A stretch of 62,817 nucleotides of DNA, the filler included, from Aduncisulcus paluster (taxonomy: Eukaryota): assembly GCA_024181965.1 (NCBI GenBank). It is 11 parts of 11 records of this genome, joined end to end, with 100 filler letters (N's around TTAATTAATTAA, not from the genome) between each part and the next. Parts side by side here need not be neighbours in the genome. Positions count along the whole stretch, not along the records: positions 7,233 to 23,149 come from BQXS01011457.1; 10 more parts are not named here. One strand, 5' to 3'. The notes beneath the pieces are model-generated. The model saw only the letters and a program-made list of their open reading frames with translations. It was not told the origin of the DNA and ran no database searches. The position numbers and the translations under genes are program-made. The number at the start of each line of letters is the position of its first letter. Position 1 is the stretch's first letter. Below, piece after piece: positions 1 through 62,817 of the stretch.

Positions 1-1185
1 AGTGGATATGGCTGCATTGAATTCTCTCAGCTCATTATTAAATTTCCGACCCCCAAACCAGTGACTGAGTTATATTTGTGTCTTTCCAAAGGTCTGAAAC
101 AACCCAAAGAGCTTGATATTGTGTGTAATTATTACTCTCCTGATGAATCTCCTCATACAGATGATCCAAAAATAGAAATAGAAACTGAGAAAGTTGTTTC
201 TAAAACCGTACATGATTTACAATTCTTTGATGATCCATCCCATTCTAAATCCATCCTCAAAGAAGTCCAGGTCCAACGATGCCATTCTGATTCCAGCTGT
301 GAGTGGCATTCAATCAAATTGACTCCTCCAATTCCTTTGGCTCCAATCGTGCAATCACCACCACGAGAATCTGAAGAAGGAGATGAAGATGTTTTGAATC
401 CTTATATACCTTCTCTTCTTTCCTCTATTTCCATCAAATGTCTGATGAGTTGGGGCGGATTATCCCACTGTCGAGTCGATCAGCTCAGAGTTATTTCGAC
501 ATCACCTTCGATCGGAGTGGAAGACGCAAGAGAAGAAGAAGAGAAAGAGCAAGGAAGTGATAGAATCATCGGGGATATTCGAGTTTCACCAACTCAAGAC
601 ATTATCTGTGATATTATTTCAACTTCTAAACGGTATCCCGTATCTCTTGGATCTTCAATTGTTGCTCCTCAAGAAGTACCTCAGATCCCTCCAGCAACCA
701 TCAAGGGAGTTTTCTTCCCTGGAAATGGACATTCGTCCTCGATTGATATTGAAACATCTTCACAGGAAGATCTGGACCAAGCAAAAGTCTTGTTTTGTCA
801 AGGAATTCAAGGATTATTCCTCAGATCTCTCTCTTTCTCAATTCCATCAGATATTTATAGTACCAAACAAATTGAAGGAATATCCATGTGCCTGTTGGGT
901 GGGAAATACCAACCAAGAAAGATATCTGTGAAATTCACTCTTCATGATGGGGAAGGAATCACCGATGGATATTGTTTCTCAATCCCAAAAATAGAAGAAG
1001 GAAAATGGAATTGGATCCGTTGCCCACTTAGGTTGGATATTTCTCCTCATTCTCCTCTTTCTTCTTCAGAAGTCAAACCGGGACATGAACTTTTAATGAT
1101 TTCGGATTGTTCTTTCATTTCTGTCGAGTCTTGGGGAAGTTCTGAGTGGGGTTTCATCCATTCTATTCGGTTTATTTATAGATAA
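1..1185 (+). CDS. 5'-partial protein with divergent DOC/APC10-like (galactose-binding-fold) domains
   Basis: Frame +1 is open from base 1 (SGYGCIEFSQLIIKFPTPKPVTELYLCL...) to TAA at 1185. IIKFPTPKPVTELYLCL and YQPRKISVKF...WNWIRCPL...FIHSIRF parallel the repeat unit at 7233-12705 and the APC10 YTPSKISV motif. Confidence 0.55.
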   Translation, partial: SGYGCIEFSQLIIKFPTPKPVTELYLCLSKGLKQPKELDIVCNYYSPDESPHTDDPKIEIETEKVVSKTVHDLQFFDDPSHSKSILKEVQVQRCHSDSSCEWHSIKLTPPIPLAPIVQSPPRESEEGDEDVLNPYIPSLLSSISIKCLMSWGGLSHCRVDQLRVISTSPSIGVEDAREEEEKEQGSDRIIGDIRVSPTQDIICDIISTSKRYPVSLGSSIVAPQEVPQIPPATIKGVFFPGNGHSSSIDIETSSQEDLDQAKVLFCQGIQGLFLRSLSFSIPSDIYSTKQIEGISMCLLGGKYQPRKISVKFTLHDGEGITDGYCFSIPKIEEGKWNWIRCPLRLDISPHSPLSSSEVKPGHELLMISDCSFISVESWGSSEWGFIHSIRFIYR

Positions 1186-2424
1186 TGAGAAAAATCATAA
1201 ATATCGTTTGTATTTTTTACTTGAAAATCGTTATTGACTTTTTTTTCCCTTCCATATTTTGCATTTTTTTTTTTTTTTATTATTTCAAATTTCATTACTT
1301 TTTCCGTTTTCCTATTCCTTTAATTTAATGTTAAAACATTTACTATGATTGATTTTTTTGTAGCATTTATCTTGCGTTCTAATGTAGAATATAAGCATAC
1401 AGTTTCATTTTTTACTCCATAATATTAAGATTTCCTTCTTATTTTCTTATCAAAGATCTTATTCTTAATCCTTATTATTATTCAATATTAATTATTCAAT
1501 AATTATTGTCATTTTTACTTTTATTTTCCCCTCAAAACATTATTTTTTTGTTTCTCTCGAATGTTTGAATCCCAATTCAATCGGATTGAGTTGCAATCAC
1601 TCAATGGTTTTGTCCTCACACCTTATTTTGTTGTTATCTCACACTCTTAATTTATTTTCACGAAAAAATTTTCGGAAAAAGACAATTGAAATTTCGTGGA
1701 TTAGTACACGTAAGCCTTTTTTTACATTTTTTGGAATTTGAGACTTTCTTTTGAGATGACAGCTGTACTTTTTCTTGAGTGTTATGAGTATCATACTCAG
1801 AGTATGAATAAATCTTTGAGAGAATAGAATGTATCATGCTATTGCATTGGATACATATAATACTGTTTCATATCTAGATAAGCTAGACATCTTTTCTATT
1901 ATTACGCATACCAAATTGAAAAATATGTGGGGTTTTTGTTGGGAATTCGAAAGAAAAAGCAGTAAACGAGAACAAAAATTCTGCATGAAGAAAGTTGATG
2001 CTACTAATTCTACTACGGACTAAACCGTTATTTTGTTTTTATTTTTATTTTTATTTATATTTTTCCTTGACTAGATAGCTGATTTTACAGTAATAAACGA
2101 TATATAAAAGTGTCATTTTTTGTCTTTTCAAAATTTCTGTAATTGATATAATATACAGAAAATAAATCAATATCTCAAATGGGCAATCTCTATTTTATTT
2201 ATCACGTTAATAGTTTTCTTGTTTGTGACTCGATCGCAGATTCGAAAGTTTTTTTTTGTTTTTTTTCGCATTGCCAAAGTTTTCCTCAAAAAATACGGGT
2301 TTTTCTTGGGCAATTGTCGCAAGTTCTTTGTCAATTCTGTGTGTAGAGTGTCAACTTCAAGTTGATATTATTGGAGTTGACCTCCCAATTGATCTCCCCT
2401 ACCTGACGTTTCGGATGGACACCC

Positions 2425-2746
2425 CGGTTAAAAAACGCATTTTCAGGCGGGAGATTTATTGGGAGACCCTTTATAACCTAAGGTTATTAACCTTCAAATT
2501 GATCTTTACCTTGAAGTATTTTTTATACCTGGCTTTTGATGACCTGCTTGTTGGTGGTCGGGCGGTATTCTTTTTATACCTGGCTCTTGATGGCCTTGGC
2601 TCGATAGCCTACTTGTGGGTGGTCGGTCGGTTAAAGAACGCATTTTCAGGTTGGAGATTTATTGGGAGGCTCTTTATAACCTTGATCTTGACTTTGAACT
2701 AATTTTTACACCTGGCTCTTGATAGCTTACTTGTAGGTGGTCGGGC
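2425..2746. repeat. Imperfect ~200-bp tandem duplication with internal sub-repeats
   Basis: CGGTTAAA(A/G)AACGCATTTTCAGG..GGAGATTTATTGGGAG..CTTTATAACCT at 2425 and 2628; CCTGGCT(T/C)TTGAT...CTTGT.GGTGGTCGG occurs three times. Confidence 0.75.
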
Positions 2747-2969
2747 TATGGTGGATTTTACTAAAATGATATTTTAGTAAATCCAAATTCATTTAAATCA
2801 ATCCATTGGCATACAAATGCCCGTTTCTATAGAATATTCCATGATTTTTATAAAGATATTTTATATTAAACCAAAATGGGATGTTAAATTATTCATTTTG
2901 AATACTATTCAATGAAAAGGTGAGAAAAATACAATTGGCCGGTTGGTATCGGCTGAGCCGATAGAAAGG

Positions 2970-3120
2970 CACTTCCTTCATATTGATTTGGATACTGATG
3001 TATGCGAAATTGAAGGGAAACAGGGAACGTCTCCCGAAAAGAATTGTCGAAATTTCTTAATCAGATCATCTGATGATCAGAGGAACTTCATCTACTCCCT
3101 TTTTTTTACTATGACAGAAG
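2970..3120 (+). pseudogene. Decayed fragment of the DOC-like repeat domain
   Basis: HFLHIDLDTDVCEIEGKQGTSPEKNCRNFLIRS matches WHFLPIDLDNVVLCEIEGKGTWYEKNSRCFDIRS of the repeat unit; no intact upstream portion. Confidence 0.7.
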
Positions 3121-3351
3121 AAAATATTGCCGCTGAATGTTTGTCTCAACTTCTATGTCAATAATCCAGGATTATATCCTGTGACATGACGATTTTATCA
3201 TGATTCATGTAAAAGGAACCAGTCAAAGACGAATAATTCCATCACAAGTAACAATCACAATTTAAATTAAATTATTTATAATGAGTCAGTAAATCCATGT
3301 AGAAATATTATTTAATATTTCTCCAATCTTTGAAATTACCCAGACTAAACT

Positions 3352-4446
3352 TCATTCTTCCATAACATTGATTTGAGCTATTTTCATCACTTTGACAGGA
3401 TTCCTAAGCTCTGTCTTCGGCAATAGAGGAACTAATGTTTTCTGTGGAATTCTTAACCTCTCTTCAATCTTCGATTTGGGTCTGATTTTAGGGAAAGGAA
3501 GTTCTTCGGGCGCTGGAGGCAATTCAGGATCTCTGGGAGGCAACAGAGGGATTCCTATGTAAGGACCATCTCCAACACCTTCCATACTGGCCTCAAATTT
3601 CATATGTTCGAACCTAACCTCTTCAAGAAGATCCATTTCTCCTTCACCGACATGTGGATAAAACAACTCTTTCATTCTCTCGGAAGAAATGTAAAAAGAC
3701 ATCGGAAGACCAGGCCAGGGACCTGCAGAGTTGGCCCAGAATTCTACCATTCTTATTTCATCTTCTTGAGTCCAATGCTCGACAGATGAACACCGGGCGA
3801 TTCCATCTTTCCATAATCCACTAAATTTGTTCCTAGAGCGACAAAAAAAGTACTCCCCAAGTCCATTTTGAAGACCATTGGCAAAATTACCGAAATATAC
3901 ATCACCGTTAGCTTTAATGAGGATTCCTTTGCCACTTCTTCTATCATCTTCCCATCCACCTCTGTATATTGATCCCCATCCAAATTCTTTCTTTTCTTCT
4001 TTGGTTGGAGCAAGAAATTCAACTCCAAAGCCACACCGTAAACCAGCTTTCCACTGTCCAACATACTTACCACCATCTGTGAGATATAAAGTACCAATTC
4101 CATGCATTCTTCCTTTTTCGAATTGACCAGCATACCCTTTAACAAGGACATCACCTGTTTTTTTATAATAAACACCCCATCCATGCTGAACGGATTCTTC
4201 CCACTCACCTTGATATTTATCTCCACTTTTAAACACTTGGACACCACAACCATGACGTTTACCATCTTTCCAACACCCTTTGTAATGCCCCCCCTTAGGG
4301 TGATATACAGTGGAATGATGACCGTTACGTAGAGATAGATTTTCAAGCATATCCATCCGAGAGGTTTGGGTCTTTATGTCTGTCTCTTCAAATATTGGTT
4401 CATCTAGTTCTCGATGAGAATCTACAATTTCATCGCTATATTGCAT
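3352..4446 (-). CDS. MORN-repeat protein (MORN3-like)
   Basis: About seven YxGxWxxGxxHGxG repeats (YKGCWKDGKRHGCG, YQGEWEESVQHGWG, YVGQWKAGLRCGFG). Likely start MQYSDE at 4446. Confidence 0.9.
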   Translation of the reverse strand: MQYSDEIVDSHRELDEPIFEETDIKTQTSRMDMLENLSLRNGHHSTVYHPKGGHYKGCWKDGKRHGCGVQVFKSGDKYQGEWEESVQHGWGVYYKKTGDVLVKGYAGQFEKGRMHGIGTLYLTDGGKYVGQWKAGLRCGFGVEFLAPTKEEKKEFGWGSIYRGGWEDDRRSGKGILIKANGDVYFGNFANGLQNGLGEYFFCRSRNKFSGLWKDGIARCSSVEHWTQEDEIRMVEFWANSAGPWPGLPMSFYISSERMKELFYPHVGEGEMDLLEEVRFEHMKFEASMEGVGDGPYIGIPLLPPRDPELPPAPEELPFPKIRPKSKIEERLRIPQKTLVPLLPKTELRNPVKVMKIAQINVMEE

Positions 4447-4663
4447 TGCTATTAAATAAATATGATCAAAAAATGCGTTTTTCAAAAAAATCTTCATGCT
4501 CCCTTATTTATTTTCTAAGAAAGGAATTTAATTTTCAATAATTTGTTATATAGATCTCAATTATGGAAATAAATATGCATAAAATTGTCTAATTTGGATA
4601 GGAAAAAGAAAAATTCAAAATGCGATCTTGCAAACAAATCAAACTCGAGCAGATCATTTCACG

Positions 4664-7132
4664 ATGGAATCATCAGTCGAAATGAGTACTTCACCCGATC
4701 TATCAATTTATTTTTGCAATGGCTCGCAGTTGTTGGACACATCATGCAAAGACTCCGTTGAAGAACTATCAATTAGGAGTCTGTCAACAATTCCCGAAGA
4801 TTTTTGTTTAAAAAATGATGTTAATATCAAACAAATTCTTTCCACTCGTATTAAAGAAGGAGAATCTCTATTATACCAATTGTATGGTGCTCGAACCATT
4901 ACCCGAGTCCTATCAAATATTTCATTGGGTGACGTTGAAATGTCCTTATATAAGTTGCTTCTTCCAAGATTTCAATTATTTTTATCTGTTGCTGAATACC
5001 AACAAAAATTAATATCGCTCATTGGTGAGTATTTCTCTGTCCTTGAGGATCGCATTAATACGAAATGCCCTAAAATTCAACAGAAAAAGAAAAAGAATGT
5101 TGATGATATGCTCAAAGGCACGTTACCTTCAGATTCTTTAACTTCTGAAGTCCCTTCGATATTGGATCCTGAATGTTCTCCAAATCCAATTATTCTGGAC
5201 ACATTATCTCATTCTATTGACATTTTACTCTGTTTGGATGCACTTAAGGATTCTAAAACCTCCATATCAAACGATTTATCCACTTTCCGCCATGCCTTCA
5301 GTTCTATTCGTTATCGGATTGAAACAAGCTATGAAATGGAAAGAAACATTGATTTTGTGCATAAATTGATCACAGAAAAAGAAAAAGAATGTTGATGATA
5401 TGCTCAAAGGCACGTTACCTTCAGATTCTTTAACTTCTGAAGTCCCTTCGATATTGGATCCTGAATGTTCTCCAAATCCAATTATTCTGGACACATTATC
5501 TCATTCTATTGACATTTTACTCTGTTTGGATGCACTTAAGGATTCTAAAACCTCCATATCAAACGATTTATCCACTTTCCGCCATGCCTTCAGTTCTATT
5601 CGTTATCGGATTGAAACAAGCTATGAAATGGAAAGAAACATTGATTTTGTGCATAAATTGATCACAGAAAAGAATTCCATTTCCAAGACTCTCATTAAAA
5701 AATTGAAACCATTTCCTTATGTAGTATCTTATCTTGCAGCGAGATCATGTCGTCATATTTTGTCTACCATTGGCCCCATACTCCTCGGCGTTGACTCTGA
5801 TGACACAGGATATGGTGAACATTGTCAGCAAGAACATAATTCAACAATGTGTTTCCTTCCTCCTGATCGTGTGTTTGAAGCCACTAGAATCTGTGGTGTT
5901 TGCACGATTATTCTTGAAGAATATAATCAAAAGGGAGTGTATCCTTTCCCCGCTGATCGCGAAAAGCTCTTCTTCATCCTCTCTCGTCTTCCAGTAATCC
6001 CCGTGATCTGTGACTTTTGTTACTCTCCCATCTCCTTTGTGCATGATTATCTCCCTACGTTGAAAGGTGTTCTGATAAAATCAAAACCTGTGAGCATCAA
6101 GAATAGTCTTGTTCTTGTGCATGAACGTCTTCTTAAATGTATTTCAGAGGGTGAGCGGTTATCCATGATCGCTGGTCAACTTGAGAAGAAAGGAGAGAAA
6201 GAGATTGCTTCGTTCTTCTCCCATTCAGCTGTCTCTCTCTCCACTCTCCTCTCTTCACATTCCTCCGCAGCCAGTTGTCTCCATTTCATCATGTCCTCTA
6301 TGTCTTCCTTGAGTATGGCCACATCTCTCTTCCTTCTTCTCAATGCATCTAAATTAACTCATCCAGCTAGCAAGGATCATGTCTCTCGAATCACGAATGG
6401 AAAGATTATCGACCCGTCCCCTTACGAAAGAGCTGTCCGCTTCAATTTTACCCCTACTGAAAGGTCATCCATGCTTCACATTCTTTCTCTCATTCGTTCT
6501 CTCCAACATATAATAGCCCAGCCACTCTTCCTCAAAGTCTGTCTCCCCCCCTCCCTCTCTTTTGTGAATCTACTGACTCAATTATACATAAAAGCTGCAA
6601 TTGTCTCATCTAAGTCGGCATTGCTACTCCCCATGGTTGATTGTAGCGAGCATTTCTCTGTGGACACTCTTGTTTCCTTCGGGGATGCCATTGTTCCAGT
6701 TAAACGCAATACTCTTCCTTCGTATAATATATTATTCCTCGTACAGGCATGCTGTGAGCGAGCTTGCGGTGGCATTGAATCGATATACGAGAGTTTAAGG
6801 GTTCCAATTTCATCTACAGGGATATCCCCTTCCAAGGTATCCCCTTCCAAGGTTAGACATTATAGTTTTTATAGTGATAGTCTCTCCATTAGTTCCCTCT
6901 GTTCCGACCTGTCTTCTCATTCATTCAGTCTTTTGTCTTTCTTGGTATCCCATTACATCACTCCCTCTCTGATCTCTGCTCTGTCTCATCTTCCTTCTTT
7001 CCTGCATCACACGTGCAATGTGGGGCATGTATTCTTCAAGGAATTGTATTGTGAGATTGAAAGGAAAACATATTTCCAACCGTCTCTGTCTTTGCCATAC
7101 GTTTTGTGCAATTCATCAAACTCTTTTGGATC
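4664..7132 (+). CDS. CYFIP: CYFIP/Sra1/PIR121 (WAVE regulatory complex) homolog, 3'-truncated, split by a 292-bp duplication
   Basis: LYGARTITR, LDALKDSKTSISNDLSTFRHA, KLTHP...YERAVRFNFTPTE and LYCEIERKTYFQPSLSLPYVL match CYFIP motifs [30 protein letters not shown], KLVHP...YERATRYNYTSEE, FPIEMSMPWIL in order. Removing one duplicate copy joins the two ORFs. Confidence 0.75.
5080..5671. repeat. 292-bp tandem duplication inside CYFIP (frameshifting)
   Basis: 5080-5371 = 5372-5663 with no difference seen; ACAGAAAA junction microhomology; 292 is not a multiple of 3. Confidence 0.9.
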
Positions 7133-7232
7133 NNNNNNNNNNNNNNNNNNNNNNNNNNNNNNNNNNNNNNNNNNNNTTAATTAATTAANNNNNNNNNNNN
7201 NNNNNNNNNNNNNNNNNNNNNNNNNNNNNNNN
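7133..7232. other. Artificial contig linker (first of ten)
   Basis: 44N-TTAATTAATTAA-44N; identical linkers at 23150-23249, 28008-28107, 38461-38560, 42676-42775, 46029-46128, 48797-48896, 52458-52557, 55804-55903, 59840-59939. Confidence 0.99.
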
Positions 7233-10200
7233 CACGCAGAGGGTTTAGGTTGTGAAAGTCGTTTTTCTTGTTTGGTGGAAGAAGAGGAAGGAATATAACT
7301 CTTGGAAGTTACAGATGATGTGATAGAATCTAAGACTTGGACCATTCCAAGATCAGAGAGAACAACTGTACATTCTCCATCTTTGGGATCAACACGAACA
7401 AGGAAGTTATCAGGTTTGACATCTCGATGGACAAGGTCTTTCTTTGCTCTAAACACATCATCAAGACACTCAATCATGCCAACACAGAGAGAACATACTT
7501 TCACAGGATTTAGTGTCATGGGATCAAAATGAGTTGTGCCAATATTATACTTGGAGTCAGAATCAGAAATACAAGATGAATCAGAATCTTCACTATCATC
7601 AGCATCACCAATATCACTCACATACTTGCCATCATCACACCAACTTCTAGCAAATGCACTCACACTACCTCCAGCACAATATTCCATGATAAATCCATAT
7701 TCACCTTTCATATCTGCATCAAGAAGATCAAGGATATACAAAGGACGAGGGATACGAATGAAACATTTGCCATTTGTAAACAATTTGAGTTGCATCTTGA
7801 ACTCCTTTCGACATTCTTTAACAACACTTTCATCAGCTTCACGGAGCATTTTCTTCAAAACACAAGGAATAGGAATACCTTCAACTTTAACAAGAAGAAC
7901 CTCACCAAATCCACCATAACCAATGATGCACTGAGGAGTCATGGTTGCAGAGGAAGTGAGAGTGAAAGAGTCATGTTTGATAAGCTTTGTGGAATCTGAA
8001 GGAAGGGGAGGAATGTCTTCACCTTTAATGAAAATGAGGGATTTCATTTTAAAACTTCGACGACCCTTCTCATATTTCCCTGTCCATTTTCCCTGAATCT
8101 CACATAATACAACATTTGGAAGATCAATAGGAAGAAAGAAGTAATATTTAGGTTTTTGTAGATCTTCTGTGAATTCATACCTCTTGGATATCTTCTTTCC
8201 GTTAGAAAGAGTGAAAGTGAAGAGAAGAGCAGAACAATCATCAAATAAAGTAATATATGCACCTTTAATTGAATTAAGTGATTGAAAAGGGATAGAAATA
8301 TGGGAAAAAACTATGTCACCTTCCCCCTTTAACATTTTTTGTGCATCTAAGCTCTGATCATACTTCTCAGATTCCTTACAACATACATTATTCTTACACG
8401 TAACATCTGAGAAAGAAGGCTTTATGATTGAGGTATCATCAAGGGAATCTACAATTTCTTTGGTTACAGATATTGGTATCACAGGTGAAGATTTCAACCA
8501 GAGTTCTTCGAGATCTATTTTTTGTTTTTTTCGAGCAATATATTCATCAGGAGTTTCTTCTCGATAAAAAGCAAGGGAAGAAATATCGAAATGCTCCCTT
8601 TCTTCTTCGTATCTTTTGATATCACATGAAACAACATCACTGAGGTCAATTGAAAGCCTAAACCAACGATCTGAAAAATCAGAAAACTCATCAAATTTAT
8701 ATAAATATGATATTTCGTTTCCATTTGAAGAAGTGAATGTGAAAGTAAGAGATGGAGATTTACGAGATGATAAACATAGACAGATATAGGCACATTTTAT
8801 AGATGTTGATGATTTGAAAGGAATGGAAATAAAATAAAACTTATAACCACCACCCTCTCCTTTAATCATCATCATCGCTTGTGCACAATCGCTCTGATAA
8901 TATAAACTTTCATATTCTATTTCCATTCTTCCATTAATTCTTGCTTTAATTGCAAAAAATTCTGGAATGATAAATGTTGGATCATCTCGAGGGATTGGAA
9001 TGCATGAAGGATCTTCATTATAGATATATTCAGCTTTTCTCAATAAAATACGTTGTTTGAGGAAAACTAAAGAAGTGATTGCAAAACATCGACTATTCTT
9101 CTTCTTCCACCTTCCTTTCCCTTCAATCTCACACAATACAACGTTATACAAATCAATAGGAAGGAAGTGCCATTCATAGTCATTTTCAGGTTCTATGAAT
9201 TCATACTTCTTGAATGTCTTCTTACCATCACAATCAGTGAAAGTGAAGAGAAGAGAGGGTGAACTAGTATTCTTATTCACACAGATATAAGCACCTTTCA
9301 TTGGACTAGGTGATGGGAAAGGAATGGAAAGATGGGATAATTTCACCCTACTTTCGCCTTTCAACATTTTTTGAGCTTTTTCACTTTGGTCATACTCCTC
9401 AGATTCCTTGCTCACCGAATAATTCTTTCCCTTGACCATCTCAAAAGAAGGATTATTAACGGCTGCATTATCACGTGGAATGGGGATGGCAGATGGATCG
9501 CCAGAATTCACAAACTCTGATTCAATGGTGGGCTATATATCATTTTTGAAAAAAGAGATATATAATGGTATTAGAAACAAATCAAGAGATAATATTGTAA
9601 AACAAGATTAGCGTGAATCGTATCAAATAATAAAACAAAGAAATGTGAAAATATTAAACCAATAAAATATAATGAACATACAGCTTTAGACCATTGTTCC
9701 TCAATGGATTCTCGAATACAACGTTCTTCAGGGGTTTCTTCTCGAAAGAATACGAGGGAGAGGATGACAAAGTATCGACTATTCTTCCACCACCAACTTC
9801 CTTTCCCTTCAATCTCACACAATACAACGTTAGCCAAATCAATAGGAAGGAAGTGCCATTCATGGTAATGTTTAAGTTCTGTGAATTCATACTTCTTGAA
9901 TGTCTTCTTACCATCACAATCAGTGAAAGTGAAGAGAAGAGAGGGTGAACTATCAACCACATCCACACAGATATAAGCACCTTTCATTGGACTAGGTGAT
10001 GGGAAAGGGATGGAAAGATGGGATAATTCCACGCTACCTTCACCTTTCAACATTTCTTGAGCTTCTTCACTTTGGTCATACTTCTCAGATTCCTTACTCT
10101 TCGAATAATTCTTTCCCTTGACCATCTCAAAAGAAGGATTATTAACGGCTGCATTATCACGTGGAATGGGGATGGCAGATGCATCGCCAGAATTCACAAA

Positions 10201-12705
10201 CTCTGATTTAATGGTGGGCTACATATCATTTTTGAAAAAGAGATATATAATGGTATTATAAACAAATCGAGAGATAATATTGTAAAATAAGATTAGCGTG
10301 AATCGTATCAAATAATAAAACAAAGAAATGCGAAAATATTAAACCAATAAAATATAATAAACATACAGCTTTAGACCATTGTTCCCGAATACAACGTTCT
10401 TCAGGGGTTTCTTCTCGAAAGAATACGAGGGAGGGGATGTCAAAGTGTCGACTATTCTTCTTATTCCACCTTCCTTTCCCTTCAATCTCACACAATACAA
10501 CATTATCCAAATCAATAGGAAGGAAGTGCCATTCAAATTGATGTTCAGGTCTTGTGAATTCATACTTCTTGAATGTCTTCTTACCATCACAATCAGTGAA
10601 AGTGAAGAGAAGAGAGGGTGAACTGGAATCATTATCTACACAGATATAAGCACCTTTCATTGGACTAGGTGATGGGAAAGGGATGGAAAGATGGGATAAG
10701 GATACTCTATCTTCCCCTTTCAACATTTTTTGTGCACCTGAACTCTGATCATAATACTCAGATTCCTTACAAAACGCATCATTCTTGCACTTAACCATTG
10801 AGAATGGAGAATCTACGGGCTTTGAATCATCACGTGGAATGGGAATAGATTCTCTACCTTGAGATTTTCTATCTCCTTCCTGAACAAACTCTGGTTTCAC
10901 AACTGGGGCTTCAGACCAGAGTTTCTCTCTGGCTCACGAGATTTGATTTCTTCAGGAGTTTCTTCTCTACTTATGAAAACAAGGGAGTCGATTCTAAAAT
11001 ACTCTTTCTTTCTTCCTTTCCCTGTAATCTCACACAGAATAACATCAGGGAGATCAATAGGGAGAAAGAACCAGCTCCAATGATAACTTCTAAATTCAGG
11101 AAATTCATATTTTTTAATTGTTTTCTCCCCCTTTGAAGATGTAAGAGAGAAGATAAGGTGTGAAGGAGGTGATTCTCCTGTATCTCTTCCTCCAATACAA
11201 ATGTAAGCACCTTTAATGGGAGTTGATGTGGAGAAAGGAAGGGAGATATCTGTAAATTCTGCGCAATGACCTAACCGATGAAATTCCTCTCCTTTCATCA
11301 TCTTTTGTGCATTAAAACTCTGATCATATTCTTCATCACCTTCTTCTTTGGTCCTATTCTTAGCTTCGATAACAGTTATATCAGGACTCTTAACATTCGG
11401 GGAATCTCGAGGAATTGGGAGACAAAAGTGATTTCCTTCATGAATAAACTTTGGTTTATCTTCTCGAATACAACGTTCTTCAGGGGTTTCTTCTCGAAAG
11501 AATACGAGGGAGCGGATGTCAAAACATCGACTATTCTTCTCATACCACGTTCCTTTCCCTTCAATCTCACACAATACAACATTATCCAAATCAATAGGAA
11601 GGAAGTGCCATTCATACCAATGTTTAGGTCTTGTGAATTCATACTTCTTGCATGTCTTCTTACCATCACAATCAGTGAAAGTGAAGAGAAAAGAGGGTGA
11701 ACTATCATACTTGTTCACACAGATATAAGCACCTTTCATTGGACTAGGTGATGGGAAAGGAATGGAAAGATGGGATAATTTCACCCTACTTTCGCCTTTC
11801 AACATTTTTTGAGCTTTTTCACTTTGGTCATACTCCTCAGATTCCTTTCTATACGAATCATTCTTGCACTTAACCATTGAGAATGAAGGATCTACAAGCT
11901 TTGGATCATCATGTGGAATGGGAATAGAATCTTTCCATCCTTCCTTAACAAACTTTGGTTTCACAACTGGAGCTTCAGACCATAGTTTCTCTCTAGCTTC
12001 ACAAGCTTTGATTTCTTCAGGTATTTCTTCTCTACTTATGAAAACAAGGGAGTAGATTCTAAAAGACTCTTTCTTTCTTCCTTTCCCTGAAATCTCACAT
12101 AGAACAACATCAGGGAGATCAATAGGAAGAAAGAACCAGCTATCATTTTCTAATTCAGGAAATTCATATTTTTTAAACATTTTCTCCCCCTTTGAAGATG
12201 TTAAAGAGAAAATAAGGTGTGATGGGGGTGGAGAAATGGATGATTCTCCTCCAATACAAATATAAGCACCTTTAATGGGAGTAGATGTGGAGAAAGGAAG
12301 GGAGATTTCTGTAAATACTCCTCCATTACCCTCTCCTTTCATCATCTTTTGTGCTGCAGAACACTGATCATACCCATTATCACCTTCTTCCTTGGTCCTA
12401 TTCTTAGCTTCAATAACAGTTATATCAGGACTCTTAACATTTGGGGAATCTAGAGGAATTGGAGAGCTAGATAAATAACCTTCATGAATAAACACTGGTT
12501 TAACTTCTTGAATCTAACAAATTTAATTGAGTTTTTGGTGGAAATAAAGCAATAAAAAACACCCGAAACAGAAAATGGGTTATGAAAGCAATATGGGCAT
12601 TATTTTTCAAATTAATGATATAAAACATCATAAAATGTATAAATTCAAAAACTTTCAGAAACATACAATATCTTGGCTACGTTCTGAGCTTGGTTTTGGA
12701 TCCAT
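7233..12705 (-). CDS. Multi-exon Ser/Thr kinase with eight N-terminal tandem DOC/APC10-like domains; 3'-truncated; one frameshift
   Basis: Exons 12705-12667 (MDPKPSSERSQDI), 12513-10367, 10218-9682, 9532-7233. Phase-0 GTATGT..TAG introns 12666-12514, 10366-10219, 9681-9533 join the ORF-track pieces in frame. One base missing near 10935. Kinase motifs IIGYGGFGEV, VLKK, HRDVKPDN, SDLG. Confidence 0.85.
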
Positions 12706-13344
12706 TGTGTTCTAAAATGTCTATGATGAGAACACGAACGATAATAAAAATAATATGATAATTTTAACAAAGAATGTCACCACAATCATCGAACATGAAG
12801 TGAGTTTCAAGGAGGAAATGAGGACAAGAACAAAAAAGAACAGCCGGCGAGAGAACCAGTGAATAAAACATGGTGATTATGGATTGACAAGAAGTTAATA
12901 TCCAACTAACGAAAAATTATGACATACAATATTTTCAATATTTCTTTTACAACAGGAAGAAATGAAGTTTTAGAATTCAAAACTCTGTATAATAACAATG
13001 CAAGATGACATTGCAGAATATATCGATTAAAAAATATAAATGGTTTCTTTCTAACATATATTGGATATCAATCTTGTCATTCCACTCCTGACACAAAATC
13101 GTTTCCTAAGTCCCGAGTTTTGTTCACATATTGTATTGTAAAGTTTTATTGTTTGATGATAAGTTTTGGGTTTAATCTGTGAATGTTGTGGATTTATTGG
13201 TAGATGACTATACTTGTCTGATTCCTGGTTTTCCCCCTCCAGAGCTTGTTTGAAAATGTAATATCATTTGTTTTAGATTTTTTTGTTTTAAATTCTCTGT
13301 TGAGAGTTAGTGAATCTTTAGTTTCCTTTCCAAGTGGTGTAATA
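12534..13344. repeat. ~810-bp repeat copy A (upstream region, exon 1 and most of intron 1 of the kinase gene); candidate terminal inverted repeat
   Basis: Colinear with 57731-58541 with scattered substitutions; homology stops abruptly after CCAAGTGGTGTAATA. Confidence 0.9.
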
Positions 13345-13744
13345 TATATATATAAATATCATATTTATATGGCATATATATATATTGCTGATATATTTGC
13401 ATGCCTCGCAAGCCATGTGTTTTCAATATATCACAGCTATTTCTTTGAGATCTAACAGAATTTATTTTATTTTCGTCAACAACTCGATAATCACCATTTC
13501 TCCCTAAATCCACTAAGTGGATTCCACTTAAAAAATTGAAGAAATATCCTCACTCTCACTCTTACGAACAACCATAATCTCTCAAGCTATAACTTAAGAT
13601 GTATTTCCACTCAATATTTTATGATTGTAGATAAAGACCAAAATAAAGTTCTGAGAAAGTGTTAGATTAGGATGTTTTACTTATTGTAATTGAATGACAT
13701 CTAAGAAGAGTGATTTCACAATATCTGAGCGCACTTATGACCTC

Positions 13745-16429
13745 TTAAGGAGCTAATTTAACCGGGACAAGATCCCACATTTCAGCGTATTCTTTGATTG
13801 TTCTGTCAGAAGAGAAATGGTAACTCTTGCTGACATTCATAAGCATCTTACGAGCCCACTCAATCCTATCGATATACAAGGCATCAACTTCGTCCTGAAT
13901 ATCAAGGTAAGCAGCGAAATCATGAGCAACACAGAACCAATCTTTACCACTTCTAATGGTATCAGTAATAGGTTTAAAGTACTCTTGGCAACCGAACATA
14001 CCACTGTCGATGGCATCAAGGGCATCAATAAGACGGGGGTCAAGCTCTTCAGTGAGAGTACCGCTCTGGTATCCCTTCCTAACCTCAATAATCTCAGTCT
14101 TTGAGGCACCAAAGAAGAACACGTTATCCTCACCGACATGATCACCAATCTCGATGGAGGCTCCATCACGAGTGGCAACAAGCAATCCACCGTTCATGCT
14201 TGCTTTCATGTTACCGGTTCCGGCGGCTTCCATACCGGCGGTGGAGATTTGTTCAGAAATATCAGATCCAGGGAAAATAAGCTCTGCAGATGATACGTTA
14301 TAGTTGGGGATGAAAACAATCTTTAAGAAGTCAGAAACATCACGGTCATGGTTGACAAGTTCACCAACAGATGTGATCAATTTGATAATTCTTTTGGCTC
14401 TGTCATAACCAATGGCGGCCTTTCCAGCGAATAAACACATCCTTGGGACAACGTTGGCATCCTTGAGTTCCTTGATAGCAGCTTGACGAGCACTTTCAAC
14501 ATCCATTTTCTTGGAATACTCAGCAGTGGCTTCCACAACAATACGCTTGATACTCAGGAAACGGACAATGACATGGAGAATGTTCAACAATTGTCTCTTG
14601 TACTCGTGGATTCTCTTGACTTGGGTGTCGAAGAGCATATCGGGGGAGACGTCAACATCACAGGTCTCCTTGATGAACTCAGCAAGACGAGTCTTGGCAA
14701 CGTACTTGACCTCCAAGAGTTGCTCGAGGGCAGCACGGGACTGGGAGAGCTCAGCAAGCTTGGCAAGGTGGTGCAACTGAACAGGCCACTCTTCCTGACT
14801 GCAAACAACTCCAAGTTGCTCAAGATGACGGTAAATAAATTCAGAGAGGGCAGGGTTCGCTTGAGCAATCCATCTACGGGGCGTGACACCGTTAGTGAAG
14901 TTCACAATCTTCTCAGTTCCGTAAAACTCCTCAAAGTCACGGAATAAGGAAGCCTTAAGGATATCAGTGTGGATACGGGCCACACCATTCACCTTGTTGG
15001 AACCAACGATGGCAAGGTTGGCCATACGGATACGTTGTTGGTCACCTTCAGAGATTAAGGACATACGACGGATTCTGTCGACGTCTCCAGGGAACTTCTT
15101 CTCGACTTCTTCAAGGAAACGGTGGTTGATCTCGTAAATGATCTGCAAGTGTCTTGGGAGCATCATCTTGAACATATAAACAGGCCACTCCTCAAGAGCT
15201 TCAGGCAACACAGTGTGATTAGTGTAGAAGCACATCTTACGAACAATCTCGAAGGCTTCGGTCCACTCAAGTCCTCTGTAACCAATAGTTTCAATATCGG
15301 CACCATCAATAAGAAGACGCATCAACTCGGGGATAGCCATGGCAGGATGGGTATCGTTGAGCTGAATAGCGAAGTGCTTGGGGAGATCCTTGGCCTCAAT
15401 GCCTTGGGACCAAGCCTTGCTGAGGATATCTTGGAGGGAAGCAGACACAAAGAAGTACTCTTGCTTGAGCCTCAACCTCTTACCTTCCTCGGATTGGTCA
15501 CCAGGATAGAGCACATAGGTGATATTCTCGGACAGGGCCTTGCTCTTGACGGCAGCGAGGTAGTCTCCGCTGGCATGGGCATCAAGGGAAAGCTCACTGG
15601 AGGCACGGGCAGACCACAGACGCAAGTGGTTGACATTGGCAGTGCAGGATCCTGGGATCAAAGTATCGTATGCCACGGCGTTAACAACTTCACCACCTTC
15701 CCAGTCGAACACGGGGCGACCGGTGGTGGGGTCAGTTTTATGGGAAGTGTGACCATAGAAACGGATGGGGTATGTGAGTTTAAAACGCTCAATTTCCCAA
15801 GGGTTTCCTCTTCTCAACCAGTTCTCAGGCTTCTCAACTTGGAATCCTTCCATGATGGTTTGCTCAAACATACCGAAATTGTACCTCAAACCATATCCAA
15901 CGGCAGGAAGGGACAGAGTGGCAAGTGAATCAATGAAGCAAGCAGCAAGACGACCAAGACCTCCGTTACCCAAAGCCATGTCGCTTTCTTCGGCCTGAAT
16001 CTCCTCCAAAGAGAAGGAAAGCTCCTTGAGAGCAGCTCCATAGGGACCGGTCAAACCAATGCTGTAGAGAGAATTTGTCAGAGCTCTACCCATCAAAAAC
16101 TCAAGAGAAAGGTAGCATACGGTTTTGGCACGAGTCTCTTCATATTTCTTCTGGGTCTTGTTCCACCGATCGAGCATACGGTTACGAATAGAAGTAGCAG
16201 TGGCTTGGAAGATTCCAAACACAGCACAATCCTTTTGAGTCCTTCCAAGAGAAAACTTGACATATGAAACAATATCAGCCATAATGGTATCTTTGTCACC
16301 ACGAGGTGCAGACACCATCAAGTGGGTGAAAGCAGGAGAAGGAGGTCTAGCATGACCCTTGGATTTTCCACCTGGAATTGGAGGTTTTTTCTGTCCAGAC
16401 TTCAAATATTTGAGTTGTTTCCCAAGCAT
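13745..16429 (-). CDS. glgP: Glycogen/alpha-glucan phosphorylase (GT35)
   Basis: YLSLEFLMGR, LGNGGLGRLAACF, IQLNDTHP, NGVTPRRW, QVKRIHEYKRQLLN and PLP-lysine motif EAAGTGNMK. Start uncertain (MLGKQ at 16429 or downstream MVSAP). Confidence 0.97.
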   Translation of the reverse strand: MLGKQLKYLKSGQKKPPIPGGKSKGHARPPSPAFTHLMVSAPRGDKDTIMADIVSYVKFSLGRTQKDCAVFGIFQATATSIRNRMLDRWNKTQKKYEETRAKTVCYLSLEFLMGRALTNSLYSIGLTGPYGAALKELSFSLEEIQAEESDMALGNGGLGRLAACFIDSLATLSLPAVGYGLRYNFGMFEQTIMEGFQVEKPENWLRRGNPWEIERFKLTYPIRFYGHTSHKTDPTTGRPVFDWEGGEVVNAVAYDTLIPGSCTANVNHLRLWSARASSELSLDAHASGDYLAAVKSKALSENITYVLYPGDQSEEGKRLRLKQEYFFVSASLQDILSKAWSQGIEAKDLPKHFAIQLNDTHPAMAIPELMRLLIDGADIETIGYRGLEWTEAFEIVRKMCFYTNHTVLPEALEEWPVYMFKMMLPRHLQIIYEINHRFLEEVEKKFPGDVDRIRRMSLISEGDQQRIRMANLAIVGSNKVNGVARIHTDILKASLFRDFEEFYGTEKIVNFTNGVTPRRWIAQANPALSEFIYRHLEQLGVVCSQEEWPVQLHHLAKLAELSQSRAALEQLLEVKYVAKTRLAEFIKETCDVDVSPDMLFDTQVKRIHEYKRQLLNILHVIVRFLSIKRIVVEATAEYSKKMDVESARQAAIKELKDANVVPRMCLFAGKAAIGYDRAKRIIKLITSVGELVNHDRDVSDFLKIVFIPNYNVSSAELIFPGSDISEQISTAGMEAAGTGNMKASMNGGLLVATRDGASIEIGDHVGEDNVFFFGASKTEIIEVRKGYQSGTLTEELDPRLIDALDAIDSGMFGCQEYFKPITDTIRSGKDWFCVAHDFAAYLDIQDEVDALYIDRIEWARKMLMNVSKSYHFSSDRTIKEYAEMWDLVPVKLAP

Positions 16430-16908
16430 ACGTAGTACAATTTGATTAATTTTTTGATGATCTTCGCAAATTATTTTCAGAGACAAAATAATTAGATTTA
16501 ATCACATAATAAATTGCAACATAACCAATTCAATTTTTTGCCAATGACAGATTTATGATATTTATTTGCTTTCCGATTTTGATTATCACGGCTAAAGTGT
16601 TTTTGCCACATGTTTACTGCAATATTTTTGAAAGATTTTTCCATATTTTTGCGGATAATTTCTTTAGTTTCTCTGAACTATGATTGAATAACTCAGGAGA
16701 AAGTCAATCCCATTTGAAGCCTGTATGCATTGAAAAAAATGTATCACAACACATATTAGTGAGAAATAAAAATTCAATCAAGGGAAAAAACGAGGATATA
16801 CATAAACGCAGTCAATTCACGTCGATAGGCAGTGGAATAAAAATAGATTTGACTGTCGTGGCATATCACCCTTTTTTTGCATAACACTTTAAGCAAAATT
16901 AACAAAAA

Positions 16909-17370
16909 ATGGATTTCGATCAATGGCAAGAGTATTTCCTCTCTAAATTTTATCATCAAGATGACGAAAACCCTCTTAAACGTACTCCTAAAGAAGTAGT
17001 TCCTGACGCCGCTCTTTATGGAATGGATGGAACTATGTGGGGTTGTACTTATGAAAAAGAAGGTGATTTTTACATTGACACCGATGCCCTTAAGGTTCTC
17101 ATGGGTGGAATCTCAGGAGACGAAGCCATTTTCTCTGGTTTCAAATGTCACGAACAAAAGTTTGTATTCATTAAGTCTGCCAAGAACCCCGATGATTCTA
17201 TCAAATGGTTATACTTCAAAGCCCCCGAGGATCGTGGTGCCTTCGTTTGGGTTAGTCCCGGCCGTGAGTGCTTCGTCTTTGCTTACCATGCCCCTGGAAG
17301 AGAGAATCAAGCTAACAGCTCCATGATGATTAGCAGATTCATGAGGACCATGGAAAAGGCTGGATACTAA
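16909..17370 (+). CDS. Profilin-like protein
   Basis: 153 aa; N-terminal WQEY, AALYGMDGTMW, central GFKCHEQKFVFI, C-terminal helix ending AGY, all profilin-like. Confidence 0.7.
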   Translation: MDFDQWQEYFLSKFYHQDDENPLKRTPKEVVPDAALYGMDGTMWGCTYEKEGDFYIDTDALKVLMGGISGDEAIFSGFKCHEQKFVFIKSAKNPDDSIKWLYFKAPEDRGAFVWVSPGRECFVFAYHAPGRENQANSSMMISRFMRTMEKAGY

Positions 17371-17864
17371 TGAAAATGAAAAATCATGCATAATTGGAAG
17401 ATATTTAAAATAAAAATCAACTAAACAAAAATATTTTTTATCATATTGGTAGTTTCTGGATCCAGATGCTAGAATAATGTTATATTTTCGAATTCCTGGC
17501 TGATTTCATAGATTTGTTCGTTTTGTCTGTTCTACAATTACTCCACAATTTTTTACCAACCTATTTTTACTCTCATTGATGTATATTAGGTGAAATATTG
17601 CCTTGTATACCCGAATTGTGCTATATTTTCAGTTCCTTCTATTCTGTTCGCGAAGTTCACAACTTCGTAGGGAAGTTCCCTACTAACACGATACCGATCC
17701 GTAATAATCAGATAAAATTGATTCCCTACTTCGATAAATTAAGTGTAAACATGTTCAAACATTTCAAAAATTTATTATTTGTCATCTAACAAAGATTCAG
17801 TGACCCAATCTCAACAAATGCCATCTGCACAGCAATTTAAATCAATACATACAAGGAATATTGA

Positions 17865-20741
17865 TTATTCCATACCGATACGCATAGTTTCCATAACCCA
17901 TTGGATATGAACAGCCTTATCCGAAGCCTCACAAATCTTGATTGCCCCATCCAAAGCATCAATTCCTTGTTCGAGAGGATCCTGATCTTTAATGATCTTC
18001 TTAACCTTGACCAAAGCAGCGAGTAAATCGTCTCGTTTCGAAGGGCAACACATACATATCAATTCAAGCAGCCAAACTATACGTTTAACAATATTGATGT
18101 GAGCCTTTGAGACACTTTGGAAAACCCCTTCGTATAAGAAGGAAGCAAACTGCACAATTACATCCACAACTCCTTTACGAGCTTGAGCAGAAGGGAAAGG
18201 AGTGCTTGGGCTGATCATTTGACTGAAAATAACTTTCCCTAGTCTCACCAGAGTACCCTCACAGGCCTCAATTGCTGACAAACACACATCTTCTGAAGGG
18301 TCAAACAAAGATCCAGGCAGATATGAAGCAGATAGGAGAGATCTTGAGTAAGCTGAGCATGAGGGAATAGCCATAGCAAGCTGTGGTAAAAGAGATTCGA
18401 TTTGAGGAGGGAGTTTGTATGGAATTGGAGGGGGAAAAGATACGAAATTGATTGGAGATATCAAATATTTTGTCGCATAAGCGCATTGCATTTCCTTGAG
18501 CAATCCTAATTGATCCATTTTTTGCAGACAGACAGAGAACATATCGGCATCATATGCATCATCAAAGAGCTTATTTATGGTAGAGGAATCAAGCATCTCT
18601 TGCTCTTTTCTAGAGTGTCCTGAAGAAGCTATTATCCCCGTGTCTGCTTCATCTTTCACCCTTTGAGTTTCTTTCTTCACTCTCTGAAGACCGTACTCTT
18701 TGAGGACACATAGGGAGAACACTGCATGAGGGAGAGAGTCAAGGGAGATGAAAGGAGAGAGGATATGAGTGAGGGTAAGAGCTGACATGAATACTTTCTC
18801 AGTGACACGAGATACACAGGCTTCAACCGTTTGCTGTGTCTTGGATTCCCTTTCATCCTCTCCAAGGATAAGCACATAAGAGTACATCTGTCCAAAAGTG
18901 GATCTCTTCTCTTGCTCTGCCTTGTATGACATGATGCGATGCATTGTTGTGAACAAAGTCTCAACCAACTTCTGAGGAATAGGATTGGAAGTGTCATATA
19001 AGGTTGTAATGGCATTAGCAAATAAATATATGGTATCGTCACACACTACAGAGGCCAAATGAACCAAAAGAATGGTTTCCTTCTCCTTGCATGAGCCTTC
19101 TCCTCCTCTCCCATCAGCCTCCATTCTTCTAAGCATCTTGACAGCCTCACAAATCATGTTAATCTCATTCATACTAACAGATATACGGGTGAGAGTCAAC
19201 GAACAGAGAACAGAGAGCAGAGAGTTGAACTTAAGAAGGGAAAGAAGAAGGATTGAGCAACATATGCCTTCAAGGCCTTCTCCAACAACACCAAGAGAAA
19301 GCAACATAATGGAACACAAATAGCATCCGACAATGCAATTGCCATCATCCTGTTCGTTCACACTCTTGAAGGAATGGAGAATCCGATCACTATCGAAAGA
19401 AACCGATCCAAATATAGAACGAACACAACTCCTCAGCATATCTGAGAAACGATGGAGTGTGTCATGAGTATGTTTCTCCATCAATGGGTCCTTGGCACGT
19501 TCATCCTTATATTCGTTGAGATATCCGAAAATATGGGGTACAATGATGCTGCTCAGGCAGAACCGAGAGATATCGTCACTATGCTGAACAAAGACACTCT
19601 CATTCATTAAACGGGAGTCAACGAAGCTCTTCTCAACAGCCTCAGATGTAATACACGGGAATAGGACAGAAATATCATCACTGTTCTTGAGAAGAAGCTC
19701 TGGAGGGATACCAACGCACAGCAAAAGTCCAATACGACAGTTGGGATTGGTGCTGAGAACTGAATTCTCAAGAGCGGATACGTTTTGCATCTCCTCTTCT
19801 CCTCCACCGGTCTCAATTCTCTCATGTTCACGAGCACGTTGAGTCAAGCACTGACAGGCAGTGACGGCAAGAGTCTCGAAATAGGTCAATGGAGCAGTAG
19901 ATGAGGGGCTAGCAGAGATTAAAAATGGTTTAACTTTGTCAAGACAGACATGACAAGCGGCTGAAATGCTTTGGATGATCGTGTGAGCAAGACGTCCGTT
20001 CGTGGCAACATTCTTGAGCAAACGATCAAAGTTTGAAGGGAATACCTGTTTAGATGACACCATACCGGGAGAAGAATCGGGAGTCATCTGTGGAGAAACC
20101 TTAGAACTGCTGTGGACAAGCTCACCAACTCCAAAACCGCCACATTCCCATAGACACATTAAACTATCCTGGGTTCCGATGGATATGAGCATATCTCCTC
20201 TGATAACATCATTTCCAAAGGAAGGAGGCAATTGTTTAATTGTGTTATAGACTTGTTGTCTGAAACGATCAATAGTGAAGCGGCTTGAGACAAGAAGGGA
20301 GTAAATGGATGGATAAATGGGAGAAATATCGTGTTTGGGCAAAAGAGATGTCAGAATTGAGTTGTTAATACTCAAAAGACGATAAGTATCACTGTCTGAA
20401 ACAGTGTTTTTGGCAAGGGAATAATAGATACCTATAGCTAACTTAAGGAAAATTACAGTTAAAGGAGAAGTTGAATCGATTAAAAAATGAGAGAATTTGG
20501 GTTTCATCCTAAAAATAGTGATAATTTTTTCGGTATAATCATATTTGCTCGAATCAGAATAAAAAGTGGTTGGAGTGGTTTCATATGTTTGTTCGTTGAG
20601 CTGTAAAAGCTGAACTAATGCATCATTTGTTGCGTTTCCAATAAGTTTATGGTGATCTGGGCCAATAGTTTCTAATGTCACAGCTTTCGCGTAATCAACA
20701 CAAATACCGTACCATTGTTTGTATATTATTTCGCCGTTCAT
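17865..20741 (-). CDS. Large hypothetical protein (~958 aa), probably alpha-solenoid
   Basis: Uninterrupted 2.9-kb ORF, Leu/Ser-rich; no family recognised. Likely start MNGEII. Confidence 0.75.
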   Translation of the reverse strand: MNGEIIYKQWYGICVDYAKAVTLETIGPDHHKLIGNATNDALVQLLQLNEQTYETTPTTFYSDSSKYDYTEKIITIFRMKPKFSHFLIDSTSPLTVIFLKLAIGIYYSLAKNTVSDSDTYRLLSINNSILTSLLPKHDISPIYPSIYSLLVSSRFTIDRFRQQVYNTIKQLPPSFGNDVIRGDMLISIGTQDSLMCLWECGGFGVGELVHSSSKVSPQMTPDSSPGMVSSKQVFPSNFDRLLKNVATNGRLAHTIIQSISAACHVCLDKVKPFLISASPSSTAPLTYFETLAVTACQCLTQRAREHERIETGGGEEEMQNVSALENSVLSTNPNCRIGLLLCVGIPPELLLKNSDDISVLFPCITSEAVEKSFVDSRLMNESVFVQHSDDISRFCLSSIIVPHIFGYLNEYKDERAKDPLMEKHTHDTLHRFSDMLRSCVRSIFGSVSFDSDRILHSFKSVNEQDDGNCIVGCYLCSIMLLSLGVVGEGLEGICCSILLLSLLKFNSLLSVLCSLTLTRISVSMNEINMICEAVKMLRRMEADGRGGEGSCKEKETILLVHLASVVCDDTIYLFANAITTLYDTSNPIPQKLVETLFTTMHRIMSYKAEQEKRSTFGQMYSYVLILGEDERESKTQQTVEACVSRVTEKVFMSALTLTHILSPFISLDSLPHAVFSLCVLKEYGLQRVKKETQRVKDEADTGIIASSGHSRKEQEMLDSSTINKLFDDAYDADMFSVCLQKMDQLGLLKEMQCAYATKYLISPINFVSFPPPIPYKLPPQIESLLPQLAMAIPSCSAYSRSLLSASYLPGSLFDPSEDVCLSAIEACEGTLVRLGKVIFSQMISPSTPFPSAQARKGVVDVIVQFASFLYEGVFQSVSKAHINIVKRIVWLLELICMCCPSKRDDLLAALVKVKKIIKDQDPLEQGIDALDGAIKICEASDKAVHIQWVMETMRIGME

Positions 20742-21393
20742 TGATATAATGTTGTTTTGTTTTGAAAAAATTGTAGATTTGCGAAGAAAAAGTAAAATGA
20801 TCAAAGTGAATTCTTCTAATAAGCTGTGCATTTCATCTATTTGAAGAATAAATTTATTGGTTGAAATTGTTAAATTGATTAAAGAACCAGTATTCTTGAA
20901 TAATTGATCTCATATATATTAATTATACAAACACTTGGAGGAGAACCGTTCCGAACGGAGAGTCTCCCTTTAAGTGACTCAAAACTTTTCTGATTGATCA
21001 AAATCAGAATTTTTACGAATAAAAATTGGAAATATAATATATATTAGCCCATTTCCCAACAATATAACGCCATCTAAAAACTATTTTGTAAAACGCCACT
21101 TGAAGCTATTCAAGAGCCAATTGGTATCTTGCAAAAGGCATTTTACAAATATTTTTAAAGTATGATTACTTTTCCTAACTTTAAATTAAAAATAAGGTAT
21201 CTATTGAACGGTAGAAAAACAACACTCATTGTTATTATAATAATTCACAGAAATATGGTACTATTTGAATTAATTAAAAACATTTTCAACGTTTAATTTT
21301 ATGCATCCATGGATGTCTGCTCATATTTTTTTTTTCGGTACACAAAAACTCCAGAAGGTTTTCTACCATTATTTGATTGCTTACTACTTCAAC

Positions 21394-23149
21394 ATGGAAC
21401 GAGAATGCAATATATATGAATATTGCTGTTGTTTCCAAAAGAACATTGATTATTGTTCTCTATTCTGTATGGTAATGGAAGCGCTTGAATCATTTTATAG
21501 GGATCAAAGGCGTATTTTTCATGGACAGATAACTCCAAGTGCAATCCATATTATTTATAATAAGAAAACGCATATTGAAAGTGCTAAAGTTGGTTCTTTA
21601 TCACCTTCAAAGGTAACCTTTGTTTTCCCCGATCTTTTTGGAAGCTCTGACCCCCAAAAGCATCCTTTTGATTTTATAAAATATGATCATTCAACTTCTA
21701 AACATGTTTATTTTGATCATTCTAAGCAGATCTCACTCTATTCGCCTCCTGAAGTTATCTCTGGTTCTAGACCCAGCAAGTCTCCTCAATGTGATATTTA
21801 CTCCCTTGGTCTTGTTTTATTTTCTTGTATTACTACCGATATTCCATTTCTTATCTCATCTGTGGCAGCAGTTGATATTCTCAAAAATATTGGCGATTTG
21901 TCGAATTCAGTTATGAAATTATTTGAAATGCATCATTCTTCATGCATTCCGTCGGCAAATGGACGAGTATTTGACATTATAAACCAGCATGAATTGTTAA
22001 TGGGACCAGATCCAACTAACTCTGAAAATAACATCCTTAACCTTCTTCTAGCATCCGTTATTGACCAAATGACACGGTATAACGCATCAGAAAGAGTCCA
22101 TTTTAGATTTATAAAGGGTCAATTCTCCATGATTCGTAAGTTAGCTCACCCGCCCTCTTTTCCTCGTGATTCAGAGACCTCCACGGCTCAAAAACCAGAT
22201 AAAGAGTCCAAAACAATCACATCTCCGCGAATTCAGGACTCCCATTTTCCAACTATATCCCAGAATTCGAGTTTCTTGACACCCTCACTCGATTCAACTG
22301 TCGGAAATGTTCCTACTTCACCTTCTCCATCTTCCACTGACTTTCTCACAACTATAAATAGTAACATGTGTGTTGATACTACCTTTGAACATAAGTTGGA
22401 TGATATTCATCAAGAAATTGATGAGAAGAACATAAAAGATAAGAAATCTGCCAAGAAAGCTCTAAAATCAAAGAAAAAAGAGGAAGAAGAGAAAGAAGGG
22501 AGAAGAAGAAGAAGAAGAGAAAAAAGAAGAAAAGGGTCAATTTGATGCTGTTATTCACCCTCTTGCTCTTTCTTCAGCTTCTCCCGCTGTTAACACAATA
22601 CTTACTCAGAAGATCGTTGAAGAACATGCTAAAGAACAACATAAACCTTCTCAACAATCTATTTTTGGACAAAAACAACAACCAGATCAAGAACAGGCTG
22701 CAGTATCGATGGTATCTTCTGGAGATCTTCCTTTCTTCAGGTTCTTCCACGATGACCCTATCTTATTCCCTATAAATGGACCTCTCTCATCTATAAATAT
22801 ATCTATTGAGAAACTTGAGAATAATTACCATGATGAACTGAGTTTTGATTGTGAGTTCTTTTGTGCTAAAGATCCCACTGATTCTTCTTCTTCTTCTTCT
22901 TCTTCTTCTTCTTCTCATTCTGTTGAATATAATATTAGAAAACATTCGCCTGAACTGATTTCTATCAAGGCCCAACTGTGGAAATTCCTCTCTTCTTCTT
23001 CAAATATTCCCTGTTCAGTGTCACTATGTATATTTTTAGACATTGAGAAACTTGAATCTGTTGTTGACCATTTTCCGACTGAATCTGACCTTCAACTCAC
23101 CATCAAAGAACTTTCTGAGATTTTATCTGTCTATTTTGATGAGACCATC
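21394..23149 (+). CDS. Kinase-fold protein (probable pseudokinase), frameshifted in a purine tract, 3'-truncated
   Basis: FHGQITPSAI (HRD position), PDLFG, YSPPEVI, CDIYSLG. After the GAA-rich tract at ~22470-22535 another frame (GQFDAVIHP...AVSMVSSG) is open into the 22709 ORF. Confidence 0.65.
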
Positions 23150-23249
23150 NNNNNNNNNNNNNNNNNNNNNNNNNNNNNNNNNNNNNNNNNNNNTTAATTA
23201 ATTAANNNNNNNNNNNNNNNNNNNNNNNNNNNNNNNNNNNNNNNNNNNN

Positions 23250-24322
23250 ACAGGCATAGGAGATGAACTCATAGCTGGCGGAGGCGGAGGAATGTCACTG
23301 GCATTGGTTGAATGCACAATCTTCTGGAAACGATGGGGAGAATTAGAATAAATATGCATTTTAGAATGTTTTTCGTATTTTGTAAGCTTTTTAAGACAAT
23401 GGCGAAGAGTTTCTTCGACAACTTCAAGTCTCTTCTCATAACGATCTGCTTTCTCACATGCAAACATGGCTTCCTGTTCCAAATTGGCTATTCGGACAGC
23501 TTTTTGAGATTCACGGAGTACGATACTTTCTTGCTCCAATTTTTTGATGGAGTTTTCCAAAAACATGATTCTACGTTTGAGAATTTGATTCTCTGTTCTC
23601 CCAGGGGTGAATTCATGCAGAAGAGCACTTCCAGCAGTCCCCAAAGAAGCTTTTCGACCGAGTAATTCCTCATTAATACGCCTTTGCTTGGAGAGATCAC
23701 CAGTAGCTTTTCTAAGCTTTGTGGTAAGTTGAGTGATCGTCTCGGTTTGATCTTTCAGTTGGCGTTTTAGTTTTTGAATTGTTTCTGCCATTGATTCGGA
23801 ATCAAGATATGAAGAACCGCGGGATGAATATTTTTTTCTAATCGTATTGGGGTGGGGTTCTTTATGAGTTATTCTTGCCTTGGCACTAGACGGACGTTGT
23901 CTTCGCGACATTATCGCAGATGTAGAACGTTTTGCTGTTGCACTACTCGGACGGGACCTCCTTGGTTTGGGAGGTGGTTTGGGAATTTCTTCTTCCATTT
24001 CTTCATATTTCATAATATCTAATCCTTCTGCAGATGCTTGTATGGGCCTTTCTCGAGCTTCCAACTGGGGATGACCGGGTAAAATTAAATAATCTCCAGG
24101 AAATCCTTCAAATACTGGAGATATTTTAGAAATATCAATTCCATGCAACGCAGTTTGTTTTTTAACATGATTTTTTGCTCGATATGTCCTTGACTCTCTT
24201 AAAGATCGACGTGAAGATCGTAGATCTGTAACTCTCTAAGAAAATAAAAAATTAGTAAATAATATGATATATTTTGTCTTAAATTTGAATCATATTAAAA
24301 ATTTGGGTGAAATACATACCAT
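23250..24322 (-). CDS. Coiled-coil protein, IQCE-like, 3'-truncated
   Basis: ATG (24322-24320) directly followed by a GTATGT..TTAG intron 24319-24236, giving M|RVTDLRSSRR in frame. RPSSA motifs; ESMAETIQKLKRQL..LTTKLRK..EELL..LKRRIMFLE resembles the IQCE N-terminal coil. Confidence 0.6.
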
Positions 24323-24481
24323 TAAAATCTAGATTAACAAAAAAATTACCACTTTCTTTGTATCTCATAAGAAAATTACAATTTTGATATAATAATACAT
24401 AGGATTGAAAAAACATCGAAAATTTATGGATTTATTGAAAAATAAAATTTTGAAAAATTTTAAACGGGTGAGAAAAGCTGA

Positions 24482-25225
24482 TCACCATTTCAAGGCGAAA
24501 GCACGGAGGTTATCGATGGTTCTAGCCCCAGAAAATTGATCAACGTCGTCGCCAGAAAACCTTTTGACGGTGGGATATCCACGAATTCCCTGAGCTTTAC
24601 ACACATCGAAGTAAGCGACACAACTTACCTGAGCAATTATTATATTTTGATCAGCAACAACTTCAGCCAATTGATGATATGTAGGGGCGAGTTTTTGAGA
24701 ATGAGGACACCAATCAGCATAGAATAACACAACGGTTGTGGTATCTCCATAGGCTATAGAATTAAAAGATTGATCGGTGAGTTCGACAACTTTTCCACGA
24801 ACTATTTCGAAAGTTTCCATGTTAAATTCTTCTTCTTCATCATCTTCAACCTCAGGGATATGTTTTTGAACGAATGCATCAAGGGTTTCAAAATCACGTT
24901 TTCCAGAGAACTTTTGGAAGTCAGTCTCACCTTGGACATACATTCTTAAAGTAGGGTAGCCCCTAATTCCATTCTCGGAACAAAATGTACGGTATTCATC
25001 ACAATTAACCCTACCAAACTTAATATTGGGATTATCGGCGTATTCTTCAGATAACTTCTTGAAAGTGGGGGCTAAACGTTTACAATGGCCACACCATGGG
25101 GCAAAAAACTTAACAAAATATGAACTATCACTCCCTACCTTGTGGAAAGTCTGTGGAGTGAGCTCTTCGACATAAGCCAGACAAAAAACAATAGCTACAA
25201 ATATTATTAAAATTTGAAATTTCAT
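24482..25225 (-). CDS. Protein disulfide isomerase family, two thioredoxin domains
   Basis: Signal peptide; FFAPWCGHCK and FYADWCPHSQ active sites; GIRGYPT twice. Confidence 0.93.
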   Translation of the reverse strand: MKFQILIIFVAIVFCLAYVEELTPQTFHKVGSDSSYFVKFFAPWCGHCKRLAPTFKKLSEEYADNPNIKFGRVNCDEYRTFCSENGIRGYPTLRMYVQGETDFQKFSGKRDFETLDAFVQKHIPEVEDDEEEEFNMETFEIVRGKVVELTDQSFNSIAYGDTTTVVLFYADWCPHSQKLAPTYHQLAEVVADQNIIIAQVSCVAYFDVCKAQGIRGYPTVKRFSGDDVDQFSGARTIDNLRAFALKW

Positions 25226-25446
25226 ATTGCAGATAATATTTAAGATATCCTAAAATTGATCACCTGACAAGAGAAAAAAGTCGCTCTCAAAATGAAATTG
25301 TTGTGGGAGGTTAAATATGGGAAAGTAAACATATTATCAACTCAAAAAATACTGCGGGATTTTCAAATAAATTTAAGATTTATATTTGATCTGGCATCTT
25401 CAAGGGAGAAATTTTTTTTGCTATTTTCGTGGTGATTGAATTTAGA

Positions 25447-25852
25447 ATGGATCTCGAAAAGACACGATTTGAGCTAGAATTAGAATTTGTTCAATTGTTA
25501 GGAGTTCCAAAATATCTAAAATGTATGTTTTTCTTTTGTTGATAGATCGAGGTGATTGTGGGCCCAATGTTAATTTTTCTTGGAATACAACTTTATATTT
25601 TCTGTTGTTTTATATATAGATCTCAAAGACCAAGGTTATTTTTCCAAGCCTGCTTTCAGAGCCTATATTAAGTATTTACAATATTGGAAGGAACCAGCAT
25701 ACTCAAAATTTTTAAAATTTCCCCAATGTTTGTTTTATCTTGACATTATTCAAGATCCAGCCTTTATAGAATCTTTGACTGAGGATAGAGTTTCAGCCTT
25801 ACAAGATGCAAGTGGACGAGAATGGTTTGGATATGAAACTTCCTCAAAATAG
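25447..25852 (+). CDS. MED31: Mediator subunit 31 (Soh1), one intron
   Basis: Exons 25447-25522 and 25620-25852 (intron GTATGT..TAG 25523-25619) give MDLEKTRFELELEFVQLLGVPKYLKYLKDQGYF...YLQYWKEPAYSKFLKFPQCL. Confidence 0.93.
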
Positions 25853-26907
25853 AGCCAGCAATTGATATTTCAAGATGTATATTCTCCTCCAATTCCTCTA
25901 AACTTCTCCCCTCCGGACATTCTCACGCATCGTCTCTGAAAAGTGTTGATTCTCTCGTTGATCTCTCTGTTCGTGAGGAGACTGACGAGAGAGATGCTGT
26001 GTATGATAAACCCAGACTATCGAAGTATCTTCAGAGAAAGATTGAAGGGAAGACAGGGGAAGAGGAAGAACGTGGATGGACGGGAAAGAGGAGGAACTTG
26101 GGTGATGAGTTCTCTGCACTTCAAACCAGAGGCGTGAGACCTGGGAGAGGGAGAGACCGTGGGAGAGGAAGAGGAAGGCAGGGACGGAGTGAAGGATATA
26201 GAAATGAAGGATCGCGAAGAGGAAGAGGAAGAGGGAGAGGAAGAGGGAGAGGAAAAGGAAAATAATCGTTAAAATATTTATTTAACTGTCGGAATGTTAT
26301 TTATAATAATCATATGGGGTTATACTGCTTTATATAGCCTCCATCAGATGAATTTGTCTCTAGTAAACTATGGACTGGATTTTGTTGGAGCCAGTTATTA
26401 TATTTGCTTTTAAAAGGAAATTTAAATGCCATTTCTTCCCTTAAAAATGAGAAAATACCTTGATAACAGTGTGTCTATGAAAATTGGAGTTTTGGACAGA
26501 ATTGCATGATATCCATATCCTATGAATATCTATTTTGAAATGTAATATTTCATTTAAATCTTTTCAAAGCAACCATATTTCTATTGGAACGTTCAATCTA
26601 ATGTAGAATCATTTAATACTGTAATACCTTACTTCTGCTATATTATACCGATGAAAATGTCAATAGATGAATCTCAAATAGCATTTTGATTGTAGTTTTC
26701 AAATTTTTATTCCCCTTATGACATCTTCTTAGTGCATGGCTATTCATTGATCTTTTGTAATTGATGATCTATGATTGATTCCACAAATCTCATCTGATAT
26801 ATTACCTAACCCTAATAATTATGTGTGTTTATATTTCACGTTTTTTTTTTTTTGCTTCTATATAACAATATTTTTCTTATATACAACAAATTACAATAAT
26901 CCATACA

Positions 26908-28007
26908 ATGTCTGCACCAGCTGTTGGAATTGATTTAGGAACAACATATTCGTGTGTTGCTGCCTTTGAGAATGATCGTGTTGAGATTATTGCCAATACT
27001 CAAGGAAATAAGACCACTCCTTCATATGTCGCTTTCAATGAAGAGGAACGTCTTATTGGAGACGCTGCGAAGAGCCAAGCTGCCATGAATCCGTCCAACA
27101 CCGTGTTTGATGCGAAACGTCTGATTGGTCGGAAGTTCTCTGATGCCGAGGTTCAACGAGACATTCGACACTGGCCCTTCAAGGTCATTTGTCGTGACGG
27201 TGATAAGCCTTACATTGAGGTGTCCCACAAAGGGGAAAAGAAAGTGTTCTCACCTGAGCAGATATCTTCCATGGTTCTTGGCCGCATGCGTGATGTGGCT
27301 GCTGATTATCTCGGGAAGAAGGTTGACAAGGCTGTCGTGACTGTTCCGGCATACTTTAACGATTCACAGCGTCAAGCCACGAAGGATGCGGGTACTATTG
27401 CCGGTCTTGAGGTGCTTCGTGTTGTCAATGAACCCACCGCCGCGGCCATGGCATATGGTCTTGACAAGAAAGTATCTGGAGAGAAGAACATCCTCATCTT
27501 TGACCTTGGTGGAGGGACATTCGATGTCTCTCTGTTGACGATCGACCATGAAGTGTTTGAAGTCAAGGCCACTGCGGGAGATACACATCTCGGGGGAGAG
27601 GACTTCGATAGTCGTCTTGTCAATCATTTCGTGCAAGAGTTCCATCGAAAGTACCACAAGGATCTGAGCACAAACCCTCGTTCTCTGCGTCGTCTGCGCA
27701 CTGCATGTGAGCGAGCCAAGCGTAATCTGTCGTCCACTGTGAAAACACGGATCGAGATCGATGGCTTGTTCGAAGGGATTGACTTCTTCTCCAGTCTCAG
27801 CCGTGCAAGGTTCGAAGAGCTCAATATGGATCTGTTCCGGAAGTGTCTTGAGCCTGTGGAGCGTGTGATCCGAGACTCCGATATTGACAAGGCGTCTGTG
27901 GATGAAATCGTGCTCGTTGGTGGATCTACACGTATCCCAAGGGTACAACAGCTCCTGCGAGACTTCTTTGGCGGGAAGGAGCTGTGTCGTTCAATCAATC
28001 CTGATGA
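26908..28007 (+). CDS. HSP70: Cytosolic HSP70, 3'-truncated
   Basis: [53 protein letters not shown]; no signal peptide. Confidence 0.98.
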
Positions 28008-28107
28008 NNNNNNNNNNNNNNNNNNNNNNNNNNNNNNNNNNNNNNNNNNNNTTAATTAATTAANNNNNNNNNNNNNNNNNNNNNNNNNNNNNNNNNNNNN
28101 NNNNNNN

Positions 28108-30272
28108 GCTACAAGTTGCTGAACACGTTTAAGAGCAGATTTGCGTTGTTCAGCCCGCTTCTTCTCTTCAATTTTCAAAGCCCTACGTTCTAGTACTTGC
28201 TTCCTCTCGATTTCACGCTGTATTCTTTCAGCAGCTTCTTGCTTGCGTTTCTCCTCTTTCTTTCGAAGACGAATGAGTTGACGTTCTTTCTCAACTTTTT
28301 GTTGTTCAAGTCGACGTTCTTGTAAAGCTCGTTGATTCTTTTTCTGCCTCTCTTTTGCCTCAAGTTCTGCTATTCTCTCATTTTCTTTCTCAATTTCTAT
28401 TTTTTTCTTTTTTCTCATTTCGATAATTTTCTTCTTTTTTTGTCTCATCTGTTCGTTCTTCTCCCTTTTCTTCTTCATCCTTTCTTTCCTTTTTTTCTGC
28501 CGCTCTTTGATCTCCTCGAGATCTTCATCAGTGAGATCAGGCACATGCTGGAGAGAACTAATACCGTAGGGTGATGTTAGCACAGAGGGCATCAAAGAAA
28601 CGGACATGGAGGTATATTGGTCACGGAGGCGAATAAGTTGCGCCATCGAGGGTTGAACCCGGGGCCTGGCACTTGTTGGAGGATGTGGTTTAATTTTAAG
28701 AGAGTTGGAAGTCGTGGCGATCGACGAGAAAGGTCGCATTGAACCTAAACCATAGAATAGAGCTCTTTCTTTCGCCAATCTATCTGTGTGAGGTCGTGAC
28801 CCATCAGTAGCTACGGTAGCTCTCCTGACTCGTGCCGAAAAAGATGAATTATTCCCGGTCATTTTGTCAAGTTCATTGGTAACTACACTTGAGAGAGCAG
28901 GAGTCGTAACGAGTCCTGTGTCAACAAACATCTTTCTGTGCATCCTAGGAGACACAGGAGCCTCGTATATCTCCTTCATGTGTTCCTTTGAGGGGAGAGA
29001 TTGGGATTCTTCCTGTGAGGACTCTGAGGATTTGGGCTCACCAGATTTGGAATCTATTTGAGAAGGTTTTGAATGATTATTATTATTGATATGATTGATA
29101 TTGTGATTATCCGTTAATCGAAATCCAATTTTTGGAACAACATGACTCGAGGAAAGGGAAGGCGAAGCGGGTGATGTTGCGGACATGTGAGTGGATGTTC
29201 GCGCGCATTTTTGATCAGTCCAGGGCAAACGAAGACGTGGGACAGGGTGGAACCTGTGACCAGAAATAGCAGAGTCTGACCATGGCGAAGGATTCGTTGG
29301 TGGGTGAGGAATGAGAGTATTTGTTGGGGTGGCAGGATTAGATGAAAGAGAATGGTTTGTTGTGGAAGGAATATCAAGCGATTTCGGTGTTAATATTGGA
29401 GCTTTGATAGTTGTGGATTCCTCTATTGGATTCAAGGGAGATGTAGACCGTGTGGCAGCAGTCATGACAGCGGTCACAGCATTAACGGATGCAAGAGCCG
29501 TTATAATCGAAGGTGATGGGATGGTATGTTCATTTATAGGCACATAAGTCCCTGTAGACTGGCTTTCATGGGGAGATTGAACATGAATAGATGATGACCG
29601 ATCAGAACCAATTGAATGCCGGACAATTGGAGGAGGAGTCTGCGCTTTTCCAAATGAATATGATACTTGAGGTGATTTTTTCGTTGGAAGGCGTTTGGAA
29701 GGAGTAATATCAATTGACTTCTTTGGTGAAAACCTTCTACTCTTTGGAGAAATATCATCAGAATGTTGAGTTGAATCACCACGGGGAGATATATCAATTC
29801 GATCTTTTGTTCTCGATTTAGGAGCAGATTTGCTCCGGGAACCATATAATTTGACTCTATCACCAAGAACAGAACCATGATGAGTTAAAGTTGGAGTAAT
29901 CGAAGTTTTTCTATAATCCCCACTAATTAATGGGAGAGAAGAATCATATCCTGAACCGGAAGTTGTTGGTGGTGATGGATGATGTGTATATTTAGCAACT
30001 ATACTTTCCTGTTTTTGATATTTCTTTAAACCATGAACACCAGCTGATTTTGATCTATGTTGACCATGATCCTTATTTTTGATCGCTCTTACAGGATTGG
30101 AATATACTTTATGTAGCTGTTTGAGACTATCTTGGGCTGTAAGTCGCCGTTTGGAAATTTTTGATGATTTATGTGGCTTTCGTGAATGTCTATTTAGTTT
30201 TTCGTATGGTTTTTGAGGTGATATTGGGAAGGATACAACAAATTTAGAGTTTTCTACTTTAGATCCACCCAT
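28108..30272 (-). CDS. Hypothetical Ser/Pro-rich protein with K/E/R coiled coil, 3'-truncated
   Basis: 2.1-kb ORF from ATG 30272 into the linker; no family recognised. Confidence 0.75.
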
Positions 30273-30606
30273 ATTATAGATTTGTGAATTTGGAATAATA
30301 TCACAATGTTTGAGAAGTTATGGAATGGAAAACACAATTATATTGTGAAATTATTTGGTTTTAGTTGGAATAAATTATTTGAAAATTTAATAAAACACCA
30401 ATAACAAAAAAATGAGTTTAATATCTTCAATCAAGGTATGTTTACTTAACGACGTTTCCTAATATGATAATGTAAATATGTATTAATAAAAAAAGTATTT
30501 GAAAATGAAAAATTGTCAGTATATGGCGATGGAGAAAAAAACAGCGTATCTATCACAGTGTATGTTGATAGAAAATATTTAAACCAGTTAATTATGATAC
30601 CTATTT

Positions 30607-31292
30607 CTATTTTCCACAACATCCTGTCCCTTCACTCGATGGTGTTTGATCGAGTTGAAGCTGATCTGTGAGGGAAACTTCTGCTGGTTTTCTAGCACCT
30701 CTGGATAGCTTTTCAGCAATGTACATAAAAACCTTATTCACTCCAACTCCTGTTTTAGCTGAAGTTTCGAAGTAAGGACAAGAGTGGCTTCCAGCACAGG
30801 CTTCACCACGATCGGAGGTGACCACCCTTCGTAACTTCAAATCACACTTATTTCCAACAATAACTTTCACGCAACCTTCAGGAGATCCTCTTTCAATCGA
30901 AGAAATCCAATATTCAACCCTCTTAAAAGATTTTTCATCGGTAACATCGTATGCCAAGATTACAGCATCTGCAGATCTAAAATATGATTTGACAATGGTT
31001 TTAAATCTCTCTTGACCAGCAGAATCCCATAATTGAAGAGTAATTAACTTACCATCAACTTTCACATCCTTATTCTTGAAATCTATTCCAACTGTTGTAA
31101 CAAATCCTTCTGAAAACATATCATCAGCAAATCTAAGTAAAATGGCACTTTTACCAACGCCTTAAACGTAGAATAAGTACAAATTAACGAAAATAGGATT
31201 ATCTCTAGTTCTCTTCATAAGATATCAATAACTATTTGCAAAAACATACCACTTTCTCCAACCAATAATATTTTATAGACTTCTTCAGCCAT
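30607..31292 (-). CDS. Rab GTPase (Rab1/Rab8-like), one intron
   Basis: Exon 31292-31250, intron GTATGT..AAG 31249-31161 restoring GESGVGKS; TTVGIDF, WDSAGQERF, GNKCD, ETSAK, C-terminal CCGK. Confidence 0.93.
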
Positions 31293-31593
31293 TATATGTG
31301 TATTCCTTACAAAAAACCACAATCATTGAAGAAAATTTCGACCCATGGAGTCATTTATATTTCAGGAAGGAATTTCACGGATAAAAATAAATCAATTCAC
31401 TTAGACACAACATTGATATAATTTATTTTATGCTTGATAACTTAAAAGGCTTCAGATAAGGGCCGATGAAAACTCCGATTTTTTCTTTTCGTTCCGAAAA
31501 CCGGCGTGGAGTCAACAAGGGCTAATCATTAGCCAATAATTTCAACTTGAAATTCTGTTCCAATATGCTTTGATGAAGATAAAACTCCAGAAT

Positions 31594-32532
31594 CTATCCC
31601 TCTTTATCAATATATTCGAGGAACATCTCTGACAATTTCTTCTTCCCATTGCCATCAGATTTCTCTGAATCATCACTCATTCCAACAGAAGAAGAAGATC
31701 TCTTATCGGTGGGTGAGGTATCTTTATGATCCTTATCCTTGGGAATCCCACAATAAAACTTATCTTTATCTGAAAATTTAAAAACTTCAGCAACTGCCCG
31801 AACAGCAGGGAAAACATCTTCACTCCATTCTTTAGATGCAAACCAACGCGTTTTACGCTCATTATATAGAGATTTAAGGAGTCCGACAGTGAGATTACGA
31901 CAGACGCTGATATCAATCATTTCAACATAGGCTAAACTTTGAGAAACAAGGTCGGTAAGACGTTGGCAACCCCGTCTAAGAGCAGAAATTTCCTCAGCTT
32001 GCTGTTTTTTCCCTTCAATAATCTGAAATATTTGTCTTTCATACCCAAACTTATCTTCCATGCTCATTCTCCCCCTTTCTTCAGATACCCTTGCTTTTTC
32101 CTCCGCTTTCTTTAACATTCTTTTGGCAGCCGCATTAGACAAAGCATCTAGTCTCCATTCCTTCACTTCTTTCTCGGATTTCGCCAAAGAGGCATGAAGA
32201 GTTGAAATAGTCTCTTTATATCCTTCGATAAGCATACTAATATCCTCACTTGGCAACATTTCTTCCTTTGAAGAAGAAGATACCTCACTTGACGGGATGT
32301 CAATAGCAATATGTTGCAAAGAGGTGGGAGTTTCAAGGTGTTTTCTTTCATGTAATGGTTCATTTGGTCTTTTAGGTATTTGAGAAGATATTGGAGGACG
32401 TTTTTGTTCCTCTTTTAATTTCCTTTCCTGAGATTGGATCAATGATTCAGTTCCAGGTATAATATTCCCACGACCATAGGTAGAAGTGGTCAAATCTTTC
32501 TCTTGTAGAGCTTCTTTTAATTTAGAAAACAT
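31594..32532 (-). CDS. Coiled-coil protein with possible GRAB/GA1 end (GMAP-210/Rud3-like golgin)
   Basis: Coiled coil then IDISVCRNL...AEVFKFSDKDKFYCGI and terminal LSEMFLEYIDKE. Confidence 0.5.
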   Translation of the reverse strand: MFSKLKEALQEKDLTTSTYGRGNIIPGTESLIQSQERKLKEEQKRPPISSQIPKRPNEPLHERKHLETPTSLQHIAIDIPSSEVSSSSKEEMLPSEDISMLIEGYKETISTLHASLAKSEKEVKEWRLDALSNAAAKRMLKKAEEKARVSEERGRMSMEDKFGYERQIFQIIEGKKQQAEEISALRRGCQRLTDLVSQSLAYVEMIDISVCRNLTVGLLKSLYNERKTRWFASKEWSEDVFPAVRAVAEVFKFSDKDKFYCGIPKDKDHKDTSPTDKRSSSSVGMSDDSEKSDGNGKKKLSEMFLEYIDKEG

Positions 32533-32777
32533 TATAATTTATATGGCATGTTATTATGGTGACGAAAAATGAAAATGTTAAAGTCAAAACGATAAAATGA
32601 ATGCTCTTTATTAAAAGATGTTAAAGAAACAATGATATATGAAGAATCTGAATAGAAAAAAAAATAAATACAGAGAATGAACTAGAATTTCAGAAGATAC
32701 AGATTAACAATCTTCTGGAAAGATTTCCAACAGTTTACCATTATACAATGGCAGGATTAACAAGCATCAAGTAGTAT

Positions 32778-33752
32778 CTACTCAATATATTTCGGAAGTA
32801 AAGGTCTGAGTTTGGCACAAATCGCGGGATCAACACATTTCATGTCGGTCATGATGGCACCAGCCATAATGCCATGAACAGAGAAATCAAGGGTACTTTG
32901 CTCAGAAATACGTTCTGACATATCAGATACCCATTTTTTCATGATCAAAGCAGCGTTCTTTCCATTAACAGCTTGAACTTGAGAAACCATGGCAGCAGTA
33001 ACGGCCTCATGGGCTTCAATGTACCAACAATCATAGTCAGTAACAAGAGCGACACATGAATAAGCGATTTCACACTCACAACATAATTTTGCCTCTGTCA
33101 GAGCAGTCATTCCAACAATATCGAACCCAAGTTTACGGTAGGTAATGGATTCAGTGTAAGTACTAAAAGCAGGACCTTCAATACAGACATATGAGCTTGG
33201 TTCTTTCCGAGGGAAGACATTAGCAGGCAAAGACTCATCACTGGAATAAGAGGAAGGAAGGAACAGGGAGGCATCACCAATAAGTTGTGAGGCAAGAGAA
33301 ATAATCGATTTAGATAATAGATCGTTCTGTTCCGGGCTTGTTGGGTTTGAAAATGGTGCGTGAGCGGCAATTTCAGTGAAGAAAGTATCTTTCCTGTGCC
33401 GGGTGCGATCATAAAATTGTTCAATAACAACGAGATCTCTGGGTTTCATCTCTTTTTGGAGGGAACCAACAGCAGAAAAGGCAAGAACGTGACGGACCCC
33501 GAGTGATTTTAGCGCATAAATATTGGCTTGGTAAGGACAGGTGGTTGGAGTGTAAACATGTCCTTTGGCATGACGAGCAATGTAAGCAACACGAGTTCCT
33601 CCCAGTGTTCCAATGATAATTGGGCAGGAATCTCCAAAAGGAGTTTTGGAGATAAATTCTCTTTCGATCTCAACTCCAGCAGCTTCATACAATCCACTTC
33701 CACCAATAATAGCAATGGAAATAGAAGAATCAGAAATAATGGGTTCAGGCAT
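32778..33752 (-). CDS. MTAP: 5'-methylthioadenosine phosphorylase
   Basis: IIGGSGLY, ARHAKGH, ANIYALKSLG, SAVGSL, IEGPAFST, GMT, VTDYDCW. Confidence 0.93.
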   Translation of the reverse strand: MPEPIISDSSISIAIIGGSGLYEAAGVEIEREFISKTPFGDSCPIIIGTLGGTRVAYIARHAKGHVYTPTTCPYQANIYALKSLGVRHVLAFSAVGSLQKEMKPRDLVVIEQFYDRTRHRKDTFFTEIAAHAPFSNPTSPEQNDLLSKSIISLASQLIGDASLFLPSSYSSDESLPANVFPRKEPSSYVCIEGPAFSTYTESITYRKLGFDIVGMTALTEAKLCCECEIAYSCVALVTDYDCWYIEAHEAVTAAMVSQVQAVNGKNAALIMKKWVSDMSERISEQSTLDFSVHGIMAGAIMTDMKCVDPAICAKLRPLLPKYIE

Positions 33753-34067
33753 TTTATAAAGTCAAGTTATCAAGCTCCTTGTTAGGAAAGCCAATGAAAA
33801 CAAATTTTCTTGATTATCTTCTCACCTGAATGGATTCCCGATATAGATATTGCAAGGAATAATGATTCCACGTTAACTAGAAAATGAATTATGTATATTA
33901 TCCTCAATATATATTTTTTTTCCCTTGAAAAGTCCCTGTCTGACACGTGGTCACCACCAGTCAATAACTTGATGATCATCATCAAATTTGCTAAAATTAA
34001 AGGTAATTTTACAAATAAAGACGAATTTGAAATATTTTATTGCATAATTCGGTCTCCAATTACTGAT

Positions 34068-34966
34068 TTATATACTGCAATCATACTTTCTCTTCTCCTT
34101 CACTTCAGGAGTGAGATCAAGACCTTCAGCAAGAGATTTCACCGTTCTCTTTTTATCTCTCGAGAGGGTACTATCACTTTTCTTCATATCTTTGATATCT
34201 TCTTTCCTACTTCTTCTTTTCTTTCCGGCAGTTTCAGGTTTCGATTCATCTTCCTCCTCTTCATCAATAGCTCTTCCTTTAATCACTTCCAAAGCCTCTT
34301 GATCAGCCTTAAGATCAAAGTAGGTCGAAACAAGAGTATCGAACAACTCTTTTACACCTCTCTCATCCTTAACGCAAGTCCGTACGATCGGAAGATCGAG
34401 CTCCTTGGCAAGGGCATCACCATCAACCAAAGATACCTCTGAAGAATCCGTGAGAAGATCAATCTTGTTTTGCATGATTACCATGGGAATAGGGCCACAT
34501 TCTTCTTCGACTCGGCTCATCCACTTCTTAATGGCATCAAATGAAGCTCTATCAACAGTGGAGAAAGCAAGGATACACAAAGCAGAACCTCTATAGTAAC
34601 TACGTGTGATTGTGGAAAACACTTCTTGCCCAGCAGTATCCCAGAGATGGAGGGTAACTTCCTCGTCAGCAGATTCACTGTAAAATTCTGTTTCAAGGAA
34701 ATCTGTACCAATAGTTTTTTTATATTCATCAGTGTATTCACCTTTCACAAATCGGGTGATCAGACTAGTCTTTCCTACAGCACCATTTCCAACAACAATA
34801 CACTTAAGGGTGACTGCAAAAAAGAAAAAAATATCATCGAATAATACACAATATAAATAAAGTGAGAAAACAGTCAAGATTTGACGGGATTCAATCATAC
34901 CAAGAGATGTAAAAATCAATCAGCATAATCTATCAAAGAGGGAAACATACGATCAACGTCTTCCAT
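34068..34966 (-). CDS. RAB23: Rab23 GTPase, one intron
   Basis: Exon 34966-34951, intron GTATGT..GCAG 34950-34814, giving MEDVDLTLKCIVVGNGAVGKTS; YKKTIGTDFLE, AFSTVDRASF and QNKIDL are Rab23-type; ends CSI. Confidence 0.9.
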
Positions 34967-35435
34967 ATTAATTCAAATTTTTACAAATGTAAACTCTGTA
35001 AAATGAGCCTGGGTTGTCAAAAACTCCAGGATCAAAAGATCAAACGAACCCACTGGCCAAAAAAATGAGGAAAATACAATACAAAGCATATTTTCATTTT
35101 AAAAATCATTTTATAAAATAATGATCTGATTTATTATCAAAATTAATGCAGAAAAAAAAGAGAAGAAAAAACAACGGGAATAACTTCACTGCTGAGCATA
35201 TATACATGTTTGCAAAGGAAACGAAATGATTGGCGCTTACACATTTCATATATCTGTAGAAATTTGGTATATTTGATTTCAAATTGGAGGAAATTATGAG
35301 TCATAATTTATGAGAGTCACACAAACTCAAAGTTTAGAAATGAACATTATATAATCACATCCTCAAAAATTTAAAGCAATAAATATGAAATGAACATCAA
35401 AAATTTTACATGATCATCGAAGACACATTCATTTC

Positions 35436-37313
35436 TCATGTTATAACAAAAACATCTTCGTCATCATCACCTTCCCAATCAATCCTTCCACGCTCATAAC
35501 ATTCGTTGACAACCTGCTCAACAGCATCGATCTCCACAGGAAATCCGTCTGTCAATATCTCTATCCCATCCCTTCTCAAAGCAATGGTATCTTCCAACCT
35601 GATCCCAAGGCCACGATATTCATCCTTGATATCTGTCCTCTCAATGGGGAAATATAGAGCAGGCTCAATAGCCAGGACAGACCTAAGGGGCAGCTCATCG
35701 TGGGGAGACAATAGAGTACAATCATGCACATCATTTAGTCCTACGTGATGGACAACAGAATGCGGGAGAAATTCCTTGATATCCTTTGCAGAGATCTTCT
35801 GAGAAGGATTCTTAAAGATATCGAGAGCACTACGCATGCCAGGCAGGACGGGCATCAAAGAGAGAGTCAGTGAGTGATAACAATATTGGTTGATCCGAGA
35901 AAGAGTGAGGGGACGACCTTCAGCTAGAGATCTGTTCACAGAACGAAAGATATTCTTCCTGGCTTCAAGAACAGATTCATAGAGACGACGTTGAGGAGGA
36001 GAGAATCGGGTCTGAGCCTGTTGACGATCTTTGCCGGAATAAGTAGAAAATCTTTTCCACGCTTTTTCAAGATCTTTCTTACGCTGCTTCTCGTTCCTGA
36101 CTCGATCGACAGTATGTAAAACTGACTTCTCAACATCAGGGAGAACTGGCCCCACGGGGGAATGAGAAGGCGGCATCTTCAGGAAAGAGTTATCTAACAG
36201 AGCTCTATCTTTTGGCGAAGGATGATATTTTTGATTAAATTGTTCAAGAACCGATCGTCCAGTTTCTGCACCGAAATTTGGGAGAGGAATTGTCCGAGTT
36301 ATATCACATACATATAAATAATCAGGTTCAGCGCAACCAAAATCACACAGAAGCATTTCCCCGCCTTTCAAATGACTATCTCCGAAGACGTGGTGGATAG
36401 TTTTGCTGTTTTCTCCACAAGCGATTACAGAAGGAAAAGCAACATATTGTGCTCCTCTCCGAAGCATTTCATATTCAAGACGGCTACTTATATCCCGTTC
36501 TTTGAGCAGATAATTGGAGAATTGAGGGACGGTTGATGACTTTTGCTGCAACGATAGTGATTTCTTCTTCTCATTTCCGGAGCTGTAGCGTTGGACAACA
36601 CGGTGAGGTTGAATAAATTCAAGAGTCTTTTTGAATGCGTCAGTACTGATCTTTCCAGCCCTACGAATGCAACTGATCTCAAGCTCTGATTTTTGGCTTT
36701 TGAGACAATCCAATTCGTACACCGATGAATTATGATGCACAACAGAGGCATTAATCGTGTCATGCTTACGAGCAAGATCACCGAGGACATCATTCATCTC
36801 AGCAACAGTAAATAGATCTTCTTCGGGGATCATCAAGGATTTCACAATATCTTCCCGAGAAGGTTGGATTCCCCAAAATCTCTCGTATGAATCATCTTTG
36901 GGTTTTTGAGTAAATGCGTAAAATTTCTTAATTTCGTGTGTTTTAGATTCAGAACTATCAAGAGCAGAAGCATCAGTATCTGAGATTTTAAGTCTTAAAC
37001 GGGCTTCAAACTGTTCCATAATACTTTTCTTTGTTTTAACAATTGGAGATTCTGATGAATCGTGATCTTTTTTGGAACTTTCATTTGATTTATCAGGTAA
37101 ATCATACTTAACGAATAAAGTTGCGAGTGATGGATGATTGAAACCTGTAAGATATAATAATGGACTATTTTGACGATATATATGTGGAATTGAACGATAC
37201 ATGTATTGTTGGGGCGTCGAGACGAAGAAATAAGCTGTATTCGAGGGCATGGCATCCAGAAATGCGGCTCTCCGTGCTTCATATATAATAGGATCACCTT
37301 TGAAGTATCCCAT
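35436..37313 (-). CDS. Xaa-Pro aminopeptidase (M24B; PepP/XPNPEP3-like)
   Basis: YRQNSPLLYLTG, LKSQKSELEI, LCDFG, CDITRT, HSVVHHVGLNDVHD, IEPALY, GLGIRLED. Confidence 0.9.
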   Translation of the reverse strand: MGYFKGDPIIYEARRAAFLDAMPSNTAYFFVSTPQQYMYRSIPHIYRQNSPLLYLTGFNHPSLATLFVKYDLPDKSNESSKKDHDSSESPIVKTKKSIMEQFEARLRLKISDTDASALDSSESKTHEIKKFYAFTQKPKDDSYERFWGIQPSREDIVKSLMIPEEDLFTVAEMNDVLGDLARKHDTINASVVHHNSSVYELDCLKSQKSELEISCIRRAGKISTDAFKKTLEFIQPHRVVQRYSSGNEKKKSLSLQQKSSTVPQFSNYLLKERDISSRLEYEMLRRGAQYVAFPSVIACGENSKTIHHVFGDSHLKGGEMLLCDFGCAEPDYLYVCDITRTIPLPNFGAETGRSVLEQFNQKYHPSPKDRALLDNSFLKMPPSHSPVGPVLPDVEKSVLHTVDRVRNEKQRKKDLEKAWKRFSTYSGKDRQQAQTRFSPPQRRLYESVLEARKNIFRSVNRSLAEGRPLTLSRINQYCYHSLTLSLMPVLPGMRSALDIFKNPSQKISAKDIKEFLPHSVVHHVGLNDVHDCTLLSPHDELPLRSVLAIEPALYFPIERTDIKDEYRGLGIRLEDTIALRRDGIEILTDGFPVEIDAVEQVVNECYERGRIDWEGDDDEDVFVIT

Positions 37314-37525
37314 TGCGATAAAAAGCTAAATTATGTTATATCCTTTTCAGAGGGTGGCAAAATCGTGGATTTCAATTTGTTTGAATCTTCTTCGAGTAAT
37401 TAATTGCCTGCAATATTAATAGGAAAAAAAATACATTAATTTTAACTATTGGTGAATAAAAGCTACCAACGAAGTTAAAAACGATAATATATTTATTAAT
37501 ATTGACAACATCGAATTTCCCAGCA

Positions 37526-37599
37526 GCCTACGTAGCTCAGTTGGTTAGAGCGGTGCACTTGTAATGCACAGGTCAGGAGTTCAAATCTCCTCGTGGGCT
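37526..37599 (+). tRNA. tRNA-Thr(UGU)
   Basis: Full cloverleaf: acceptor GCCTACG/CGTGGGC, D stem GCTC/GAGC, anticodon stem GTGCA/TGCAC with loop CT-TGT-AA, T arm AGGAG-TTCAAAT-CTCCT. Confidence 0.97.
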
Positions 37600-37601
37600 G
37601 G

Positions 37602-37607
37602 TTTTTT
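37602..37607 (+). terminator. Pol III terminator (T6)
   Basis: TTTTTT two bases after the tRNA discriminator. Confidence 0.8.
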
Positions 37608-37945
37608 GAATTTGTCGATTTGACCTAAATCAAGGATGATTTTGCTGGTTAAATAGTATTTTATCTTGAAACATTGCACATTTGTCATTGTATTATAAGT
37701 AACTCGAACAAAAAATCAAACATCATTCTTTCCTGATTCTTGGTGATATCAATTTACTCATAAATATGATTCTGAACGGAATTAGTGTTATATCATTAAT
37801 TTTAAATGAATATTATGATTCCTTGAATCGTTTGAGGGAATTAGAAAAACAAACAAAAAAAAAAACAAACAGAGAAATGTCAAAAACAAGTATGAGACAT
37901 TTTCAGAAAATTCTCTCACGAAGACAATAAAAAAGAAAATTAAAA

Positions 37946-38460
37946 CTATTTAGCTATTTCTGCAAGACTGAGGAAAATTTCTTCAAGGGATACTGTCGAA
38001 ACGGTCCAATCATCAATCTTTCCTCGTTTCTGAGCTTGCTCAAGAGAAGACGCCACAGATCCGAGAGACACACCCTTGCTGGGGGCAGCGTATATCATTG
38101 TTGTGAACATTTGATCAACAAGCATGATTTTGCGCTTAACAGCCTTCTCCACTACTTCCTCGGCTTCGTCCATCTGTTCGTCAGAATCACCGGCAGCAAT
38201 GACGGTTACACGATAACCGGTTCCATGCTCAGACTTAATTTCTTGTGCGGTTCCCAAAGCCTTGATTATACCTTCATCCATGATGCAGATTCTGTCAGCA
38301 AGGGCTTCAGCTTCCTCGAGACTGTGGGTATTGAGAAGGATGGTGGGATTGACAACACGGCCATCGGGGAGAGTGACTGTCCTCTTCTTCACATCTTCAA
38401 TGAGAGTCCAGAGGGTTCTCCTACTCTCGGGGTCCAGACCAGTGCTGCACTCATCGAGCA
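37946..38460 (-). CDS. ABCA-family transporter C-terminus, 5'-truncated
   Basis: LDECSTGLDPESRRTLW (Walker B/D-loop), THSLEEAEALADRICIM, terminal SLEEIFLSL. Confidence 0.9.
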
Positions 38461-38675
38461 NNNNNNNNNNNNNNNNNNNNNNNNNNNNNNNNNNNNNNNN
38501 NNNNTTAATTAATTAANNNNNNNNNNNNNNNNNNNNNNNNNNNNNNNNNNNNNNNNNNNNGAGTTAATTTGAAGGCTTCGAATAACACAATTTTTTTTTC
38601 CCGACGTTTGGAATAGGGTGTCAAACGACAACACATCTGGAGAAAAGAGATTTGTCTATTGGTGAGAAATATATG

Positions 38676-39208
38676 AATTTGATGACATTCATGTGAGGAT
38701 TGGAGTGCTGATTAATGAGTCAAACTTTGAAATTCAAAAAGGCTCTTTTGCAGGTGGTATTGGAAACATTAATATAATTATTTTATACAACTTCCAATCG
38801 TTGTTAAATTTGAATAACTTTTTCAATTCAATTTCAATTATTTTCAGTTCAACACAAATTCAGAATGTCTATATTGGATGGAATTAGATTGTTTTTTCCC
38901 AATAAGAATGAGGATAAGTTTTTTATATCAAATGTAAATAATTTGATGACATTCATGTGAGGATTGGAGTGCTGATTAATGAGTCAAACTTTGAAATTCA
39001 AAAAGGCTCTTTTGCAGGTGGTATTGGAAACATTAATATAATTATTTTATACAACTTCCAATCGTTGTTAAATTTGAATAACTTTTTCAATTCAATTTCA
39101 ATTATTTTCAGTTCAACACAAATTCAGAATGTCTATATTGGATGGAATTAGATTGTTTTTTCCCAATAAGAATGAGGATAAGTTTTTTATATCAAATGTA
39201 AATAATTT
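38676..39208. repeat. 264-bp tandem duplication
   Basis: 38676-38939 = 38940-39203 with no difference seen; AATTT junction microhomology. Confidence 0.9.
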
Positions 39209-39464
39209 TATGACCATTATATTAATTGTATTCTTTTGATCTACGATTGGATTCCTCAAATCGCTACTTAGACCCACAAAGAATATAAAATATAATTTTA
39301 AAGTCGATATTTGAAACATATATTGATATTTTATCGCCAATAATATCATCATTATTATCATTTAAGAAGGTCAATCTGATCCATTACAAAACTCGTTGAA
39401 ATCTCTTTCATTTCTTCTGATGAAATATTTTTAAAAATCATTTTATCATTAATTCTGCAATATC

Positions 39465-42400
39465 ATGAGATTTATTCAAAAGTGGCCACCTAAATTCGTT
39501 AAAGTACTGCCTCATGGAGTTGGCATCTCTAACCCCAACATTACCCAAAATGAACCCTCAAAATTGAGCATACTCATTATTATTGCAACATCATTGATCG
39601 TTTTATTCCTCGGACTCTGCACTACCCATCCATTCTCTGCCCGCTCCAGCAGATCTTCTTCATGCGTGCCTACCCGTCGCATTCGACAATCTTCCATAGA
39701 TTCCGATGGAATATCACAAAGTCATCTTAATGATATGGACATTCAAACTGCTCCTCATGGTGGATTCCTCACCTCATCCGAGCCACACTTCCAAGTCATC
39801 CTGTCATTCTTTATCATGCTACCAATGCTTCTATTCATCCCAAAGAGTCACAAGAGAACAAGGAAAGTATGTCAAACTATGGGATCAATGACTATTTCAT
39901 CCTCTTCTAATTGCTCTATTCTTTCAATCCTCATATTCTTGGTTGCTCTTAGTTCTTCTTTCCAGTCTGTCTTTGGCTATGGTTTCTCTGAAGAATGCTC
40001 AATGTATATTTCTGGAGATGATCATATGACATGCAACGAACTGTATCCTGGCCGATATGCAGCCGAGTGTGACGATGGGTATTATTATGATGAATCCTCT
40101 TATACACGTAAATGTGTTTATGATTCTGCAAAGAAATGTCCGTTGTATGTCTCTGGTCATCACATGTGTGTTTTATCCACGGATGAAGATTCGTCTCCTT
40201 CTCTTGGGTGTCGATCTGCCTGGTATGGTGATGATTGTGACCAGTTATATTCTGTACATATCCCTGATAAATTGTTCAGAGAGAAGGTCTGTAGGGCCGT
40301 GGGATATGGTGAAATGTTGTGTGATGTCGCTGAGTTTGAGATGGCTGGGATAAGGTATATTCATGGAAATGTTTCCAGGATTTTAACACTTGAAGGAGCA
40401 CAATATTTGATTAATATTCATGTATTTTATTTCAATTACACAAGCATTACAAGCATCAATCCTCTTCGAAATCTTATACAATTAGAATCTCTAGCTATTA
40501 CCCGATCATATTCACCTAAATCTTTAAATGTTTATGATTTTAATAATTTATTTGGATTTATCAGGTTACAATCGATTTATATTTATGGGAATAGACGAAT
40601 CTATGATATTTCTGTATTGTTTAGAAATATTGGAATGCATATATTATCTATAGGCAATCCCCTCTGTCGTTTAGAATCGGATGATACTTATTGGTCATTT
40701 ATTCGTTTAGTATTTCCTATGCATAATAGTGCTAGCAAGGGACATTATGATTATGGGAAAGAGAAAAATTACCTCCCCAACAGCTGCCCACTCAACGAAA
40801 AACCAGGAGAAACCCCATACAACTGTGACCCTAATATTAAGAGTGAATGCCCCTCGATTGTTCTGAATGAAGTGTACAACAGTGTTGATGGGGTGAACAA
40901 GAAACAGTGTGCATTCATTGCGAAGGAAGGAATCAATGGCGAGTGTTACACTGTTCATGATGACAATATCCGTGCTTTCTTATCCGAACCTTCAAACGGA
41001 TGTCTGAGTAGTTCTGACATTGAAACCAATGGTGTGATCAGTGTTGCTACTTTGAGGAGTTCTTTGAGATGTTCCTCACTCAATCTGTCCACGATTGCAA
41101 GATCTATGGGCTTGTCGTCAGTGAATGATATCACAACTCTTCAAGGTCTTGAGTATGCTCAAGGTACTGATTCCTCAAATAATCCCGTTGGATTGACAAC
41201 TTTAAACATTGATGGGTATGACTTGAGTGGAGATGTCAATCCCAATGCTGAGTATGATAAGTTGGTCGTTCAGATCTTGGCAAAAGCAGTGACGAATTCG
41301 AATTTTTATGGTAACATTGATTCTGGTCTCAGATCTCTATCTGCAAGTGGATGCGGATTGAGTGTTATCAGTGATGTTCTTGACTTGACTCCGATTGTGG
41401 AAGGAGACGATGTCACACAACCCTTCAAGCTAACATCTTTGGATCTTTCAAACAACTCCATCTCTGACGTGTCAATTCTCATCACATCATCCATGTTTCC
41501 TTCCGATACTTTAACATCTCTGAACATCAGTGGCAACTCCATCTGTGACATTGACAATGTTGTATCAACGTTACAATCATATTTCACAAACCTCTCGAGT
41601 ATTGCTTCACATGATCAATCCACATGTCCATGCTCTGACTCTGAGTTTGGCACTGATGTGTCCTTTTCTGCACACAAGACCTGTCGTCAACGCTCTGATG
41701 GTGAGTTCCAAGTTGAGTGCTGGCATGGGTATTTCTTGGATAAAAACACTAATAATTGTGTGAAAGCATGTCCCATTGGGTATATGCTTGATATATCCGA
41801 TGCCACTGGTGAGTCCTGTGTTAAAAATAATCATGTAACTGTTGATAACGCTGTTCGTTGTCAAGTGTGTGAGAGGAAAGACGATGTTGTTGCTGTTTAT
41901 GACTCCAATAGTTCGTCTGTCTTGTGTGGTTCCCCATGTGCATCTGGATGGTATGGAGAAGACTGCTCGAGTGAGTATTCAATTTCCCGTGTTTCCATAA
42001 ATTCGATTATCATCGTCACAATTTCCGGATTGATTATTGGTGGTGGATGTGCTATACGATCCAAAATGCGTAAGAAAGATGATGGTGATGCTAGGGGTCA
42101 TGTATCGGATGGCATTGTTCCTCCTGTTTCTGCATTATCCTTGACTCATGCAGATGATGATATTAGTGTATCCGATACTGATTCTCATTCTCATTCTCAT
42201 TCTCATTCTCGTTCTCATTCTCGTTCCTCCTCTTCGAATTCCCCATCTTCACCACATTTACCCCCAAGCTCATCTTTTCATGGACCAAAATCTGAATCCA
42301 AACCCATGATATCATCTTCTTCTGTGGCTTCATCATCTGTACCATCCTTACACGGCCTGCACAAAGAGGGAAAATATTCAGTCCCAAAAGAAACCAAACA

Positions 42401-42675
42401 GAAGAAACATAAACCCAAGCACGACTTGTTATCGCATACCCTGACATCTGCATCCACGCTGACTTCACAGTGCATCATTGGTAGTGGTGGGTTCGGAGAG
42501 GTTCTTCTTGTTCTTATTGATGTTACTGGCATTCCTTTCCCATGTGTTCTGAAGAAGATGCTTCGGATTGCGGATGAAAAGGTTGTGCAAAAGTGTTGGG
42601 AGGAGTTTAAAGTGCAACTCAAGTTGTTTAAGAAGTTCAACAATCCCAAATGTGTCAACCGTATCCCACGTCCTC
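39465..42675 (+). CDS. Receptor-like kinase: LRR + Cys-rich ectodomain, TM helix, kinase N-lobe; 3'-truncated
   Basis: LRRs (ITSINPLRNLIQLESL, LTSLDLSNNSISDV, LTSLNISGNSI), EGF/furin-like motifs (CRSAWYGDDC, CVKACPIGY, CASGWYGEDC), TM IIIVTISGLIIGGGCAI, then CIIGSGGFGEVLLV..CVLKKM..RIPRP. Confidence 0.88.
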
Positions 42676-43738
42676 NNNNNNNNNNNNNNNNNNNNNNNNN
42701 NNNNNNNNNNNNNNNNNNNTTAATTAATTAANNNNNNNNNNNNNNNNNNNNNNNNNNNNNNNNNNNNNNNNNNNNAATATATCATCGACTTCTTGGCAGA
42801 GAAGCTATTCTTCTGGTTTTCTTTGCTTCTCGAATCGTTCTCACTCTTCTCTGCTCTCTGCTCGATTGATAATAACTAATTCAGTTTATTATTTGTTTAT
42901 TTTTTGTTTATTATTTGTTTTCTTTCGCTTTTAATTCCTTACCAAGATGTCTTCGAAAGGAATTAACAAGTTAGATCACAACTTCTTGTTCGAATCATTG
43001 GTGATCTATGACCCACCGCCCATCCAAAGTGATCGTTAACTCGTTCAGCCCAATGCGTGTTGGATCTCTGCTGCTAAGTTCTAGTTGTAGTCTATGAATA
43101 TTAGTCCTTTATGTTTCAAATGTTGGATAAGTTATCGGATAAGTGTTATCCATCGTCTTCCTGACTCCCGACATTTGTCAGCCATATTTGAATTATAAAG
43201 TTCTTCCTTCATGACTCCAAGATGTTGTTGTAATCCGTGAATATCATCAACTCCCTGACGAATATCCATTATCTTGTCCCAGGTTGTTTTCTGGTGTTGT
43301 CTTGGTTATTAGAACTGTTTTTGACCTCATCCTGAATCACAATTACCGAAAGGATCTCGCTCCAATATATCATAATGGAATTCTGGACCGGTAGTACCGG
43401 CAGCATCAATTTTATTTTCATCAGTAAATATGTGTGTAGCTTTATTGTCAATTATCTCTATAAAAATTACTTAAAGCTAAGAATTTGCCGGTATTTAATT
43501 TTATCCATCTTTATTTTAGAAGTAAGATGATCCAGTACTCTGAGTACTGTACTCAGATAAGGCTCCCAGCTGTCTTGGAAAAGAAATCCGTGTTTTTGGC
43601 TCGGCCAAAAAAGTATGTAATTAATTTTATCCCGATATATTCAATTTATACCGATGATTTTAATGAATGTTAATCATTTTCATGATACTATTATCATTAT
43701 CACCAATTCATTGACTCTTTCGTAGTTGAGCAAATCAA

Positions 43739-46028
43739 ATGGTAAAATTCGATTTTACTGAAGATTTCTCCCGATTACCAACACTGGGGAGATACAAACT
43801 CTCAATGGACGAAATCAAAGCAAAGAAAAATCCATTTGGTGCATCTAAATCTAGTCGATTATCAAATCTAATTGATGAACATCCAAATTCTTATTGGCAA
43901 TCCAACTGTGAAGGTGAATTATTGACGATATCTCCCCATTCTCCGATTTATCTTACCGAAATCTCATTATACACAAAAAAAGCTCAATCTGGTCAGCCTT
44001 ATAGTATTATTGTCTGGTTTACAACTCCAACTGGCTCCACTTATTGCATAAATGGAAATATTAAAAAGGCTACTGGATGGACTCGAATTAACTGTCTTGA
44101 ATGTTTGGGCAAGAAACAAATTTCCCAAATTGAAATTGAAATTAAAAATACTCAATCTCTTTCAAAGTCATTTTTCACCTTGCATAATCTTTCCCTTTTT
44201 GTTGATATGGTTTCTCAAGGGCGACTAATCATGGAGAAAAAGAAAGAGGAAGAAGAGAAAAAGAAAAAAGAGGAAGAAGAAAAGAGAAAAGAGGAAGAAG
44301 AACCCAAAAAAAAGCAAATTAGGCATGATGAATTTCTTGAGTTCATTTCTAGTTATATAATTCCCTTCCAACAAAAGATAACCGACCTTGAAGCAGTGAT
44401 CGATTCCTTACAATATCAAATTGATACTCAAGAGCAAAAACTTGCAGATCAACAGCGAGAGATTGTTTCTCATCGGCAGCTTGCAAAAACCGAACAATTA
44501 GCTTTAATTCGGAAAATATCCTCCCTTCAAATCGAACTCTCATGTGTTTCTTCGCGTGCCAGTGGAAGTGTTGTTGAGATTTCAGATCCTCTGAAATTAT
44601 TGTACGACAACCTCGTTATTCAAAGAAAAGCAATGCGAACCAATGTTAAGAAGTTCGTTGATCTTAAAGATGAAACCAACTGTACAAGTTCGGCTCTCAT
44701 TTCCAAAATATCTCCATATTTGTGGTGCCAATCATCAGAATCGTCAGACAAGGATTGCTCGACTTTTCTTCAATTTATCAGTTTCTTACGATTCCTTTGT
44801 TCTCCTCGGTATATTGATACCCCTTGCGATACATTCGAATCATCTTCCACAACCATTCCAATTACCGGCATCTCCCAATGTTTTGATATCCTTTCTTCAG
44901 ATCTCAGTAGCGTATTAGCAGATCCATCAATTTCGTATCTAAAATCTCTTGGGTTTACTGGCCCCAATATATTATCTCCTTATTTTGTTGTATCAGAATG
45001 TGCCTCTCAAATCTCCAATGTGCCTTGTTTAGTCACCTTGGACAGTAGAATCAATTATCTTGAATCTCTTGCGGCCAAGGTCTGCTCGTTTAAATTTTTA
45101 GACCCCACCAACATTTACTATATCGTAAAAAATGGACAGAAATGCATAACTCAACTAACTCTCTTCCTTTCTTGTGCCGTTGGGGTGACCATTAATGGTG
45201 AAGCTGATTCTGATTGCAAAGACGAATATGTAAGTGAAGACTTAGAATGTGAATCCAATTGCAAAAATGAGCTTTCTCGAGCTTCAATCGATGCTTCCAA
45301 GTTACTTTCTGTTTGTGATCATGTGTCTCCACAAGTGGCCAAGTGCTTGCAACATTTCGCTTCACGCGCTAAACGATTCACCGATCAAGCAAACTTGTAT
45401 GCAACTTCAAGCAAAAACTCCTGTATTCCTTTTGCAGATCTTGTGAAGAATGGTGATATCAGTGATGACCAACCCGTGGGATGGAGGACCAAACTTTTAA
45501 GTACATGTAATGATTTATGGAATTCTGTTCTCACTGAATTAGGAGGATCAATGTCAAACTCTCGAAAATGTTCCTCGACTTCTATGGATTTTTCGACTCA
45601 TCAACAGTGTGATTTTGCAGAAAAAGATTCATCCAAAAGCTCAGATATTGACAAATTGGCGATCTCTTCTTTTCTTTCCGTTTTACCTCTCTGTTCTGAA
45701 AGAATCCACCTTTCAAAAAAGTCTTCGATTGAAATTGACCCCACATCTAAACCCATACGATCTCCATCATCACCAATTTCTTCCTCCGCCTCCCTGAGAC
45801 ATGGCACCACCTCCAGTACACTTAATAATACTATGATAACTATGTGTTCTCTGTCTGTTGGTGAATTACCATCCAATTATTTCAAATCTGTCGATAATCT
45901 TTCTCAATGTATACATGAACTTGGCGAGAATCTGTGCTCACATATTGATTCTTGTCTCTCACAAGCTCATATGACGGATGCAAAACTCCATTCTCTTCGT
46001 TCCCGACTTGAAGGCAATGAATTCGATG
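43739..46028 (+). CDS. DOC/APC10-like domain plus coiled-coil protein, 3'-truncated
   Basis: LSNLIDEHPNSYWQS...LTEISLY...GWTRI...QIEIEI is a DOC/discoidin-type pattern; K/E tract and coiled coil follow. Confidence 0.7.
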
Positions 46029-46128
46029 NNNNNNNNNNNNNNNNNNNNNNNNNNNNNNNNNNNNNNNNNNNNTTAATTAATTAANNNNNNNNNNNNNNNN
46101 NNNNNNNNNNNNNNNNNNNNNNNNNNNN

Positions 46129-46535
46129 TCAGTAAAAACATGGCGTTCAGCATCACTCTTAGAAGAAATTATGGCCTTAGAATCATCTTTTTCCTTTGAA
46201 ATTCCATCATCGGACAATAAATCAGACTTTTCCTTTTCATCAGATTCTTTGGCATTTTCACCATGACTGGCATCACTATCATGGCGTTCAGTTGGTAAAT
46301 CACCAACAATTTCAAATTCTTCATCATTTTCACCTGTATTGGCGTTTTTCAATTGGCTTCTTGTTTGTACCATTTTAACAGAAAAATTTTGGCGTCAATT
46401 ATACAATAAACTTTAGTTTGATAGGATTTTGATCAAAATGTGGCCAAACTAACTATAATGCGGTCCAATTTATTAATAAACAGATCTCGAGCGAACCAAT
46501 CTATTTTTAGAATGTCCCTGAGAATGGTCACCACA
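46129..46535 (-). mobile_element. Candidate 5' end of an LTR retrotransposon: 97-bp LTR and gag-like ORF start
   Basis: 46439-46535 is bounded by TGTGG...CCACA and contains AATAAA; an ORF starting MVQTRSQ begins at 46373 and runs off the contig. Confidence 0.45.
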
Positions 46536-47097
46536 CTCTGACTAAAGATTCAGGAGATAACGAAAATATAAGTGGATATCTATGAAAAACATATTTAAAA
46601 TAATTTTATAATACGTACTGTTCCTCTATGTCTATAAATCCTTTTTTTCTGATCAGTTTTGTGGAAAATTTTCTTAAATGTAGGCAAAATCAAGTTTTGC
46701 AACTTTTCATGTGTCTTATTTTTATTTTTCTTTATTTTTTTATTTCTTTTATTTTTTTAATTATTTTTATTTCTCATCATTTTTTTTATTTCTTTTATTT
46801 TTTTAAGACACATATCCTTTTTTATTTTATGTTGATTTTGTTCTTAATTTAATTTTACCTCCCCCTTTCCCCTAACCCTCTCTTTCTCTAACACGACCTC
46901 TGTCCTCAACCAGACCTGAACCTCCCACAACCCCATGTACTTCGGTGAAGGCGAGTGGGAGTGAAGATGGTCTGGGGGAGTGACAAGTCTTTCCGACATC
47001 CCCCTGCCATTAAGTGGTCACGTTGCCTTCTTCCCAACAGGGAATGGCTGTTAAAGATATTCTTTTTCCCTCTGGGTTTTTTCTTCTCTTTAATAAA

Positions 47098-47673
47098 CTA
47101 TTTACCAAAAAAAAGTGCCACAATTACAAGATCATGCATTTTAGATTTGTTCCCTGAATCAAAAATTAGGGAGAACTTGGGATTTCTTTCAAGAAATTCT
47201 TCCCTATTATGTTTCATCATTGTCATTCCACACTGTTTCAATCTGTAATTTGACAATGACAACTTTCCCTTTGTAGCCCTCAATGATTCAATTACATCGG
47301 TACAATATAACTCCTTGGATCGATTGAATGGAGTGGCTGTTTTGATCATAGCCTTTGCAAATTCCATCTCACTTCTGAAGGATGATTTTGAATGAAAAGA
47401 TGGTTCAATCTTCTTTGTGAAGCTGCACTCTGTAAACTTTTTTTGATGGGCACGAGACTTAATGTGATCAAGAATTCCTTGAACCTTAATTTTTGCAAAA
47501 GAAGTTCTACATAAGGAACATTTCAGTCGACAACCTGTTCCTTTTGTTGATTCTGCTTCGAAAGTTACTATCTTGCAATGTTCTCGAGCCAAAGGACAAG
47601 TCTTAATTTCTGAACAACCATAATACTTCTTAATTGCCTCGGCATACATCTTTTTGATCGTTTTTGGGGCCAT
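47098..47673 (-). pseudogene. Truncated hAT/CGGBP1-like transposase
   Basis: Zinc finger CSLC...HIKSRAHQK, helix EFAKAMIKTATPFNR, then FSLIFDSG (first DDE Asp strand), with a stop 17 codons later. Confidence 0.6.
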
Positions 47674-48221
47674 CTTGAACTAAATAGGTGAAGAAAAAAA
47701 AATGCGTATAGTACCCCCCCATTTTAAGCAAAAGGAAAGAATGACAAAGTACGATAAATACGACCATATATGAGCAGAATGATCAAGAAGGATCAAAAAT
47801 AAAAAGAAACAAATGTTAGTCATTTTGTTGAGATTTCTTGAAAGGTCGAAACATAAAATTTCAATCATGAGCAAAAACAAAAATTCTTAATTGAAAAAAT
47901 GAATACTATTCATGATAGTATCATACAGAGTGTCTCACGTTTTTTTAGTCAATCAGAAAACCAACAATAATAAATAAAATAATGCCAAGAATAAGCAATA
48001 TTTAATAAAAAGATAACAATATAAATGTTCTTCAAACATAAAATATGAAACATACTAATCACAAAGAAATCCTATCTCAGGTTCATAATTCAGAGTATTG
48101 AATCTAATAATTATAACAGAGTGTCCCAACTCACCGAATTTTTTTAAAATAAAAAAATTATAATGGTAATTACGCGGATTGTGCAACTATAAGGTAATAA
48201 ACAGACTTTCTTTATTTTCTA

Positions 48222-48375
48222 GCAACAATACGATTGTTGCAAAACAAAAGGTGTTGTAGATGAACAACATGCATTATCTTGCAACAATAGGATTGTTTTG
48301 CAACAACCCGATTGTTGTGCAACAGGTCCTGTTTTTATGCAACAGGTCTTGGTAATATGCAACACCGATATCGGC
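48222..48375. repeat. Array of ~20-nt GCAACA-initiated, partly palindromic units
   Basis: GCAACAAT-ACG-ATTGTTGC, GCAACAAT-AGG-ATTGTT, GCAACAA-CCCGA-TTGTTGT, GCAACAGG-T-CCTGTT, GCAACAGGTC, GCAACACCGATATCGG. Confidence 0.7.
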
Positions 48376-48420
48376 TATGAAATAAATAATTTTATTATTA
48401 TAAAACAAGAAATAATTGTT

Positions 48421-48680
48421 GATCTCCGTAGTATGGTGGTAGACTGGTGTCCTCTTATTCCGCAAAGTCCTGGGTTCGAATCTCGTCATCGGCCAATTTC
48501 GAGTATAGAACTACCGGCAAGTACCGGGCAAACGACACTACCCCAAAGGTTGATTGACGGCTTGGATTATGAGATGTCGTTTGTAGCCGACACTCGGAAT
48601 TCTCATACTGCTCCAGCCGTACGAACCATACTGCAGCGTTAAGGGATCGCCTAAAAATCGTTGTTTTTTTGCTTTTTGAA
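48421..48680 (+). mobile_element. tRNA-derived SINE-like element or pseudo-tRNA with body
   Basis: A box TAGTATGGTGG (48429), B box GGTTCGAATC (48473), CCA at 48493-48495; stems do not pair; ~160 nt of GC-balanced body then T runs. Confidence 0.55.
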
Positions 48681-48896
48681 AAATTCTTTTTATTGGCTAC
48701 ACTTTTTATTGGATTTAGAACAAATAATTTTTTTGTTGTTCTATTTTTAGAATTCTATTTTTAGAAATCACTTTTTTTATTTTCACTATAACCTTTNNNN
48801 NNNNNNNNNNNNNNNNNNNNNNNNNNNNNNNNNNNNNNNNTTAATTAATTAANNNNNNNNNNNNNNNNNNNNNNNNNNNNNNNNNNNNNNNNNNNN

Positions 48897-49484
48897 GTTG
48901 TTTCGTGCCACCAATAAATCCTTTGAGAAGGTTGTCATAATTTCTGAGAGTTCTTTGGATCAACACATAGCGTGGCTCCAAATAAATATCTTTCAATCCT
49001 TTGAGTTCAATCAGTAGTTTGTAGTCGTTTTTAATATATCGAAAGCATAAAAGCATTTTTGCGAGCAAAGGAAGCGCTCTTGCAGAAAACATATTTGTAA
49101 TCGAAACGATGGTTTCTAGCGTATGATCTTTTTTCAATCTACAATTCAGTTATGATTGGATATCATGTGAGAATATAAACAAAATCAAAATAAAATAGTT
49201 AATGATGGTATTGTAAATATAAAATGGTCGCATAATCATATCCAGATGGAGTGGATTCGCGGGTATTAAGGGAAAATGATTACATACTCTTGACAGTAAC
49301 TATTATAGATATCATATATCCTTCCTGTGATTTTAGCCACAAAATTAGCGACATTCACAGCTATTTGTTCATCCATTTAATTAATTCGAGCACAACAACA
49401 GTATCATTTCATATCTTTTTTTGCGTGAATCATCATCACAATTGTAGAAACTATTTCGAATGAATGACCAGTTTTTTGAAGTTT
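48897..49484 (-). repeat. 588-bp inverted copy of 50933-51520
   Basis: Reverse complement matches throughout with no difference seen; truncated by the contig start. Confidence 0.93.
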
Positions 49485-49537
49485 AAAGTTCTATTTATTT
49501 AATAAAATTCTGACAATCAATGAAGAATTGTAAGATC

Positions 49538-50815
49538 TTATTTCGTCGAAACTATTAAGAGAACTGCCCCCACAATACCATTTTCAAACAAATTCATTTC
49601 ATTATATTCAAGAGACCTCCTAGGTAATGTTCCTACTACTATATCAATCTTGGAAACTGGAACATGAAGTTTTTCTGAGACATAATAGAACAAAGTCTTG
49701 GCTTTAAGGGTTCCAAGAACCTTGATTTCCTCTGAAGATGCATCTGGATAACGCATTTTAATCCTAACAACGACTTTTGATCCAGAATTTTCCAATAAAG
49801 CTTTCTCCTTTGCGGATTTAAGAGCTTCTTGCCAATTGAAAAGAGGAAAACTATCATAGAGATCCTCGCTGGATGATTCCATCGAAGGTTCATCCTTCAC
49901 AATCGCAACACTTGCCGACTGAGATCCGAGAATGGTGGATTTCTTCCCTGTAAAATGCACTTCGCTGCTCGATGACTCCTCACGTTCCGGCTTTGATTCC
50001 ATCCTCGGGTGGAATCTCCCAGATATGGCTGATCTCTTTGGAGCAGAAGAAGAAGAAGATGTGGAAACACTTCTTGTCCCACTTGTAGTACTCGCAATCT
50101 CATCTTTCTCATCTTCACCCAAAAGACCATCTTCATCGATTGCTTGCTCTTTTTGATCAAGTTCTACAGCAGCAGAGGCGACTATTGAGGAATGAGTATC
50201 CGGGACAGCAACCCCGGCTTCCCTTGCAAGCATATCGGCCTCTGTCTCATTGGGGAGCATACGAACAGCTACATCAAGCCAAGACAAGAAGGATTGTGGC
50301 GAAGAAATATCTTTTTTGGAGGCTAAGGCACCAAGATTGAACGTTGAAGAGGACATAGTATGTAAAATGGCCGCAAATGGATAAAAGGAACGCTTACGTC
50401 CCCTCAAAAAAATAGATAATAATTCTGGTAAACGAGTCGATCCCATAAAAAAACATAGTTTGTCTTGAATAACATCAATTACATTCTGATCGGTGATGAC
50501 ATTTCGGCAGAAGGAATCAGAATGAACGTTATCGGGTGAGTGAATAAATAATAATATATCTTTTGATTCTCCATAAGCGGCTGAAATTGATTCATTAAGA
50601 GTTTCTCCAGCCATGATGGGATGTTTTGTTGTATCACCTTTACAAAATGATTTTTCAAATCGTTTGACAAATTCTTTCTCCCATGAAGGAGAAATTAAAT
50701 CACTTAACCATCTGAACAATCCTTTAGGTCTTTGTATTGTAGGTTGAGCAGCCAACTCAGCACGAACATGAGAAGGAGGTACTGAAGGTCTAGAAGCATC
50801 ATGTCTATCGGCCAT
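49538..50815 (-). CDS. UAS + UBX domain protein (FAF1/FAF2-like p97 cofactor)
   Basis: KDILLFIHSPDNVHSDSFCRNVI (UAS) and VRIKMRYPD...LFYYV...TLPRRSL...LFENGI (UBX). Confidence 0.8.
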   Translation of the reverse strand: MADRHDASRPSVPPSHVRAELAAQPTIQRPKGLFRWLSDLISPSWEKEFVKRFEKSFCKGDTTKHPIMAGETLNESISAAYGESKDILLFIHSPDNVHSDSFCRNVITDQNVIDVIQDKLCFFMGSTRLPELLSIFLRGRKRSFYPFAAILHTMSSSTFNLGALASKKDISSPQSFLSWLDVAVRMLPNETEADMLAREAGVAVPDTHSSIVASAAVELDQKEQAIDEDGLLGEDEKDEIASTTSGTRSVSTSSSSSAPKRSAISGRFHPRMESKPEREESSSSEVHFTGKKSTILGSQSASVAIVKDEPSMESSSEDLYDSFPLFNWQEALKSAKEKALLENSGSKVVVRIKMRYPDASSEEIKVLGTLKAKTLFYYVSEKLHVPVSKIDIVVGTLPRRSLEYNEMNLFENGIVGAVLLIVSTK

Positions 50816-51040
50816 ATTTTGTTGTATATATTAATTATCCTGTCAATAAAAAAAAATACCTTTCAGTGTGGCAACAAAACGTAATTAAAAGATCTCGATA
50901 TCTACAAATATAGTTTAAAAATAAGTGGAAAGAAACTTCAAAAAACTGGTCATTCATTCGAAATAGTTTCTACAATTGTGATGATGATTCACGCAAAAAA
51001 AGATATGAAATGATACTGTTGTTGTGCTCGAATTAATTAA

Positions 51041-52457
51041 ATGGATGAACAAATAGCTGTGAATGTCGCTAATTTTGTGGCTAAAATCACAGGAAGGATA
51101 TATGATATCTATAATAGTTACTGTCAAGAGTATGTAATCATTTTCCCTTAATACCCGCGAATCCACTCCATCTGGATATGATTATGCGACCATTTTATAT
51201 TTACAATACCATCATTAACTATTTTATTTTGATTTTGTTTATATTCTCACATGATATCCAATCATAACTGAATTGTAGATTGAAAAAAGATCATACGCTA
51301 GAAACCATCGTTTCGATTACAAATATGTTTTCTGCAAGAGCGCTTCCTTTGCTCGCAAAAATGCTTTTATGCTTTCGATATATTAAAAACGACTACAAAC
51401 TACTGATTGAACTCAAAGGATTGAAAGATATTTATTTGGAGCCACGCTATGTGTTGATCCAAAGAACTCTCAGAAATTATGACAACCTTCTCAAAGGATT
51501 TATTGGTGGCACGAAACAACGCTATCAAACAGAGTTTGCTCAAGAGATGGCATGCTTTCGCTTCCCAACCTTTCTTCCTCTCTATCTTGTTCCCTCATAC
51601 CCTAAGATGGATGATGACCTTATCCGTAACTGCACGTTGTTCTTACAGCGACAAAACGTTTCCCAAGCTGTGCTCCATGCTGGTGCTGTTGTCAATAATG
51701 TAATCAAACGCATTGGTTATCAATCGCGGCACAAGCATGTTTCTTCACACAGACATATCCAAAAGCATCCAACATCACATCTCGATAAAGCAGGAGAGTT
51801 CTTTGGGCATCAATTCCCAAAGAACGACTATCTGCATATGTTCATCCCGGGTGCATCTTCGCACACCTCCATTGTGCGTCTTCAACGGGATGCCGAGCAA
51901 ACATCGTCCTGCATAGACTCTGACATTCTTGCTTTCATTCATCGCCAACTATATCCTTCAGCGAATGATGTTGAGTTCTCTCCCGAATACATTGCCATGA
52001 CCACACAGACACACACACCATCACATTCGTCGTCGAGTCTCTCATCAAGGAGTTCCCTCGGCATGTCGTCTCCTTCCGATATGTCTTACGGCTCACCTTT
52101 CTGGCCTCGTGTGGGCAATGCACAGGTCACGAGTCCTACGAACTTTCGAAGACCCCAAGGGACAACGAACCTTTCTGATGGGTCACTATTGAATGTTTTT
52201 GATACCGCTCATATGCTCAAGCATGGTGCAAGCAGTGCTGTACTATCGAACACTCCAATTCCACACGTCCTGTCGGCGGCCCTTTCAACCGTCTCGCGTA
52301 TCGCACGTGCTGTGCTGTCCTCGACATTGTTATGCAGGGAGTCCCTTCCTCTCCAGAGCATTCCCAGTGAAGTTCCCGCCAAAGTTGATGACCAAGGTGT
52401 GCACAACGTTAACATTGCCTTGGGTGGACATGGTTCTTCCATGCCAGGAAGTGTCTT
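51041..52457 (+). CDS. Hypothetical protein, one intron, 3'-truncated
   Basis: Exon 51041-51129 (MDEQIAVNVANF...CQ), intron GTATGT..TAG 51130-51278, in frame with the ORF at 51280. Confidence 0.75.
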
Positions 52458-52557
52458 NNNNNNNNNNNNNNNNNNNNNNNNNNNNNNNNNNNNNNNNNNN
52501 NTTAATTAATTAANNNNNNNNNNNNNNNNNNNNNNNNNNNNNNNNNNNNNNNNNNNN

Positions 52558-53557
52558 TGGCACCGGGCTTCTGATCTGACCTGTCAAGAGTTGCACGAAT
52601 ACTGGCCTCCTGGAGATCTTTCATAATCTCTTCACAGCGAGCAAAGACAACCTCAGAGTCCTTCTTCTTCATGATAATTGGAACAACAACGACCTGATAA
52701 CGAGCAATGGCTGGAGGGAGGATGAAACCAGTGTCGTCACCATGGACAGCAAGAGTGGCAGCAAGGAGACGGGTACTAACACCATAGCAGGTCATCCACA
52801 CATGCTGGAACTCATTCTTTTCATCTAAATACTTGATATCACATGCCTTGGCGAATTTCTGACCAAGGTAGTGGGCACCGACAGTCTGCAAAACACGACC
52901 GCATGGCATAATTGTATCCATAACCTCACTGCACTCTCCACCTCCAAAACGGTCCCAATCAGGTCTAGTCAAGATAAGTCCAGTAAAACCAAGAGTTTCT
53001 TCGATAACGCGTTTGTAACCAACCCAGGCCATCCGAAGATTCTCGAGAGCATCCTCTTTGGTGGCGTGGCATGTGTGGGCTTCATTCCAGGGAATTTCAC
53101 GAACACGGATCAAGGGACGTGTGTTTTTGGTCTCATGACGATAAACGGAACATGTTTGGTGAACCTTAAGAGGAAGATCCCGGAAAGAACGAACCCAAAG
53201 GCTGAACATATTGTACATGGCTGTTTCAGATGTAGGACGGAGAGCAAGAGGAACATCAAGGTCTTTATCGCCTCCTTTGGTCGTCCAGAAACATTCGGCT
53301 TTAAAACCTTCAATGTGACTCTCCTCTTGACGGAGATAAAATTCAGGAATGCAAAGAGGGAATTGAACTTTCTCAATACCTTGAAGAGTCCATTGTTTCT
53401 CGATTAGTTCCATAATCGAAGAGTGAAGGAACCAACCGTAGGGACGCCATACGGGCATCCCTTTAACGGGATACCTTTTATCAACCACTTCACCGTCTTC
53501 CAGCATGGTTTCGTACCAAGCTGCAAATTGGTCTTCCTTGGAGATGGGACTGCTCAT
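52558..53557 (-). CDS. proS: Prolyl-tRNA synthetase, archaeal type, 3'-truncated
   Basis: RYPVKGMPVWRPYG, LRPTSET, YRHETKNTRPLIRVREI, HYLGQKF, TCYGVSTR, LPPAIARYQVVVVPI. Likely start MSSPISK. Confidence 0.95.
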
Positions 53558-54504
53558 TTCGAAGAAAAGAAAGGATATTCCCTCAATCATCATTCAACAC
53601 ATGAATAGTCATGAACAGTTCGGGACAGTGGGGAGAAATCATAAGACTCAATTATGTGTTTATAAATAAATGCATATTATATACAAAAAATTCTGGGGTC
53701 CTGCGTTAGAAATGTAAGTGGGTTTTCTTGTCATTCAAAAGCATTTTAAATATGAAAATAGTTTCTAATCATCATGTACATCTTATCTAAAAAATTAAAT
53801 TGGTAGATTAAGCCTGAACATTTAAATCCGTTCTCTACAATAAGTTTTGTGACTAATGGTATTTATTCATTGCTCACACATCAATATATAAAAATCTCTT
53901 TCACAATTCAAAATTGCAGTTAAAATCTGAATATCTTCGACTGGGGTCTTCTATTGTCGTTCACCGATGAAAGTTGTTCTTTACATTATTCCAAAGCTCG
54001 ATAATGGAATGCCACTTATTTATTTATTTAAATTTATTTGTAGGTATCATGTTTAAAAACCCGTTTTGTCCTTTCATACGAGAATACTTTCCCTATGCTT
54101 TATTCTCACTTGGCATTGTGTAACTTCTTAGATGATTCACAAATCTTATATATTTCATTTATTTTGTGATAAATATTATTGGTAACTCGGTGATCCTTAT
54201 GTAATTTTTGAAGAAAACCATCGTCTGGTGTACCTCAGAAATGTAGATTCGACATCATATTCTATCTCTAAAATTGGAATTGAATAAAATAATAACACTT
54301 AAATTTAAATTTAAAAATTCCTTTATTCAAGTGAATTTCAAAATTCGTAATATTTAAGCACATAGAGTTTGTCTCCTTAATCTTTGCTTCCGACATAATT
54401 TCACATTTTTAATATCTTGTTATATTATCTATTAATCTAATTTACTTTCGATAAAGTAGTAGAATATATATATCTTTTCACGCAGTATGCAATATTGATA
54501 TTGA

Positions 54505-55803
54505 ATGGCTGAAGAAGAGATTACGATGAAAATAGAAGAAATAAGGAAGGATTTTAAACAAAGATCCCAAAGAATACTTAATTATCGACCCCGTCCGGTT
54601 GATCCGAAAGAAGAATTGGCCAGAAAACGGGATAATGAAAAAACTATGGCTGCCTTTCAACGTCGTAGAGAAGAGATACGTATGAAGATTCAAAGCAAAA
54701 TAGCATTAGAAGAACGTTTGAAAAAAGAAGCTGAGCGACGGGAATTAGAAAGAATAGCCAAATTAGAACAAGCAAAGAAAGATGCGGAGGAAGCTCGCAA
54801 GAAACGAGAAGAAGAGGAAGAAAAAAGAAGAAAAGAGGAGGAATTGAAACGAAGAGAGGAAGAAAAAGAGCGTCAGAGAAGAGCGGAAGAACTCAAACGA
54901 AAAGAAGAAGAAGAACGAAAGAGAAGAGAAGAAGAAGAAAAAAGAAGACAAAAAGAAGAAGAGGAAGAACGAAAAAGAAGAGAAGAAGAGGAAGAACGCA
55001 AAAGAAGAGAAGAAGAGGAGGAAAGGAAAAGAAGAGAAGAAGAGCGGAAGAAAAGAGAAGAAGAAGAAGAGCGGAAGCGAAAGCAAGAAGAGGAAGAACA
55101 GAAACGCAAAGAAGAAGAGGAATGCAAGAGAAAAGAAGAAGAAGAGAGGAAACGAAAGGCAGAAGAAGAAGAGGAACGTAAGCGAAAGCAAGAAGAAGAG
55201 AGGAAACGAAAAGCAGAAGAGAACGAAAGAGAAGAGAAGAAGAAGAAAAAAGAAGACAAAAAGAAGAAGAGGAAGAACGAAAAAGAAGAGAAGAAGAGGA
55301 AGAACGCAAAAGAAGAGAAGAAGAGGAGGAAAGGAAAAGAAGAGAAGAAAAGAAGAAGAAAAAAGAAGACAAAAAGAAGAAGAGGAAGAACGAAAAAGAA
55401 GAGAAGAAGAGGAAGAACGCAAAAGAAGAGAAGAAGAGGAGGAAAGGAAAAGAAGAGAAGAAGAGCGGAAGAAAAGAGAAGAAGAAGAAGAGCGGAAGCG
55501 AAAGCAAGAAGAGGAAGAACAGAAACGCAAAGAAGAAGAGGAATGCAAGAGAAAAGAAGAAGAAGAGAGGAAACGAAAGGCAGAAGAAGAAGAGGAACGT
55601 AAGCGAAAGCAAGAAGAAGAGAGGAAACGAAAAGCAGAAGAGGAGGAATGCAAGAGAAAAGAAGAAGAAGAGAGGAAACGAAAGGCAGAAGAAGAAGAGG
55701 AACGCAAGAGAAAAGAAGAAGAAGAGAAGAAACGAAAGGCAGAAGAGGAGGAACGCAAGAGAAAAGACTTTGAACGCAAACAAAAACAAGAAGAACGTAA
55801 GAG
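54505..55803 (+). CDS. E/K/R-repeat charged helical protein with frameshifts, 3'-truncated
   Basis: Repeats such as EEEERKRK. The frame slips after ~55220, where a garbled second copy of ~54915-55220 begins. Confidence 0.7.
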
Positions 55804-55903
55804 NNNNNNNNNNNNNNNNNNNNNNNNNNNNNNNNNNNNNNNNNNNNTTAATTAATTAANNNNNNNNNNNNNNNNNNNNNNNNNNNNNNNNNNNNNNNNN
55901 NNN

Positions 55904-57599
55904 ATCGTATCCCTCGTCCTTTGTATATCCTTGACCTTCTTGATGCAGATATGAAAGGTGAATATGGATTTATCATGGAATATTGTGCTGGAGGCAGTGT
56001 GAGTGCATTTGCTAGAAGTTGGTGTGATGATGGCAAGTATGTGAGTGATATTGGTGATGCTGATGATAGTGAAGATTCTGATTCATCTTGTATTTCTGAT
56101 TCTGACTCCAAGTATAATATTGGCACAACTCATTTTGATCCCATGACACTAAATCCTGTGAAAGTATGTTCTCTCTGTGTTGGCATGATTGAGTGTCTTG
56201 ATGATGTGTTTAGAGCAAAGAAAGACCTTGTCCATCGAGATGTCAAACCTGATAACTTCCTTGTTCGTGTTGATCCCAAAGATGGAGAATGTACAGTTGT
56301 TCTCTCTGATCTTGGAATGGTCCAAGTCTTAGATTCTATCACATCATCTGTAACTTCCAAGAGTTATATTCCTTCCTCTTCTTCCACCAAACAAGAAAAA
56401 CAACTTTCACAACCTAAACCCTCTGCTTGTGGAACTATCGTGTATAATTCTTATGAGACTCTCTGTGAAGGAAAACAGACTCAAAGGAGTGATGGATATT
56501 CTCTTGGAATGTCGATTCTTGCCTTGTTCCAATGCGCTGATCCCTTCATATCCCTGCCTGTATTTCGAGGTGTTGTTAATAGTTATGATATTATGCATAC
56601 CATGCTGAGTTTGATGGAAAAGAATAGAGTTCCCAGATTATGTTCTTCTGATCTCTTCAAAACATTACGAACCATTGAAGATGGGAAATATAAATCTGTT
56701 CATGCATGTTTGAATGAAATATTCACAGGTCTCACTAAACTCAATGAAGATGAACGTATGAGTGTTCATGAAGCTCGCAAGAAAGTGCAATCTATCAAAG
56801 ATTTATTGCCCCAGATTGGAGAAGGAGCAGAATTTAAATGTCCATCCATTGAGGATATTGTAAAACGTCAGCTTGAAAAGTATAAAGGGTACGCTGGATG
56901 TATTGAAGAGGTAAAGGAAGATGAAACTGAAAAACAGAAACAAGATAGTGAATCATCACCAAGACATGCTACACCCACTTTAACAACAACAAGTCCTTCT
57001 GAAATGGAGAAGAAAACAGGAGATGGCAATCAACCTCTTCCTGTAAGTTCAAGCTATACTATAGGCACTAGTAGTGGAAGTAAGACAAGAATATCTCCAA
57101 AGATTGAGGAAAAGAAGAAGCTTGAGGAAGAAGAGGAAGAAAGAGAACATGACACTCAAATTGAAGATAAAGATACAGGTGTGGANNNNNNNNNNNNNNN
57201 NNNNNTGAATCATCACCAAGACATGCTACACCCACTTTAACAACAACAAGTCCTTCTGAAATGGAGAAGAAAACAGGAGATGGCAATCAACCTCTTCCTG
57301 TAAGTTCAAGCTATACTATAGGCACTAGTAGTGGAAGTAAGACAAGAATATCTCCAAAGATTGAGGAAAAGAAGAAGCTTGAGGAAGAAGAGGAAGAAAG
57401 AGAACATGACACTCAAATTGAAGATAAAGATACAGGTGTGGATGGTTCTGGCTATCATATCTTCCCATCAGGTATCTCAAAAGACACTTTCTCACTTAGT
57501 GCTATGAGTTCAATTCATAGTACACAGTTCCAGTCATCAGAACTTGATAAAGAGCACGATAAGGAACATGATAAGCAACATGATACTCCCCATGAGTAA
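55904..57599 (+). CDS. C-terminal half of the same (or near-identical) kinase as 7233-12705; 5'-truncated
   Basis: 55905-56429 matches the reverse complement of 7757-7233 with four substitutions seen; continues CGTIVYNSYE, SDGYSLG, ERMS. Collapsing the 237-bp overlap across the 20-N gap gives one frame to TAA at 57599. Confidence 0.9.
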
Positions 57600-57730
57600 C
57601 TGGATTCAATCAGATCACTGTCTATCTCATTGGCTGCTTTAAAGATGAAGAATGGACCATAATTTCTGACTCTGTCAGACTGAATAAATGTATATCCGTC
57701 GTATGCTGTAAACGAATCAAAATAAGGGCA

Positions 57731-58541
57731 TTTGGTAGAAATGAAGCAATAAGAAACACCCGAAACAGAAAAGGTGTCATGAAAACAATATGGGCATTAA
57801 TTTTCAAATTAATTATATCAAACATCATAAAATGTATAAATTCGAAAACTTTCAGAAACATACAATATCTTGGCTACGTCCTGAGCTTGATTTTGGATTC
57901 ATTATGTTCTAAAATGTCTATGATGAGAACACGAACAATAAGAAAATAGTGTGATAATTTTAACAAAGAATGTCACCACAATCATCGAACATAAAGTGAG
58001 TTTCAAAGAGGAAATGACGACAAAAACACAAAAGAACAGCCAGCAAGAGAACCAGTGAATAAAACAGGGTGATTATGGATTGACAAGAAGTTAATATCTA
58101 ACTAATGAAAAATTATGACATACAATATTTTCAATATTTCTTTTACAACGGGAAGAAATGAAGTTTTAGAATTCAAATCTCTGTATAATAACAATGCAAG
58201 ATGACATTGCAGAATATATCGATTAAAAAATATAAATGTTTTCTTTCTAACATATATTGGATACTAGGCTTGTCATTCCACTCCTGACACAAAATCGTTT
58301 CCTAAGTCCCGAGTTTTGTTCACATATTGCATTGTAAAGTTTTATTGTTTGATGATAAGTTGTAGTTGTAATCTGTGAATGTTGTGGATTAATTGGTAAA
58401 TGACTATATTTGTCTGATTCCTGGTTTCCCCCCTCCAGAGCTTGTTTGATTTTGCAATATCATTTGTTTTAGTTTTTTGTTGTTTTAAAATCTCTGTTGA
58501 GAGTTGGTGAATCTTTAGTTTCTTTTCCAAGTGGTGTAATA
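57731..58541. repeat. ~810-bp repeat copy B; candidate terminal inverted repeat
   Basis: Colinear with 12534-13344; carries an exon-1 copy on the minus strand (57902-57864, MNPKSSSGRSQDI then GTATGT). Confidence 0.9.
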
Positions 58542-59939
58542 ATCCTGTTTTATGTTGTTGACTCAACAATGGTGATGTTGGACACTCCATCTCTTAGAGT
58601 AGCATAATTTGCTCGATATAGGAGCTATATGAGATGAGATATTGTCTGATTCAGCTATTTTCGAAGATAATCCAAACATTCCATTAATCTACATCGATTA
58701 TGGCATGACTCCAGAAAACTCGCCTCGAGACATGTGTAGAAAGCCTGAAAAAGGGACAAACAGATGAAGTTTGTGGGAGAAATTATGCTTCTGTAAAGAG
58801 TTTTATCCAAAAAATTATTTCTTCACTTGGAGTTAATGCAAGATCTATGGGGAACCTTGCACATTTTAGGTGATCTCACTGTCCTATCTCATAGTATGGT
58901 ATATTTTTATTTGACATTTCTTTATATCCAATTGTTCATGACAATATAAAAGTTTGTTCCCAATACAATAGAATATTTATCTTGTTTGAACCGTTGATTT
59001 GCCAGATCCTGATCATCTGATACATTTAATACTGATATTTGTGCTTTCTGTTCCTTGTCTTTGGAATGTAGGATCCTGGTGAGCCAACACTGACTGAGAT
59101 TTGTGGCTGGAACCCAAGTGGAAATATCTTGACCCGTCCCCCTGGTTGAAAAACTCCTTGAGGCTCAGCCTTCCCTCGTCCATGCCAAGAGGGGAGTTCC
59201 GAGACTCGACGAAGAAGTTTGGAATTCTGTCCATAAAGCCCGTCACATCGCCCTCTTCCTTGTCAGTGAATCTCTTTTATGCCCTCTATTTATTTTCATT
59301 ATTTGTGTATTTCCCTTTAGTTCTCTCCCTACGATCAATAGTCATCTGTCTGATGATCGGATGCAGCAATTCAATTATCCAAATAATTTAGATGGTAAAC
59401 TCACTCCTATATTTTCAATTAACAATGTTGGGTTAATATTGATTGATTTTTTTTCAATTGGTTGGGTATTCTTGTTGATTCCATTTTATAGGTGTACATT
59501 GAAGTTTGCAAACCATCCTTGTCTGGAGATAATGGAATTGTTGGAATTCCAGGGTTACCATTGAAAGTAATTTCCAGTACTTTTTGTGGTTTGATGGTTA
59601 TTTGCTATTCCACGCTCTTACATTCATATGAGAGTTGGCCCGAGTATGATTCTTGGATTTCTTGCGTCAACGCAGACGGTTGGGCTTAGTTCTTACCGCA
59701 AGTGTCCTGATATTCTTTGCTTCCTTTTGTATAATGAGTTCTAAATTGATTCCGAACAATACTGACATTTCCTTTGGGATTGTCTATTCTGTTAATGGTT
59801 TGTGTTGTATTATATTCCTCTTTGGATGGTACTACCATANNNNNNNNNNNNNNNNNNNNNNNNNNNNNNNNNNNNNNNNNNNNTTAATTAATTAANNNNN
59901 NNNNNNNNNNNNNNNNNNNNNNNNNNNNNNNNNNNNNNN

Positions 59940-61297
59940 TCAGAAGCCCCGTATATGTGGATGAGTTCAGCAGTAGCAGGGTGTGAATCAGAGTGTTTGC
60001 AAACCGTTCTATAGATGTATTTCCACAGTTCATCGTTACATGGTTCCCCTGCAGTATACAGAGTATGGAGAGAGCGAAGAGAATGGCGAGTGATGTATTT
60101 TGAACCCATGGCACGCACAATCCTGAAGAATGTGGGCTGAGTCATCAAAACAGTCACTTTGTGCCGATCGATAATGTCAAACACCCTTGAAGGGGAAGGA
60201 TAGAAAAGATTTCCTTCGTATAGAACAGTCGTAACACCAAGCATGAGAGGTCCAGTAACACTGTAACACATTCCTCCGATCCAACTGGGACTTCCATTGC
60301 AATAAATGACATCTTTCACATCATCCGAACAATTCACTACGAAATCAGGAGCCATTGATCCCCAACCGGCGTACAATATTGAATGGACGAATCCTTTTGG
60401 TTTTCCGGTAGATCCCGATGAATAAATGATAAAGAATGGGTCGTTGGCCTCAACAAGAGTGTAATCACACGTAGAATCCATTGAAATGATCTCATCCTCA
60501 AAGCACACATCGGTTGGATGGGATTCGTAATCAATACCAGTAAAATGATGTACAATGGTATGACGAATGTTAGGACAGTTTTTAAGAGCCTCATTGGCTT
60601 TTTTTTTCAAGGGATCATGGGTCAGACCACTGATAGATTCATCACAGGTGAGAAGGACAGAACCACCAGACTCATGGATACGAGTTTGCAAGGCATCTGA
60701 AGACATAGGGGAGAAAACAGAAACAAAAATGGCACCAAGACGAGCAATGGCAAGCATAGCAATAAGAAATTCTGGACGAGATGGAAGGTAAATTACAACT
60801 CGATCACCCTTCTTAACGCCTAATTTCTTCAATAAGTTGGCGTATCGACAAGTTTCTTCAAGGAGACGCTTGTATGTAAACTTTTTGACATTAGATGGGT
60901 CGTTACCCTCCCAAATCAAAGCGATATCATCTCCTTTTCCATTTTCAATGTGTTTATCAAGAGCACAATAGGAAAAATTTGTGTACCATCCACTAAACCA
61001 ACGAATACGACGATTTTTTATGTCAGTATCAATAACTTTATCTCTAGGACCCTCTTTCAACCAGGTAATAATGCGGCCGAACTGTTCTATGCAGTATGAG
61101 GTTTGATCAGACCAGGACTTAACATAACGTTCGCGAAAAACTGCAGAAGGGAACTTAATTGGGCAAGAATCATCACATATCCACTCTTCATACTTCTTTA
61201 GGGTGGGCATTTTAAGTGAGACTTGGGGTATTTCATCTGAGGGGAAAGAAGCCGGAAGATTGTCAATTTTTGTGCAGGCTTGGGATGTTAATGACAT
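59940..61297 (-). CDS. acs: AMP-forming acetyl/acyl-CoA synthetase, 3'-truncated
   Basis: NFSYCALDKH, ALIWEG, GVKKGDRVVIY, ARLGAI, YSSGSTGKPKG, YTAGEP. Likely start MSLTSQ. Confidence 0.9.
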
Positions 61298-61599
61298 GAT
61301 AGTACTCTCAGAAAGGTGAGCAAAAGTAGTGGGCAAAAAAAAGAAAATCATCAAGAAAAACTGTATCACTTGATAATATTAAATATAATTATATATAATA
61401 TTATAAATATATATTGTTCGTCGAATTTATGTTTATTTTTGTTCAATAAACAAGCTGCTAACCGCCGGGATTGAAAAATACAGTGGAATGCTATAATGAT
61501 GAAAAATATAATAACTAATTTATATGGTCAATTAAATAATAACTTCAATAATTATGATATACCTGACAAAAACCTACAGAATTAGGTATAAACGAGAAA

Positions 61600-62817
61600 A
61601 TGGCTTTTTTGTTAGCAATGCAGTTCCTTCCATTAAAAGATCTTTATGATATAGAATGCCCACTGGGTAAAGATACAAAATATGGTAAATCTTTCGTTGC
61701 TTATGAAAAATGCACTAGAGAGAAGGTTGTGGTCAAATATAGGTCTAGAAAGCTATTTCAGCAGATTGAAAAGCGAAAAGCTTTGATTACAAAGCTATTT
61801 TCATCTAATATTGGAGGAGTTAATAACCTTTTAGACATCAGAAAGGCCGGTAACAGTATTATATTTGTTTCTAACTTTTGTAAAGGTCCATCATTATTAG
61901 ATTATATTTGTTCACTTCCCAAAATGACTGAACGTGATATATCTGTTATTGTATCATTAATATTAGTTTCTCTTTTTGAGTTACACTCTTCAAATCGTTA
62001 TCATGGGAATATCACCCCCGGAAACATTATGATCAACAGAGAAATTGGCGAATTGGTTCAAGAAGCAACGAAAAGTGGCAAAGAATCAGTTTTAAAGCCT
62101 TGGTTACCTCGTCGTCGTGAAGATGTTGTCCTTTCTGACTGTTTCTTAACTCCTCTTGCTGATTCACCTTTGTTACCCTCCTCAATCCTTTTAGAAGCAA
62201 TTGTTTCCAATGAAGATGCAAGAAAAAAACTCGATGGGGTTGTTAATGATGCTGATGAGTTATTTCATGACCATTCAGCCAACCCCCATCATATCTCCTC
62301 ATTATCCCATGATTCTGATATATTAAAACAAATTAAAGAACTTAAAATGCGCAACCAAGTGTTCTCTAATATCTCTAGTCTTTCCTTTGTCTCTCCGGAA
62401 CATTTATGCCGCGTTTGCCAGTTTTATTACCTTCTCAAGGCGAGTGAGTTCTCAGAACTCAGTGGAATTGTAACAAATGCTCTTCAATCCTCGTCAAAAA
62501 ATTCATCCTCGACTGTTCTTTCCCATGTTTCGTTACCATCATGTTCCCTTGGTTTATTTGCACCCTCAATAGGTTCCCAATGCCCACTCCCCTTTTTCCA
62601 CCATTCTCCACTGATTAAGTCGTCATCAGACATCCAATTCCTCTCCTCTCTGTCCGATCTGACTCTTGATGATGTTAATGAGCTTATGCTGGGTGTGGAA
62701 CTCCATTCCAGAAGTACCACCACAGTCGGCACTCACACAATCTCTCCTGGTTCAGATAAACCATCTTCCATCGCCCCTTCTGATGGTTTTAAATCGCATG
62801 TGACTGGCGACTCTTCT
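61600..62817 (+). CDS. CAMK-like pseudokinase, 3'-partial, absent from the ORF track
   Basis: Frame +1 open from ATG 61600 to the window end: YDIECPLGK, KVVVK, FCKGPSLLDYI, LHSSNRYHGNITPGNIM, VVLSDC, FVSPE. Confidence 0.8.
   Translation, partial: MAFLLAMQFLPLKDLYDIECPLGKDTKYGKSFVAYEKCTREKVVVKYRSRKLFQQIEKRKALITKLFSSNIGGVNNLLDIRKAGNSIIFVSNFCKGPSLLDYICSLPKMTERDISVIVSLILVSLFELHSSNRYHGNITPGNIMINREIGELVQEATKSGKESVLKPWLPRRREDVVLSDCFLTPLADSPLLPSSILLEAIVSNEDARKKLDGVVNDADELFHDHSANPHHISSLSHDSDILKQIKELKMRNQVFSNISSLSFVSPEHLCRVCQFYYLLKASEFSELSGIVTNALQSSSKNSSSTVLSHVSLPSCSLGLFAPSIGSQCPLPFFHHSPLIKSSSDIQFLSSLSDLTLDDVNELMLGVELHSRSTTTVGTHTISPGSDKPSSIAPSDGFKSHVTGDSS

Follow-up and report, generated by a model that had tools for sequence, protein, structure and literature searches.

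Gene ADUPG1_010144 of Aduncisulcus paluster was found to encode eight tandem units of ~170 amino acids followed by a truncated protein kinase domain, and it belongs to a very large family in which a near-invariant framework carries a small set of hypervariable positions. The gene lies in the window, by which we mean the whole 62,817-nucleotide stretch of DNA that was analyzed. We regard as the best reading, with a probability of roughly 0.6, that concerted evolution together with diversifying selection has shaped the family into a repertoire for recognition in the cytosol. The family of this free-living flagellate looks like a germline-encoded recognition repertoire; to our knowledge, no repertoire of such a kind has been described in protists.

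Architecture of ADUPG1_010144

The gene product read from the window was identical to NCBI protein P0001 (1660 amino acids), whose contig of 15,917 nucleotides corresponds to window positions 7233 to 23149. Reading frames, the sequence, and the match to P0001 place the partial gene at 7233 to 12705 on the minus strand, with its start codon at 12705 to 12703; all gene features given below are on this strand. Exon 1 (MDPKPSSERSQDI, 12667 to 12705), read from the sequence, equals the N terminus of P0001 and is followed by the first of three GT..AG introns (GTATGT...TAG, 12514 to 12666), the spliced junction of which is present in P0001. A tblastn search with unit 4 as the query returned eight copies, collinear and all on the minus strand, and an HMM built from the eight found all eight again, which confirmed the tandem copies proposed in an earlier, sequence-only reading and refined their span to 8018 to 12504.

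The units form the order B-A-B-A-A-A-x-x, with alternating A and B subtypes and two divergent copies. Unit 1, a B-type jelly-roll domain (12013 to 12504), is 49% identical to unit 4; then come A-type unit 2 (11461 to 11964; 79%), B-type unit 3 (10933 to 11457; 47%), A-type unit 4 itself (10370 to 10900; 100%), unit 5 (9685 to 10212; 71%), in which an A-type core is joined to a second N-terminal subtype, unit 6 with its A-type core (9053 to 9526; 70%), and the divergent units 7 (8525 to 9001; 41%) and 8 (8018 to 8440; 53%). These assignments rest on tblastn, together with the HMM for units 1, 2, 3, and 6 and with the sequence for unit 5. Unit 5 is carried by an exon of its own (10218 to 9682; 537 nucleotides, phase 0-0), which lies between intron 2 (10219 to 10366; phase 0, GTATGT...TAG, 148 nucleotides), whose splice junction is seen in P0001, and intron 3 (9533 to 9681; phase 0, 149 nucleotides), which sequence comparison identified as a duplicate of intron 2.

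The kinase domain (7233 to 7927), which carries the motifs GYGGFGEV, VLKK, HRDVKPDN, and DLG, scored 25.8 bits against Pfam PK_Tyr_Ser-Thr (cutoff, 23.1) and 29.4 bits against Pkinase, under the latter's cutoff of 31.7. It is severed at the contig end by an artificial join (N44-TTAATTAATTAA-N44, 7133 to 7232); a full-length paralogue, P0002, matched Pkinase with an E value of 1.2e-14. The same linker occurs at ten places in the window, and a run of 20 N's, separate from these ten, was seen at 57186 to 57205. Compared with the linker between units 1 and 2, the gene has one base fewer at 10933/10934, an apparent frameshift (10897 to 10934) with a TGA stop at 10899 to 10897, and the deposited gene model spans this break by means of a short intron. 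Measured by depth, about half of the contigs from paralogues have one additional base at the site. Given the frameshift, ADUPG1_010144 may be broken and is a pseudogene candidate.

Predicted fold of the unit

Comparison of the unit by sequence with Pfam and with solved structures matched no family and no structure, and 32 diverse family members gave nothing against Pfam at an E value of ≤10, the ANAPC10 profile included. AlphaFold2 yielded confident models of units 1 and 2 together (pLDDT, 94.4; pTM, 0.88) and of unit 4 alone (pLDDT, 92.4). When 48,161 chains were searched with the unit 4 model, the matches included human APC10 (Z = 12.1; 148 residues aligned; rmsd, 3.6), yeast Doc1 (Z = 12.0; 147 residues), a CBM32 module (Z = 12.0; 133 residues), and the F-lectin structures 3cqo (Z = 9.9) and 1k12 (Z = 9.5). 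In Foldseek, APC10 chains filled 8 of the top 11 rows for unit 4 (E values, 7e-5 to 4e-4). The two-unit model was best matched by tandem CBM32 and neuropilin b1b2 (E values, 6e-10 to 3e-7). Intracellular DOC, IFT25, and muskelin domains were among the best fold matches of the unit. The models and matches support the jelly-roll fold claimed earlier, which is galactose-binding-domain-like in the models, with APC10/Doc1 nominally the best match and effectively tied with CBM32/discoidin modules. Because APC10/Doc1 head the structure search and APC10 fills the top Foldseek rows, the earlier label "DOC/APC10-like" is fair at the level of fold; a place in the DOC sequence family was not supported, since the 32 members were without a Pfam match and no cullin, HECT, or APC/C context was found beside the units.

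Framework and hypervariable positions

Among the A-type units of ADUPG1_010144 (units 2, 4, 5, and 6), the framework blocks that the sequence-only reading had quoted as near-identical in DNA were so: 2 of 63 base positions varied in LSHLSIPFPSPSPMKGAYICV, 1 of 54 in LFTFTDCDGKKTxKKYEF, and 3 of 63 in EWHFLPIDLxNVVLCEIEGKG. Variability was scored over 152 A-type units outside this gene, a column being called hypervariable at an entropy of ≥2.5 bits. Fourteen columns were hypervariable (12 to 19 residue types) and 45 were at least 95% conserved. Ten of the 14 lie within the 96-column domain core, where all fall in the core's 23 variable columns (hypergeometric P = 1e-7), and 10 of the 14 are likewise hypervariable in 89 B-type units. 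The variable patches first quoted from this gene were real and coincided with the hypervariable columns of the other genes, and the pattern of fixed framework and hypervariable patches holds across the whole family. Pairwise identity was 14% in hypervariable columns and 80% in the remaining core; each of 156 A-type units had a unique signature, the patches were statistically unlinked, and D, E, Y, K, N, S, R, and W were frequent among the hypervariable residues.

In unit 4, the hypervariable positions comprise residues 65 and 67 (columns 59 and 61; 10700 to 10708), spaced i, i+2 before LSHLSIPF; patch 1, residues 89 to 92 (columns 83 to 86; 10625 to 10636), with entropies of 2.6 to 3.5 bits and 14 to 17 residue types in the 152 other units; residue 121 (column 115; 10538 to 10540), with 19 residue types in those units; and patch 3, residues 146, 147, 152, 154, and 156 (columns 140, 141, 146, 148, and 150; 10433 to 10465), where variable residues alternate with invariant F and I. 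From the strand order, these residues would form one surface. The DSSP output for the models contains two 20-residue strand runs; were both single strands, the variable positions would make two clusters at opposite ends.

Contigs of paralogues from a public run break exactly at the variable patches (at 10699, near residues 65 and 67; at 10624 and 10638, adjoining patch 1; and at 10448, inside patch 3), as a collapsed de Bruijn graph predicts, and a variant letter occurs at 10540, within the codon of residue 121. The A. paluster assembly was made with MaSuRCA from 150-nucleotide Illumina reads and consists of 25,863 contigs with an N50 of 4.6 kb (PMC9933649), and the window itself consists of short contigs joined end to end. 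Correction of errors by k-mers and the collapsing of repeats might, on this evidence, have exaggerated both the framework uniformity and the shuffling of patches. We consider such an artifact very unlikely: neighboring patches are 66 to 72 nucleotides apart and are therefore linked by single reads, the second run, X2, shows the same variant letters at similar shares, position-specific variability recurs across 120 genes that were assembled separately and contribute 337 units, and an artifact could not produce codon-periodic variability at structurally sensible positions. The framework blocks, with 54 to 63 identical bases in hundreds of copies, could nonetheless have been over-corrected, and chimeric patch combinations, if present, would also yield apparent independence of the patches.

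DNA divergence and selection

Between pairs of the window's four A-type units, 15 to 19 of the 30 bases in the 10 core hypervariable codons differed, compared with 7 to 19 of 258 bases in the remaining core (Fisher P values, 4e-13 to 3e-8). Introns 2 and 3 had 6 mismatches over about 145 bases (4%). In the non-hypervariable core, pS was 0.078 and pN was 0.047 (omega, only about 0.6). The hypervariable codons, with a pN of 0.54 and a pS of 0.58 (dN/dS, about 1) on only about 5 synonymous sites, are therefore saturated. Their contrast with the flanking synonymous and intron divergence strongly suggests diversifying selection, although gene conversion may itself have reduced that reference divergence.

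In the N-terminal third, 32% of bases differed between units 4 and 5, compared with 3.9% in the core; such mosaic divergence, together with the duplicated introns, indicates recombination. This would also be expected under concerted evolution without adaptive diversification, in which conversion or recent amplification accounts for the likeness of copies, the variable sites are unconstrained or were missed by conversion tracts, and many copies are decaying; the omega of about 1 in hypervariable codons, that of about 0.6 in the rest of the core, and the frameshift in ADUPG1_010144 fit as well. We nevertheless judge this explanation improbable. Unconstrained sites should diverge no more than the introns or the pS of 0.078, whereas 50 to 63% of bases differ in the hypervariable codons. 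Moreover, invariant codons lie between variable ones (x-F-x-I-x), and no conversion tract can skip alternate codons; independently diverged B-type units vary at the same columns; and the 45 conserved columns imply purifying selection on intact proteins.

The family in A. paluster

At least 231 family proteins were found at an E value of ≤1e-3 among 451 candidates, and A. paluster was the source of all 120 proteins among the matches listed, which contain 415 units. Among 1.84 billion representatives, 173 clusters were obtained at 50% identity; 17 of 20 clusters checked named A. paluster, and 2 were spurious repeat proteins. Essentially all of the family is restricted to this organism. In run X1, 9,273 DNA contigs align to one unit at ≥80% likeness, and all eight long DNA pieces listed had depths of about 1,150 to 1,360 or of 2,479, which fit fixed single and double copies; the repertoire is therefore germline and not somatic. 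Arrays range from 2 to 15 units, often with a Ser/Thr-type kinase after them (a kinase domain is present in 28 of the 120 listed relatives) and occasionally with PARP, AAA, or LRR domains after them, and some of the latter fusions may be draft-annotation errors. A C-terminal tail, ..ERLSLLPWK, is common to 48 of 254 retrieved proteins, and 20 of the 254 start with MG, often as MGxxxS or with cysteines.

The units could alternatively be docking or scaffold modules for endogenous signaling that bring the organism's own proteins to an expanded set of kinases, their variable positions reflecting divergence of paralogue specificity rather than recognition of non-self. Jelly rolls of the DOC and muskelin/IFT25 types, which rank among the best fold matches, are intracellular protein-protein modules, the fusion partners are signaling enzymes, and the tail could serve as an internal docking motif. 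However, the uniqueness of 156 of 156 A-type signatures and the near-random identity of variable columns (14%) suggest specificities that seemingly far exceed the need of a self-proteome of ~15,000 proteins, and the absence of the family from other sequenced organisms, as judged from the listed proteins and the clusters checked, disfavors a conserved housekeeping role, so that we hold this alternative to be rather unlikely.

Localization

A Kyte-Doolittle scan and inspection of the N terminus revealed no signal peptide or transmembrane segment in the 1660-amino-acid protein, as had been proposed: the highest 19-residue window (1.43) lies within the kinase domain, and the N terminus is hydrophilic. 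Hydrophobic windows in relatives fall mostly in kinase or beta-strand segments. Together with the kinases of the relatives, this is consistent with the cytosolic, kinase-coupled protein envisaged at the outset. A. paluster is a fornicate relative of Giardia, and in view of the size and hypervariability of the family its members might be taken for variant antigens, secreted or on the cell surface, comparable to VSP of Giardia or BspA of Trichomonas. The MG starts could serve as lipid anchors, albeit on the cytosolic side of the membrane. The hydrophobicity results, the fusion to cytosolic enzyme domains, and the intracellular domains among the best fold matches make such antigens most improbable.

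Proposed model

In the recognition repertoire that we favor, the units would be ligand-binding modules, strung as rigid tandem arrays that act as multivalent cytosolic sensors and relay binding to the fused kinase. The near-invariant framework of each unit would display about 12 to 14 hypervariable side chains, some in four alternate loops between strands and the others spaced i, i+2 along the adjacent strands. The germline-encoded diversity would arise as units are duplicated in tandem and recombine or undergo gene conversion with one another, a number of them being cassette-like exons of phase 0-0 whose introns are duplicated as well; these processes would homogenize the framework, and selection for diversity would keep the contact positions different. 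We infer that the hypervariable residues are maintained by selection and not by mutation bias and that they probably bind ligands, presumably non-self molecules of prey bacteria, viruses, or conspecifics. An immune function of the array is conceivable.

Comparison with known systems

APC10/Doc1 and the DOC domains of HECTD3, HERC2, and CUL7 share with the unit a beta-sandwich jelly roll and an intracellular location, and APC10/Doc1 gave the highest Z score and the longest alignment, extending over the unit's N-terminal extension. DOC domains are, however, single copy and conserved, whereas the A. paluster units form tandem hypervariable arrays with no ANAPC10 or other Pfam sequence match and no cullin, HECT, or APC/C context. 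Discoidin, F5_F8 type C, and CBM32 domains belong to the same fold class (CBM32 Z scores, 11 to 12), and the tandem CBM32 of ZmpB and neuropilin b1b2 best matched the two-unit model. Domains of the discoidin/CBM32 class bind ligands via loops at one end, and discoidin domain receptors also couple a discoidin-type domain to a kinase; they differ from the A. paluster protein in being extracellular or secreted, or transmembrane in the case of the receptors, and in having no sequence match to the unit. Oyster sperm bindin has tandem F-type lectin jelly-roll domains whose fold is broadly the same; these recombine, and their binding face is under positive selection. Its arrays are secreted gamete-recognition proteins of one to five repeats that are not known to carry a kinase, and they have no known sequence relation to the A. 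paluster family.

Fungal NLRs (HET-E/D/R and NWD, with WD40, ANK, and TPR repeats) differ in that their repeat is a solenoid of 33 to 42 residues and not a whole 170-residue jelly-roll domain, and the A. paluster family differs from them in its mostly kinase output, its metamonad flagellate host, and the absence, in domain searches of the family proteins, of an NLR-type NTPase switch domain (NACHT or NB-ARC). The A. paluster pattern nevertheless matches the published features of these repeats: the tandem fungal units are highly conserved at the DNA level, undergo concerted evolution via repeat shuffling, vary strongly and under positive selection at a small number of binding-face positions, and are cytosolic and joined to various effector domains (PMC4986451).

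Results

Anatomy of the ADUPG1_010144 gene

With one unit as query, a protein search recovered an exact match at NCBI, ADUPG1_010144 (P0001; partial, 1660 amino acids, A. paluster), whose gene sits on window piece 7233-23149 (15,917 nt). The pieces of the 62.8-kb window are short contigs chained by N44-TTAATTAATTAA-N44 linkers, located at 7133-7232 and at nine further places; since the window is a contig chain and not one natural molecule, gene neighborhood across the linkers is without meaning. On the minus strand, the sequence places a start codon at 12705, a first exon (12705-12667) that codes for MDPKPSSERSQDI, and a first intron (GTATGT...TAG) at 12666-12514. From 12513 onward, the reading frames and tblastn traced eight units of ~170 residues each, spaced 470 to 680 nt apart and ordered B-A-B-A-A-A (B-type, units 1 and 3; A-type, units 2, 4, 5, and 6), followed by two divergent units. 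The eight tandem units described in the sequence-only reading were thus recovered, with identities to unit 4 of 41 to 79%. Two phase 0 introns on the same strand follow unit 4 (intron 2, 10366-10219) and unit 5 (intron 3, 9681-9533); they are copies of each other (6 mismatches in ~145 aligned bases), and the 537-nt exon between them (10218-9682) holds exactly one unit. A kinase domain with the motifs GYGGFGEV, VLKK, HRDVKPDN, and DLG follows unit 8 and runs on the minus strand from ~7927 to the contig end at 7233. The absence of a signal peptide and of a transmembrane segment, likewise proposed earlier, was borne out: the highest 19-residue Kyte-Doolittle mean was 1.43, inside the kinase domain, and the N terminus is hydrophilic. 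Tandem Repeats Finder (period of up to 500) left the gene blank, which is uninformative given the unit spacing of 470 to 680 nt and the excessive divergence beyond the core, the 96-column part of the unit.

The intron after unit 4 (10224-10366) was multicopy in the public DNA run X1, with a summed depth of 160,000 to 213,000 versus ~1,250 for one piece; entire cassettes of a unit with its intron have thus been multiplied many times over. Run X2, which is RNA by guess, gave no cover over intron 2 (bins 10224-10347), where X1 did, and no intron-spanning joint was seen among the 15 of 84 joints listed. None of the listed runs is recorded as RNA, and this difference in cover does not count here as evidence for splicing or expression.

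The linker joining unit 3 to unit 4 lacks one base at 10933/10934 relative to the equivalent linker after unit 1, and the shifted frame ends in a stop at 10899-10897. The P0001 gene model spans this 1-base frameshift by a short intron (REPERNSG|DRKSQ) and thereby omits AREKLWSEAPVVKPEF, a conserved linker that the other frame retains intact (window 10897-10934). The extra base at 10933 was present in about half of the summed depth of the public-run contigs, a depth that comes mostly from paralogues. The ADUPG1_010144 copy may be a pseudogene, and the deposited model, which crosses a frameshift with an invented intron, illustrates an annotation pitfall.

The draft genome of A. paluster, a free-living fornicate flagellate, was built with MaSuRCA from 150-nt Illumina reads and comprises 25,863 contigs with an N50 of 4.6 kb and 15,316 predicted proteins (PMC9933649). 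Short-read assembly of this kind can overcorrect framework bases and misjoin patches, and public-run contigs do end at the variable patches. As a practical point, gene families of this kind fare badly in short-read assemblies and in automatic annotation. Elsewhere in the window, minus-strand frames resemble by eye a MORN-repeat protein (3352-4497, with repeated YxGxWxxGxxHGxG) and a glycogen phosphorylase (13745-16486).

A large family restricted to A. paluster

A word-indexed protein search, limited to proteins of 311 to 2000 amino acids, gave 451 candidates, of which 231 proteins scored E ≤ 1e-3, and all 120 of the relatives listed from these 231 were from A. paluster. An HMM built from the eight window units found 415 units in the 120 listed proteins, at 2 to 8 units each, with two units in 53 of them. 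A profile search of 1.84 billion representatives yielded 173 clusters, with up to 15 units per protein; of 20 representatives checked for their source, 17 were named A. paluster, one was a further NCBI protein, and two, an HYR protein of Bacteroidales and a protein of a planthopper, were repeat proteins and evidently spurious. The family is therefore very large and restricted to A. paluster, and the hypervariable array phenomenon was confirmed to be much larger than one gene. At the DNA level, 9,273 contigs of run X1 and 1,593 of run X2 fell on one unit at a likeness of at least 80%. Summed contig depth over the core reached 3.7 million, and the listed variant-specific pieces had depths of ~1,150 to 1,360 (once 2,479). 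Setting the one against the other, we roughly estimate fixed genomic unit copies at ~10^3, a figure drawn from summed depth, which is not equal to copy number. Literature on A. paluster and on Fornicata kinases and gene family expansion yielded no description of the family, and the A. paluster genome announcement (PMC9933649) does not mention it.

Kinase Pfam domains occur in 28 of the 120 listed relatives. The solved kinase nearest to the kinase domain of P0002, a full-length paralogue, was RIPK1, a weak match (E = 8e-7); BMPR1B, a CDPK, and TTK ranked next, which gives a weak hint of a kinase of the TKL type. Other partners were seen in single members: P0122 (3335 amino acids) has 10 units together with a kinase and a PARP catalytic domain, and the relatives P0009 and P0052 have an AAA ATPase of the Vps4/fidgetin-like kind or LRRs of the RNI type. 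These PARP, AAA, and LRR fusions could be true combinatorial architectures or merged draft gene models. A conserved C-terminal tail, ..ERLSLLPWK, was found in 48 of 254 retrieved proteins, mostly two-unit B-A proteins of ~365 amino acids, and could be a docking or sorting motif. Twenty of the 254 start with MG (e.g., MGLGCCSS, MGCSSSK, MGGCQS, and MGSTES); these are candidate N-myristoylation/palmitoylation sites, which would tether some members to the cytosolic face of a membrane. The first contig of the window holds a distant relative of the unit: with the family HMM, an open plus-strand frame at 1-1182 containing two weak matches scored E = 3e-6, and an isolated plus-strand fragment, ERHFLHIDLDTDVCEIEGKQ, at 2916-3161 scored E = 5e-7. 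Together they may represent a divergent family member and a remnant exon.

Hypervariability recurs at fixed positions

Variable columns were set independently of ADUPG1_010144, on 152 A-type units of near-full length that belong to the other 119 proteins. Forty-five of the 168 profile columns were conserved at 95% or more, and 14 (columns 43, 49, 59, 61, 83 to 86, 115, 140, 141, 146, 148, and 150) had an entropy of at least 2.5 bits, with 12 to 19 residue types each; 10 of these 14 were also hypervariable in 89 B-type units. Mean pairwise identity was 14% at the hypervariable columns, against 80% for the remaining core columns and 67% for the N-terminal third. Frequent among the variable residues were D, E, Y, K, N, S, R, and W, and the variable patches quoted in the earlier reading were present in the units. 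Columns 59/61 and 146/148/150 interleave with invariant hydrophobic residues (x-V-x-L and x-F-x-I-x-S), an alternation that is a signature of outward-facing β-strand side chains. The combined signature was unique in 156 of 156 A-type units, and units with one patch in common resembled each other at another patch no more than random pairs did (0.17 versus a background of 0.14).

DNA divergence, recombination, and probable diversifying selection

The framework blocks had been described as near-identical in DNA, and this held: 2 of 63, 1 of 54, and 3 of 63 bases varied among the four A-type window units. Among the same four, the core outside the hypervariable codons had 93 to 97% base identity, and whole-unit protein identity was lower, at 70 to 79%. 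Per pair of units, 15 to 19 of 30 bases differed in the 10 core hypervariable codons versus 7 to 19 of 258 in the other 86 core codons (Fisher P = 4e-13 to 3e-8). The two B-type units gave a like contrast (19/36 versus 43/420 bases). By the Nei-Gojobori method, the non-hypervariable core had a pS of 0.078 and a pN of 0.047; the hypervariable codons, with ~5 synonymous sites per pair, had a pN of 0.54 and a pS of 0.58 and are saturated, so that an omega of ~1 inside them is uninformative. Divergence at the hypervariable codons was about seven-fold that at neighboring synonymous sites and more than ten-fold that of the introns.

Units 5 and 6 served as a natural control, their N-terminal thirds differing at 4.7% of bases and their hypervariable codons at 19 of 30. 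Units 4 and 5 showed the converse: 32% of bases differed between their N-terminal thirds, versus 3.9% between their cores. These contrasting patterns indicate that the units are mosaic and that the core framework has been homogenized relative to its flanks. Of 131 variant positions in the public-run contigs, the 40 listed by support included 37 in unit 4 (31 non-synonymous, 6 synonymous, and 16 in hypervariable codons), a partial list that gives no rate estimate. Adenine-specific mutation of the kind made by diversity-generating retroelements (DGRs) was considered as a source of the variation and rejected, since variation at the hypervariable codons involves every base and each of the three codon positions. 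Somatic diversification is unlikely because the variant-specific contigs have a uniform, single-copy-like depth. The pattern is strong, and we infer, with good motivation, that diversifying selection probably acts on the variable positions.

Fold of the unit

No unit matched a Pfam family at E ≤ 1 in the window pieces or at E ≤ 10 in 32 diverse family members, including the ANAPC10, F5_F8_type_C, and CBM32 profiles, and in 20 distant relatives the region of the units had no Pfam match. Against PDB sequences, a single-unit query had no matches at E ≤ 10, and a profile query found only YdhK (E = 0.76 and 1.4) and not APC10. ESM Atlas look-alikes all scored <0.9 and serve as leads only (FlaA, 0.84; CBM32, 0.79; F5_F8_type_C, 0.77). 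The name "NudC domain-containing," carried by four relatives, is unsupported, having no Pfam match behind it.

Structures were modeled by AlphaFold2 with family alignments. Units 1 and 2 together gave two β sandwiches with a helix between them (pLDDT, 94.4; pTM, 0.88), and unit 4 alone had a pLDDT of 92.4. For the two-unit model, Foldseek returned 310 matches at E ≤ 0.001, with the tandem CBM32 of ZmpB, neuropilin b1b2, and factor VIII C domains in the top ranks (E = 6e-10 to 3e-6). Exhaustive alignment of the single unit to 48,161 chains gave human APC10 (5a31_L; Z = 12.1, 148 aligned, rmsd 3.6), the ZmpB CBM32 (Z = 12.0, 133 aligned, rmsd 2.9), and yeast Doc1 (8a3t_A; Z = 12.0, 147 aligned, rmsd 3.0), followed at Z = 10.7 to 11.1 by the DOC domains of HECTD3, CUL7, and HERC2, muskelin, IFT25, and many CBM32 domains. 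Across the structural alignments, 71 to 81 chains had a Z of at least 8, nearly all from the galactose-binding domain-like superfamily. With the single unit, APC10 chains made up 8 of the top 11 Foldseek rows (E = 7e-5 to 4e-4; TM, ~0.5).

As modeled, the unit is a galactose-binding-domain-like jelly roll with an eight-stranded β-sandwich topology, and the jelly-roll fold proposed earlier is right at the superfamily level. APC10/Doc1 is nominally the best and longest fold match to the model. The further claim that the units are DOC/APC10-like is fair for shape, but membership of the DOC sequence family is not supported: APC10 and CBM32 tie within a Z of 1, and the sequence signal is missing, so the unit cannot be filed in the DOC family.

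Variable sites in the model occupy loops 90-95, 115-121, and 142-152, the loop ahead of a strand that starts at about residue 66, and the opening residues of the strands next to these loops. If two 20-residue DSSP strand runs are hairpins, the variable loops are alternate loops and thus lie at one sandwich end; the match to eight-stranded CBM32 (rmsd 2.8 to 2.9) means that these runs must be hairpins. From the DSSP strand order, then, the variable loops probably sit at one end of the sandwich, and the variable positions would form one exposed surface.

Discussion

A. paluster has a family of tandem jelly-roll units with an invariant framework, ~14 hypervariable positions, mosaic and recombining DNA, frequent fusion to kinases, and no secretion or membrane signals. 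Discoidin and CBM32 domains bind ligand at the sandwich end to which the variable loops are assigned here. The units would bind ligands, which would be non-self, and the arrays would serve the fused kinase as multivalent sensors, with selection keeping the variable positions diverse against homogenizing recombination. A recognition role for the family is a well-motivated hypothesis. More tentatively, with a probability that we put at roughly 0.3, A. paluster would possess a previously unknown germline innate recognition system of about a thousand cytosolic DOC/discoidin-like units, each with a unique hypervariable contact surface, displayed as multivalent arrays on RIPK-like kinases and other effectors and diversified by cassette-exon duplication and by recombination between invariant framework blocks. 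Such a system would be a functional counterpart of NLR repertoires on another fold, without an NTPase switch, in a free-living bacterivorous metamonad. If this is true, the family would take a noticeable share of a 29-Mb genome. It would add a scaffold to those on which natural binders diversify, allow the interplay of concerted evolution with diversifying selection to be studied on entire domains, and open a way into non-self recognition in metamonads, to which Giardia also belongs.

Hypervariable binding modules form germline repertoires in several known systems: the NLRs of plants and animals, the NLR repeats of fungi, the VLRs of lampreys, and a small number of lectin families. In free-living protists, we know of almost nothing comparable and of none on a jelly-roll fold of this type. 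The APC10/DOC domain has a jelly-roll fold superposable on the unit, but it occurs in a ubiquitin-ligase context (APC/C, cullin, or HECT), whereas the partners in this family are kinase, PARP, AAA, and LRR domains, without cullin or HECT. Receptor kinases with an extracellular sensor (DDR, lectin-RLK, and Entamoeba TMK) have a signal peptide and a transmembrane segment between sensor and kinase; ADUPG1_010144 has neither. The closest described logic is that of fungal NLR repeat domains, whose repeats are highly conserved internally and evolve in concert, with positive selection on a few positions of the binding face (PMC4986451). Fungal NLRs of this type have a central NACHT/NB-ARC NTPase, and none was found in P0001 or the scanned relatives. 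Their tandem units are highly conserved in DNA, as are the A-type units; in A. paluster, each unit is an entire domain, and its fold is another one.
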